A stretch of DNA of 63,908 nucleotides, filler included, from Folioceros fuciformis (Eukaryota), in assembly GCA_049999805.1 (NCBI GenBank). It is 7 parts of 5 records of this genome, joined end to end, with 100 filler letters (N's around TTAATTAATTAA, not from the genome) between each part and the next. Parts side by side here need not be neighbours in the genome. Positions count along the whole stretch, not along the records: positions 45,838 to 53,754 come from JBNGIO010005935.1; 6 more parts are not named here. The stretch is one strand, 5' to 3'. Below, in pieces: positions 1 to 63,908 of this stretch (position 1 is the stretch's first letter; every line of letters starts with the position of its first letter). The notes under the pieces are model-generated. The model saw only the letters and a program-made list of their open reading frames with translations. It was not told where the DNA came from and searched no databases. The position numbers and the translations under genes are program-made.

Positions 1-99
1 AAAGGGGTTCGCGAATAGTTTTTCCCTCTACACCATGCCTACATTCTAAGGTCACGAAAGATTATGAGAAGCAAGTAACAATGCATCAAAGTCTATCCA

Positions 100-771
100 C
101 TCATCGGGCTCCTAACAACAAGACTTGCTTTGGCGCCATGATTTGCCATATCGAAGGCAACTAGCACAACGCACAACTAGCACCTTCTTCCCCCTCCATT
201 CATCTCCATTGCAGTAATCATTGCTATGGGTGCCTTTCCTAGAAAACACATCCAAGCCATGAATGATGGGCATCAACGGATTGGCGTTCTCTCATGTTGC
301 AACAACCAGCCATTTGTTGAGGTAAACCTTATTTGTCCTGCTTTGATCATCACCAAAGACTTGTGTCACAACTTGCCATAACTCCGTGCTTTGTAGGTAA
401 CATGTCTCAATAAAGTCGTGCTTAAATAGTGGGCGGATGTCAAATTCCTCTACATAATTGTCCAAGTAGTTGATGAACGGTTTGGCAGATAGGTAAGTAG
501 GGTACTCCTTGGGGAACTTCATGAAAGGTAGCTCACAGTGCTCCTTCGGTATGTGCAAGTGGAGCTGGTCGTATGTCTTGTTCTTCCACAAAGATCCAAC
601 ATTATTAGCCCGCTCAATAATGGTGTAGGGAATACCTCGTTGTGTCAAGCAAGCTGCTACTACAAGGCCAGGGCTAGCACCCACGATTAAAGGTCCAAGA
701 ATAAAAGTAGTCTCATCCATATCAAAGCTAATGTCTTCCCCACCTCCACCAAAAGCTGAAGAAGAAGCCAT
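100..771 (-). pseudogene. YUC: YUCCA-type flavin monooxygenase (indole-3-pyruvate monooxygenase) pseudogene
   Basis: ORF 771-292 has a degenerate FAD motif (IVGASPGL vs GAGPSGL), SLWKNKTYDQLHLHIPKEHCELP and WLVVAT. The next codon is TGA where ATGENA is expected. Homology continues across frameshifts (ENANP...HSNDY.NG...GKKVLVV...DMANHGAKASLVVRSP), and the NADPH-binding GxGNSG motif is deleted. Confidence 0.85.
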
Positions 772-1168
772 GTACCTTTGTGTTACCTTTGATACAGTTG
801 TGCTATATATATAGTGATCACATTGAAGACAATCTTGATAATGGAGATTTAAGCTCGATGCATAGAAATTATATATATATATATAATTATTCCTATGATA
901 TCTTTGTGATCACATGATCTATATGATAAATGTTACAATAATTATATATATATAAAAATTTTATTTTCATTTAAATTTATATCAAAGAATATTATTTAAT
1001 TATATTTAAAACTAGAATAAAATAATACACTGCATTCACCCAGCAACAAGGACCAATAGAGCTAATACATGGTTTTTTAGTAACCTATTGTTAGCTCAAG
1101 ATAACAATCTCTCATTCTTTCAAGGGCTTTATCGACGTTTGGAAACGAAAAGTAGCTAGTGTACATAA

Positions 1169-3497
1169 TCAATCATGTTCAAATTTGACTTGAAGTGTTT
1201 CAACTATGGTCGTATCGCCGAAGTTCTCCCTCTGAGCTCTCACTTCGATTGCGGACTTGCCCAGAAACATGGACACCCTAATGGCTCGCTCCATCTCCAG
1301 CTCCATTCCCTCAGATATGTCCNNNNNNNNNNNNNNNNNNNNNNNNNNNNNNNNNNNNNNNNNNNNNNNNNNNNNNNNNNNNNNNNNNNNNNNNNNNNNN
1401 NNNNNNNNNNNNNNNNNNNNNNCAGATATGTCCATGGTGAAGCGGCCCTCACAGACCACCCCCTCGTCCGTCACAAATTGAGGGGTGGTGTCTTCGCTGG
1501 AACTGTACACCTCAATTTCAATCTCCTCCTGCCCTTCTGTGCTAGGATAGAAAACCTCGGTAACGCAATGATCCGTGGCAACCTCCCACCCTTTGTAAAC
1601 GAACGGCCTGAACAAGTCGATGCAGCGGTTTCGCTCGTTCTGCACACTCAATTTGTGGATAGGGTCGATCATGTGGTTGAACGTTCTTGTGACAGGAACT
1701 CCGTATGTCTTCCGTAAAATGCGTGCGATGATTCCACTGCTTGGAGCGATTCCCATCAGCACAGCACCATGGCAAATTGCGCTCCCGGGTTCTGGAGGGT
1801 TGATGATTTCTTGCACTCGCGTAGAGAACCTCTCCTGAATCTTGAGCCTGAGGTATGGGGACGCTGAAAATCCCCCGACCACCATGAGTGCTCTCACGTC
1901 GGGTGTCATGCTCTCATCGATGAGACGGATGATCTCATCAACCACCGGATCGAAGATGCTTTTAATGTCGGAGGTGGACAGGGGGATTTCTTCATAGCCC
2001 TGGGCTCTTGGATCCGCACCGTTCTGCTCATCATACCTTTCCCATTCCCTGGCCAGCTTGGCAGGCACATCTAGGTCATGGAGTACATCCCTGGCGCCAT
2101 CAAATGTGCTCTTGATAGATTGCCATTTGGCTTGTAGGCTGAGCAGCATAGAAACGTTTTCCTTGAGAAACTCCTCCAAGCATCCGATCTCATTGCACAA
2201 AAACCTGAAGAAATTCTGGTCCACAAAGGCACCACCGCATAGGCCCCCATTGCTGGCTCGAACTTCTCTTACTCTCATGCGGCGCCCGTCGCTGACTTTT
2301 GCGTGCAGTACGATGTCTACGGTTCCTGCAAAAGTTAAATTGGACCATTGTGTAACTGTATGAACCCAAGTCCTGAAGGGAGTACAGCAATTCAAAACAG
2401 ATGCCCCTCTCATTCCCGAGGAGACTCTCCCGCGCGTACAAAGTTTTACCTCCCCCAATGTCTACAACGAGGAATTGGTCGTTTAGCGTCAAATCCAGAT
2501 GCAAGCACTTCTCCAAACAGTAAGCTGACGCAGCCTCTGGCTCCAAAACAATGAGGAGCGGATGTGGACTTGCAACCACGTTTAATGGTGTAAGTGGTCC
2601 GGCCACCAAACCAGCTCTCTCTGCGCAGGCTCTCATGTTCTGCTTTGCAATATTGTCCCAGATGGTGGGCACAGTCAAGCACCATTGCACCTGCACGCAC
2701 AGTTGCCCGTAACGTTATTGCAAAAGGCTGTCATTCGGGACAACCCTCCACTACAACTTTCAACTTCCTACCTGCTTGTTGGTCAGCTGAGTGCCAAACT
2801 TCGTTTGAAGGTGTTTGATAATGAACGCTGATATCTTGCAAAGATAGTCTTTGATGCAAGTTTCAGCGGTGAGTCCGGTGGGCAAGGAATCAGCTGGCAG
2901 AGGTCCAACAACGCTCCTGCAAACGTTTTCCTTGCCTGTCAAAACACCGTCCAATTTGTGAGGAAGAGCTGTACAGAACACAATCAGGCAGGCTGCTAGG
3001 GCAACGGTGCTCCGCTTGCCTGCCAAGAACAGCTTGAATTTGGTGACAAGGCGCCCCGGGGCCACAGTCGCACGGTCATCGACCGACAATTGTCTTCCCG
3101 CGGCCTCCGAGTTCTTTCGACGGAGCTCCTGCTGGCGATGAGCTCTGGCAGCCCGTTGTGTATCTTGTGTGTAACTTACAAGAGCTGGCCATCCCCAATC
3201 TTTCAGCTGGTATTCATTGGAAGTGGCATATTCGCCCGCGGCACCGGTTTGAACGTAATAGAGACTTGTTGGCGTCTTGCAGTATGGCCTCCCTCCCCCC
3301 CTGGTTGCGTCCGGCCATTCGTACAACTTGAACACTTTGTCAGGTGCGCTCCTATGAGCGTAGGCGAATCCAGAGAATGTGGTTCCAAAATCAAGTCCCA
3401 CCACAACCCTGGCGTCCCCGATGGAGAGGGACATTCTTACAAGTTCAAGGTGCCAAGACGCTACGCGCGCGGCAATTGTGGCTGCAGGTGTTGCCAT
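1169..3497 (-). CDS. Atypical HSP70 of the HSPA12-like type; 4 exons (about 3497-3020, 2935-2772, 2690-2450, 2325-1169)
   Basis: Motifs VGLDFGTTFSGFAY, CKTPTSLYY, WCLTVPTIW, LEPEAAS, VVDIGGGTVD, CGGAFVD, FDPVVDEII, VGGFSASPYL and GAV. GT-AG introns at 2771-2691 and 2449-2326 restore the frame, and there is a putative in-frame GC-AG intron at 3019-2936. Start ATG at 3497 (AAAATGG context); alternative start at 3434. A 100-N gap lies inside the last exon. Confidence 0.85.
1323..1422. other. Assembly gap (100 N) with duplicated flank
   Basis: CAGATATGTCC occurs on both sides of the gap, so the contig ends probably overlap and the true sequence is contiguous. Confidence 0.85.
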
Positions 3498-3767
3498 TTT
3501 ATCAATGACCACCATGGAGCGTAAACCTTTACTCTCCCGAGGACAAATTTCAAATTTGTGCAAGTACCCGACCAGTAGTACTGCCCATTACCCCCAAGAG
3601 CTTTCACGTCCGCAAGTTTGCACTTAGAGCTCCAGTTGGACTCCGCCGCAGATAGAGAGGGAATGCCATTTCCGAGAACAACATCGGCCGTCATCGCATC
3701 ACTTCACAAGCCGTACTGCTCCGTCAAACAAACACTGACCAGAAAGGTTTTGGGATCGAGTTAGCGG

Positions 3768-4560
3768 CTAACAAGGACGTTGATGAGGTGGTCCAGAGTT
3801 TGAGAGCAGAGGTAGTGCCATGGATGCGACTGTTTCCAAGCAGAGGAGGAGACGAGCAAGATCTTGTTTACCAGTCCATGGGGTGAAGAAGGGACTTCGA
3901 AATGACATCTCCCTGAAGAAATTTCCCGGAGGACCCCTACCGGTACCGCCGGTTTCCTGAAGATAGACCTCAGCTTTGACCATCGATTTACCAATGTGAA
4001 ACCGAGGTACAAACGCAAATGCTACTCTCCTCACAAAGGCAGAGGTTTTACCGGCTGGCTGGCGGTGAATCGATGGGTCTTCCCTCGCAGGGTTATGTCC
4101 CCTTCTCTCTCACTGCAGTCAGGGGCGGGTAGTCTAGTTCCGAAGTTTCAGATACGGCGTATCGATTATAACACCTGCTGTGCCTTGGTGTAATAGAAGG
4201 TAAGCAAGCCACCACCACCACCGGTGCAGCATGCTTTTGGTTGGCAAGAAACATTTGGCTTTGTTCCCTGCAACAATTAGGGATTCTGGTGTACTGTTCC
4301 ACCAGGCCGGTTCTTCCAACCTTTCCATCCATACGTCATTGCCGTGACCAAGCGAGCTGAAAGATCCTTATTTTGCCTTCACCTGTCCATCCTCCTTTTC
4401 TCCAAGTCCATCTCTAGTGGATAACATTCAGGAATCTGAAATTGTTCTGCCTCTGGTGCCTCAACCGTCACAAGTGTTATGTAGCTCATCTTGCTATGAA
4501 TTTCACGATCATCATCGCCGTTGCATAGCTTGAATTGCTAGCCATACCCACTTTCAAAGT
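3768..4560 (-). pseudogene. GIL1/IRKI-like paralog, pseudogene (copy 3)
   Basis: Fragments EAEQFQIPECYPLEMDLEKRRMDR*, WMERLEE..VAGN, YTKAQQVL* and RVAFAFVPRFHIGKSMVKAEVYLQE align to the copy at 24673-25936. It carries stops, frameshifts and a deletion of the VWLCHLL..YMES block. Confidence 0.8.
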
Positions 4561-4739
4561 GCTCAGGTGGGAAAACTAGTTGGTGGTACAACCGGACACT
4601 GGCTGAGCTATTGGTGGACTTCGATTGGCTCTTTGAAGAGATCTGGTCATTTACAGTCATGTTTTCGATGCAAAGATGAATGCATCTGGCGTAATCTAAG
4701 CCTAGGACGCGAACGGCCGATCAAACGTACAACGGGAAG

Positions 4740-4812
4740 TAGAACTTGAATACGTTAATATTGCAGTGTGAAACAGGTAGAACTTGAATACGTTTATATT
4801 GCAGTGTGAAAT
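4740..4812. repeat. Tandem duplication, about 39 bp x2
   Basis: TAGAACTTGAATACGTT(A/T)ATATTGCAGTGTGAAA occurs twice. Confidence 0.8.
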
Positions 4813-5083
4813 AGAAACAGCATATTGCTAACGGGCTATTGTTTCGTGCATTGTTGCTTATCTTGAAGGAAAAAAATGCAAGTGCGAATTCATGAATCCA
4901 TTTCTGAAGGGTCCTTTATTTAAGCCAAGTTCCATTAACCATACGTTGATGCGTAGGAGGACATTCTCATGACTGCTGTAGGTGTGGCCGCAAGAAAGTG
5001 TCTACCGCTGAAATTTCAAACTTAGAAGGTCTGCTACGAACGTTTGCAGCATAACTAATTGCAAACTTGACTATCCAGAGAGC

Positions 5084-6461
5084 TCAAGCCATTAGGGTTG
5101 AACTCCGTGATACAGTGAACACGAGAGCTCTGACCACAGCTTTGCCGACGTGAAATCCAGGAATGACCATGAAAGCTACTGTTCGCACTGCATTATAATC
5201 GGTCTCTTCATCTCGTACGCTCTCCATGTATGCCGAATCAAACACAGCGCCGGCCTTTACCTACAGGTTCATAAAAGTTAAAAAGGGTACCTGCAACATT
5301 TCTCGAATGAACAGCACATATCTCAGCTTCACATGTTACCTTAAACATAGTGCAAGGTGGATCGAAAGAGAAAGCAAGCAAGTGACAAAGCCACACATCC
5401 CTCAGCAGTTGATCAAGGCTCCTCGTCAAATTGCACTCTTCTCTGTCACAGCCTTTCGGAAGTTTCCCAGCGTTCATTATTTCCTTTGCCTTCTTGTGGC
5501 GAAACTTCAGAAACCTCTGTTGGCCACGACTGGCCTGATGGGTTGCGCCACTGCATGGTGAAACACCGAATTCTTCTCGCTGGTTTCCCATCATCGCCAA
5601 TGAATCATTGCCTAGGGGGATCGACTCCTTGAGCTCGTGATATTGCATGTAACTGTCACGCTGCCTCTTGTCCACGTCCATCTCTTCTGACTCACATCCA
5701 CGAATATGGAAATCCTCTGCCTCAAAACCTAAGAAGACAATTGCCGACATAGTTCTCTGGACGCGAAACTTATTATCCGAGCTTCTTTCAAGTTCCAATT
5801 CCAATGTTGTCAAAGGCTTGGTACAATCTACGGCCACCTCCTGACCTACATCCTTGAGCACACCCCTACGGTAACAAATGACAGTTTTGGTGAAGCTCGC
5901 CAGCGATTCCTTGACGTTGTAAACGGGGAGCTGCATGTCGTTAGGAGTGGGCACACCCTCACGGAACGAGCCACACGGCCTCCCGACCTTAACCTCAAGC
6001 TTCCCAATCTGATCCTGAAGACTTTGGTTCTGTGTCAGAAGCACATCACGCTGCTTGGAAACAAGTTCACATTTCCCGCAGAGTTTGTCGAGCTCGAGCT
6101 TTCTATTATCCTCATACGACTGACGTAAGTGGGTCCTTGCGTGCTCCGAGATCTTCAAAGACTCTTGTTGGAGTTCCACAATCTTGGACTGGATCTCCTC
6201 CTTGACCTTCTCCAATTGGGTCGCGTGTTCCGTGATGAAATGCGTAGTCTTGGCTGCATGCGAGTCGGTCATATCCTGAATTTTTGCCTCGAGGCCCTCG
6301 ATTGCACGCTTGAGTTCCTCCGTGTTACGATTCTCCGCTTCGAAGGTTCGCAGCTCCATCACGTCATCTTGCAGTGGCAGAGATGTCTGTCGCATAGGAA
6401 TCTCACAGGAGCTGGCCGTGGAGTACTGCAATGTTAAGGACTCCATGACCTTGCATCCCAT
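5084..6461 (-). CDS. GIL1/IRKI-like coiled-coil protein (copy 1), 2 exons (6461-5340, 5260-5084)
   Basis: Long coiled coil, then IVFLGFEAEDF and DVWLCHLLAFSFDP. A 79-nt GT-AG intron (5339-5261) joins VKAGAVFDSAYMES...VAFMVIPGFHVGKAVVRALVF, the GIL1/IRKI C-terminal signature. The start at MGCKV (6461) is inferred from the paralog; the frame is also open further upstream (ATG at 6698). Confidence 0.8.
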
Positions 6462-7157
6462 CGCATGAAGACTCCACAAACCGCCATTCATCCTATGCCA
6501 AAAGCAGCAATCCATCGCGTACAGTTGATTGCAACTGGGAGGTCCTGCGTTCGTAGGCAGCACCCATTGTGTTCCCGAGACTCGCTTCATTTCTTCCGTC
6601 AGAGAACCTAACGTGTGCTCGAAGTAGCGAAGGGCACCCACGTCCACACTCACGGTGCGGCACCCTCTAGATTCACACATGCTTAAACCTGCTCCCATTA
6701 CCGCCGGATTACAACGAGCTCGACAGAAGTTGAAGGGAAGCGAGCAACCCACGGGGGCACGCAATCTCGTTAACGGCTGAGAAGGGACTGCCCAAATGCT
6801 TTCAAGACACTCTCTGACAACTAACAGAGCGCAATTGGGCTCTTACTCCTTACTGTGACTCTGAATTGTTCGAGCAGGAGAAAAAAAAGCCTTCCAGGGG
6901 GAGAGAAGCCTGCTCACTGTGGAACAGGTGGAAAACCTCCTCTCTTGTCCCCTGTGCAAGATTCCTCTCACTAGGAAACAACCCTCCTCCCTACTCCCTC
7001 CTCACGGTCACCAGGAGTGTGCTGCAAAGTACCTCCACGAGCAACAGAATGATGGACATTAATATCCTGGGCCTATGCTTTTAAAACTGGAAGACCGAGC
7101 GTAGTCTGTACGGTGCGGGGTACATGATAGTGTGACAACAGATGCACGATTTCGAAA

Positions 7158-7270
7158 GGTGGTGGGGTGGGGCGTAACAAGGACTACGCTCCGATGCTCC
7201 ACGACATATTCACAGGTGGTGAGGTGCGGCGTAATAAGGACTACGCCCCAATGCTCCACGACAAATTCAA
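7158..7270. repeat. Tandem duplication, about 57 bp x2
   Basis: GGTGGTG.GGTG.GGCGTAA.AAGGACTACGC.CC.ATGCTCCACGACA.ATTCA occurs twice. Confidence 0.8.
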
Positions 7271-7690
7271 AACTAATCCAGGGCCTCTACAGGCCTTGTA
7301 TGCTGTGTACGCTTCGGCTGTGCAAGCGTACACCAGGTAGGTTTAACGCTTGCTCCCGATGGACATCGACAGGCACCTGTGCAATGCGGGAGCTACAACG
7401 GGCGTACATATGCACTTGAGAATACATGCAGTACAAAAGTAGTGCGCCGTGAGGAAATCCGACAGGAAAGATCGGACCACATGCAGATGCACGCATTTGA
7501 AACGTCGTTGGCGGTAACACTCCAAAGTGTCCAACGTCAAGAGCGTAACAAGGATTCCGCTTCAAGATTCCACCATTCGTGGAGCTTCAAACTAGCTCAG
7601 GAGTCCGGACAGTGCATTTATGAACTTGGAGTCTAAAGTGTTACGACGTGAAAACTCACAAAAGCAATCGCTTGGACATTACTGCGGCCG
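7270..7690. repeat. Upstream region of GIL1-like copy 1, homologous to 26165-26605
   Basis: Colinear shared blocks TGGACATC, TACAAC.GGCGTA, GAG.AATCCGAC, ACGCATTTGAA.CGTC, GAGCGTAACAAG, CCACCATTCG and GCTTGG.CATTA. Confidence 0.75.
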
Positions 7691-8837
7691 GCGCAGACGT
7701 GACGCACAGGTGCCTGTCGATGTTACATCCGGCGCCGGATGTAACATGCCTACAACAGGAAGTGTTATATCGTAAATCGAATTCGTTTCTCTCCAAGTCT
7801 GTTGAGACACGGCCAGGACCAGTCTTGGAATCCACAAAAGCCAGGCACCAGGCAGCACAGCACTCTGCCATAGCTACTCTCCGGCAGATCCCGCTCATCA
7901 AATTACTCTCGCATGACCCAGGCTCTCATGACATTATCATAAGCATTCAGAGCTGCAGCCTGCCACACAATTGAAAGCGCTGCAATGTCCCAAAAAGATT
8001 GTCTCAAATTGAGAACGGTGAGACTATAAAAATCGATCCTGTGTATTGTGAATGAGAGAGCTGTACAAGGAAATGCTCAGAGAGCATATGAGAGATGAGT
8101 CACGACTGTTCGTGAACGGGCATATCTCTGAAGTCCTAATTCCACGGTCATGATCTTTGAAGTCCTAATTCCACGGTCAGCGTATGTGTATGTTTTCCTA
8201 CATGCTCACACACCCCCTTAAGCGCAAACGGGGAGATTGGGACATCATGAATGATCTATGAGTCCTAATGCGCGGGTGAAGTGCGAGTGCTTGATCTTGG
8301 CCAGAGGCTTGGTAAATATGTCTGCTATCTGGTCCTCTGTGGGCACATAGGTGAGGTACAATTCTCCACTCTCAACCTTTGTGCGTAAGAAGTGATACGA
8401 ATTTCAATGTGCTTGGATCGTTTGTGGAAATGAAGACCATTGGAGAGCAGAATGGCCGCCTGATTATCGCAACGTATTTCTATGGGTCCGTTGTGTGGAT
8501 AACCAACTACGATCTTTCAATACCTGAACCAACCAGAGACCTTCTTTGGCAGCAGCTGCTGCAATGTACTCCGATTCCGCAGAGCTTTGAGCTATAGAGG
8601 TCTGTTTCTTGGCTTTCAAGCTAACAGCACCCCCGCCAATAGGAAAACGTAGCCACTGGTTGACTTTCGTGAGTCTGGATCCCCACCATAATCAGCATCC
8701 GTCCATCCTGTAAGTTTGGATTGGGCTCCATGCCCACCTTGATATCTAATTCCCTTGCTTTTGGTACCTTGCAAGTATCTAAGGATACACTTGACGGCGA
8801 CCCAATGGGCTTGGCCAACGTTGGAGAGGAATTGTGA

Positions 8838-9074
8838 TGTCAAGGAGGTTGGAAGAGCTATATCTGGCCGTGTATTCTGTACTAGGTGCTGAAGGCTGTC
8901 AAGGAGGTTGGAAGAGCTATATCTGGCCGTGTGTTCTGTACTAGGTGCTGAAGGTTGTCAGGCAGGTTGGAATAGCTATATCTGGCCGTGTATTCTGTAC
9001 TAGGTGCTGAAGGCTGTCAAGGAGGTTGGAAGAGCTATATCTGGCCGTGTATTCTATACTAGGTGCTCAAGGCT
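8838..9074. repeat. 59-bp tandem repeat x4 inside copia RT
   Basis: TGTCAAGGAGGTTGGAAGAGCTATATCTGGCCGTGTATTCTGTACTAGGTGCTGAAGGC starts at 8838, 8897, 8956 and 9015. Confidence 0.9.
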
Positions 9075-11325
9075 ACCAATCGCCCCAGCATATGGAATAG
9101 ATTTCATTGCCTCTTAGTTCTTGTGGTGTCTGCAGACACATAGTCTTGCTAAGGCGAGGGACTGTCTCATGGGAGTTTCAGCTGGTTTACAATTGGTCAT
9201 GTGGAACTTATCCAGAACATCAATCACATACCGCTCCTGGTGTAAGGTAATACTCCGTTGAGTTGAGAGGAATCATACGCAACATGTATGCCGAGGCAAA
9301 ATTGCATAATGCCATTATCTATCATGGAGAATCTACGTAGGAGTGCACCTTTGCATTCTGATAGGTATTTTGCATCATTAGATATCATGATTAGATCATC
9401 AATGTAGAGGCCCATCATTAGCATGTGAGAGCCTGTGTTCCTGGTGAAAACGCAAGCATCAGCATCGTTCTTGGTATATCCCAGATCTCGGAGGCATGTG
9501 AAAAGTTCTTCATACCATTCTTTACCGGATTGCTTGAGGCCGTAAAGACCTTTGTGGAGCAAGCAGACCAAGTCCTCTTGTCCAGGTTTTATGTATCCAT
9601 CTGGTTGCTTGATATAAATTTCTTCCTTGAGAGTACCATACATATATGCAGTCTGCACGTCGAGCTGATGGGTATGGGGATTATGCAGGGCTGCTAAAGC
9701 CAGCATAATGCGTAGGGAGGTCAGTTTGACAACTGGGGTGTAGACCCTGTCACTTGAGTAATTGAGCCCATCACGTTGAGTGAAACCTCTTGCGACAAAA
9801 CGGACCTTCAGTCTAGAAACCTGACCATCAGCATTATATTTCTTTCTGAGTACCCATTTGCTTCCCACAACGTGACGTCGAGGTGGCAATGGTACAAGGG
9901 TCCAAGTTTTGTTATCCATAAGGGATTGATACTCGCTATCCATGGCTTTTTTCCATCCTTTTGCTTCAGGGCCAGCAAGGGCCTCTTTTGTTGAAACTAT
10001 GTCAGGTCGATTAGCTGCATGAGCAGCTAGGCCATGAGAGCTGGAAAATTCTAAGTCATGAAACTTGATCCCGGGAATGCCCTTAGTGGTTCTCCGGGAG
10101 GTGCGAGTTGGGGGGTCAGGGTTGTTTTGATCGCTCATTCCCATTCCTGGTTGCGAGTAAACTTGCTGGTCATCTGTTTCGGTTTCCGTGCCATCTCCCC
10201 CTGTGAGCTGCAAGGGAGGAAGTAGTCCATGGGCAGCAGGTTGAGGAGGAGGGAGGGTTGGTGTGACCGGGGTACCTGAAGTTGAGGGAGCCCTAACCGG
10301 TGTGGTGAGGGTAGCGCTGGGCTGTGAAGGTGAAGCCGGGAGAGGAACCGGAACTGGTGCAACGGAGCCTGAGGGCTGGCCAAGGGTGGCACGTGGTATA
10401 GGTGCGACAGGTCTTGCCACAATTCTGGACTGCCAATGTAGGCCAAATTCCTTATAATCAGGTTCAACAGGATCGTCCAGTGTCAACAAAGGTGCCGTCG
10501 CTGTCGGAGGTGGCACACCCCCTAGAGGCTGGAGGAGGGAATTCTCATCAAGCACGACATTCCGACCAACAGATATTTGCCGTGTGGCTCGGTCCAGAAG
10601 TCGATAGCCTTTGATGCCTTTGCTTTCTCCATAGCCGATGAAGGTGAGTTTGATAGATCTTGGGTCCAATTTGCGGCGTCCTTCGGTTGGGACATGTCTG
10701 TAGGTAGGACAACTGAAGATTCTTAGGTGGCTGACTTGTGGTTTGTGGCCTGTCTAGATTTCAAAAGGTGTTTTATCCCGGATCGTAGAGGTGCCACATC
10801 GGTTTTGGACATAGCAAACAGCAGCAGCAGCATCAGCCCACAAAGCAGTAGGTAGACCAGCTGCGGCTAGGGAGGTTCTTGTGGCATCCATAAGGGAACA
10901 ATGTCTGCGTTCCGCCTTCCCTAGTTGTTGATGTGCATAGGGTACAATTTTCTGGTGTATTATGCTATGAGCAAATAGGAAGTTCTCAAAGGCAGGAGAG
11001 GCGAGTTCTCTAGCATTGTCTGTGCGGAAGATCTTGATGAACTTACTAGTCTATTTCTCGACTAGGGCTTTGTACAGCTGAAAAGAGGCAAATGCTTCTG
11101 ACTTGTGCCTCAGAAAGTAAAGGTGGGTGTAGTGGCTAAAGTCGTCCAGAAGGACAAACATATGTAATTTGCCTGGTAGAGATTCGGTTTGTATGGGACC
11201 ATAGAGGTCAACATGTACCAGTTCTAAGACACTTTGTCATGGTGTTGGTTGACCTAGGGTAAGGTTGGGTATGTTGCTTGCCCAACAAGCGGCCCTCGCA
11301 CAATGGCCCCCTTGACGAGGGCAAA

Positions 11326-11477
11326 TGTTAAACCCCGAGAGTTATTAGTAACCACGGCTGCTAGTTACCTAGTTACTTAGACTAAGGTGATACATATATA
11401 TACTGAAAGGTTATGAACTAACCTCTAGGGTTTAGTATATAAGGACACCTCTTTGTAAACTTATTAATTTTCTATCA
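11326..11477. mobile_element. Short solo-LTR-like insert in family A pol
   Basis: TG...CA-bounded AT-rich 152 bp with TATATAAGG. It replaces the GAG-pre-integrase region and has no TSD. Confidence 0.55.
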
Positions 11478-13188
11478 TCTTGTTGTTGTCAAGTTTGATG
11501 TCTCTCTCAAGCAGTATTGATAGCAAAGGATGGTTTTATGTTGACCTTCAGAGATAGTAGTGTGTATCACACATCCTTGTTGGTTGAAGGTAATGCTGCG
11601 GTTAGGGTTACAGATAATCTGGTTTACAGAAAGCATATTCTTGGACAGCCCTGGGACATGTAGGACATCCCTAATGCGAGCTGTAAAGTCCTGTACTTGA
11701 ATTTGTACGGTGCCTTTACCCACAGCCATATGAGGAGAGTCATCCCCCATGAGTACAGTGAGGGGTACCTCGAGTGAAGAGTAGTCTACAAACCATTCTT
11801 TACGTGGCGTCATGTGTTCGGTGGCTCCTGAATAAAGTAGCCATTGATTTGGTAGGATGGGACTTGCAGCCAAGGCAGAGACAACGGAAAATAGGTAAGT
11901 ATTGTTGGAGGTAGTAGCTACAGCCAATGTGCTAGAGGTACTTCTTGGTGGATTGTAAAATCCAACGGCTTTGTCACGCTGTTTCTTTCTACAGTCCGGG
12001 GCTATATACCCTCTCTTGGAGCAATCGTGACAAGTTTTGTCCCTTTGATTAGGGTTTGGAGGTGGTGGTCAGTTGGATCCCGGAGCAGAACTGAAATTCG
12101 ACCTAGATCCAGTTTTGAATCTAGGGTTCCTGCGTCCACCTGCAAAGAGAGCTGAAGGAGGAGAGTTGTCCCCTGCAATCAAGACATCTTCATTGTGAAT
12201 TTTGACTAGAAGATTTGGTAAGGTGTATGGGTTTGCTTTGGTAGCTTGGTTAGCTTGTGTAGACACAAACGACCTCAAGGATTTTGGAAGGGCCATGAGT
12301 AATTGTGTAACCTGTTGTTCCTCCTTTAGGTCAAGGCCTGTGGAGATGGCCTCATCTAGTGTCTTCTCCTAGGTTTCCAGGAAATCCGAGACCGAAGCTC
12401 TATCCTTGAGATTGATGGAGGCCAATTTTTGAGCAGCGAGGAGTTGTGATGGTAAGCTTACCTCCTGCAATGATGTGGCGAGCTTGTCCCATAGCAATTT
12501 AGCAGTAGGTTGTCGCCTAACAGTGGGTAGGATTCTATCTCCTATGTGCAAGATGATCTCCGCGTGGGCAGAGGCATCCTTGTCGATCCAATTAGGCTCG
12601 TCTACATGACCCTTGGCTGGTTTGACTTCAGAGCCGTCCACCACAGGCCATAGCATCAATTTTTTGAGGAGAGATTCTACCCTTATGGACCATGTTGCAT
12701 AATTCTGGTGAGTCAATTTTTCTATCTGGTAATGTCTCGCTTGTGTGGCAGGAAGGGCACTAGAACTAGCCATCCTGCTGCTTAGGGGTGTCAAAGGCCT
12801 AAGTTATTTAAATAAGATGGCTTGGATGATAGCATCTAAGTAGTTGATGTGCCTTCTCAATTATGCTGCTTGTTTGTGGCTATTAATTGCAACTCGTTCT
12901 GACTTCTACATGGTCTGCCTCATCTTCTTGCATTGGTGGCTAGGAGGACGAGATGTGCTTATGACCTGTTGTTGTAAGTAGTTTTTTTGCAATCTCAACC
13001 TGTTAGAACAGTGAGACTGTAAAAATCGATCCTGTGTATTGTGAATGAGAGAGCTGTACAAGGAAATGCTCAGAGAGCATATGAGAGATGAGTCACGAAG
13101 AGTCACGACTTTTCGTGAACGGGCATGATCTCTAAAGTCCTAATTCCACGGTTAGCTTATGTGTATGTTTTCCTACATGCTCACAAAG

Positions 13189-13520
13189 ATGGCGAGCGGC
13201 GGGATCAATTTAGGGGTGGTGTAGGCTGGCTGGCTCATATTTGCAGCTCCGATGTTGGGTCTGGCGGCTGCTGCCGACGAGGGCCCGCTTTAGGACACAT
13301 ATTTTGTGGCGCTCAACCCACAGACCCAAATGCCGTGGTCGACGGAGTCCACGGCGGCCACCTCGGCTCAAGACGTCAAGTTTACTGGCGTCGACTCAGC
13401 CATCAACGTATAGGCTTTTTAGCTGTTTGCCGCGGTCACTCCTGCTTTTGACGCCCAGTTACTCAGGTCCCAACGCACGAGTATGTCCTCGTTCTGCCTA
13501 AGCTTGGCTGTCTTGGCAGC
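13189..13520 (+). pseudogene. Germin-like protein (cupin) pseudogene, 5' part
   Basis: Read through stops it gives MASGGINLGVV*AGWLIFAAPMLGLAAAADEGPL*DTYFVA...SAQDVKFTG...AAVTPAFDAQ/YSGPNA. This resembles a GLP signal peptide, DxxPLQDFCVA, DFKFTG and AVTPAFxxQFPGLN. Not present in the ORF track. Confidence 0.65.
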
Positions 13521-14232
13521 GTGCAAGAGAAATACGGTTTGTAGAAATTGAGAGGTAGCTATAACACGCAACAACTAAGGCGAATCAAGCTTATTTTCGA
13601 TGTAGTAGCTTTTTTAGGTTTGCCTTGAGGTGACAGCAATTCTTGCACAAGCATTCTAAATGGGAGATGTGTGAATGGAGCAAGAGGCGAGAGCGATGGA
13701 TGTTCAGGCGGTAGATTTAGCATTAGATTGAAGCGTAGAAGGTTTGCATCTTTGTGCAGAGTCAAGCGTCATGAGCGAGACGTTGTGTGGTTGTAACCGT
13801 TTCACTTATGCTCGTTCATATCCTGACCTAGGATGAACTATAGGCCTAAATACTATTATTATTAATACTCCCAGTTAGTGTTTAGGCCTTAGGCTTGGAT
13901 CCTTTGTCTTACATGTACTTTGTTAACTCGGATAACCTCTTCAGCCCCATGTTGGCTAAGTGTTCTTGATGAGAGCGGAAACAGAACTCTTGCTTGAAAA
14001 ACTCATGCTTTTTATTTCTCGTGAACAACATTTATATATATTCAGTTGACGGTTAAATAACCGCTTGTAACTTTAATAATCCTAAGTAAACTGAAACTTT
14101 CCAAAACCAAACTAGGAACTAGGATTAGGAACTAGGGGTTTTTACACTCCCTCTAGTTGAAGTTTTACTTAGAATAAATATCCTTTTATTTATTTATTTA
14201 TTTATTTAATTTATTTTATTTTCTTTGACCTT

Positions 14233-17200
14233 CTAACTTTTAACCAAAGCTAAGTCCTTCACTCCCAACGCTGCCCGGTGCTGCTCATGTTTGAAACGAG
14301 CCAGCGCCTTCGTTAGTACATCAGCTTGATTTTCCTCTGTTGCAACATATTGTAACTGGATTTGCTTCTCGTCCACGAGTTGTCGAATGTAGTGAAACCT
14401 CAGCTCTACATGTTTGGTCCGTGAGTGATACACGGGATTCTGAGTCATAGCAATGGCCGATTGTGAGTCTGAAAAGAGAACAGTTGGATTATCAAACGGT
14501 CGACGCAGACCCTCCGAGAATCTACGATGGCACAACACCTCCTTCGCTGCTTCAGTACATGCAGAGTACTCCGCTTCTGCGGATGACAAACAGATTGTGT
14601 GTAGCCGCTTGCTACTCCATGATATAGCAGCAGATGCGGCCATAACTGCATAGGCTGCCGTGGACCGTCTCTTGTCAAGATCCCCTGCCCAATCGCTGTC
14701 GCTGAAAGCTGTAAGTAACATCTCTGCTGGCTCCGTACTTCCTCTCAATCTGTAAACAAGTCCATAAGCTGCCGTGCCCTTGAGATAACGAAAAACGCGC
14801 TTGGTTGCAGTCCAATGCATTTCACCATAACCCTCGAAATATTGACAAATCTGTGACACGGCTTTGCTTATATCAGGTCGAGTCGATACTTGCAGATATT
14901 GGAGTGAACCGCAGGCTGCGCGGTAAGGAATCTCTTGCATTCTTTCAATATCTCTAGCTGACAACGGTGTTGGCATAGCTGATAGTTGTACTGAGGTAGA
15001 CATTGGTGTTGCACAGGGTTTTGCAGTATCCATGCCAAATTTCTTAAGAACTTGTTGAACATACACCTCTTGAGACAAGGTGAGAACCCCTTCAGCACGA
15101 TTTCGAGTTACCTTGATGCCTAGAAAGGAATGAAGCTCACCCATGTCTGTCATGGCAAACCTGCTTGATAGAATCTTCTTAGCATATTCTAAAGTTCCGC
15201 CAGGTCCTGAACTGTTTGATATTAAAACAGTATCATCTACGTAAACAGCTAATATCACAAAACCTTGCGTGTTCCTAAGCAAAAACACATTCATGTCGGA
15301 CGGATTCTGCTCAAAGCCACAGGTCAGTAGATACTCTCGAAAACACCCAAACCACTTGTGTGGACTCTGCTTGAGTCCATATAATGCCTTCTTTAATTTG
15401 CAAACAAAATTCTCTTGTCCTACAGGTACCTCTACCCCTTGGGGTATCTCCATGAAGATGTCTTCATTAATTTTCCCATATAAGAACGCACTCTGGACAT
15501 CCATTTGATGGATGTCCAGATCTGTATATGCTGCAAGAGCCACTAAGTGTCTTACTGAGCTTTGTCGTACTACTGGAGAAAAGGTCTCTAGGTAGTCCTC
15601 CCCGGCCTTCTGAGAGTAGCCCTTAACGACAAGCCGTGCCTTAAGCTTGTCGTGCGAACCATCAGCCTTGTATTTTGTCTTAAAGACCCATTTGGTCTTA
15701 ATTGGTTTTCTTCCTCTAGGGAGTGGCACAAGCTCCCATGTTTTATTTCGATGAAGTGCATCTAACTCCTTCTTAATTGCCTCTGACCATCCTCTTGCGT
15801 TCTCACTTGATAAAGCTTCATCGTAGGTCTGAGGATCACTTCCTCTTTCAGCGTCCTCTGCAGCAGCAGCTAGCTCACTATTAATACTTACTTGGTGATC
15901 ATATGTGAGAGGAGGCTCCCTCCATAGTTCTCTTGGTGGTCTTGTCCTTTGAGAACGTCGTGGTTGTTGATTTTGTGGATGAGGTAATACTGGTTGATTA
16001 TCAAGACCATCTTGTGGCTGTGGCTCCCCACTTTGTGGATTATCCGGAAAAGATGCAGAGCTAGGTAGAGGACGTCCTCCACCTGGATCAATGGGATCGG
16101 CTGCCGTGGGAGGTGACTGAGGCTGCAACATAGGAACAGGAGTACCTGTCGGTGAAGGCTCAAGGAATCGTGGAATCTGAAATTGAACTCCTTGTGGGTA
16201 TTCCGTAACTTCAGGCTCATCAAAGGTATCAGTTCCAACACCTTCAGTGTTTCTCGAATCTTTCCACATAAGGTTCTCTCTAAATATCACGTTCCTTGCA
16301 AAAATCACCTTCCTTGTTGCAGGATCAATCAATTTAAAACCTTTCACTTCGTCAGAATAGCCGATAAACATCAATCTTTGCCCCTTTGCATCCCACTTTT
16401 GTCGTTTTTGTGAGGGCACATGCGCATAGGCCAGACACCCAAACACTTTGAGATGTTTAAGGTCTGGTTTTCTGGCAGTCCAGACTTCAAATGGAGTTTT
16501 TCTCTCAAGGCATTTTGTAGGTAGTCGGTTCTGGACGTGAGCAGCTACTGCCACAGCTTCAGCCCAGAAACTCTTCTCAACTCCTGCTGCTTGCAACATA
16601 CATCTTGCTGAATTATTGAGGTCTTTATTACGTTTTTCCGCAACACCATTCTGCTCTGGGGTGTAGGCTACAGAAAAATGACGCTGGATGCCATGTTGCT
16701 TGCAGAAAATGTCAAACTCTCTAGATGTATACTCACCTCCGTTGTCAGAACGCAATGTCTTCAATTGACTAGATGTAAACCTTTGTGAGTAGCTCAAATA
16801 CTCTTTGAATCTGTCGAATACTTGGTACCTAGCCGATAGAAAGTAGATGCAGGTGAACCTACTATAATCGTCGATGAAACTTACAAAGTAGCTGCTGCCA
16901 CCAATTGATTTATACTCCATCGGTCCGCACACGTCAGTATGGACCAGGTCCAATACACGTGTGGTCTTGGATAAACTGTTAGGATGAGGAAGTTTTTCCT
17001 GCTTACCTAATATACATGGCTCACAGTGATCACCCCGATGAACTGTGAACTTGGGAATTCCAAGAGCTAGGTCGTTGTTGACTAACTGCTGCAGCTTACG
17101 CATGGATGGATGTCCCAATCGCCGATGCCACAACTTCGTCAAATTGACATCAGTTTGAGTGACTTTAACACGTAAGTGTGTGGTTTTTATGGACTTGACG

Positions 17201-18570
17201 TCCAACAGAACTAAACCCTTTTCTGGGCGTCCTCTTATAAGTACTTGATCAGGTGACGACTTGAGACTTATAGTAGCCTCATCATCTTCTATCACCACCC
17301 GATAAAGTTTTAAATCTCCTAAGCTTATTGTAGAAAGGAGATTCTTTGTGAGCGCTGGTACATACAACACTGGATGAAGTTTAAGGTGCGCTCCTGAGGT
17401 CAGCTCCAGCGTTACAGTGCCCTCTCCCAGTATTGGGCATATTCGATCGTCTCCTAAAGCAACTCTTCTAGGAGGTTCAAATTTTACATAGTCTGAGATA
17501 ATCTCCTTATCATAACAAAAATGGCTTGAAGCCCCAGAATCAAGAAACCAGCATGAACTATCAAAATCAGAGGTCAAGTTACATGTGACTATGAAACAGC
17601 CCGGAGAACTGGAAGGAGGAGAGTGTGAGGTTTTGTTGTTTACTGACACTCCACGTTTTTGATCATCAAACTTCTTTTTCCTACATTCCTTCCAATAATG
17701 TCCAGGCTTTTTACAGTAGCTGCATTTGTGAAAACGCTTATTTGGATTTTGAGATGCTTGTCCTTGCTGATCCTTTTTCTGCCACGGTTTGTTAAACCTT
17801 TGAAACCGTCCTTTTGCTGCCAAGGCTCCTCCCTCTCCACCTGATGACGCACCTGAACTAATGCGCTTAGTTGTTTCATGTTGATACATGGCTGCAATGA
17901 CCATGGATAAGGTGAGGTTTATCCTTGATTGTTGTGACGTGATGAAGGTAGACCAGCTGCTTGGTAAGGAAGCAAGCAGGATTACAGCTGCATGCTCCTC
18001 AGTAATTACAGTTCCCATAGATGCTAGTTTTGTTCTATTCAACCGAAATTGAGTGATGTGCTTGTCAACTGTGTCGTGATCACTCATCTTATGTTGATAA
18101 AATTGCTGGGTTGTGAGAACTAAGGACAGAGTGTCCTTTGAAGCGTAGCTGGCCCTGATCTGATCCCAAGCAACCTTGGATGTTTCTGTGCTTAAGATAT
18201 GATGCATAGTCTCAGTTGTTAAAGCTTGCATCAGGATCGTTCTTGCCTTCCTGTCCGAGGCTTCCCAGGCTTGAATATCACGGGTCTCTGCTGCAGTAGG
18301 ATTTGCTGCATCAGCAGGTACCGGCTTCAGTTTGCTCCCGCTGACGACAGGCCACAAATCCTTATCTTCCAAGATAGCTCTTACTCTGGTTTCCCAGATC
18401 TCAAAGTCTTTTCCCGCAAATCTATCACGCTCCTTAAAATCAAAGGTTGTGTAGTTGTTGTTCACTATATTTCCAGCCATGTTTGTTGATTTATTGACTA
18501 GAGGGTGACGGTTGTGCTTAGGTGGAGGTGGTGGAGGAGTTGGAATTACTCCCTTGCTTCGAGGAGGCAT
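14233..18570 (-). CDS. Intact copia gag-pol polyprotein (about 1445 aa)
   Basis: Uninterrupted ORF: gag, CSYCKKPGHYWKEC knuckle, DSGAS protease, WHRRLGH..CEPC, integrase (HTDVCGP, SDNGGEY, QNGVAE), RT YVDD, and RNase H (DSDWA, EAEY, DSQSA, ADVLTK). Confidence 0.95.
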   Translation of the reverse strand: MPPRSKGVIPTPPPPPPKHNRHPLVNKSTNMAGNIVNNNYTTFDFKERDRFAGKDFEIWETRVRAILEDKDLWPVVSGSKLKPVPADAANPTAAETRDIQAWEASDRKARTILMQALTTETMHHILSTETSKVAWDQIRASYASKDTLSLVLTTQQFYQHKMSDHDTVDKHITQFRLNRTKLASMGTVITEEHAAVILLASLPSSWSTFITSQQSRINLTLSMVIAAMYQHETTKRISSGASSGGEGGALAAKGRFQRFNKPWQKKDQQGQASQNPNKRFHKCSYCKKPGHYWKECRKKKFDDQKRGVSVNNKTSHSPPSSSPGCFIVTCNLTSDFDSSCWFLDSGASSHFCYDKEIISDYVKFEPPRRVALGDDRICPILGEGTVTLELTSGAHLKLHPVLYVPALTKNLLSTISLGDLKLYRVVIEDDEATISLKSSPDQVLIRGRPEKGLVLLDVKSIKTTHLRVKVTQTDVNLTKLWHRRLGHPSMRKLQQLVNNDLALGIPKFTVHRGDHCEPCILGKQEKLPHPNSLSKTTRVLDLVHTDVCGPMEYKSIGGSSYFVSFIDDYSRFTCIYFLSARYQVFDRFKEYLSYSQRFTSSQLKTLRSDNGGEYTSREFDIFCKQHGIQRHFSVAYTPEQNGVAEKRNKDLNNSARCMLQAAGVEKSFWAEAVAVAAHVQNRLPTKCLERKTPFEVWTARKPDLKHLKVFGCLAYAHVPSQKRQKWDAKGQRLMFIGYSDEVKGFKLIDPATRKVIFARNVIFRENLMWKDSRNTEGVGTDTFDEPEVTEYPQGVQFQIPRFLEPSPTGTPVPMLQPQSPPTAADPIDPGGGRPLPSSASFPDNPQSGEPQPQDGLDNQPVLPHPQNQQPRRSQRTRPPRELWREPPLTYDHQVSINSELAAAAEDAERGSDPQTYDEALSSENARGWSEAIKKELDALHRNKTWELVPLPRGRKPIKTKWVFKTKYKADGSHDKLKARLVVKGYSQKAGEDYLETFSPVVRQSSVRHLVALAAYTDLDIHQMDVQSAFLYGKINEDIFMEIPQGVEVPVGQENFVCKLKKALYGLKQSPHKWFGCFREYLLTCGFEQNPSDMNVFLLRNTQGFVILAVYVDDTVLISNSSGPGGTLEYAKKILSSRFAMTDMGELHSFLGIKVTRNRAEGVLTLSQEVYVQQVLKKFGMDTAKPCATPMSTSVQLSAMPTPLSARDIERMQEIPYRAACGSLQYLQVSTRPDISKAVSQICQYFEGYGEMHWTATKRVFRYLKGTAAYGLVYRLRGSTEPAEMLLTAFSDSDWAGDLDKRRSTAAYAVMAASAAISWSSKRLHTICLSSAEAEYSACTEAAKEVLCHRRFSEGLRRPFDNPTVLFSDSQSAIAMTQNPVYHSRTKHVELRFHYIRQLVDEKQIQLQYVATEENQADVLTKALARFKHEQHRAALGVKDLALVKS

Positions 18571-18711
18571 ACACCTCACAACCTAACCTGAGTATCGGGA
18601 TCACTTGACGGACGCTGAGGTGTTTCACACTGTACAGATGCAGATCGATAAGTGCTAGCAAACGAACTTGTTGGACGCTCCTTTGTAAACCCAGAGGATG
18701 CCGAGTCAGAA

Positions 18712-18811
18712 NNNNNNNNNNNNNNNNNNNNNNNNNNNNNNNNNNNNNNNNNNNNTTAATTAATTAANNNNNNNNNNNNNNNNNNNNNNNNNNNNNNNNN
18801 NNNNNNNNNNN
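18712..18811. other. Scaffolding linker N-TTAATTAATTAA-N (also 31874-31973, 45738-45837, 53755-53854, 60776-60875, 62369-62468)
   Basis: Identical 100-bp cassettes with a central sequence that puts a stop in all six frames; artificial. Confidence 0.95.
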
Positions 18812-21800
18812 TCCAAAACCAAACTAGGAACTAGGATTAGGAACTAGGGGTTTTTACAGATGTTTCACGTTGCTGAGTGCCTTTGTAAGCACATCCGCTG
18901 TCATCTGCTCCGTTGGGCAGTACAGTACCATGAATTTGTCGTCGTTTACAACTTCTTATGAAATGAAATTGTACCTCTATGTGTTTGGTACGAGCGTGGA
19001 ACTTCGAGTTCTAGGTTAGTGAGATAGCACCCTGATTGTCGCAGTACAAGGGTCTTGGTATCCGTTGAGTTTCTCCTAACTCCGTGAGCTGATAGAGCTG
19101 CCAAAGTCCATCCTTGCATGCGTGGGTTAAGGAGCAATACTCGGCCTCTGTTGAGTTGAGTGCGACTTTGCTACTCCAACTTGTTGCTATCCCACCAAGT
19201 AGGTAAACGTAGCTACTTATGCTCTTTCTGTCATCGACGTTGCTGGCCCAGTTGTCGTCGCTGAACCCCTCGAGTTGTAGGGGTTGATGTTGTTGGATTT
19301 GAGAGTGATAGAGAAGTCCTATATCTGAGGTAGCCCTTAGGTACCTAAAGATTCTCTTCGCTGCTTTCCAGCGAGCTTGAGTAGGAGCTAATAAGTACTT
19401 AGACAAGGCTCCCACTTAAAATGAAAGATCCGGTCTAGTGCAGACCATTAGATACATTAGGCTTCCGAGCGCTGAAGAGTAAGGCAGCTCATCGCTACTG
19501 TGAGGATTATCTTCATGTTGTTGGTCCTCTTCTTCAGTAAGATTCAAATTAATCTCCATAGGTGTGGAGATGGGCTTGGAGTCTATCATCTTGTACTTAG
19601 TTAGAATCTCCTGTATGTACTTGGACCGATGGATAAATAGGCTTCTAACCTTTCTATCTCTTATAACTTGAATCCCTAGACAAAATGAGAGTTCCCGCCA
19701 TGTGGTCATAGAGAATCGTTCTGCTAACATGAGTATGGTGTCCTCTAGAAGTGCCCTGGAATTGGACATAAGGACAATATCGTCCACGTAAACTGCTACA
19801 ACAATAAAATGGTTACGGACTCTTTTAATATATATGTTGCTATTAGAGGAGAGCCTAGTGAAACTTAATTCCTCTAGGGTGTCATCCAGCTTGGAGTACC
19901 ACTCTAGAGCGCTTTTCTTGAGTCCGTATAGGGCCTTCAATAATAAACAGGCGTCATATAGACATGTGTCAACTTCGAGTCCTTCCAGGATCTCCATGTC
20001 GATTGTGTGCTGAAGGTCACCATATAGGAAAGCAGTTTTTATATCTAGCTGCATGAGCTCATAATCATGATGGGAAGCTAGTGCCATTAGAATCCTTAAT
20101 GAGGTAATTTTTAGTACGGGGCTAAAAGTCTCGTCGTAGTCAAAACCATATTATTGCGAGTACCCTTTAGCCACTAATCTGGCCTTCTACCTTTCTATGC
20201 TGCCGTCGGCATTTAGTTTGATTTTGAAGGTCCATTTAGAACCAACTAGTTTTCTACCCTTAGGTAAGGAAGTTAGTGTCCAAGTTTTATTAGCTCTTAG
20301 TGAGTCTAGTTCTGACCTGATGGCTTTCTTCTAGTTCTCCTTTTCTGGGCAAGTGATGACGTCCTGGTAGCTAGCTGGAACGAACTGATATATAGCTGCA
20401 ATAAGGCAATATGCTAAAGTATTTCTAGGGTCCTTCCAGTTAGTAGGAGAGTACCTATTTATCTTGCTTGTGTTAGAACACTGAGGATGTCTTCCCCTAG
20501 CGTCGTTGGTTTGTGAGGTTGTGGAGAGTCCTCATGAGTGTCCTCGTAATTAACGTCTTCATGTCCAGCATTATCTAGCATATTTGGAATATCGAAAATA
20601 GGAAAATTAGAATATATATTTCTGCTTGCCTTTGAAGTGCCGCGTGATGCAGGTGGTAGGCAGCCGAGAGAGATGTCTGACCCCGGTCCAGTTAACTGAG
20701 GCGGGTTGGAAGGATCGCCATGCACACTGGTGGAAGGATCGCCCCACGCGCCTGCTTGTGAAGCGCGCCAACGGGTTTGCAGCCATGGCGCTGATGGTGG
20801 TGCAGACTAGGTGCCATCGCCATCTTCGAGCCTGCTAGTGATGGGTATGTCGTGGAGCTTGCCCGTCCCCCTCTCAAGCCAAGGGCGTTGGCCGTGGCTC
20901 AAGCCCGAGGGTGGTGATGCGGGGGAGACATAGCTGGATAGCTGGTCTCATTGTCGAAGTCGCCAAATAAAATGGTGTGGCTGGTGTCAGATGCTGGATT
21001 GGACCAGGTTGGTAAGGCGCTGGAGGAGGACCGCCATGAGGAGGGAGTCCTGACAAGTCGATGTCGTCCTTATCGTTGTCTGTTGTCGGTGCAGGTTGTT
21101 GATCTGAAGAGGCTCCCACTGGAGGCTGGCCTTTTATGTCTTCGATGAAGGTGACATCACGGGAGTGTGTGATTTAGTGAGTCTGTGGGTGGATTAGCTT
21201 GTATCCTTTAACCCCGTCTGTGAAGCCGATGAAAATATATTTTTGTGCTCGATTGTCGAGCTTTGTGCGGGTAGCCTTTGGGATGTGCATGTATACGGTT
21301 GAGCCGAAGACTCTGAGTGTGGAGAGGTCAGGTTTCGACCTTGTCCAGACTGCATAGGGTGTGAGTTGTGGTAGGGAAGAGGTGAGGCTCCTGTTGAGGA
21401 TGTAAACCGCATGAGACATGGCCTCCGACCAATAGGTTTTGGGTAAGTGTGCGTGGATCAACATGGATAGGCCATAGTCTTGTATGGTTCTATTCATGCG
21501 CTTTACTACACCGTTCTGCTGGGATGTTGTGGGGTGGTGACCTGCCTGCTGATCCCGTGGTCTTCGCAGAATTGTAGGAACTGGTGAAAGTTGAACTCAC
21601 CTCCGCCATCTGTACGTATGGAGAGTAGGTTGTCTCCAGTATGCTTTTCTGCCCAATTTTTATAATCCTGAAGGCAGGTTAAGGTCTGGGCCTTGTGTTT
21701 CAACAAGTATATAACTGTAAATCTAGAGAAGTCATCTATGACTGGCATAAAGTAGAGATGGCTAGAGAGGGATCTCTTAAAAGGACCACATAGGTCTGTG

Positions 21801-23710
21801 TGTATTTATTGCAGTCTTCTGGTTGCTCTTGTTGTAGACCCTTTAGGAAAGGGAGAGCGATGACTTTTGCCAAGAGAGCAAGCCTCACAAATGCCAAATT
21901 CCTCAACTTTGGTGAGGGGGATACCGCTTGTGTAGATAACATGTCCTTCATTCGCTGCATATGCATGTGCCCAAGTCGGGCATGCCATAAATAAGACTGA
22001 TTACCAGTGTTGGTTGATGCAGAGAGAGAAGAGTAATTAGTAGCTTGAGGGGTGGTGACGTTGAGATGGTATAGGTCGTCAGCCTTCAAGTCCCCCGTGG
22101 CTATTAGATCCCCTTGTGGGGTCTCGATGATATAGTGACCATCACCTAAGCACACATAGCATTCGGATTGATCCACCTTTCGGACTGAAAATAGATTCTT
22201 GGTCAAGCCAGGTACAAGTAACACGTTTGATATCTGTAGTGTTGAGTTGGGCTTGGTGTGCAGGTCCTCTGTCCCATGGCCCGATATGGCATGTTTGGAA
22301 TCGTCCCCAAGGCTAACAAAGTGTGAGGATGCTTTAGGTTGTATGTGGCTAAAATATTCTGTATGGGGTGTCATGTGCTGCGAGGTTTCGGAGTCTATGT
22401 ACCACGTGTGTGAGCCTTGGGCTGCTATGCAGGAGGCTACTAAGGCTGAGCCATTGGAGGGTGAGGAAGGCGAGCTGTAGCTAGTTAGGAAGGCCCTCAA
22501 GTGGCGTTTCATTGTCAAGGCTAATTGCCTTGTGGGTGGAAGGTATCTTTGGTTGTTGTTGTTAGCCATCCTTTTTCTGCACTCTTCGTAGATGTGCCCA
22601 AGTATTTTGCAGTAACCACATGTTTTCTTCCATGTGGGATTGTATATGCCTCTGCCCCTGTTTGAAGCACCTCTTCCTCGAAAGGATTGTCCTCTGAATG
22701 GGGGCCTGCATTTGCCCCTTGATCTGCCGCGACTCGAAAAGAAGGCATTTGAGGTCTCTATATTGAATGATGTAGCTGCCACTTTCCTACGAGCTTCCTC
22801 TGTGATGATGGAGCTTATGACCTTGTTGACTGAGTGGGGATATGCCTTGCAGGGACTGTATTACGGATACCCATGATTCGGGTAAGGTAGTCAAGAAGAT
22901 CGCTGCTGAGAGGTCCTCGGTCATGGAGATGCCGATGGCTAAGAATTTTGCTGTTTAGCTGCGGAACATCATCATGTGGTGGTCAACTTGGTCTCCCTCG
23001 GTCATTCGAAGGCTGAAATAATTCTTCAAGGTATGCACAATGTGCATAATATCGCTGGCTGCGTAGATTTCGTGCAGCTGCTTCCATGCTTGGGCTGCTA
23101 TTTCAGCTCCTTCGATTTGCTATACGTTGCTATGTCGCATTGACTGCATAATTACATTTTTGGCCTGTTGGTTTCTTTTCATCCCATGCCTCCTTTTCTC
23201 CTGAAGTGGCAGATGAGCTTGGGTGTGGAGTGACCATTGGAGGAGTGCCAACGCCCTCAACATAAGCCCATAGCTTTCTCTCCATCAAGATGTTGGTAAT
23301 TTGAAACTTCCATGCTGCAAAGTTATGTTGTTGGCCGTCGAAACGGTCTTCCTTGGACAAGGAGATCGTGGAGGTAGACATGTTGGGAGCAATTTTATTT
23401 GTGGCTACAGGTGAATAGTTGTGTGCTTGAAGATGTGTTCTATTTCTAGTCTCATTGTGATAGAGATTGAGTATGTTTTGGTTGTCGTTGTGCCTGGTTC
23501 TGCAGGGTTGTAATCAAGGGCTGTGAGTTTCTGAAGGATATTTTGCTGGATTGGCTGGATTTCCTGTTATGAAGGTATGCTAATTAGGTTGTGCTGTCTA
23601 CATATACTTGATATGTGTTCTGCAATTTTGTCTTTTATGTGTGACATGAAAAGATGCGATGTGATTTGGAACTTTGAATTGCAATCATGGATTGTCATGT
23701 CGTGAATAGG

Positions 23711-23842
23711 AAGGATACTTGGATGCATCCCCAATCGTATTAAGTGGGTCAAGAAAACCACGCAATAGTAGCAACATGAAAGGATACTTGCATGTATCCC
23801 CAATCGTATTCAAGTGGGTCAAGGAAACCACGCAATAGTAGC
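23711..23842. repeat. Tandem duplication in the family B leader
   Basis: AAGGATACTTG.ATG.ATCCCCAATCGTATT.AAGTGGGTCAAG.AAACCACGCAATAGTAGC occurs twice. A second short duplication lies at about 23995-24070. Confidence 0.75.
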
Positions 23843-24672
23843 TCCTCTCCTGTTAGCAGGAGTAGGGAGCATATGCGGAACTAGACGTAATGCAGCAAGT
23901 TCTTATTGGCTTTTTTTAGAGATGTTTGCTCTCTTTGAATTCTGGTAATTTCTAATTGTGCTGCCAGTGTGTTGGTCCTTGCTTGTAGACGTTGGCATCT
24001 CTATTGGCCTGGCATTGCTCATTAGGGAAAGCATCTTTGTTGGCATGGCATTGCTCATTAGGGAAGGCAGTCCACCTGATCTGATATCATATGAATGGAG
24101 CAAGAGGCGAGAGCGATGGATGTTCAGGCGGTAGATTTAGCATTTAGATTGAAGCGTAGAAGGTTTGCATCCTTGTGCAGAGTCAAGCGTCATGAGCGAG
24201 ACGCTGTGACCGTTTCACTTATGCTCGAGACGCTGTGACCGTTTCACTTATGCTCGTTGGTATCCTGACCTAGATGAACCGTGCCCTAGTAGGCCTAAAT
24301 ACTATTATTATTAATAATATGCACCTAGCTGGATGATGGATCCCTGTCACTGCTCTTGAGATGTCTACCAATTTGGCACGAATTTCCTTGAACTTTGTTT
24401 GTGAGCCAGGAGTTTCCGCGTGGAAGATGCAGATCAGCATTATACAGTATAGGATGAAGTGTTGATGAAGGATGAGCTAGTCTTGGCCAAGGTCCCAACA
24501 CTAGGCTGCTAAATATGGCATCGAATAATTTCAAATGATGAATGCTCCACACAGAGACAGCCTGTTAAAGCTTCACAACTTCTAAGCACTAACTAAGGAT
24601 GCGTTTTGGATAAGTTACTCGGGCAGGTGTCTTGCTTACAAGGTTTCTCCTTCGGTAACCTCAAAACTCTGC

Positions 24673-25936
24673 TCAGCAATCAGGACCTCGAATATCGATT
24701 GAGGTGTCAATGGTCGATCTTTCTTGGAGATAGACTTTAGCTTTGACCACCGCTTTCCCGATGTGAAACCCAGGTACAACCACAAATGCTACTCTCCACA
24801 CACAATCCGATTTGCAGCTGGCTGCATCATCGTCGTCATCCAGGGTATTAACGCTCTCCATGTATGCTTCATCGAAGGCACAGCCTGTCTTCATCTGCAA
24901 TATTACAGCACAAGAGGTCGTTTAGTTATAAGAGCACCCGGGGTTCCAATTTGGGGGGAAATGCTGAGTTTACCTTGAGAATGGTGCAAGCTGGATTAAA
25001 CGAGAAAACAAGCAGATGACAAAGCCAGACATCGGACAGAAGCAAATAAAGCTTCCTCCGTAGATCTATGTCCTCTTCTATGTTTATAGTGTAAGGGGCA
25101 CGTCGTCCAATCCCGAAGTCTCGTAAAACCAGCTGGGCTTTGGTGCAGGAGAAGATAAGCAAGCTATCGCCACCGGAAGCAAAGGTGCATGCACTAATTG
25201 GTTGACAGAACACTTGGTTCCCTGCAACACTAGTATTCCGGGGTATTTCTGCTGTACCTCTCGTAGCTAGTTCTTCCAATCTTTTCATCCATGCGTCATA
25301 GCCTTGATGCTGCGAGCTGACAAGATCCCTGTATTGCCTATAACTGTCCGTCCTCCTTTTCCCTAAGTCCATCTCTGTTGGATGAAATTCAGGAATCTGG
25401 AAATCTTCGGCCTCAAAACCATAGAAAACGATGTCCGACACATGCTTCTGGTACAAAAACTTAACATCAGACGTTCTTGAAAACCTCATGTCACATGTGT
25501 GGCAGCTACGACCATCCATAGCACCAGCCTCATCTGCATGCTTGAAGTAGTATGTGCCCTTCTCACACATGAACGCTTTACTGAAAGTGGCCAGGGAATT
25601 CTTAATTCTCTCGACTTGGAGCTGGACGTCGTTGGGAGTGGCCGCACAATCTCGGTAGCCCCCATGCTGTCCGCCACCCTGAACCTCAAGTCTTCCAATC
25701 TGCTCCTGCAGGCGCTTATTGTGCTCCACAAGGTCTCCATTGAGGCGTTGCAGTTCCGACACCTTGCTCTTATATTCAGTCGTTAATTTAATCGTCTCCC
25801 GCACCTCCGTCAGCGCCCTTGCTCTAGCTTCGTTCTCACGTTTGAACGCGTGATTCTGAGCATCCAACTTGTGTGAGTCCTCCGTTTTGACTGTCCTGCC
25901 CGCAATACGTGCGAGTGTTCTCGCAATGCATCCCAT
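24673..25936 (-). CDS. GIL1/IRKI-like coiled-coil protein (copy 2), 2 exons (25936-24974, 24894-24673)
   Basis: MGCIAR start, coiled coil, TPNDVQLQV, IVFYGFEAEDF and DVWLCHLLVFSFNP. A 79-nt intron sits at the same position as in copy 1, followed by FDEAYMES and VAFVVVPGFHIGKAVVKAKVYL. Confidence 0.82.
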
Positions 25937-26661
25937 CGTTTCCCTAATGCCTCGGGCCACCACGAACCAAAACTCAGCAAGCGTGGAAGGTCGATGCGAC
26001 GAGCTACCGAGATGCGCCCAGGCAAAGGCCAGTTAGGGCCCTGCATTCACTCGTTCATGAGTCTCTGTTGTTGTTCGACAGGGACTTGCACGATCGTAAA
26101 GCTCCAACGAGAGCACTCCGCGGGGTAACGTGTCAGAAAAGTGATGGGCCTAGGAAGCGAACCCGGACTACATCCCAGGTCTCTACGTCAAAACAAAGTC
26201 AAGCCTTCCAAGCTCTGTTTACGCGAGCGTAATACTTTCAGATCTCGTGGACATCCAGAGGGTAGTCGTACAATGCCAGCGTTACAACAGGCGTATGTAT
26301 GGACTCCGGAGTAACGTGTAAGCAGTAGGTACATTGTACGATGCGAGGGAATCCGACAAACACAAACGGGTCCGACGACGCATTTGAAGCGTCCTGCGGC
26401 AAAGCTGGAGCGTAGTCTGACATGCAAGATGGAACACAAGGACGGATTTGAAGCGTCCTCTCCAACTCCACGAGCGTAACAAGATTACGCTCCACCATTC
26501 GGGAAGCTTCGAATGGACTGAGGAAACTGTATTTAGGACCTCACAGTCTGAACTGCTGCAACGTGACTCCTCGCAAAGATGAGTCTGGCTTGGGCATTAT
26601 AGCGCTTCAGATTGGCAGTAGGCGCAGGAGTGACTCAAAGGTGTTCTCAGCCGAGCCAAAT

Positions 26662-26783
26662 GCGGACGAGAGCTTCCCAAAGATCTGGCGAGGAATGTTG
26701 TCCGGCGAGCACTTGTCTCGCTCACATCACCTGTTCGAGTACTTTCGCAGGCTGACAAACGTCGTGCTGAGGTCAATATGTGA
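26662..26783 (+). repeat. About 120-bp direct copy of ZNFX1 internal sequence 28175-28298
   Basis: GCGGACGAGAGCTTCCCAAAGATCTGGCGA...TCACATCACCTGTTCGAGTACTTTCGCAGGCTGACAAAC...TGCTGAGGTCAAT is present at both sites. Confidence 0.9.
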
Positions 26784-26928
26784 CGGCCTTAATGGCGACA
26801 GGTATTAAACTAAGCCTCCAATCTCTCGCCTCTGCGTCCGGTTCTTATCAGCAGCTACTTGGGACTTGTCGCCAATGGGAGCTTTAGAATCGTCTCTGGG
26901 AGGGTCCCGACAGGAGCCTGAGAATACG

Positions 26929-29900
26929 ATGAAGCCCCGGACTGATGTGCAGCTGGTGGTGGAGCACAAGAAGAACGGCACGGTCGTGGGCACCACGTCT
27001 GTCGTGGTGGATCGAGATTCTCCAGACGTATTGTCGGAGCTGCAGTGGAGGTTGATTCAGAGCATGCCAGACCTGGTGCCGCACGATCTTCGCACGCTGG
27101 TGGGGGTTGACGAGAGTTCCGTGAAGGTGGAGTACAAAGACCGGAGTGGACGGCACTCAGTTATCACCAGCAGTGTTGAGCTCCAACAGGCGATTGGAGA
27201 GCTTGTCGTCCTCGGACACGCTCCCAAGCTCTGGGCCTCTTATCAGCCTCCGGCGGATGCAGATCCGAATACGTGGAGGCGAGTCGCGTATGGCAGGGAC
27301 TCGGGAACCGGTGCTGAGAATGACGGTCGATGGCAACACCTGGAAAGAGCGGACAGTGCTGCGGGCGGCCGGGGGAGTTAACAGAAGCCGCGCAGGATCG
27401 GCGGGTTTACGTCTCGATCTGGAAGCTCCCACTCTACGGGAGCAACGCCGGGGCACTCTCGGCAGCTTCAGTCAGAAGCGCAAAGGTTGCTCGGTCGGCG
27501 ATCGAGCGATGCTTCTGTGGTAAATCATGAACCAGGTGGGATGCTTGTTTTTGCAACCTCGCATTACGTTTGGTCCAATCGGTTGAAAAAACTCCAGAAT
27601 GCCGTATCTTGAATCTGCTTGTTGGCCTGTTCAAACACGGTGAAGGGCTGACGAAGGCCAGTGATGCGTCGACCCTTTCAGCGACCCAGCTCTGCTACTG
27701 GCTTGATGCCAAACTCCACCTCTCTCCAGCAAGGAACATTCAGGAGCTGGGCTCGGAACAAAGTCCTGACTTCAAGGTTCTGGCCAATCTGCTGGAAAGG
27801 ACGAATTTTCTGGCGTCCGCCATACGAAAGACGGCGGAGCTACTGTCCCGGGATGAAATCCGAAGCTCCTTGATGCGCCACAAGACTGACAAAGTATATG
27901 GGCTCCTTCCGGGTTCGCCCTTCATGATGCAGCTTCAGTGGCACGTCCAAAGCATGTACAATCCCAAGGCAAGCGACTTGGATCCACATATCAAGCTTGT
28001 GGAGGAGATTCTGACTCGAACAGAAGATGGGTGGAAGGTAGTGCCACTTGATGCTATCAAGCGGGTGATTGATGAGACTCTTGGGGATGTTAACTGCAAG
28101 TCTTCAGACAGAAACTCGTATGACGCTCTGTTATCAGATGTGAATCGATTGCTTCAAATAAGAGACCCGTCAAAGCGGACGAGAGCTTCCCAAAGATCTG
28201 GCGATGAATGTTGTCCGGTGAGCAGTTGTCTCGATCACATCACCTGTTCGAGTACTTTCGCAGGCTGACAAACATTCAATGCTGAGGTCAATGTGTGATG
28301 TTTATGCAGGAAGAAGAATATCGCCACCTTCCTATCCTGCCCACCATGTTCCGAAATGGTGGTCGCAGGCATTCTACAACAGCCGCTTCCCGTTAATAAA
28401 GTTGGCCGGCCGTACTCAACTGTCTTCGAGTACCTGGACACAAATTTCAAGCTGTTACGTCAAGATTATATTGAGCCTCTTGGAGAAAAAATCAACGAAT
28501 GCCGGAACCGAAATGTGAATCAGCCTAGTGCTGACATGAGATCCTCCAGGGCGTTACCATGATGAGGAGGGGATATATGTTAATGTTCGCTTTCATCCCG
28601 GCTTCAAATTTGGCAGAGAATCCATCGAGTATGAGGTACACCAGTCAGTGATTTTCGTTTGTGCACATGTGCTGGAGTTGCCAACTCGTCGCTCACCGAT
28701 ACTCACTGGGTATTCCGAAACTTGTCATTTGCCAGGTACACTTCAAAGATGTTGGCGGATTCACTTCGTGGGAAACATCCAAACGGTTTATGGTTGGTTC
28801 TTTATTATGCTTCTCAGAGGATAACTTCGCCACACATTTCTGGGGGCTAGTGGCTAGTCGTGAGGTGAGGGGCCTTGCAAGGGGTGTCCTCATGATCCGC
28901 ATTCTACCTAGCCCAGAAGCTTCAGAGAGCTTGGAACGTACTGAAAGAACAACAGAGCAGGCACGCTTCCCCTGGTTTGAACCAGGAAAGCGCTTTGTCA
29001 TGGTAGAATCGCCTGCGTTCTTTGAATCATACTCGCACGTTCTGAAGAGCCTACAGACCGAGGACATGTGCCGCCAGCTCCCTTTCGCCAAGCATCTGGT
29101 CGACTTGGAGGGAAGGGTTGGTCCACCCACCTATTTAGCGAGAAGGCCACAGAAAGGAGTGTATAATTTCAGCAACGTGTTTCCTCAGATGGCGAGAGGC
29201 AGAGATGCCTTTGACGTACTGGGAACCTGGCCAGACTGGGACCTGGGTACTCTGCCAGAAAGAGGCTCTCAAGCATGCACTTACTAAGGAGCTCGCGCTG
29301 ATTCAAGGACCTCCCGGAACAGGAAAGACGTATGTTGGCCTGTTGCTACTCAGGATGCTGCTAGCAAACTTAAAGCAGCAAGAGTGTGGGCCCTCTTGGA
29401 GGGGTGCAGCTGACAACAGGCGTAGTCTTCAAAACGTATCGGGGCCGATTCTGGTGGTTTGCTACACAAATCACGCGCTGGACCAGTTTCTCGAAGGCAT
29501 TTATGAGCACGAAAAAAGTTTGATTCGCCTAGGAGGGCAAAGTAAGAACGACGAACTGAAGGTTAGAAGCCTGACGTATCTTGTTCGGGAGCAGAAAGAA
29601 AAACGAGCTTTGGATCATGACCTGCGTCAAGCCTTCAGAGAGGCAATGGATGTAGCTCAGCGACAGAAGGGAGAGATCGAAGAAAAATATTTGCCCTTCC
29701 TAAGCTTGGTAAGCCTGAGTCAGCGGCATTTGGTACCACATGCAGTTAATGCTTTCCTGTTTACCTGAATAGAGGCCGACGATCCTGTTGACCATGGTGT
29801 CTTACTGGTCTCTTATTGCAGACGCTCGTAAACAAACATGCTCTACATGAAATTGCAACTCCACAAGAGATAGATTCTCTGTTCCTCTGGAGGAGCCAGA

Positions 29901-31873
29901 CAGTTCAATTGGCAGAGGATCATAAGCTTTCTGACGATGAAGCAGTGCAGATCTGGCTTTCTGGAGCCGATGAAAGGGCCTGTCGCAAAAACACGGGTAC
30001 TTTAACAGTACTCAGGACAAATCAAGGCCGGGCTTCGTTTCCACGAATCCATTCGACGTCTTCGGAACTTTCACCGTTGATGAAGATGAAGAACACGCTC
30101 TGCAGAAATACGATCGATACGATGAATTTTCAATAGCGTCTACGGACGACGATCCTTATGACTTTGAAGATGGAGAGACTGCAGGTCAGCTTGACTACTG
30201 GGTTGCTCAGTACCTACGTACCATTCTTATCTACTCTGGTGAAATGCCTTTAAGACTTTCTTTCTTGCAGACTCCAGTGTCGAAGACGATGCAGCTCCTG
30301 TACAGCAGCTGCAACTGTTAGACATGAACAGAACAGATGAGGGGCCAGGAAACAGGAATACAGAAGAGTTCTCAAGTCCAGAAGACAGTGGACCAATAAC
30401 ACCTGACGACGACTTTATCAATGTAGGTGATGTACGGAAGTTGCCTCGGTCTTTGAGACTGAGGCTGCACCAGTGTTGGCTGATGGCCATCAAGAGGAAA
30501 GCCGAGCACGAAATTACGAGATTATCCGCCGAGTATGAAGAGGCCTGCAAAGCCAGACTACAAGTGGAAAAAGAGGGGCATCTACGCCTGCTTAGACAAG
30601 CGAAGGTCGTGGGTATGACTACCACGGCAGCTGCCCGAATGCGTGATACTTTGGCCTCCCTGAAGCCAGAGATTGTGATAGTGGAAGAAGCAGCCGAGGT
30701 TCTGGAAAGCCACATTCTGGCTTGTTTCAGTCGTCACACCAAGCATCTCATCCTCATCGGGGATCATAAGCAGCTGCGGCCTGCAGTATCTGTTCACAGG
30801 TTGGCCGTGGACCACAAACTGGATGTCTCCCTCTTTGAGGGACTGGTTGCCAGTGGTGTGGAATACAAGTCTCTGGAGGTTCAAAGGAGAATGAGACCAA
30901 CCATATCATCCCTCCTAACGCCAATCTATCCGTACCTCACAGACGATCCTTCGGTCAGCACTTTCCCCGATGTGCGTGGTATGAAACATAATGTGTACTT
31001 TGTAGATCACCAGGAGGAGGAGAGCTCCGTCAGGGACTCAGACAATGGGTCTAAGGTGAACAAGGAGGAGGCAAAACTGATCGTGGAACTTTGCACCTAC
31101 CTTTTGAAGCAGGACTGCTATTGCGCGAAGGACATCACAATTTTAAGCATGTACACCGGCCAGGTAAACAGCTCACAGATGATGTACAGTTTGTATCAAA
31201 GGAGACTGAGCGCACACAATCCTTTCGGTGCAGTAAGTTGCGTGTGCCTGACAAACTCGTTTGATGTTCAGGTGGAAGAAATCAGGAGTCTCCTGAATGT
31301 GCGCGTGGGAGGTAGATGCCGGCCAAGGGCGATTGCAGCCGGGCATCCTAACCAGCAGGGTGATTTACCCAGAGTCACAAGCGTTGATGGTTTCCAGGGA
31401 GAGGAGAGCAAGATCGTTCTCCTGTCTTTGGTGTGGAATAACAAGCATGATAGGACTGGTGGAATAGGGTTCCTCGACATACACAACAGGGTCTGTGTTG
31501 CCCTTTCCAGGGCAAAACATGGAATGTATATCTTCGGAAATGCAGATCTTCTTGCTGCGTGGAGTGAAATTCGGGGCACAATCACCGGAAACCTCCGACA
31601 TTCCGGCCTGCTGGGCGCACAGCTGATCCTGTGTTGTCAGAATCATCCTGAGAGAGAGACCAGAGTGACACGAGCTGTTGATTTCACACAAGTTGAGGAT
31701 GGGGGTTGTGGTCAGCCGTGCGAGTTCCAGTTACAATGTGGCCATGTTTGCCCTCGACGGTGCCACCCTGGTAGCAATCATGAGCAAGCCGTCTGCTGTG
31801 AAAGCTGCTCAAAGCAGCATGAAACCTGTGAGCATACTTGTTCAAGGATATGCCACCATGGATCTAGCTGCCC
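26929..31873 (+). pseudogene. ZNFX1: ZNFX1-like UPF1/SF1 RNA helicase with NF-X1 zinc fingers and a putative N-terminal PB1 domain; frameshifted and truncated by a linker gap
   Basis: ZNFX1-type blocks YRHLPILPT, YLDTNFKLLRQDYIEPL, WETSKRFMVGSLLCFSEDNF and FFESYSHVLKSLQ; Walker A QGPPGTGKT; YTNHALDQFL; VEEAAE; IGDHKQLRP; QRRMRP; VDGFQGEE; VALSRAK; CGHVCPRRCH and CEHTCSRICH. Introns at about 28218-28308, 28636-28735, 29709-29821, 30185-30270 and 31163-31271. Frameshifts near 27370, 28345, 28550, 29255 and 30000. Confidence 0.85.
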
Positions 31874-32973
31874 NNNNNNNNNNNNNNNNNNNNNNNNNNN
31901 NNNNNNNNNNNNNNNNNTTAATTAATTAANNNNNNNNNNNNNNNNNNNNNNNNNNNNNNNNNNNNNNNNNNNNGGAGAATAAAGGAGAGTGCTTGGACAG
32001 GTTGGGGTATTATGGGTAGAAGGGAGAGCCTTGCAAACTAGGAGCAATTTCGCATGTAAATGTTATAGCCATGAAGTGTAGTGTGCATTTATGTGGTGAC
32101 AAAACCCCGGGCACCTAACTGCCAAGGAGGGGGCTTGTGCTGTCTCTAGTGTCCAAGCTTATTCCATTGTGATTAAAACATTCAATTTGGGTTTCGTTCC
32201 CACGAAGGACAATGGAATTTCTCTTTCTATCTAGAGGTTGGATGGAGGGTTTACTTGTCTTACTACCTCGACTCCTAACCAAATCCTAGCATGTCCTGGC
32301 CCCTATATCACAGTCATGCTACGGACAGATAGTTGGGTCAACTTCCCTGCCAACCCATAGACAACTTCACCCACTAATGCTGCATTAGATGCTTCTTATA
32401 GTCAGTTCTCACATCAACAACCTAGGATAGTCCACTAGATCTCAAGAAGACCCGGACATACCTCCTAAACACTTGTACAACTCACACACTAATATGATGG
32501 ATTTGAGGGCTCTCCTCTAGGTCTGGTCTGGCATATGACAAACTTAATAAAATCTATACTACGGATCATACAACACAAGTGCGGAGGCATGGAATGGAAA
32601 ATTGAGCATGTAGGGAAGACAAGATGCTAGAGATCATCAACATAAAAGAGAATGTATTAAGGAGGGCAGAGCATTGTGCTATATACCCAAAAAAACGTAA
32701 ATGATTATTAAATCGTCATAACTAAAATGTGAAACTAACTCTTTAACCTAGGTTAGAGGTCTTAACTGCAGTCTAGGTTTTCTATACTCTCACTTAGTTT
32801 ATTATTTTAGGAGTACGAAACGGGCATTAAACTGAATGCATGTTCTTGTGAGAGTCATCATCAGTCTAAGAACTCTTGCCAAACGTGAAGACTGTGTCAC
32901 GCTTGTCAATCAGTGTCCAACAACTCTTTACGCTCCATTGTCTTGCTCCCCACGGATCACCATAAAAGCAACA

Positions 32974-33784
32974 ATGGCTAGCCTAAGTGCCACAAAACTC
33001 TCGTTGCTTGTGATGATTGTCTTCATCTTTGGTGCTTTCTGTCATTGGCAGTCTTCACTCGCTCAATCGAGTTGCACATACTCCAGAATTTTGTGGCTTG
33101 AGATGGAAGACTCTGTTCAAGGTCTCAAGTGCCTGGGGTGTGATAGCTTGTGGATACCAATGCGCAAGTTCTCCGAGTGTCAGTCTTGTCTTCATGTGAT
33201 GAACTGTCTGGACTCCAACATAGTGTTCTTTGAGTCTCCAGCTGATGCTCCACTTCCTACAAATATCTCAAAAGGCAAGACTGCAAGGAGAATTCACAAC
33301 TTTGACAACAAAGGAAATCCAAAACAGGTGTTTGCAGCTGCCTCCGTAGACTTTGAAAAGGTTGCTTGTAAGGAGACAAAGATGAAGTGCAAGCAGGCTG
33401 GTGTGATGGATGTTGGTATAGACCCAAGCATGGAAGAGTTCTTATGCTTCACAAAGTACCTCTCCCTATCGACTCTGAAGATGAGAAGTACATGGAGAAA
33501 GAGTGGGGACGGAAGCCTATGAAGAATCCCACAAAGAAGAAGAGTGAGGTAGTGATTTCTAAGCCTCATACCACCGAGACTGGTCTGTTGGTCACCTATG
33601 GATGTCAGTACCTAAACTATGTTTGATGATATACTGGACATATTCTAAACCACCTTACTACTATACAGCCCTTACAGAAGAGTTTGCCAAAGCCAACAAG
33701 ACTCGAGAAGAGCTAATCAAGTTTTTGAACAAGAATGGCAAAGCTCCCACACAAGGATTAGCTAGTGAGCAATCCCCTTTGTAA
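32974..33784 (+). pseudogene. Unknown cysteine-containing putative secreted protein, frameshifted
   Basis: MASLSATKLSLLVMIVFIFGAFCHWQSSLAQ looks like a signal peptide. Coding-like sequence continues through about 2 frameshifts (near 33460 and 33620). No family recognised. Confidence 0.4.
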
Positions 33785-34254
33785 CAACAGAGGGAATTAG
33801 GCAAATACCAGCAGCAGATATATGTTTTTCATGAGCTAGTTTAGATAAAGCCTTCGTGAGAATGTCTGAAACATTGTCCTCACTTGGGACATAAGATATT
33901 TTTACCTCTCCATTCTCTGCTGCCTGTTGTATAAGTGATGACTTATTTCAATATGCTTTGAACGAGCATGAAAAACAAGATTCTTCATCAGTGCTATTGC
34001 AGACTGATTGTCACATGTGGAATGCGAGTACCCGCAGTAGGTAGGGAGCAGCTAATAACATTTTTAGTTTTGTTTGGTCTTGGTTTGGTAGGTTAGATGA
34101 GTGGCGATAATAAGGGGTAGTATTATAAAGAAGTTACCTTCTTTGGGATGGCTACCTATAGGGAGGTATGCCCACGTAGGGAGGATATCTCTGTGGGAGG
34201 TACTTAGACCGGGTCCTTTCCACGGCTCACTCGTACTCCGCCACCCAATGTATC

Positions 34255-34468
34255 AGTTAAGTTTTTGGTATGCACTAATAAATTCTCAGATCGATCTCAG
34301 TGCACACCAAACATTGCAACAAGGACTAACTTGAATATGCTGGGGGTCAGGGGCATGTCCCTGTATCAGTGAAACGTTTACATAACTGTATTTAGGGTTT
34401 ACCCTTTTGTTTTAGGTTTAACCCAATGTATAACTAATGTATTATATGTATTGTAATTATCTGCAACA
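34255..34468 (-). mobile_element. 3' LTR of copia family D (inverted partner of 38466-38680)
   Basis: Reverse complement of 38466-38680. On the minus strand it is preceded by the PPT TGAGAGGGGG (34478-34469) and followed by GATAC. Confidence 0.88.
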
Positions 34469-34772
34469 CCCCCTCTCATTGGGTATACAGATAAAACCTA
34501 AAGCAAGCTGAACCTAAAATCAGTCTTCTGTGTACGCTCCTTAGTCTCCACTTAGTCTTCAGCTGAGAAGCTCCTCATTCACGCTTCGAAGATCACCGTC
34601 ATGGCTGGAACACGGGCTGCACCTATTGATTTGTCAGCATCTGATAGGGAAGACAACAATGATCCTCACAGCGTCAATAAGGAGCCGTCACCACCTGTTG
34701 CGTGCACACCAACTCGTTTCATGTCTGTTGGGACACTTGGTGTTCTACCTATGGCGCATCGAATCTGCACCT

Positions 34773-36414
34773 TGAAAGAATCGATAGAGGAGCATGGTGA
34801 AGGAGAGGAGAGAAGAAGAGAGCAGGAGAGGAGAAAGAGAAGTCTCATAGTGTCCCTCACAGCTCTATTGCAAAGGGAGCTCAAGAGGGTATTTATACCC
34901 TCTAGAAAAGCTCCCAAGGAAGCTTCACAAGAAGCTCACAGGAAGCTTTACAAGAAGCTCATAGGAAGCTATGCAGGAAGCTTCCTACAGATTAGCTTAA
35001 GCTAATCTAAACTAATGATACTTAATTAGACACTAATCTTAGACTAATCACATTAATCTAAGCACATTGGGCTTTAATAACCCTACAACCTCCCACTTAA
35101 AGGCCAATTTACCTTCATAAGAGAGTGGTCTACCTCATGCCCATGAGTGTTCGAGCTTGTGCAAATTGCTCTATAGAGAGCCCCTTGGTAAGAACATCTG
35201 CAGGGTTCTGACTGGTGTGAACTTTGACAAGCTGTACCCTCTTGTCTTCCAACACCTCTTGAGTGAAGTGATACGTCACTTCCACATGTTTGGTCTTCGC
35301 ATGAAACATTGGATTCTTTGCCAATTGGATAGCACTCTAGCTATCACAATGCAACATTGGCAGTGCAACCTTGATCCCTAAATCTCCCACTAGACAAGCA
35401 AGCCACATGGCTTCCTTGCATGCCTCAGTGGTTGCAACATACTCGGCCTATGTGGTAGATAGCGTTATGCATGATTGCAAACGAGATCGCCATGAGACTG
35501 CCCCTCTTGTGCACATGAAGACGTAACCTGATGTGGACCTCTTTTTGTCCATATCCCCTGCATAATCAGCATCCATATATCCCACGACAGATGCATCTTC
35601 ACTACCAAAACATAAGCACAAAGCTTTCGTACCATTCAAAGTACCTCATAACTCCTTTCACTGCCTCCCAATGCTTCCTGCCAGGGTTTGACATAAACTT
35701 GCTAACCACTCCCACTGCAAAGGTAATGTCAGGACGTGTAGCAATCATTGCATACATCAAACTCCCTACAGCTGATGAGTATGGAACCTTCTCCATTTCA
35801 ACTTTGCCCTCCGAAGAGCTTGGGCAATCCTTGCTCGACAGTTTCACATATGGAGGCAACGGAGTACTTAATACCTTCCCCTTCTCCATATTGAAATGTT
35901 GAAGCACCTTGTTAATGTATTCAGTCTGAGACAAGTACAACAAACGCTTCTGTCTGTCTTGACGAATACGCATGCCAAGAATATGGATTGCCTCTCCCAA
36001 GTCTGTCATGTCAAAGCGACCATTCAACTTTGACTTCAACGTTGAAATCTCATCACTGTTAGTCCCAGCAATTAGCATATCATCCACATAGAGGACCAAA
36101 ATGAGCAAGCTTCCATCCTTAGCTTGCTTCGTATAGAGGCAATGATCCTCATCGCTACGCTTGTAGCCTTGAGAAAGCACAAATGAGTGGAACTTGAAAT
36201 ACCACTCCCTAGGTGCCTGCTTCAAACCATAAAGGCTCTTCTTTAACCTGCACACTAGATTCTCTTTGCCCTTCTCAATGAAACCCTTTGGTTGCTGCAT
36301 GTATACCTCTTTCTGGAGATCACCATGCAAAAATGCCGACTTCACATCCATCTGGACAAGTTCCATGTCGAGCCTCGCAACCAGACCAAGAACACATCGC
36401 AAGGTGGTCATTTT
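34773..36414 (-). mobile_element. 3' part of copia element E (3' LTR 34773-35087, PPT, RNase H, RT), broken at about 36414
   Basis: RT (LKQAPREW, YVDD) and RNase H (DADYAGD, ADVLTK). TG..CA LTR next to CCTCCCACTT. The RT sequence stops abruptly upstream of KMTTLRC. Confidence 0.85.
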
Positions 36415-37656
36415 GTGGGGGAGTCGCAGCAAGTTGACCTGTCGCGCCTGACCTCAACGATGGTGCAGGCCTAGGCAGATATGCTGGACCAGGCTGCCAA
36501 GGCACTAACCTGGCTAAGCATGTAGGTGGAGAGGGAAGCTGAAGCCCGGGGGAAGGAGGCTGAAGCTTGGGAGAAAGAGGCCGAAGCCTGGAGGAAGCTG
36601 GCTGAGTCCGAAGCAGAACGGCAGCACCTGGAAGAAGCGTGACAGGCCCTGAGCGTGGCCAAGGAACAAGTGGAGGAGGAAGTCCGCCGGGCGAGGGAAG
36701 AGGTGCAAGCGTTGAAGGAGCAGCAAGAGACGCTCCTAGCTCAGGTGAGGGAAGCCCATGGGACTAACCAAGAAATGCAATAGGAGTTAGTGAGGGCACA
36801 GGAGCAGGAAGCGGCGGCGGTGGAGCAAGTGCAGAAGCTGGCCGACAGGTACAAGCGGGAGCGGGACGAGGGCCGGAATCGGGTGAAGGGGAAGGGCAGA
36901 GCCAGTCAAGGTAGCCGAGCGACAACGGAGGTAGCCGAAGACGCTACCGGTAGAAGAGAGACAATGCCGGTAGAGGAAGTCCCGACCCCAGTAGCTGAAA
37001 GGGTGAATATGGAGGTACATGCGACCCGACGGTCTAGAAGAGCGACCCGCACCAGGAGGACTGAGCAGGGAGGAGCAGCAGCTGAGGGAATGGAAGATCC
37101 TCCAGTACCCCTGGAGAGCAGAGGGCAGACAGCCTGAAGTAGCCCACGGGAGGAGGGGGTAAGCGCTCCCTTTGCAACAGAGGATCGGATTGTGTTGCAG
37201 TATGAGGAGGAGGCCACTTATGTGCCTGGCCTCTATGTGGAAGGAGCCCGAGTTCTGAAATTGATTTTATATGTGCGTGTGGGCTTAGGAGGGACGAGGG
37301 GCTACGGCCTGCAACTGAGGACCTGTAAGGGGTCCTACTACTACCGCTGGCAGGTGTGGGGATTGCCTCATTGTTATTCAGAGGCAGTCCTAGTGGAGTT
37401 GACAGAGGAGGAGGCGCAGGCGTGGGTTGAACGGGAGCTGGTCCTCATCCTCAGCAATCGGCGACGAGAGGAGGAGAGGAGTCCCCTGCGACGAGACCCA
37501 CCTGCACCGCCACTAGCAGTGTTCAGCAATGAGGTGCAGATCCTTTGGGAGGATCTGCCAACCCAATGGCAGGGAAGGCGAGCCAGAGGCGGGACAGCGA
37601 GAGGAGGAGCGCGACGGTCAAGAGGAAGGCGAATGCGGCAAGGAGAGAGGCGATAG
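36415..37656 (+). pseudogene. Degraded coiled-coil ORF plus a second ORF, probably retroelement accessory sequence
   Basis: Glu/Ala/Arg-rich heptad sequence readable through TAG/TGA stops, followed by ORF 37192-37656. No recognised family. Confidence 0.4.
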
Positions 37657-38465
37657 TAAATGCACCTTAAAATAGATTTTTTTTAGAGACGGTTTTTGCT
37701 TAGACCTATGCCGCTCATAATTAAGAGCACGTGCTGACCCCTGACCAGACTTAATAGCGGAAGAGGACCTGCCACCAGCGTGTACAAGAGGCCTGTTGGC
37801 ACCTCAGAAAGTAGCAAGCAAAAAATCGACATTCCGAACTTGAGGAAGTGTGGCGATGGCCGCTATTGGATAGGGAGATCCTGAGAGGCGAGCGCACGCA
37901 GTGTTCCTGGGTGGCGGCGTTCAGGTTGCGATTGCTCCGCGACAGTGGTTTCGTGGATGAATCGGGAGGAAGAGCCTCACCGAGTGGAAGCCGGTCTTCC
38001 CTACTATCCCCATTGCTTTCCCGTCATGTATGGTGGTGGGAGCAAGAGGATGAATCCACCAGTTGCGGAGTGGAAGCGACAATCGCATCCCTTATTCCCT
38101 AGTGTTCCTGCCACCTCCTTAATCATGGAGAAGGAGAAGAAGACCTGGAGGAGAGCGAGTTGAAGAGAGGAAGAGTCAAGAAGAGAGTCGATCGAGGGTT
38201 GATTGAGTAAGAAGAAGTTGGGAGAAGCAGAGAGTGTGCGAGACGTGAGGGTGAAGTAGAGTGGCTGCAGACCAAGGGAGACTAAGAGTGTTGTGTGACG
38301 AAGTAGCGGCGTGGGTGACGGGGAAGTGACCAGCGTGTTTGAGGATCTAAGTACCTGAGGAGTTGTCGAGTTGATGGTGTGAAGTGGTGGGTTGTACTGA
38401 CTGAGGGGTCACCGCGGCTGCGTGCCGTCGCGCGGCACCTGGCTATTTGTATGTGTGTTTGATAC

Positions 38466-40893
38466 TGTTGCAGATAATTACAATACATATAATACATTAG
38501 TTACACATTGGGTTATACCTAAAACGAAAGGGTAAACCCTAAATACAGTTATGTAACCGTTTCACAGGTACAGGGTACATGCCCCTGACCCCCAGCATAT
38601 TCAAGTCAATCCTTGTTGCAATGTTTGGTGCGTGCTGAGATCGATCTGAGAATTCGTCAGTGCATACCAAAAACTTAACTTGGTATCAAAGCCGCGAGGC
38701 TCGTTCCTTGATGTGCACATGGAAATCATTTTTATACTCTATTAGTTGTGACACAATGTTGGGGTTCTTGGACCCGCCAGCCAATTAATCCCTAGGTCTT
38801 CTGGAAGGATGCCTCGCAGAAATTTTTGCGCCCAATCCTGGCCAGAGACAGAAGGCAGAAGGGCGTGCCAGTTGACTGATTCAGAATTCAAAAGGAGGTA
38901 CTTCAAGAAGTTTGCATCCGATGCAAAGAAAACAGACAGGGCCCAGTTCCTTACCACCTTCCTTGACTCTTTTGCCTCAGCCTCTAACAATCATAAGTGT
39001 GCAACCTGTGATAAACCTGTACCAAGAGATAAGGGAGTTCAGTTCTATCGATCATCAGGCACTAAAAACATAAAGAAATTGAAGCCTCAACCTGAGACGT
39101 TTTCAAAGCAGGAAGTAATTCAATTTAATTCTAAATATCAAGAGTACAGTTTTGGAATACACTACCAGGATTGATAACGTGTTGTCCAGGCAAGAGAAAC
39201 TTGAGAGCCTTCATGTTTCAGACCTGATGGCACTTGCGAAACAGGAGCAGGAGACACCAGGACAACACCAGGAGGCACAGTTAAGAATTGGAACTTAAAG
39301 GACGAACTAGAGTAGGCGTCCAAGGACAGGAAGGTACGTACCATACTTGTGTCTTCTGTCTCACATGAGATGATTCCTCATATAAAACTAACCCAGTCCT
39401 CAAACGAAGTCTGGTCACTTTTATCTGAGACTTATGAGTCAAAAGACATGATGACTGAGGTAGCTGCAACACTGCACTTCCAGAATCTTCGCATGAAGGA
39501 GACCGACTCTGTTGAGAGTCATGTTGCTAAGTTTAGGGCTGCTAGAGCCAAACTAGCATCTTGCAGAAGTCATCCTATCTGAGTCTAGGGCTGCTGTACA
39601 GCTGCTAGCCTCACTCCCTCCTAATTATGAGCAGTTCAGTTCCAATCAACAAGCAATAGCAATTGTAGTTCCTGCCACTCCCACTCAGCCTGCATCATCA
39701 GACCTCATTGTTCAGAAAGTTGTTGGAGCCCTGTTACAGGCTGAAGCCAATAGGAAACACATGCAAAAGGGAGCATCCTCTAGTTCTTACAAGCAACGTG
39801 ACACTGCCCTTTATTTTGTCAGAGGTCGAGGTAGAGGCAGGTGGGTTTAGGAAGAGGATGTGGACAGTCCTTCCAGCCCAACTCAAACTCCTCTTCATCA
39901 ACCAAGCCTGGTAACTGCAATTACTGCAACAAACCAGGACATTGGGTTAAAGACTGCAGGAAGAGGATCAGAGACAAAGCAGCGAAAGGCAAGCACACAT
40001 TAGAATCAAATATAGCCAGAGCAAGCACACTTGGTTTACTGGTGGCGTGCCTTACCTCATCAAGGAAAGGATGTCAGAAGTGGTTCCTTGACAGTGGGGC
40101 CTCGAAGTACATGTGTTCAAAGAGAAAGTCATTTCTTACTTATGAGTCTTCCCTGGTGTGCCATCAAACTGCAGTAGTATTGGGAGATGATTCTACAATA
40201 ACCATCAGGGGTTCTAGAACTATACATATTACCTTGAAGGATGGCAGTTTCCTGTTTTTAGAAAATGCTTTACATGTTCCCGCAACTACTAAGAATTTGG
40301 TTAGTACAATGGCACTTGGAAAGACGAATCAATACAGGATAACTTTTGAAAGCACAGAATTTTACATTTCGAGGTTGTCAGCTCCAACTGTTCCCATTGC
40401 ACGAGGAAAGCCACTCTTTGATCTCTATCTTATGGATTTTATATCAGATGTACCTCCAGTGTCTGCAATTGCATCAATTGTATCAGCTCCAAACAAGTTA
40501 GCTACGAGTGCCTTTAAGTGGCACTGTAGGTTGGGGCATCCAAATATCAAAGCTATGCAAAGACTGCTGAAAGAGAAGATGGTAACTGGATTTAGTGAAG
40601 TTGAGTTACTTGAACTTGATCTGTGTGTTGCTTGCGTGCATGGTAAACAATCCAAATCACATTTTGGAAGTGGAAGACCTCGCAAGGCAACTGAACTGTT
40701 AGATTTGGTCCACATAGACATTTGCGGACCAATGTCAATTAACTCATGGGGAGGAGCAAGGTATTTTGTAGTGCTTGAAGATGATAGGTCTCATTTTACT
40801 GTTACTGAACTTCTTCATCAGAAGAGTCAGGTCTTTGACAGCTTCAAAAGATACCTAGCATATGGAGAGAGGCAGACTAGACTGAAGCTAAAA
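38466..40893 (+). mobile_element. 5' part of copia family D: 5' LTR 38466-38680, PBS, gag, protease, partial integrase
   Basis: PBS TGGTATCAAAGCC at 38681; CNYCNKPGHWVKDC, DSGAS, WHCRLGH and HIDICGP. The integrase is cut at LKLKC by an insertion. Confidence 0.9.
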
Positions 40894-43800
40894 TGTATAG
40901 ATTTATGGTGAGTCGATAGGGTAGGTAGGTTGTGTGGCAGATAGGACACGGGCTTTGGTTCCTTGGGGTAAGGTAACGGAGGAATAGGAAACCCTAGGAC
41001 GTCGTGGAAGGCGAGTGGGGGGTCCTCTGGCTATTGCTGGTGGAAGCTGGGGATGGAGATGGAGGTGTCAGGACGCTGCCCTAGTGCATCGGGATCACTA
41101 GAGCACAGGTGGCCAGATTACCAGACCGGTGGGATCCGGGGCGGTGGCCTAGATCTAGCCGGATTCGTCAGGCAGGAGCCAGCTTGCGGCCTCTGGGCAA
41201 GCGGCCGGCAGTAGGCTGGCAGGAGGGCTGGCTGGCGAATCGGCTGCAGGGGATCCAGCCAGACAACCTGGACGGCCCGGATGGGCGGCAGGGAATCTGG
41301 GAGGCCCAGGCTGGTGGCTGGCTAGGGGCTCCAGATGGCCGGGGTGGATCCGGGTAGCCAAGCTGACGGGCTGGCCTCTGGCCAGTCGGGGACCTGGCTG
41401 AATCGGGGCCGAAGTCGCCAGGCTGAAGGCGGCGAGTTCTGCTGGGCGACCTAGCTGGTCATGGCTGGAGCAGGGCGGTGGCTCGGATCGGCAGGTCGGG
41501 GGGGCTCCCGGGCTGGATATGGAGGCCAGGGGCCGGCTAGTGGCACTGGCCAGTCGGCCTGGGCAAGCCGCGGCGCTAGCAGGCCGGGGCTCGGCTAAGG
41601 TCCCGACGGGGTCTACCAGGCAGACGACAACTCGGTCACGCTGCAAGCAGGCGACAGCCAGGGGAGTCGGGCAAGCGGGCAGGCTGCCTGGCTAAATCCA
41701 GGCCGGGCTGGCCAGCAGCCGATTCCAGGCACGCGAGCCGGTTGGTAGGGGGGCCTACTTGATTCGGCTGGCTTCCCAGCTGCATCTAGCCAGCCCACAG
41801 GCTGGCCAGGCCACACGCAGCAGCAGCCGTGGATGGCGTGCGATTGGATGGCGGGCAGGATCGATCGGCAAGCCTGGCGGGTTGAGCTAGGCTTGGCCAG
41901 ATCCTGACCGGCAGGACACTCCGAGCATGGCAGGCCGAGGCCGAAGTCGGAAGCCGGGCGGTGACCTGGCTGCAGGATCCCGGCTGGTGGCGGGCAGCCA
42001 AAATGGACCCAAGTCAGCCAAGCCGGGGGGGAAACAAACTGGTTGTGGCTGGAGGTGGCTGCTGGCTAGAAAGGTAGCCAGCAGTGCCTGGCCGGGGGGG
42101 AGTGTATGCGGTTGGCCAAGGTGGATTCAGGCCGACTGGCTGGGCCTGGCTAGTCGGCGGGCTGGGCTGATTGGGGCCGGCTAGCAGGTAAGGCCTAGGA
42201 GAGGCAGGCCGGGGGAATAGAACGGGTGGCTAGTCGGGCGGATCCTGGTAGGTGGGCCTGGCTGGATCGCCATGCGGCCGCTAGCTGGCTGCAGTAGCAA
42301 ATCGGTCTACAGGCTGGCGGGTTGGATTTAGCCAGCCAGGGGACCGGCCTGGCTGCAGCTAGAGGCGGCCAGGCAGGCAGCCCGAGGTGGCACTGGATCC
42401 AGGCCAGACGGGCCTTGGGCTGATCCAAGTGGTAATGGTTGGCAGGCGGATCCCGCCAGGCAGCGAGCAGGCAGGCAGCTTGGCCCATCAGCATGGCAGG
42501 CGGGCACCTGGTTGGATCGGCAAGGCAAGTAGCAAGGGGGCCGGCTCAGCAGTGACTAGCTGCTGAGCAGCAACCAGGCGGTCAGGGGCCGATCAGGGTG
42601 CGGATCCGTTGGCTGGGGCGGCTAGGGGAGCAAGCATGTCGTCTGGCTGGTAGGAACTGGCTAGGGTAGGTTCACGGCGAGATGCTAGGCGGCGTGGCTC
42701 GTCTTGGCTGAGCACAGTGGCCTGGTTGGCTGCCTTAGGTAGTCGATCGCTCGGCCCAGAAACAGCCAAGAGGGGCCGGGATGGTGGGCGGCTGGGGTCA
42801 GATGATTTAGAAGCCAGGCCAAACCACAGGAGTAGATTAGGATGAAGGTAGGCGAGCCAAGCATACCGGACCCAGGGGGGGAAATGGTCGCCTAGCCAGG
42901 TCTCGACAGACGGCCCGGCCGACGACCGGCAACAAGGAGGCGAGCCTAAAATCAGGATTGTGGGGGAGACTCTTGAGGCTTGGCAAGCATCCCCCGCCGC
43001 AGGACTGCTGGCCCAGGGATGTCTGGAGGATGGACCCTGGCTGGTGTGCATAGAACGGCCTGGTTGGCAAGATAGGCAGCCATGGACAGTGGCCGAGACA
43101 GGCTGCAAGAGTATCCAGCCGGCGCAGACCTGGCAGCTAAGGGTCTCTGGCCAGCTGGTTGGGCAAGCGGGACAAAGTGGATCTGAGGGGGGTTGGGCTA
43201 GCGGCCTGGCTAGCTGTCTTAGCCAGGCAAATGCCCGGCCGCGAGCAACCGTGATGAGCCGTGACGGCTGGCCGAACAAGGGGGTTGCTGGCTGGAGATG
43301 GCGGTGAGGAGTCTGGTTAGCAACCCAACCTGCTCCAATTGCAAGCAAGTAGTAGGTGGCCTACGGGCTGGTCGCCTGGCCAGATCCAGGCAAAGGCAGG
43401 CGGGCCAGTCGAGTCTGGTCGGCTGGCCAACTAGCTGAATCAGGAAAACGGCAGGCGACTCGGCAACCAGGCGAGCTAACTGAATCCAGTCCCGATCAGC
43501 CGGAGACCGAGCAGCTGGGATTGTCGAAGTTTGGCTGGAAGTAGGGCTAGGGGAGTCACGGCGTGTTGGCCAAATCCAGGCGGTGGCTGAGGATAAGCGG
43601 TTGAATCCGAGAGCACCTAGGCACGGACGGACTTGCACTTAGTGCACTACAAACCAAGGATAGCGGCTTGTTCCAAATTGGTCAAACCAGGTGCAGTGTA
43701 GATCAACTGACCCCATCGGCGATTCTGTATGGTCGTTCCTTCGAGTTGGACAGAATGGTCTCAACCGGATCTAGCAGCCGAAGAATAGCCAGATGGCTGG

Positions 43801-44327
43801 TTGGACAGCCAGTAGGCCTAACAGCCGAGTAGGCAGCTGCCCAGGGGAAAGACAGGGGATGTAGACAGGTAATGCCCAAGGATGACAGCCTGACACTGAA
43901 ACACTGGTTGTAGACTACTGCCAGGCAATTTTAGGGCGTGGACTGCCCCACCCAAGCATCGAAGGCAAGGGTAGTACACCCCCTGTACCATGGCAGCCAA
44001 TGGCCGTAATTAGCATACGGCTTGCCATCCGCGGTTAGTGGGTTGGAACTGACTCGCTACCACAGGCAGAGGGCCGGATGCTAAATGCGGCGATGATGGA
44101 TGGTGTGTGCCATGTCAGGACGCGACGACCTAGGGCTATCCGCTCAAGGGCATCAGTCCAGCAGACCAGTCCAGCAGCTTGGAGGGTGGTCCGCTAAGAA
44201 CATAAGTGACACTTAGCTTTCCATCCATGAGTCGCAACTCTGGTTGCTTGTAGGCCGAAGGCCTAGCCTAGGGCCAAGAGTCTTGGCCAGCCGTGGCCAG
44301 CAGGATGGAGGGAAGGACCTGAAGCAG

Positions 44328-44620
44328 GTTAGGTGTGGGTTAGACTTAGGTTAGGTCTAGGCTAGGTTTAGGTCAGACCTAGGGCAGGATAAGTTAGGTC
44401 TGGGTTAGACTTAGGTTAGGTCTAGGTTAGGTTTAGGTCAGACCTAGATCAGATTAGGTTAGGTTTAGGTCAGACCTAGGTTAGGTCTGGTTTAGACTTA
44501 GGTTAGGTCTAGGTTAGATATGGGTTAGGTTTAGGTCAAATCCAGGTTAGGTCAGACCTAGATTATGTTAGGTTAGGTCATACCTAGGTCAGGTTGAGGT
44601 CAGAACTTGGTTAGGTCAGA
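44328..44620 (+). repeat. Degenerate (TTAGG)n-like pentamer array
   Basis: Mixed TTAGG, CTAGG, TTAGA and TCAGA units. Confidence 0.85.
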
Positions 44621-45101
44621 GAGAGGAGGTGGGGTAATTGATTCAGGTTAACCCTAGTAGACAGAGATAGAGGGGAGGCAGTATAAGAGGGGAGATATGC
44701 CATTGAGAGGGGAGCTGTCTACGGTGCGATTTCCCTGGACCTTGTGTGCAGAACTCCTGGCTTAGGGCGCTGACCCGGTTGAGACTAAACCAAGGTCCTG
44801 ATTTCCCTTGCCACTAGGGGAACGTGGAGGATCCCAAGACTGCCAAGATCCGTGTGGCCGGATCCACAAGGGCTAAATGATTCACAGGCTGGCTGAAGTG
44901 AAGGGACAAGACCGTGAGCCAGGAGGGCTATCCAGTCCTAGTATCCACACCACACCTGAAGGCTGCAAGGAATGAAGTCATTGTGTCCCAATTTCCAGGA
45001 ATAGCTGAAGCAAAGAGAGGAAGAGTTCGAGTGAAGTGCATAAAAGTGAAGAGTGAGCTGCTGAGGTTCAGTTGTGTGTGCTGAAGTGAAGGGTGAAGTA
45101 C

Positions 45102-45389
45102 TGAAGTGAGGGAGGAAGGATTGAAGTGGGAAGCATGAGGAGCTGACGTGAGGAAGGAAAGACTGAAGTGGGAAGCATGAGGAGCTGAAGTGAGGAAGGA
45201 AGGACTGAAGTGGGAAGCATGAGGAGCTGAAGTGAGGAAGGAAGGACTGAAGTGGGAAGCATGAGGAGCTAAAGTAAGGAAGGAAGGACTGAAGTGGGAA
45301 GCATGAGGAGCTAAAGTAAGGAAGGAAGGACTGAAGTGGGAAGCATGAGGAGCTCAAGTGAGGAAGGAAGGACTGGAGTGGGAAGCATG
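45102..45389 (+). repeat. 42-bp purine-rich minisatellite, about 7 copies
   Basis: Units of TGAAGTGAGGAAGGAAGGACTGAAGTGGGAAGCATGAGGAGC. Confidence 0.9.
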
Positions 45390-45737
45390 TATTGAGTTAT
45401 CGAGCTCTATATGAGCTAAACTCATGTGGTGTTAGTTATCCCAGTTGGGTTCATACTAGACTAGTTCTAGTTATTAGTGAACTTAGGATAGTGTAGATTA
45501 TCCCATATTGAACCTGGAAGTTGTGTAGCCCTAAATGTACTACTTAAATGGAGACCTCGGACCTCCATAGTAAGACAGTGGTGATGTGTATTGTTTTCAT
45601 GGTTGTGATCACCAATACCACCCTCTCTTCTCTCCTCTCCTCTCCTACACTTGCACGTAGACTGGAGTCGATCCTATTGACATGGTGTCAGAGCCCGGTG
45701 CAGGCGGTGCAAGATCGGCGTAGGAGGTGCTGCAAGA
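45390..45737 (+). mobile_element. 5' LTR (45390-45682) and PBS of copia family F
   Basis: Near-identical to the reverse complement of solo LTR 51415-51707; followed by TGGTGTCAGAGC (tRNA-Met PBS). Confidence 0.9.
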
Positions 45738-46082
45738 NNNNNNNNNNNNNNNNNNNNNNNNNNNNNNNNNNNNNNNNNNNNTTAATTAATTAANNNNNNN
45801 NNNNNNNNNNNNNNNNNNNNNNNNNNNNNNNNNNNNNATCGCGTTGCGGCGCTCCGGATTGTGGATGGAGCATAAAGCGGGAGAGGGGAGAAGGCGGTTT
45901 CTCCCCATTCGCCTCCCCGTCCATTAATTGCGGGGGGTGGGCGCGGCTCGGCAAACGGGCGTGCGCCCACAATGGGCGTCCGCGATGGGGCCGTTCGGGC
46001 CAACCGGCCCGTACCCGCTCCCGCGACGGTACCGACTATATACAAAAAAAAAAAGGAAAAAGAAAGATATACTAACATGTTG

Positions 46083-46146
46083 AGCCTACCTGGATTCGAA
46101 CCCACAACCTCCAACCCCTGTATGAATGGATTGACTACTACACCAA
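46083..46146 (-). other. tRNA-derived degenerate element (Pol III A/B boxes)
   Basis: Minus strand reads TTGGTGTAGTAG ... GGAGGTTGTGGGTTCGAATCC. No complete cloverleaf. Confidence 0.5.
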
Positions 46147-46249
46147 TGCATTTTGGTTGTAAATAGGTGGGTCTCGCCTGTACTAAACTTTGTATGAGCA
46201 GAAGTACAAAGGCATTAGACTTCACCCCTATATTCATAGCGAGTGGGAG

Positions 46250-46508
46250 TGATGAAATGGGTCTAGATTAGGGCACTATTCATTTGGGCCTCGTAACTTT
46301 AAACATTATTATCTACCTAGGGTTTATTTAGGTAGTTAGTGGTTATATTAGTTATATTAGTTGTAACCGCTTACGGTTGCAACTACTTCGGTTGCAACAA
46401 CTTATGGTTGCAACCGCCCAACCACCTAGCCTATTTAAAGGCTTGTACTTTACTCATTAATTGATTCCGTTGTTTTCTTTCCTATCTGAGAGCTATTGAA
46501 TCTCATCA
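46250..46508 (+). mobile_element. LTR (TGATGA...TCATCA) preceded by a PPT-like tract
   Basis: Inverted termini, TATA-like CTATTTAAAGG and upstream GAGTGGGAG. It supplies the stop codon of the methyltransferase ORF. Confidence 0.65.
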
Positions 46509-48458
46509 GAAGTTGGGGTCCTCTGAAGTTTGAGGCAGCAGAGTGCAATTCTCATCCCAGACAGTGATGGTGTAAAGGTCTTTCGTAGGCCTATCATCAA
46601 TATGGTGTATGACCTCTCCTTTCTTGCCCAACATACTGAACACCATCAGTTTGCGGTCCACGCTCCCATCACCGCACACTTCCTTTGCCCAAAATTTTGA
46701 TGGGCCTTGCGTAAACAACTCGGTAGTAATCTCCTCATTTGGGTCAGGTATGATATATGATGTGCACCTGACATCCACATCGATCGCAACTGCATGCCTT
46801 CCATGCTGAACTACACTTTGGAGGAGAGATCCAGAGCTTGCGCATGCATCAACCACCCAGTCCCCCTCACACGAAAACATGTTAATCGGCATACGCATCA
46901 ACCCTAATGGTTTTTGGTAAGGGGAGACGGCATGCGCATCTCCTAAATGAAACAGGTGCTTCTTCACCACCGCTCCGTGCCTTATAACCCTTGGGAGCAA
47001 AAATCCATGATTCGTAAACAGTGCAGCCTTCGATTCTTGAGCCTTTGTGTGAACTGCACTCCCAACAGTGACATACTCAATTGTTTCCACTGCTCCTGCG
47101 TTTGGGGGTATGTTCGTCTTCTCCCATACCAGTGTTTGGATGCTCCCCTTCTTGCACCATGGCTGCAGTGCCTCCTTGCTTCCAAAATCATGTCTACTCC
47201 GTGCATTAGAATAACCCTAAAAATATTGCTTGAGGTGCATTCACTGAACTCGGAGCATTTCATCCAAATCTGCCACCTTCATCTGCCTGTCATACTCATG
47301 CCGTTGTAAGCCTCGAGGCAGGTCTGCAAATAGCAACGTGTAGGGTCGTTTGACAAGGAATGCCTTCATTTCTAGTACATTCCTTTGAATAACCTGGTAT
47401 TTTACCTTTGAGTTACTCGCCGGAACCCAAAAATCCGACAGCCCTGCATTCATATCCACTGCCGCCAACTTCTTTTTCTCCTCTTCCATCCTTTTCCAGT
47501 TTTTCGCCGAATAAACAAAATCCTGGAATGGCTTTGGGAGGGACTCCAAGTCCGCTATCTCTGAGGGTTTCTGCAACCAGAATGGTAAACTTTGGTCTGG
47601 CTACCGATAAAGCTACTTTAGCATGAACATACATGAGTGCGCCGGTAGACCAGCGCACTTGAGACCGCTGGAGCTCTAGGGCGCCGGTAGACTGGCGCAT
47701 TAGACTCCAATGGAAGCTCCAGTGCGCCGTTAGACCGGAGCACTGAACTCAATGCAGGCCCCAGTGCGCCGGTAGACCGGCGCATCTACCGGCGCACTCT
47801 TGCCTCCAAGCTGCTCCAGTGCGCCGGTCTACCAGCGCACTGGGGCCGGCTCGGGGCCAAGTGCTGGCCTCCTGCTGCTGTCTTCGGTAACATGGGTAAC
47901 AGAACTTTGCAGGGCAGAATCTCTTGTCTTCCTTTTCGCCTTTGCCCTCTTTGGTGTCCCGGCTGTTACCATGCTCTTCTGCTCTAGGAGCTCACCTTGT
48001 TCCCACATTCTAAAGATCCTATCCACATTGTCCCACAGAACACCTGTGCATCTGGCTACCCGATATGGCAAGGTCTGCCTGTCCACCATCTTCTGCACCT
48101 AGTCTGTGTCGTGGGGATCTCCACCTTCGTCAGTCAGCCCTAGCAACCTGTACAGGTTGAACTTCCACTTGACTGGTGGCTTCTCTTTTCCTGAATGTTT
48201 CCTGAAGAAAATGTCAAGCTCGTCATGGATGTATCTGACCTGCTCAATAAACCCCATCCACTTCCGCTGGTCTGCATAGACATTGTGTTTGACAGCGAGA
48301 ACCCTCATCTCTCCCTCTGTCAACCCAACATACACATGCCCTTCCATCCATTCATACTTATCTTCTACGAGGAACATCTGATGTAGTTTCTGCATGGCTG
48401 CAAAGCAGTGGTTGCCCCCTAAGACTCCCATGTGGTACTGCTGTGCCGTGATCCTGTA
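46509..48458 (-). pseudogene. ParB-like domain + beta-class N4-cytosine/N6-adenine DNA methyltransferase, degraded
   Basis: VLGGNH (ParB/Srx-like), then LLFADLPRG (motif IV, DPPY-like), IQTLVWEK, IEY, PYQKPLGL and SCEGDWVVDACASSGS..GRHAVAID (motif X-I, AdoMet binding), in beta-class order. One stop, about 2 frameshifts and a probable intron at about 47830-47571. Both ends are cut by LTRs. Confidence 0.8.
47636..47842. repeat. Array of 5-6 palindromic AGTGCGCCGGT-AG-ACCGGCGCACT units at about 42-bp spacing
   Basis: Units near 47637, 47681, 47721, 47763 and 47818; each can form a hairpin. Confidence 0.85.
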
Positions 48459-51400
48459 GTTGGAAGACTACATGCGGAAGCGTGTCTTCAAGCAAAGAAT
48501 ATGATTAAGATTTAATATAAAAGTACAATAGTTGTGCTTTTATAGGCATCACCCTAAAGGGTGTGATCTTTCACTAGCCTAGCTAATTAACCTTACACAT
48601 AGTGTGCTGAGCTAACATGACTTAGGGTTACATAACTCTAGTGAACTGCTACCCCTTCTAACTCTCCCTCTCAGTCACGTTGAGGTTATGAGAGCTGTAT
48701 CAGAGATTAGTGCTTGGAAAGTTTGTAACAAAAAGCTATCTACTCCAGCTCGACTGTCAAGTCTTCCAATCGCTAAGACTGTCAAGAAGTCTGTTGCTCG
48801 CGACAACCTCTACAGTAGCACACCAGTCATGACCAGAACAGAAGTAATATTCCAGTTACAGTTGTCCTTGCACTTGATGGAGCTAGAAAGAATATCTTTA
48901 CCACGTCTTCAAATTTTCTTGAGTGACATAACCACTACAGTCTACAAGACCAAGTCCTTCCCTATGAAAACAGTGTTTAAACTTAGGAAGTGACTTAGTC
49001 AGAACATCAGCTACATTAAGATCTGTAGGCACATACTATATCTTTACTAAGCCCCTCTCAGCAGCATCCCGAACATAATGATATTGGATCTCGATGTGCT
49101 TAGTGCGGGCATGGAACACAGAATTAGCCACCATAGCAATGGCTGACATATTATCACAGTTGAGGATGGTGGGACCCTTTTGGAGTATTCCCAAATCCTC
49201 GCATAACTTCCTTTCCCACTCAGCCTCCTTTGTTGCTTCTGTCAAAGCTTTGTACTCTGACTCAGTAGAAGATAGAGAAATAGAGGATTGTTTCCTGCAG
49301 GACCAATTTATCACTGTGGAACCAGCAAGAAAACAATATGCTGAGAGACTTTTGCGAGTATCAGCATCAGAAGCCCAATCAGCTTCTACGTAACAATTGA
49401 GCTGTAGATGCTTCTTCCCGCTAGGTTTGTAGCAGAGACCAAAATTAGGAGTACCCTTAAGGTATTGCATTATTCTTTTAACTGCAACCCAGTGGTCTCT
49501 TCCTGGATTCTCAGAGAATTGTGCAACTGCATTCACAGTGTTAGATATATCTGGTCTGGTCCAGTTGCTTAGGAACATGAGAGTGCCTACTGCCATTCGA
49601 TATGGCACACTCTCCATCTCCTTCTTATCCTCTTCAGACTGCGGACAGGATGAGGAGGAAAGCTTAATACCAACGGCACCTGGAGTAGCAGCGGCTCGTG
49701 CATTTTCCAAGCTAAACTTCTTCAACATTCCTGCTACGTATCTTCCCTGATGAAGATAGATAGCTCCTGTAGACCTATCTTTATGAACATGCATTCCTAG
49801 AATATACTTTACTTGACCAAGGTCTTTCATCTCAAACTCTTTACTGAGATCTACCTTGATCTGATTAACCAGCTCGACATTGTTTCCAGGAATGACCAAG
49901 TCATCCACATATAATGCTATTAAAACAAGTGAACTGTCTTTTCGCAGTATATAGAGATTGGTATTTGCTTCACTTTGCACAAAACCAATCTGCTTGAGGT
50001 ATGTATCAATTCGCTTGTACCACATGCGTGGGCTTTGTTTAAGCCCATATATGGAACGTAGAAGTTTACACACCTTATGAGGATATTTCTTGTCCTCATA
50101 GTCCTCAGGCTGATCCATATAAATTTCTTCTTCTAAATGACCATACAGAAAGGCTGTGCAAATATCTAGTTAATAGATGGTAAGGTTAAGTTCAGAGCAC
50201 ATGGCCAGAAGCATCCTTATAGACGCTGCTTTGACAACAGGTGAGTAAACCTGGTCACCCTGATAGTCTACTCCCTCTCGCTGACTATAACCCTTGGCCA
50301 CTAACCGGGCTTTGTATCTTATCCGGGGCTCTACCTCTTGAAACTTGGTTTTTAGTACCCACTTACACTTGACTGTAGTCCTGCCTGCAGGAAGATCTAC
50401 TAATTGCCAAGTGTTATTTTTGACTAGAGAGTTGTACTCATCGTCAATAGCTAATTTCCACTTATCAGCATCCGGTCTAGAGTATGCTTCTCGGAGTGTG
50501 AGAGGATCTCCCTCTGAATGAGCAGAGCTTACAGCAAGAGAATACACAATGGGATAAACACCAATATACCCAGCTTGATTAAATTCTAGATCAAAGGGTT
50601 TTTCACCCCACAAATGTCTTGGCTGTCTTTGACNNNNNNNNNNNNNNNNNNNNNNNNNNNNNNNNNNNNNNNNNNNNNNNNNNNNNNNNNNNNNNNNNNN
50701 NNNNNNNNNNNNNNNNNNNNNNNNNNNNNNNNNGAAGAAGTGAAGTCAAAGGAAACATGGAGATCGTTCAAAGGACGAGGACTACTGGTGAGAGAACTGT
50801 CATCCTCGTCACTGTCCAAAACAGGGCCATGAGACAGCACAGAGCCTTCATCAAAGGTCACCGTACGAGCATAGACCGGATTATGAGAGTGAACATCAAC
50901 TAACTTATAAGCCTTGCGGTCCTCCCCATAGCCGACAAAAACAAGTTTCCGTGCTCGAGATGAAAGTTTGTCGCGTAATGGGGATGGGACATAGGCATAA
51001 GCTGGAGAGCCAAAAACCCGAAGGTGAGATATAAGAGGCTTGTAGCGAAACCAGCATTCAAAAGGAGTACGACCAGCAACGGCCTTCGTAAGCAGCCGAT
51101 TCTTAATATAAGAAGCTGTGGAAATAGCCTCAGCCCAAAAAGACTTCGGCAGACCAGACTGTGCGAGCATGGCTCTAGCCATGGTCATAAGATCACCATT
51201 GGCCTTCTCCGCAACGCCATTCTGAGGAGAAGTGTAGGGTACAGTAAACTATCGAGTAATCCCACGTTCTTCACAGAATGCTTGGAAGAGCCAATTGTTG
51301 AGTTCCCCAGCATTGTCTGAACGAATGCACCGCAGCTTGCACCCTGCGTGCAACTCGGCCATCGAGACAAAGGGCTGGAACACAGCAAAGGAGTTACTCT

Positions 51401-53754
51401 TGAGACGGAGCGGATGTCAATAGGATCGACTCCAGTCTACGTGCAAGTGTAGGAGAGGAGAGGAGAGAAGAGAGGGTGGTATTGGTGATCACAACCATGA
51501 AAACAATACACATCACCACTGTCTTACTATGGAGGTCCGAGGTCTCCATTTAAGTAGTACATTTAGGGCTACACAACTTCCAGGTTCAATATGGGATAAT
51601 CTACACTATCCTAAGTTCACTAATAACTAGAACTAGTCTAGTATGAACCCAACTGGGATAACTAACACCACATGAGTTTAGCTCATATAGAGCTCGATAA
51701 CTCAACAGCGGATACACAAAAGTATAACGAGAATAATCATCAACAATTGTCATAAAATGGCGAGCTCCGCCTAAAGAAGTAACAGGAAGAGGTCCACACA
51801 GATCCACGTGAACTAGTTCCAAGGGCTGAGAAGCCCTGTGAGCAGGAAGACTAGAGTAAGGTGCACTCCGCTACTTGGCCAACACACAGGCTTCACAAAA
51901 TGAGGGAGGCTTGGCTGAGGCCGGAAGCTTGTCACGGTAAAGATCCTGCATGGACATGGCAAGGAGCTTGGCAGAGTTAAGATGCCCAAGCCTGCAATGC
52001 CATAAGAAGGCTTGCCCGGAGGACGATTCCCTCGTAGAAGACGCATCCTTGGTTGAATCCACCATAGAAGCACTGGGGGAATACACAAGGGTACCAGAAA
52101 ATATGTAGAGATTGCTCTGTAGACAGCCTTTAGCAACCACCTGTTGTGGCTTAGAGGAGCGATAGAGTAGACAAGTCGCTTTGTCAAACTCTAGTTTGTA
52201 AAGACCATCGTGCAAAAGATGACGAATGGAGATAAGGTTCTTAGCCATTTGTGGAACATGTAGTACATTCTTTAGCATAAGGATAGAGTTATTTTCTAAC
52301 TTGAAAGTCACAGTCCCTATGCCATGGATGGCAAGACCGGAATCATCTCCTAGGAGCACGTACCGTGGAGGATCAGTAGACACCTCATAGGTAGTAAACA
52401 TATGCTTGGAACTGCAAATGTGAGTAGTAGCCGCAGAGTCAAGGAGCCACGATGTCTTGAGTGCCGAGGCAACAAGGCACATAGTAAGAGCAATCTCCGA
52501 TTTAGACTGATGCTTGGCCTTAGGAGCTACTACCGTATTGGCAGACTTGGGCTCCCTCTTAGCCTCACCAGCTTGCTTCTTCCTGCACTCCCTCTCCCAA
52601 TGACCCGGAATTTGGCACCAATTACAAGTACCTTGGCGCTTCTAGGTCTTGGAGGTAGAGGCAAAAGAAGTGGATTTGGGATAACTACTAGAAGGCATCC
52701 TTCTATTAGTATTGTCTCTTTTCTTAGGCTGTTGTTGAGACCGCCCTCGGGTGACAAACATCACGCGTTCACCACCATGCTTAGATGTGCCAGAATTGTA
52801 GCGAGAAGCCTCCTCTTGCAAGAGCGCTCCAGCAATCTCAGACTCGTAAGAGTGGATTGACCACCAGTCGTCACTGCTCGCTGAGAGTTACGGACCGACT
52901 GATTGTTTGAAGAGACAAAGGATTGATAGCTAGCCGGAAGACTAGCCAACAATTGTACAGCAGCATCAAACTCAGACATAGTAGTGCCTAGTGCAGCCAA
53001 TTGTGCCCGGAGGTAACAAAATCGACTCACATGGTGAGCAATACTATCGCCTGGTTGCATACGGAGAGTATAAAGGGTCGCACAATGACGAGGGTCATCA
53101 CATTGGTGGACTAATAAATGTCATTTATTTGATTCCAAGCTTCTGCTTCTGTAATTGCACCATCAGTATGGTGTAACGTAGTCTCGTCAAGGCCAGATAT
53201 TAACATATGCATGGCTTGACGATCAAGTTTTAACCAAGCTTTGGCAGCCGACTAGGGTGCCAAAGGCTTGGGTGAAGATCCTTCCACTAGTGGAAGAAGA
53301 TCACACGTATTCAACGCCGCCTTCATCCGACGAGACCAAACTTCATACCTGGTCCCATTGAACCTATCTTTTTCTTTGAAGTCGGTGGAAACGTTCATAA
53401 CATTGATCACCGGTGCCATAGATGGAGGGATTGGGGTCATTGGATTACTTGTCCCTGACATTCTTGTGGTTTAATCTTCAACAGAGAGTTAGGCAAGTAT
53501 TGCGTTATAACACAAGGCTTAGAATGACACCAAACTAGAAGATAGTGTCAAGGAAAGTATTGTTTAGAAATGTCACTTCAACCACCTATGGATCACTATC
53601 CGGTAACTACAGCAAGTGAGAGCTCTCTGGAGTTGTTTCCCGATCGAGGCTTGATTCAAGTTTGCGTACAATTTCCACGTCATGCACCAAATTGGAGATG
53701 GACTCCCAAAGCTTAAGATAGTGTTGAGAGCGCTGGTCCAGGGTGGAAGTTTGA
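48459..53754 (-). mobile_element. Degenerate copia element G
   Basis: 3' LTR at about 48459-48662 with PPT; RT/RH 49036-50613 (YVDD); INT; protease (DSAAT); gag from 53461. The 5' end is lost at a linker, and there is an internal 100-N gap at 50634-50733. Confidence 0.88.
51415..51707 (-). mobile_element. Solo LTR of family F
   Basis: TG...CA, 293 bp, perfect TSD GCGGA; interrupts the integrase of element G. Confidence 0.95.
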
Positions 53755-53854
53755 NNNNNNNNNNNNNNNNNNNNNNNNNNNNNNNNNNNNNNNNNNNNTT
53801 AATTAATTAANNNNNNNNNNNNNNNNNNNNNNNNNNNNNNNNNNNNNNNNNNNN

Positions 53855-56800
53855 CCAAGAAACAGCGGCGTTGCTTATGATCATGCAATATGCTGCTGTA
53901 GACTTGCGAGCATCGGGGTCACCTGCCTAGTCTGCATCTGAAAATGAGGTTAGTACGCACTTCTGAGCTTTAGGGTCTCCCTGATACTTGATGCTGAGTG
54001 ACTTTGTCCCTTTGAGGTAACGTAAGATCCTCTTTACGCAGGTCCAGTGTGCTGTGCCAGGGTTCGACAGGTATCTGGACGCAACGTTGACAGCTTGTGC
54101 TATGTCGGGCCGAGTCCATATGGCCAAGTAGAGCAGACTACCCACTGCCTCGCTATAGGGTATGTTTTCCATCTCTTTAGCCTGCTCAATAGTTGTTGGG
54201 CTGTCGAGAGCTGACACTTTCTCGCCTGCTGCAGTGGGAGTAGGTACAGGTTTTGCATCCATCAAGTTGAATCTTGCGAGAAGCTGATCTACGTAGTGCT
54301 TCTGATGGATGAAGAAGGAGTGCTCGATTGGGTTTCTGTCGAATTGCGCTCCGAGTGCATACCGTAGTATCCCCATGTCGGGTACCTCATATTCTTTTGT
54401 GAGCAAGTCCTTCGCGTGTTGGATTATCTGCGGGTCGGTCCCGAAGATAAAATTGTCGTCCACATATAAGGTGACGATCACGTACTTATTGCTGTTGATT
54501 CTTAACATGTACACACTTGTGTCGGCTGTGAAGGGTGTAAACCCACACTTCTTGAGGTAAGAATCCACCGTTTCGTTCCAGACTTGTGCTGATTGTTTAA
54601 GGTCGTAGATTGACTTAAGTAGCTTGCAAACCTTTCGCTGATCCTGCACAAATCCAGGTGGCTGAAGCATATATATGTCTTCATGCAGTGTCCCATACAG
54701 GAAAGCCGTTTTGATATCGAGCTTATGTTGTGCGGCAAATGCCAAGAGAACTCTGATGGATGTTGCCTTTACCACTGGGCTAAACAGCTTAGTTTCCTTA
54801 TAGTCGAAACCTGGGATTTGGGTAAATCCCCAGGCTACGAGCCTGGCCTTATACCGTGACACGCTTCCATCTGGGTTGAGCTTTCTCCGGAAAGTCCACT
54901 TACAAGAAATTGGCTTTCTGCCCTGTGGTAAGTCAGTAAGGATCCAGGTTTTATTTGAAAGAAGTGAGTCGTATTCAGATTGTACCGCTGCTTTCCATTC
55001 GGGTATGTTGAGAGCTTCCTCAATTGTTGTAGGTACTCCTTGCATTTCAATAGCTGATAAGGCTTGATGCATGGCGAGGTGTGCCTGATCGACTGGTGTC
55101 GGTGCATCTGAAGGTAGGGATGCATTGGGAGAGGAGATCCTACTGACCAATGTGTCTCCCGGAGTATAGGGTGGATCCGACCACTCGGTCCTGGGAGGTC
55201 TATGCCTGGAAGAGCGTCTTAAAGTCTGTACATATGGTAAGTGAGGAGGTTCAGAACCTATAGGTTGATTAGAATTTACCTCTCGTACTGCTAATGGAGG
55301 TAATGTGAGGGCCTCTTGATCTTGGAAGGAGGATGACTGATCGGAGGAGTAAGTATCGTCATCGTGTGTGCCCCCCTCAAGATCAAGAGGGGGATAACCA
55401 TGAAGACCAGGTTTGGGAAGTGGAGTTGATGTAGACGTGCTATGGAGGTAGGTTTGGAGCAAGAGAGGTTCATTGAAGTGAACACTGCAGGAGAGGGTTA
55501 CCTCATGAGTTGAGGGATCGAAGAGTTTGTAAGCTTTGACTTGATTGGAGTTGCCTATGAACAGGAGCTTCCTTCCCTTGTCGTCCCATTTTTTTCTGGT
55601 GCTTGAGGCTATATGAGCAAAGGATGGACTACCAAAAATACGGAGGTGAGAGATGCGAGGCTTGCGACCTGCCCAGCGCTCAAAGGGAGTAGTATTAGGC
55701 AGATCCTTGGTGGCCAGACGGTTTTTAAGGTAGATAGCTGTGGAGACTGCTTCGGCCCAATAGCCACGAGAGAGGCCTGAAAGCTTAAGGAGAGAGCGGG
55801 AGATTTCGAGGATGGACCTGTTAAGTCTTTCGGCAAATGGGTTCTGCTGAGGTGTGTAAGGAACAGTGTACTGACGTTGAATGCCGTGGGTTTGGCAGAA
55901 CTGGTGAAATTCATGGCTAATGTATTCCCCGCCGTTATCTGAGCGGAGGACTGTGACCTGGAATCCAGTGTGGCGTTCAGCCAAGGAGACAAACTCTTGA
56001 AAGCGGGCAAGGGCTTCGCTCTTGTGTTTAAGGAAAAAGATAAGACAGTAACGACTCCACTCATCGAGGAAGGTAATGAAGTATTGATGCCCCCCGAAAG
56101 ACGTAGTGCTCATGGGACCGGAAATGTCTGAGTGTACAACTTCTAGGAGCTTGCGGGCACGAGTTGGAGTAATATTGGTAAAGGGGTTCTGGTTTAGTTT
56201 CGTATACTGACAGATCTCACAAAAGAAGTCTGAAGGTACCTTAAGCTTGATAGGGTCTTTATACATGTCTGGATTGGCTAATTGACTCAAGTATCGGGGG
56301 TTCATATGACCTGCCCTGCAGTGCCAGAGCAGTGACTCCTTGTATGAGTTGGAGAGGGTGCCATCAACAAGAAAAGATGATGAAGATTGGATATTCAGGA
56401 GGTAAAGATCGTTATATGGCAGACCATGGGCAAGGGCAGTGCTACCTGGTTAGCTTGGAAAATGATTACCAGACTGTGTTCAGTGGCTAGCTCCCTGACG
56501 GAGAGTAAATTTTTGGTCATTGTAGGGACGTGGAGCACCCCGTTGATGGTGAGTGTTTCGCCATTAGATAGTCGAAGTTGTACTTCGCCGGTGTCGATGA
56601 TGGAAAGAGGGCTGTCATCTCCCAGCAGCACGTGTTGGTCAGAGGGCACGCCGTGATACGTGCTAAACATGTCTCTACTGCTACAAATGTGAGTTGTAGC
56701 GCCGGAGTCGAGAAACCATCTGGTCTTGTCGGTCCTCGTGAGGGTGAGGCAAACGGCAAGCATGGAACTTGTCGGGGTGGTCCTTGAAGTAGTGAGGTGA

Positions 56801-58424
56801 GACTCATTCCAGGGTGTGTCCCTCCTTGGCTCTCCGCTCTGCTTTTTCCTGCACTCGTGCTCAAAGTGGCCTGGTATTTTACACAAGTTGCAGATGCCCT
56901 TTTGAAATGATCTGTTAACTGGGCGACTGCTGGGAGCAAAATTGCCTTGTGGTGCTTGCCTAGGTTGTCTGCGAGTCAAGAGATTGTTGCGGAAACCTCC
57001 TCTACGAGCTCCACGACCCCTCGATGTGAAAAGCACGTGGTTGGGTCCAGTTGCAGGCTTATGTATAGTTGATCGGCTAGCTTCTTCCTCCAGAAGGGCT
57101 CCGAGAACTTCTGCGAATGTGTACGCAGGTATTGATCCTGCTTGAGCTGCACTTTGTGCCTGGCGAAGGGCTGAACTTTGTGAGCTCACGAAGGTTCTGT
57201 ATGAAGCAGGAAGAGAGGTTAGTAGGGCGACCGCCGCCTGGTACTCGTTCAGTGGGCTTTCACTTGATGCAAGTCTTGCTCTTGCTGCTCTGAAGTTGTG
57301 TACATGTTGTTCAACTGTTTCGCTCTCCTTCATTCTCAGCTGATAAAATTGCCGTGTGGCATTTACGATAGACATGGAGCTTTGCGCTGCGAACATGTCT
57401 TTAAACACTCTCCAGATCTCGTGGGCAGTCTTCTGACCTTGAGTATGTTGGAGCATGTTTTTGTCGAGTGCTGAGAATAGGATGCTAATGGCTCGTTCAT
57501 CTTTCTTTGCCCAGGCTGCAATTTCGTTGGCGGTGGCGCCTCCTGCAGCTGTGGGTTGATGAATTGTGCCGTCCACGATCCCCATAAGGTCGTGCTCTTC
57601 CAATAATGCAGTGACTCGCATCTGCCAGGTGTCGTAGTCGCTCCCGGTGAACCTGTCTCGGTCCCTGAACTCAATCTTTGTTGTGTTGACAATTGATGTG
57701 CTGGTAGCTGGGTGTGTTGTCATTGCTCTTGTCTCCTGCCTCCTGGCGCCGCGATTCTGTAGGGGGTCAAAAGGGAGCATGCGCGGTGCGCTAATTATTG
57801 ACGCCGGGGTTGTGAACAAGTCACGCATCAAAGCGGTTATGATTTCCATCTGAGATTCGAGACGAAGTATCTGGATTCGGAGATGATCTTCAGAGAGAGA
57901 ATCGCTCGGGCGGTCCTAGTCATTAGCAGGTGAGCGTAGTGGAAGGAAGACTGTTCTGGTTCGGTCGGATTCACAGAATTCGGTACGCTTATTGCAGTTG
58001 CTGCAGGGCGCGTTGGGAAAGCGCGGTGGCCGCGCCTGCAATGCGCGAACGGGCTGCACCTTACTCCGAGGCATCTCGCAGATTCAAGGTCAGACGTCCG
58101 AGTTGCCGTGCTTGGCACCCTGAGTCATAAAAACCTGGTTGTCGCTGCGTGCGGGCGTAGGTCACACGGGGCGTCGAGGCTGATCTGCACACCAAAGAAC
58201 CATCTGGCTCTGATACCATAAAGCGGCAATGTATATGGTGCAACGATGCGCGTACTGACTGATTAAGTTCGGGGTCTTATATACACGTTACCGTATTTAG
58301 TTGAACCGTAAATAACTGTTTTATAGTTTGTAACTATGCGAACCGCTAATTCTCATAACTAGACGAACTGTGCCCTAATCCCGTCGAGTCTCCGTTCCGT
58401 CAACGTGTCGCTATTGTCACAACA
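53855..58424 (-). mobile_element. Copia element H (5' LTR about 58219-58424, PBS, gag-pol with few lesions)
   Basis: PBS GGCTCTGATACCA at 58206-58218; CNLCKIPGHFEHEC, DSGAT, HSDISGP, SDNGGEY and YVDD. Frameshift at about 56400 and a stop at 53927. Confidence 0.9.
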
Positions 58425-58713
58425 TTATCGAGATTAAATCATGAGTTATTGAGATTATGTCAAGTTAAAGGCTATCGAGATTATATCATAAAACATAGAC
58501 AGTCATCGAGATTGGGCCTATATATGCCTATATATGTAGTAGTTATGTACACTCTGCTTTGTGATCATAAGAATTGTTCCTAGTATATAAGTTGTTTCAT
58601 TGTACAAGTTGTCTTATGGTGTTGTAAGTTATGTTATGGTGTTGTAAGTTGGTGTCTTGCTGTGAGATATTTTGTATGTGTTCCTTACCCATTCTCTTTG
58701 ACATGTAGGAACA

Positions 58714-60418
58714 ATGCAGCCCAAGCTGCCGCACAAGCATACTACTCTAACAAAGCAACAAAAGAAAGAGGTTTGCGAATATTATGTCCAACACTCTTAC
58801 ACACTTAAGGAGTTGACTAGATGGACAAAAGAGAAGTTTTCATTAGCAGCTTCTAAAAGTGCATTGTCTAGGATTGTGAATGACAAAGACAAATGGTTGG
58901 ACCTTGCCAATGGTCCAGCAACTAATATGGCAAGAATAAGGGATAGACCAGTCGTATGCTCACAGGTTGACCACGTAGTACACGTTTGGGCTTTTGCAAT
59001 CCAAGCACAAGGTCCCACAATTTCAGATGACTTGCTTCGTGAGGTGGCTTCCAAATTCCACGAGAGGATTTCTGAAGATGAGAAACTAAAAATAACATAC
59101 CATAGAGGTTAGGTTGCTCGCTAGAAGAAAATGTATAATTTGAAATCAGTTGTCAAACATGGAGAGGTAGGGAGTGTTGACAATACAGAAGCAGTGAAGA
59201 TAGCTATTAGAGAGCTGCAACTTCAAGTTCTTGATTATGGAGTTGCAAATGTTTTTAATATGGATGAGACTGGTCTTTTCTTCAGAGCACCGCCGAACAT
59301 GACACTTGCAACAATGCGTGCTGCAGGACGGAAGCAGTTTAAGGACCGGTTGACAATTGGACTGACAACAAATGTTGATGGATCTTGCAAGTTGCCACCT
59401 TTTGTGATTAACAAGTATCTTAGGCCTTGTGCTTTTTCCGTTAGGAATGTTCAAAATCCTGAGAATTTGAATATTATCTGGTCTACAAACCAAAAGGCCT
59501 GGATAACAATAGAGCTGTTTGAGAAGTTTTTGCTAGATTTTGACCAAAGGATGGTTGTATCAGGGTGGACTAGAGTGTTACTTATGGTGGATAATTGTCC
59601 TGGGCATCGGTTTGGTAATGCAGCTCAATTGCAAGTTACAAAGGTGGTTTTCTTTCCACCCAATGTGACAAGCGTATATCAACCTTTGGACCAGGGGATC
59701 ATCCGTTCTTTCTGGGCTCATATCGCAAGTTGATGATTTTGTACCAATGCAACCAAATCATAGACAATGCGGCTACAATTATTGATGTATATCAAGTAGT
59801 GGTTATGCTGGTAAAAGCTTGGACTTCATTTGTGAGTCCTCATACATACGCAATTGTTGGAGGCATAGCACTTTGGATGCGGAATTGCGTGCACAAGATG
59901 CTCTGTTCCGTGAGTCTTTGGATCTAAATAGCGCATCATATGATCCAGAGGGTTCATTGTTGGATCCTCAAAATCACTCTAATTCGTTGGAAACACAAGT
60001 AGAAGAGTTACAACAGTCCATGCGAAGCTTAGCATTATTAACATCTAAGGATATGACAGGAATTGTTGATGTTGGATATCCAATGATGACAGCTGAAGAG
60101 TATTTGAACTTTGAAGAGAATGAAGGATTGGAGTACTTATATTCCTAATATGGCAAGCATTAATCCCTCCGCCTGCCAATAAGAAGGGTGAGGAAAATGA
60201 TACAACGTTAGTGGAGACCATAGCGCCAAGATCACGTACGACAAATGTTGTAGATAATGCTATGAGGATAGCGAAGATGTTTTTGGAAGAGATGCCATAT
60301 AACACTCTTCATGCTTTGAATTTGCATTCTCAATTGGAAAAACATATTTGCTAGTCATTGAATGAAAGCAACTCATCATCAATTAAGGGTTGATGATTAT
60401 TTTACCCCGGCAAACTAG
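58714..60418 (+). mobile_element. pogo/Tigger-like (CENP-B HTH + DDE_1) transposase, degraded
   Basis: N-terminal HTHs, FNMDETGLFF, LMVDNCPGH, QPLDQGIIRSF and C-terminal QLRVDDYF, with stops and frameshifts. ATCGAGATT repeats upstream (58425-58515). TIRs not identified. Confidence 0.85.
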
Positions 60419-60875
60419 AATTAAGTTGGCAGATATGTAATATGAGGGAGCATTTTGGATTTTTTTGGAAGCTTTTAAGCTCTTTCAAATTTTTGATTTA
60501 GGGTCGTACACATATTTAACACCTGCAACGGGTCCAACATCTAGCCTGTAGGGCCATTACTCGTGCGTTTTGAACTACCTCCACTGATGCCCTGGAATTT
60601 AAAGCTTTTCTTCTGCCCACGGAGTTGCGCCTCCAACGCCATTCTCTCCTGCCCCTCCCTCTCACCTCATCCATCAAGTCTTTCTTCCTACGACTAACTA
60701 CAAAAAATGCTACCACAATGCTATCCGCAGTCGCCTCACACTCCTTTCCCCTAGTACTCTGTACTCCGCTTTAGGNNNNNNNNNNNNNNNNNNNNNNNNN
60801 NNNNNNNNNNNNNNNNNNNTTAATTAATTAANNNNNNNNNNNNNNNNNNNNNNNNNNNNNNNNNNNNNNNNNNNN

Positions 60876-62368
60876 GTGGTAATGGTACAAGAGTCCAAGT
60901 TTTGTTATCCATCAGTGATTGATACTCGCTGTCCATGGCCTTTCTCCATCCGTCTGCTTCTGGGCCAGCAAGGGCTTCCTTGGTTGAGACAATGTCAGGT
61001 CGGTTTGCTGTATGAGCAGCAAGGCCACGAGCAGTGGAAAAATCAAGGTCATGAAATTTAATCCCGGGAATTCCCTTCGTGGTTCTCCGGGAGGTGCGAG
61101 TTGGTGGACGATGGGAAGCTGATCACTCAATTGCAGGTCATCATTGTGTTTGTTGCCATCATCTCCCCCTATGAGCTGCAAGGGAGGAAGTGATCCTGGG
61201 ACAGCCGGCTGAGGAGGAGCGAGAGGAGCGGGGGGTACCGGGGTACCGGCGGTTGAAGGAGCCCTAAGCGGTGTGGTGGTTGTAGAGCCGGGCTGTGGCT
61301 GCTGTACCGGGTCGGGTGCAATTGGGCCTAGTGGCTGGTGAGCAGTTTTACCATGTCTTGTAGTCTTGTTGTTGGGCTACCAGTCGAGGCCAAATTCATC
61401 ATAGTCGGAGATAGCAGGATCGTCCGGTGTCGTTGGAAGCAAGCCGGGCTTGGAGGTGTCAGGGAGGAAATCCGGAGCCGATATTCTCTCTGCGGTTGGG
61501 TTATGAGGAAACACGCCCCCGGAAGGCCGGAGGAGTGAAGTCTCATCAAATACGACATTTCGGCCTACGGAAATTCGCCGTGTGGCTTGGTCTAGAAGTC
61601 TATAGCCTTTAACTCCTTCGTGTTCTCCATAGCCGATAAAGGTGAGTTTTACGGATCTGGAATCCAATTTGCGGAGGCCTTCTGGTGGGACATGCCGATA
61701 AGCAGGACAACCCAACATTCTGAGGTGGCTGACCTGTGGTTTGTGGCCTGTCCAGATTTCAAAGGGTGTTTTATCCCGGATCGTAGAGGTGCCGCATCGG
61801 TTTTGGACATAGCAAACAGCAGCAGCAGCATCCGCCCACAAGGCATTAGGTAGGCCTGCTGTGGCTAGGGAGCTCCTTGTTGCATCCATCAGGGAACGAT
61901 TTCTCCGTTCCGCTTTCCCTAGTTGTTGATTTGCGTAGGGCACAATTTTCTGGTGTAAGATGCCATGGGTCGATAGGAAATTCTCGAAGGCAGGAGAGGT
62001 GAGTTCTCCAGCATTGTCCGTGCAAAAAATCTTGATGAGTTTACCAGTCTGATTCTCGACTAGGGCTTTGTAAAGCTGAAAAGAAGCGAATGCTTCGGAC
62101 TTGTACCTCAGAAAATAAAGGTGGGTGTAGTGGCTATAGTCGTCCAGAAGAACAAACATGTGTAATTTGCCTGTGAGGGATTCAGTTTGCATGGGGCCAT
62201 AGAGGTCAGCATGCACCAGCTCTAAGACGCTCGTCGTGGTGCTGGCTGACCTAGGGTAAGGTTGGGCATGTTGCTTGCCCAACAAGCAGCCCTCACACAA
62301 AGGGAGATCTGCCTGAAACTTCTGTTGAGAATGAAGACTCTGAATAAAGGCCTAACGGGGCTCGCTTA
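60876..62368 (-). mobile_element. Copia family A fragment (integrase and linker)
   Basis: Closely similar to about 9890-11300 (HADLYGPMQTES, FIGYGE.EGVKGYRLLD). Confidence 0.9.
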
Positions 62369-62468
62369 NNNNNNNNNNNNNNNNNNNNNNNNNNNNNNNN
62401 NNNNNNNNNNNNTTAATTAATTAANNNNNNNNNNNNNNNNNNNNNNNNNNNNNNNNNNNNNNNNNNNN

Positions 62469-63908
62469 ATGGGATAATCTACACTATCCTAAGTTCACTA
62501 ATAACTAGAACTAGTATAGTATGAACCCAACTGGGATAACTAACACCACATGAGTTTAGCTCATATAGAGCTCGATAACTCAACACTCCCCCTCGAGCTC
62601 AACATAGCATCTGTACGCCTAACATAGCTCGGAATTTCTTCAGCTTCTCTGCTCCCATTGGCTTAGTAAATATATCGGCTATCTGCTCGTCTGTGTTGAC
62701 ATACACAAGATCAATAGCTCCAGATAAAATCCTTTCGCGAAGAAAATGATAATGTATTTCAATGTGTTTTGTCCTGGCATGAAACACTGGGTTTCGCGCC
62801 AACTGTATGCTGCTAAGATTGTCACAGTAGATAACAACCTTGTCGTTGACCTGCAATCCAAAATCTCCGAGTAACTTACAAATCCAAGTCACTTCACACG
62901 CTGCCATTGCTGCGCCTCTGTATTCAGCTTCTGTACTAGACAAAGCCACTGTAGGTTGCTTCTTGCTACTCCATGTAATTGCTGCACTCCCAAGTGAAAA
63001 AATGAATCCACTTGTAGATCTACGATCAGTAACACTGCCTGCCCAATCTGCATCTGTATACCCACACAGGTTTATTTCCAAATCTGCAACATAAAAGAGA
63101 GCATGATCCATAGTTGCCTTCACATAGCGCAACGTTCGCCTTAATGCATCCAAATGTGGCTTTCTTGGCGCCTGCATAAACTGACTTTGCAATCCCACTG
63201 TATAGTTCAAATCTGGTCGGGATAGAGTGAGATATATCAAGCTACCCACAATCTTCCTGTACATTGTTGGATCTTCAAGTGCTTCACCATCATGAGCACT
63301 GAGCTTTAGATTTTGATCCAAAGGAATCGAGATTGGCTTGCACTCAACCATACCATACTTAGTTAGTACATCCGACGCATACTTCCGCTGTGACAGCCAA
63401 ATGCCTGTGTTGGTTCGTATAATTTCAATGCCCAAAAAGAACCTCAGTTCACCTAGGTCCGCCATCTTGAACTCTTGTTGTAGAAGTTCCTTGATCTGCT
63501 CCACTTGATCCAACTGATTACCTCCAATGATTAGATCATCCACATAAATGGTCACAAAGACCAGTCGTTTTGTACATTTGCACACATACAACGAATGATC
63601 CGCATCTGCCATGTTGAATCCGATGTGAATCAGATGCTGAGCAAGACGCTCATGCCAAGCCCTCGGGGCTTGCTTCAGTCCGTACAACGTTTTTTTCAGC
63701 TTGCACACATGATTTGGATGATCCAAATCCTCATATCCTGGTGGCTGGTCCATGTATACTTCTTCCAGCAATTCTCCATGTAAAAACGCATTCTTCACAT
63801 CCATATGATGTAGGACCCAACCTTTCGATGCCGCTAGTGCGATCACGGTTCGAATTGTTGCCATTTTGGCAACTGGACTGAACGTCTCCTCAAAATCTAT
63901 TCCATATG
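62469..63908 (-). mobile_element. 3' part of copia family F: RT-RNase H ORF (62599 to window edge), PPT, partial 3' LTR 62469-62585
   Basis: Open ORF with YVDD, DADWAG, EAEY and ADIFTK. The LTR matches 51593-51707. Confidence 0.92.

Follow-up and report, generated by a model that had tools for sequence, protein, structure and literature searches.

Introduction

To our knowledge, amino-methylation of eukaryotic DNA (6mA, 4mC) is contested and very few of its enzymes are known. Two PF01555-type cases have been accepted, N4CMT of bdelloid rotifers and DN4MT1 of Marchantia, each of which was presented as an isolated acquisition. Both are horizontally acquired N4-cytosine methyltransferases, described as permuted amino-methyltransferases of bacterial type residing in eukaryotic genomes, and N4CMT, according to its authors, is without eukaryotic homologues. 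In phages, genes for ParB-like nucleases and methyltransferases adjoin terminase genes, and phage or plasmid fusions of ParB_N with N6_N4_Mtase run from an N-terminal DNA-handling domain to a beta-class methyltransferase. For eukaryotes, PMC4738411 (Iyer, Zhang, Aravind) traces a haptophyte N6A-methyltransferase clade (clade 6) to phage ParB-terminase loci, and describes a chlorophyte or chytrid Dam that is fused to a ParB-type HTH.

Here we describe a locus on the minus strand at 46509-48457 of the window, by which we mean the whole 63,908-nt stretch of Folioceros fuciformis DNA that was analysed. This locus is very probably a dead copy of a repeated gene of a eukaryotic family, the intact product of which would consist of an N-terminal 'GGNH' domain, a K/R-rich linker with a small helical middle domain, and a C-terminal beta-class N6_N4 amino-DNA-methyltransferase. 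Judged by similarity, the relic belongs to a seemingly undescribed methyltransferase family with members in a stonewort (Chara), a liverwort (Riccia), a fern (Adiantum), Ginkgo and a sea cucumber, within which it falls into a clade bearing DLPRG instead of D-P-P-Y. Its 5' part was lost to a Ty1/copia insertion and its middle domain is deleted, with palindromic repeats in its place. No description of the family was found in the literature searched, which covered few of the subscription journals, and no land-plant paper appeared among the listed titles that mention N6_N4_Mtase.

The family shares the domain order of the phage and plasmid fusions, but differs from them in several respects. Its N-domain lies outside ParB models and does not have the arginine of G-x-x-R; a K/R linker is present, as is a middle domain that the fusions do not have; motif IV reads D-x-P-[Y/H/R]-G and is accompanied by a YQKP motif, compared to HPTQKP in the fusions; and the hosts are eukaryotes, in which the genes possess introns and display ~25% identity to phage methyltransferases. 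DN4MT1 and N4CMT are likewise set apart by their descriptions, as far as these are accessible. Motif IV of DN4MT1 is TSPPY, whereas the family has Asp at that position, N4CMT carries a C-terminal chromodomain, while Pfam scans of the relic and its relatives found none, and the GGNH N-domain is not part of the accessible description of either enzyme. The clades of PMC4738411, according to its available text, resemble the family in being methyltransferases from phage ParB-associated loci that occur in eukaryotes, some of them expanded in one lineage. In contrast to the family, clade 6 carries a fused FHA-fold domain and is confined to haptophytes, while the ParB-HTH fusion falls in the M.EcoKI/M.TaqI-like group rather than to the permuted N6_N4 type; streptophyte members of the GGNH-methyltransferase architecture go unmentioned in that text.

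Extent of the relic and order of its motifs

A preliminary description of this locus, made from the sequence alone, had listed a series of minus-strand motifs in which catalytic motif IV preceded AdoMet motif I. Each of these motifs, as well as their order, was recovered on the minus strand of 46509-48457, and the Pfam and phmmer matches discussed below confirmed that the observation is real and far beyond chance. The features of the region are as follows.

46238..46508, minus strand: 3' flank repeated along with the ORF, with 15-16-nt direct repeats at 46370-46414 (TRF)
46506-46508, minus strand: stop codon of the relic ORF
46509..47216, minus strand: piece D, methyltransferase core (IQTLVWEK, IEY, SPYQKPLGL), motif I CASSGS, GRHAVAIDVD and the family C-terminal tail (HMM E 1e-31)
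47170..47254, minus strand: frame-shifted stretch, reading FSECTSSNIFRVILMHGVDMILEARR in the other frame, with a small deletion on either side (near 47248 and near 47173)
47244..47600, minus strand: piece C, methyltransferase N-terminal arm and motif IV DLPRG (HMM E 2e-12)
47601..47865, no strand assigned: palindromic GTGCGCCGGTCTACCGGCGCAC-type repeats in place of the middle domain, with a 42-nt tandem at 47639-47784
47832..48098, minus strand: piece B, a helical segment (LWDNVDRIFRMWEQGELLEQ) and, after it, the K/R-rich linker (E 1e-12 at positions 250-314 of the subfamily HMM)
48099..48101, minus strand: in-frame stop TAG (X123 of the read-through), TGG (Trp) in other copies of the genome
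48102..48457, minus strand: piece A, N-terminal 'GGNH' domain core (YHMGVLGGNH..VYVGLTEGEMRVLAVKHN..), first half absent (subfamily HMM positions 133-234, E 3e-26)
48458..49035, minus strand: end of a Ty1/copia element, with the last pol residues at 48898-49035 and then a probable 3' LTR down to 48458

VLGGNH was read on the minus strand of 46506-48467 in piece A (translated from 48467 down to 48102), the best relatives of which, P0004, P0060 and P0015, are 39-40% identical. The K/R-rich stretch TPKRAKAKRKTRD is encoded by piece B (minus strand, 48098-47832). ADLPRG lies in piece C, with the DLPRG codons at 47324-47310 of the minus strand, while IQTLVWEK, IEY, YQKPLGL and GDWVVDACASSGS..GRHAVAID are all in piece D (47216-46509, minus strand). 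Motif IV precedes motif I in the read-through protein, DLPRG lying at residue 382 and residues 540-547 forming the motif I region, and the same permuted order was observed in every relative that possesses both motifs.

Lesions of this copy and the Ty1/copia junction

The nominal frame of the relic contains 9 internal stops. At the TAG listed above, the reads displayed 48100 T>C across their full depth (107.7/107.7 in X1 and 211.7/211.7 in X2). Frames were assigned using a subfamily HMM, which placed 47600-47244 (HMM 18-109) in frame 2, 47278-46985 (HMM 121-149, E 0.002) in frame 0 and 47216-46509 (HMM 148-296) again in frame 2. In the reads, about half of the depth (other copies) had 'CC' inserted behind 47248, and a minority of it had 'C' inserted behind 47173 (9/246 in X1 and 31.9/268.8 in X2); most copies in the genome appear to share one frameshift, with the extra base carried by 1-2 contigs. 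The pieces seem to be in one frame because the two frameshifts cancel, and a reading in which all pieces lie in one frame without frameshifts was ruled out by the subfamily HMM frames together with the reads.

Motif I of the relic is CASSGS (46841-46827) compared to CSGSGS in the relatives, and the relic has no intact G-x-G. The substitution 46838 T>C (Ser544 to Gly) accounted for 172/192 (X1) and 270/282 (X2) of the read depth, most other copies having Gly. The middle domain of ~105 residues (WRGFQGI..LKV..GELTLKEM in the relatives) is absent, HMM positions 315-420 having no counterpart in any frame, and read depth over the palindromic repeats at 47601-47865 was 15-77, compared to 100-350 in their flanks. 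The stops, the two frameshifts and the G-to-S change in the AdoMet loop therefore preclude a protein from this copy. Thus, the copy is dead, as had been proposed on the basis of a stop, frameshifts and the change of GSG to SSG.

Upstream of the relic, RVT_2, SH3_retrovirus, Pol_BBD and gag_pre-integrs domains were found on 49036-52641. At 48457/48458 the reads exhibited loose ends on both sides, and the end of the locus as given in the preliminary description, 48458, coincides with this read-seen repeat junction. On the relic side, the reads show other copies running on in frame upstream past 48457; on the right-hand (LTR) side, other copies then read TGGTATTAGAGCTC, which we take to resemble a tRNA-Met primer-binding site. 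Insertion of the Ty1/copia element is thereby shown to have cut off the 5' part of the relic at 48457/48458. One could instead regard the methyltransferase ORF as cargo of the adjacent copia, an additional ORF lying downstream of pol and on its strand. The relic does begin ~440 nt past the end of copia pol on that strand, and PMC12344493 offers a precedent in DNMT3-type C5-methyltransferases inside Copia/DIRS elements of streptophytes. However, 5 contigs in X2 extend the ORF upstream in frame and carry unrelated sequence instead of the LTR, copies on the LTR side run into other sequence (including the primer-binding-site-like TGGTATTAGAGC), the cut falls inside the N-domain (subfamily HMM positions 1-132 are absent), and the relatives elsewhere are multi-exon genes with no RT adjoining, making the cargo reading very improbable. 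At the other end, read depth was 180-510 down to about 46221 and then 0-17, and ARAGORN detected no tRNA gene in the SINE-like left flank. The relic of the repeated gene is, then, cut at both ends by other repeats.

The methyltransferase half and its motif IV

Piece D matched Pfam N6_N4_Mtase (PF01555) with an E of 4.5e-7 and 30.5 bits, above the cut-off of 26.7, and relatives scored up to 65.7 bits against the same model. DNA-methyltransferase families of PHROGs matched as well. In NCBIfam, two adenine methyltransferases, CcrM and YhdJ, were matched in part and far under their cut-offs. The one structural hint was a weak sequence alignment of PDB 2zie over residues 515-566 (E 0.4). The PF01555 score above cut-off, the PHROGs matches and the permuted order uphold the earlier assignment of the locus to a beta-class N6_N4 amino-methyltransferase.

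The canonical form of motif IV, (D/S/N)-P-P-(Y/F/W), was not found in the relic or its clade, which have D-L-P-R; elsewhere in the family the motif is D-[I/F/A/V/P]-P-[Y/H], with DPPY only in P0041 and P0098. Although DLPR had initially been counted among the lesions, DLPRG is common to four diverged relatives (P0002, P0003, P0009 and P0018, all Logan contigs and 35-54% identical to one another), and is therefore a clade trait rather than damage. In the tree, piece D grouped with three DLPRG rows (SH-aLRT 95) within a 16-row eukaryotic group (SH-aLRT 94), and the sampled prokaryotic and phage neighbours were HTH- and ParB_N-fused methyltransferases.

Wherever motif IV is present in the family, it begins with Asp. 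Because its first residue is Asp, the motif weakly favors N6 of adenine over N4 of cytosine as the predicted target of the family. The aromatic residue of motif IV stacks on the flipped base. Since the DLPRG clade retains the AdoMet pocket but not this aromatic residue, it is probably catalytically weak or inactive, and its members are candidate binding or regulatory paralogues. METTL14 has a degenerate motif IV, which DLPRG parallels. The pairing of an active methyltransferase with an inactive paralogue in METTL3-METTL14 may thus be a useful comparison for the DLPRG clade, which likewise combines the fold and AdoMet-site residues with an odd motif IV; METTL3-METTL14 is nevertheless a different methyltransferase family, and the likeness would be one of pure analogy.

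The N-terminal GGNH domain

The N-terminal part of the locus had been described as ParB-like. No ParB model matched it in Pfam, PHROGs, NCBIfam or PDB sequences, and ParB_N of Pfam in particular matched neither the relic pieces nor 34 relatives. Other Pfam matches of the N-domain were weak and each confined to 1 of 18 members (DUF6551, E 0.019; PF08775, E 0.16), while PDB profile searches with the N-domain alignments yielded one irrelevant MarR match (E 0.12) and otherwise nothing. Aligned by hhalign with 9 phage ParB-like nuclease N-domains, the N-domain scored 24.8 with an E of 0.0045 and a weak Prob of 7.7%, compared to 99.6% for a ParB-versus-ParB control. This score exceeded that of the reversed control (12.3) and those of 30/30 column shuffles (maximum 16.2), and the alignment was in register, with GGNHS on G-H-x-R and VYAGLT.EE..LA.HN on the matching ParB helix. 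Against 31 ParB_N sequences (30 chromosomal ones and L054), hhalign gave a Prob of 0.07 and an E of 0.7. In place of the ParB G-x-x-R, the arginine of which is absent, the family has G-G-[N/G/T/C]-H-[S/G/T] with a nearly invariant His. Thus, no model bears out the ParB-like label, for which there is a weak profile-profile signal with phage ParB-like nucleases, and the GGNH domain may at best be a remote ParB/Srx-like domain.

As an example of the phage and plasmid fusions, L054 carries an ORF in which Pfam ParB_N (E 8e-9) is combined with N6_N4_Mtase, and this ORF can be aligned with the family along the entire methyltransferase domain. A scan of genome contigs with this ParB-methyltransferase returned 3 Prevotella chromosomal ParB loci only.

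A eukaryotic family

A phmmer search that set the read-through protein against 1.84 billion representatives yielded 58 matches at E<=1e-3, the best with an E of 6.4e-25. A word-indexed homologue search with the same protein found no match at 359-1145 aa, and the family emerged in the exhaustive search. Among the 30 clusters examined of these 58 matches, an organism could be assigned for 13: Adiantum (5), Riccia (4), Chara (2), Ginkgo (1) and Holothuria (1). Ginkgo has 5 gene models. In Riccia, 20 further gene models carry the N-domain, bringing the total to at least 24 dispersed models with pairwise identities of 25 to 98%. The two parts that had been described as one fused gene do co-occur in single ORFs elsewhere. 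Both motifs were in one protein in 8/58 phmmer matches (P0005, P0006, P0010, P0012, P0028, P0030, P0041 and P0055), the N-domain and methyltransferase also share a single ORF in P0069, P0070 and P0098, and P0060 and P0062 bridge both halves in the DLPRG clade. Metagenome loci of the family displayed split ORFs, which we read as introns, and one family gene is interrupted by a plant-type LINE. Phage records matched the methyltransferase half only, at ~25% identity. The description of the gene as prokaryote-type must accordingly be abandoned: the relatives that could be detected, whether for the whole protein or for the N-domain, are eukaryotic, and phage matches are confined to the methyltransferase half.

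These findings also bear on the possibility that the locus represents bacterial or phage contamination, or a chimeric contig. The window consists of short unplaced contigs joined by N44-TTAATTAATTAA-N44 linkers, the methyltransferase is of a type typical of prokaryotes, and none of the read contigs listed bridges 48457/48458. We nevertheless consider this explanation exceedingly improbable, as the best-matching relatives come from eukaryotes and prokaryotic proteins match no further than the methyltransferase core, the copia and the SINE-like repeat flank the relic on the same contig, and the organism's own DNA runs contain a 171-nt contig identical to 48230-48400 together with hundreds of diverged copies.

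The named hosts (Chara, a liverwort, a fern, Ginkgo and a sea cucumber) shed gametes into water. Entry of the family via integrated eukaryotic DNA viruses (polinton-like viruses, virophages or giant viruses), with the copies representing decayed endogenous viral genes, would suit such scattered host lineages, in which gametes are released into water. It would also be in keeping with the HTH- and ParB_N-fused methyltransferases that are the sampled prokaryotic and phage neighbours in the tree, and with the abundance of N6_N4_Mtase in marine polinton-like viruses, where it ranks among the ten most abundant domains. However, when the family alignment was run against 2.9 million IMG/VR contigs, it recovered 4 loci, each with the C-terminal AdoMet motif only, no phage record matches the N-domain, and family members have introns. 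Viral entry is therefore quite improbable in our estimation.

Copy number and possible roles

In three DNA runs of one Folioceros fuciformis sample, 518, 594 and 247 contigs matched 45900-49100 with identities of 90-100%, and as many as 19 distinct contigs covered a single position. Many dispersed copies per genome were thus observed both here, as read contigs, and in Riccia, as models on several chromosome-size contigs; the family is multi-copy in several host genomes. Element ends, a target-site duplication and a transposase, integrase or RT belonging to the unit were sought around the relic, which other repeats truncate, and none was seen, nor was a second copy or another part of the element present within the window. 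In this genome, the sequence may have spread as a passenger of some repeat.

The copies might instead be pseudogenes of an ordinary host gene family, produced as segmental or retro-copies with no mobile element or virus involved. The relatives do resemble normal multi-exon genes, the relic is without introns across regions that are split in the relatives, and no transposase, TIR or LTR of the unit's own was observed. Yet the copies are repeat-like in that they form hundreds of short contigs, 90-100% identical, and that as many as 19 variants cover one position. The Riccia models are dispersed and range widely in identity, and no poly-A tail follows the 3' flank. Taken together, we regard an origin of the copies as host pseudogenes as rather unlikely, and favor the view that the locus is a dead copy of a repeated gene.

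In intact members of the family, the N-domain and middle domain may serve to bring the enzyme to DNA, where the methyltransferase would move a methyl group onto the exocyclic amino group of a base. A more far-reaching proposal is that a single-origin, selfish or virus-derived family of GGNH-domain, wHTH-like and beta-class adenine-type methyltransferase architecture, patchy among eukaryotes, has split into competent D-x-P-Y-G and DLPRG pseudoenzyme lineages that jointly mark repeats or gamete chromatin with 6mA (or 4mC); in this complete form the proposal is unlikely to hold. The locus in the window is without function of its own, and what makes it valuable is that it points to the family. Because the N-domain is conserved from a stonewort, a liverwort and a fern to Ginkgo and an animal, and many copies are present per genome, the family may provide a further set of candidate amino-methyl writers, or of pseudoenzymes derived from such writers.

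The preliminary description had also raised the possibility of intact paralogs. Consistent with a multi-copy family in which other copies carry less damage, three of the lesions of the relic are absent elsewhere among the hundreds of read contigs: other copies lack the stop at 48100 and the Ser at 46838, and approximately half of them lack the 2-nt deletion at 47248.

A methyltransferase relic

Translation of 46506-48467 on the minus strand, with stops ignored, yielded four collinear pieces, A-D:

48467-48102, minus strand, piece A, containing ..YHMGVLGGNHCFAAMQKL..VYVGLTEGEMRVLAVKHN..
48098-47832, minus strand, piece B, a helical segment and then TPKRAKAKRKTRD
47600-47244, minus strand, piece C, containing ..LPKPFQDF..YTLLFADLPRGL..
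47216-46509, minus strand, piece D, containing ..IQTLVWEK..IEY..SPYQKPLGL..GDWVVDACASSGS..GRHAVAIDVD..
46506-46508, minus strand, stop codon of piece D

All of the motifs quoted in the preliminary description were recovered, in the order that it gave. Piece D matched Pfam N6_N4_Mtase with 30.5 bits (E 4.5e-7; curated cut-off 26.7 bits), DNA-methyltransferase families of PHROGs also matched the relic, and PDB chain 2zie, a putative modification methylase, aligned over the stretch from YQKP to motif I (E 0.4). When 1.84 billion representatives were searched exhaustively with phmmer, 58 proteins matched at E<=1e-3, of which 12 reached <=1e-10 (best 6.4e-25). Taken together, these results indicate that the match is not due to chance, and they bear out the methyltransferase identity proposed for the relic.

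Matches to a closest-subfamily profile switched between frames: positions 18-109 fell in frame 2 (47600-47244), positions 121-149 in frame 0 (47278-46985, E 0.002) and positions 148-296 again in frame 2 (47216-46509). Read contigs (short contigs from Folioceros DNA sequencing runs) carried an extra 'CC' behind 47248 at roughly half the depth, and an extra 'C' behind 47173 at only a minority of it (9/246 in run X1, 31.9/268.8 in run X2). The frame switch and the extra bases together indicate two small deletions that cancel one another in the relic. A reading of pieces A-D in one frame, free of frameshifts, is thereby ruled out, and the frameshifts reported earlier stand. The stop at 48099-48101 was TGG in all read depth of other copies. 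The AdoMet loop reads CASSGS in the relic versus CSGSGS in the family, and its Ser544 was Gly in 172/192 of the depth in X1 and 270/282 in X2. With a stop, frameshifts and a G-to-S substitution in the AdoMet loop all found, the copy is dead, as had been claimed.

Against the profile of the N-terminal 'GGNH' domain (N-domain) and the middle domain (~105 residues between the K/R linker and the methyltransferase), piece A matched positions 133-234, piece B 250-314 and piece C 421-518. Positions 1-132 are absent because the copy stops at 48457. Positions 315-420, in the middle domain, had no counterpart in any frame of the relic, and repeats stand in their place:

47601-47865, palindromic GTGCGCCGGTCTACCGGCGCAC-type repeats

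At 47639-47784 this gap is occupied by palindromic, GC-rich 42-nt units in tandem (3.4 copies, 77% matches), where read depth was far below that of the flanks, indicating that most copies lack the tandem. The locus is an ordinary pseudogene within a nest of repeats.

Copies in the organism

Between 30 and 36% of sampled words of 45900-49100 were present in two DNA runs of one sample, and at a threshold of at least 90% likeness this interval was covered by 518, 594 and 247 short contigs in three runs of the same sample. Those of X1 divided into 94 at or above 99%, 160 at 95-99% and 264 at 90-95%, and up to 19 distinct contigs lay over one position. One 171-nt read contig was identical to 48230-48400. 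That the relic is contamination is very unlikely given this identical contig and the hundreds of diverged copies in the organism's own runs, which mark it as native; the relic represents a single copy of a repeat of this organism that is old and has diverged. The deletion near 47173 was seemingly common to most genome copies, as judged from few contigs, which suggests that copies spread as passengers with the ORF already broken.

Family members and architecture

Name look-ups covered 30 of the 58 phmmer matches, and 13 clusters had a named organism (the others came from Logan, ENA and JGI): Adiantum nelumboides (5), Riccia sorocarpa (4), Chara braunii (2), Ginkgo biloba (1) and the sea cucumber Holothuria leucospilota (1). 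We know of no flowering plant among the organisms of these 13 clusters. Further searches gave five Ginkgo models and 20 additional Riccia models with the N-domain, the latter spread over several chromosome-size contigs; pairwise identity among the Riccia proteins is 25-98%, with a median of 67%.

The preliminary description staked its reading on the two halves co-occurring elsewhere, and they do: N-domain and methyltransferase lie in a single protein in P0005, P0006, P0010, P0012, P0028, P0030, P0041 and P0055, and likewise in P0069, P0070 and P0098. Within the relic's clade, both P0060 and P0062 link the two halves across the middle domain: P0060 reaches from VLGGNH into the methyltransferase arm, and P0062 from the N-domain's end past DLPRG. 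Full-length relatives were also present on metagenome contigs (L005-L028), where G+C is 30-33% and the ORFs are split, the splits being read as introns; these contigs are short, and no transposase or reverse transcriptase of the gene's own was seen on them.

Several members had features of their own. The single gene model of the Chara braunii protein P0006 (1825 aa) contains the N-domain plus methyltransferase module twice, complete both times, with long low-complexity stretches of Ala/Pro and of Glu/Asp between the two; either annotation has fused a tandem pair, or the duplication is real. In the 14.5-kb metagenome contig L011, the family gene (1416-8957) is split by a plant-type LINE with DUF4283, Exo_endo_phos_2, RVT_1, zf-RVT and RNase H. 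P0098 (599 aa) has a canonical DPPYG and a weak C-terminal C1-type zinc-finger match (Pfam C1_1, E 8e-5, under cut-off). P0088, an N-domain relative from Riccia sorocarpa (301 aa), bears the UniRef name 'GIY-YIG homing endonuclease' and had no Pfam domain at E<=0.01.

Relationship of the N-domain to ParB

The N-domain had been described as ParB-like, a claim that direct searches did not uphold: no ParB model matched it in Pfam, PHROGs, NCBIfam or PDB sequences, and no phage record matched it. Comparison by hhalign with 31 ParB_N sequences (30 chromosomal plus the ParB_N-fused locus L054) gave Prob 0.07. Against nine phage ParB-like nuclease N-domains, the score was 24.8 (E 0.0045, Prob 7.7%); the reversed control scored 12.3, 30 column shuffles reached at most 16.2, and a ParB-versus-ParB control gave Prob 99.6%. 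The phage alignment was in register, placing V..L...M...P..lVDP on l..SI...G..Pi.v, VLGGNHS..AR on i.aGh.Rl.aa, and VYAGLT.EE..LA.HN on a helix ending in N. The ParB arginine is absent from the family, with a nearly invariant His in its place. On these alignments, a remote relationship to ParB is plausible, and we lean slightly towards it.

A clade with a non-canonical motif IV

Motif IV of the family reads D-[I/L/F/A/V/P]-P-[Y/H/R]-G and is followed by YQKP and then D-x-C/F-S/A-G-S/T-G. The DLPR of the relic had been counted among its lesions, but DLPRG is common to the relic, P0002, P0003, P0009 and P0018; since the DLPRG relatives are only 35-54% identical to P0002, the motif is a conserved clade trait and not decay. 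A quick IQ-TREE run on 58 rows, fragments excluded, took in 15 family proteins, the second Chara module, piece D, 35 prokaryotic/viral ORFs from gathered loci (the prokaryotic rows being a sample biased by the locus search pattern) and 6 short matches. Piece D grouped with three DLPRG rows (SH-aLRT 95) inside a 16-row eukaryotic group (SH-aLRT 94), which neighboured HTH_23-fused methyltransferases (SH-aLRT 90) and, without clear resolution, the ParB_N-fused L054; the sea-cucumber row lay outside the eukaryotic group on a very long branch, its placement unsure. The original observation is confirmed, and its interpretation is supported in part.

As to the working of intact members, we infer that the N-domain and middle domain would hold DNA and that the C-terminal domain would methylate an exocyclic amino group. 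In D/N-P-P-Y/F/W enzymes, the aromatic residue of motif IV stacks on the flipped base. The DLPRG clade lacks this residue, with motif I and YQKP conserved, so its proteins would be expected to be weak or inactive enzymes kept for binding, by analogy with the inactive partner METTL14. N6-adenine is weakly favoured over N4-cytosine as the target, since Asp stands first in motif IV and NCBIfam gave partial matches to CcrM and YhdJ, far under their cut-offs; the preference is weak because this methyltransferase domain changed specificity repeatedly, according to the authors of the rotifer N4CMT paper.

Related work describes Marchantia DN4MT1a/b, whose motif is TSPPY and which group with N4 enzymes of prokaryotes (preprint); rotifer N4CMT, with a chromodomain and 'no eukaryotic homologs'; a haptophyte clade 6 derived from ParB-terminase loci, and, in chlorophytes and chytrids, a fusion of ParB-HTH with Dam (Iyer et al., PMC4738411); DNMT3 carried inside Copia and DIRS elements (2025 MBE paper, PMC12344493); and N6_N4_Mtase among the commonest domains of polinton-like viruses (preprint). 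The ParB-HTH-Dam fusion belongs to another methyltransferase group than the relic's family. The family's architecture in streptophytes was not found described in the literature searched. The relic points to a multi-copy family of eukaryotic amino-methyltransferases whose N-domain is novel and conserved, and also to a conserved clade with a non-canonical catalytic motif.

Genomic neighbourhood

The window consists of short contigs chained by N44-TTAATTAATTAA-N44 linkers, so neighbouring features on different contigs are without physical linkage:

18712-18811, 31874-31973, 45738-45837, 53755-53854, 60776-60875 and 62369-62468, linkers
1323-1422 and 50634-50733, N100 gaps

The relic's contig (45838-53754), which contains the second of these gaps, carries upstream, on the same strand, a Ty1/copia pol (RVT_2, SH3_retrovirus, Pol_BBD and gag_pre-integrs on 49036-52641) whose last residues end at 48898. 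Read contigs showed a sharp junction at 48457/48458. Five X2 contigs extend the methyltransferase ORF in frame upstream of this junction, with 97% mutual agreement, and right-hand-side contigs run on into different sequence starting TGGTATTAGAGCTC, which we take to resemble the tRNA-Met primer-binding site of LTR retrotransposons. No listed read contig spans 48457/48458. We read 48458 to c.48890 as a probable copia 3' LTR inserted into the relic; this reading rules out the methyltransferase as cargo of the adjacent copia.

On the 3' side, read depth was high to ~46221 and dropped where tRNA-like SINE sequence starts. This SINE-like sequence (c.46040-46237, minus strand), with a tRNA B-box (GGGTTCGAATCC) and a T-rich stretch, adjoins the relic's 3' flank and was matched by one read contig with 12 differences; ARAGORN found no tRNA in it. 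Direct repeats of 15-16 nt (CTTACGGTTGCAACAA, 2.9 copies) at 46370-46414, ~100 nt past the relic's stop and within the co-repeated 3' flank, could be sub-terminal repeats of a putative carrier element.

A 292-nt perfect inverted duplicate (45392-45683, at the end of the previous contig, versus 51414-51705, inside the copia element) reflects either redundant assembly or a second copia copy of identical sequence. On the neighbouring contig are two arrays, at 44306-44620 and 45046-45431, one satellite-like with an 11-nt unit (GGTTAGGTCTA type) and the other a tandem of a 42-nt unit in 7 copies. An uninterrupted 1449-aa Ty1/copia polyprotein ORF at 14233-18582 (minus strand), with gag, a protease-like barrel, integrase, SH3 and RT, belongs to an element that may have been recently active. 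The remaining large ORFs of the window are mostly copia fragments, and 28652-31925 (plus strand) and 59125-59733 hold ZNFX1/AAA_11/AAA_12 helicase gene fragments and a DDE_1 (pogo-type) transposase fragment.
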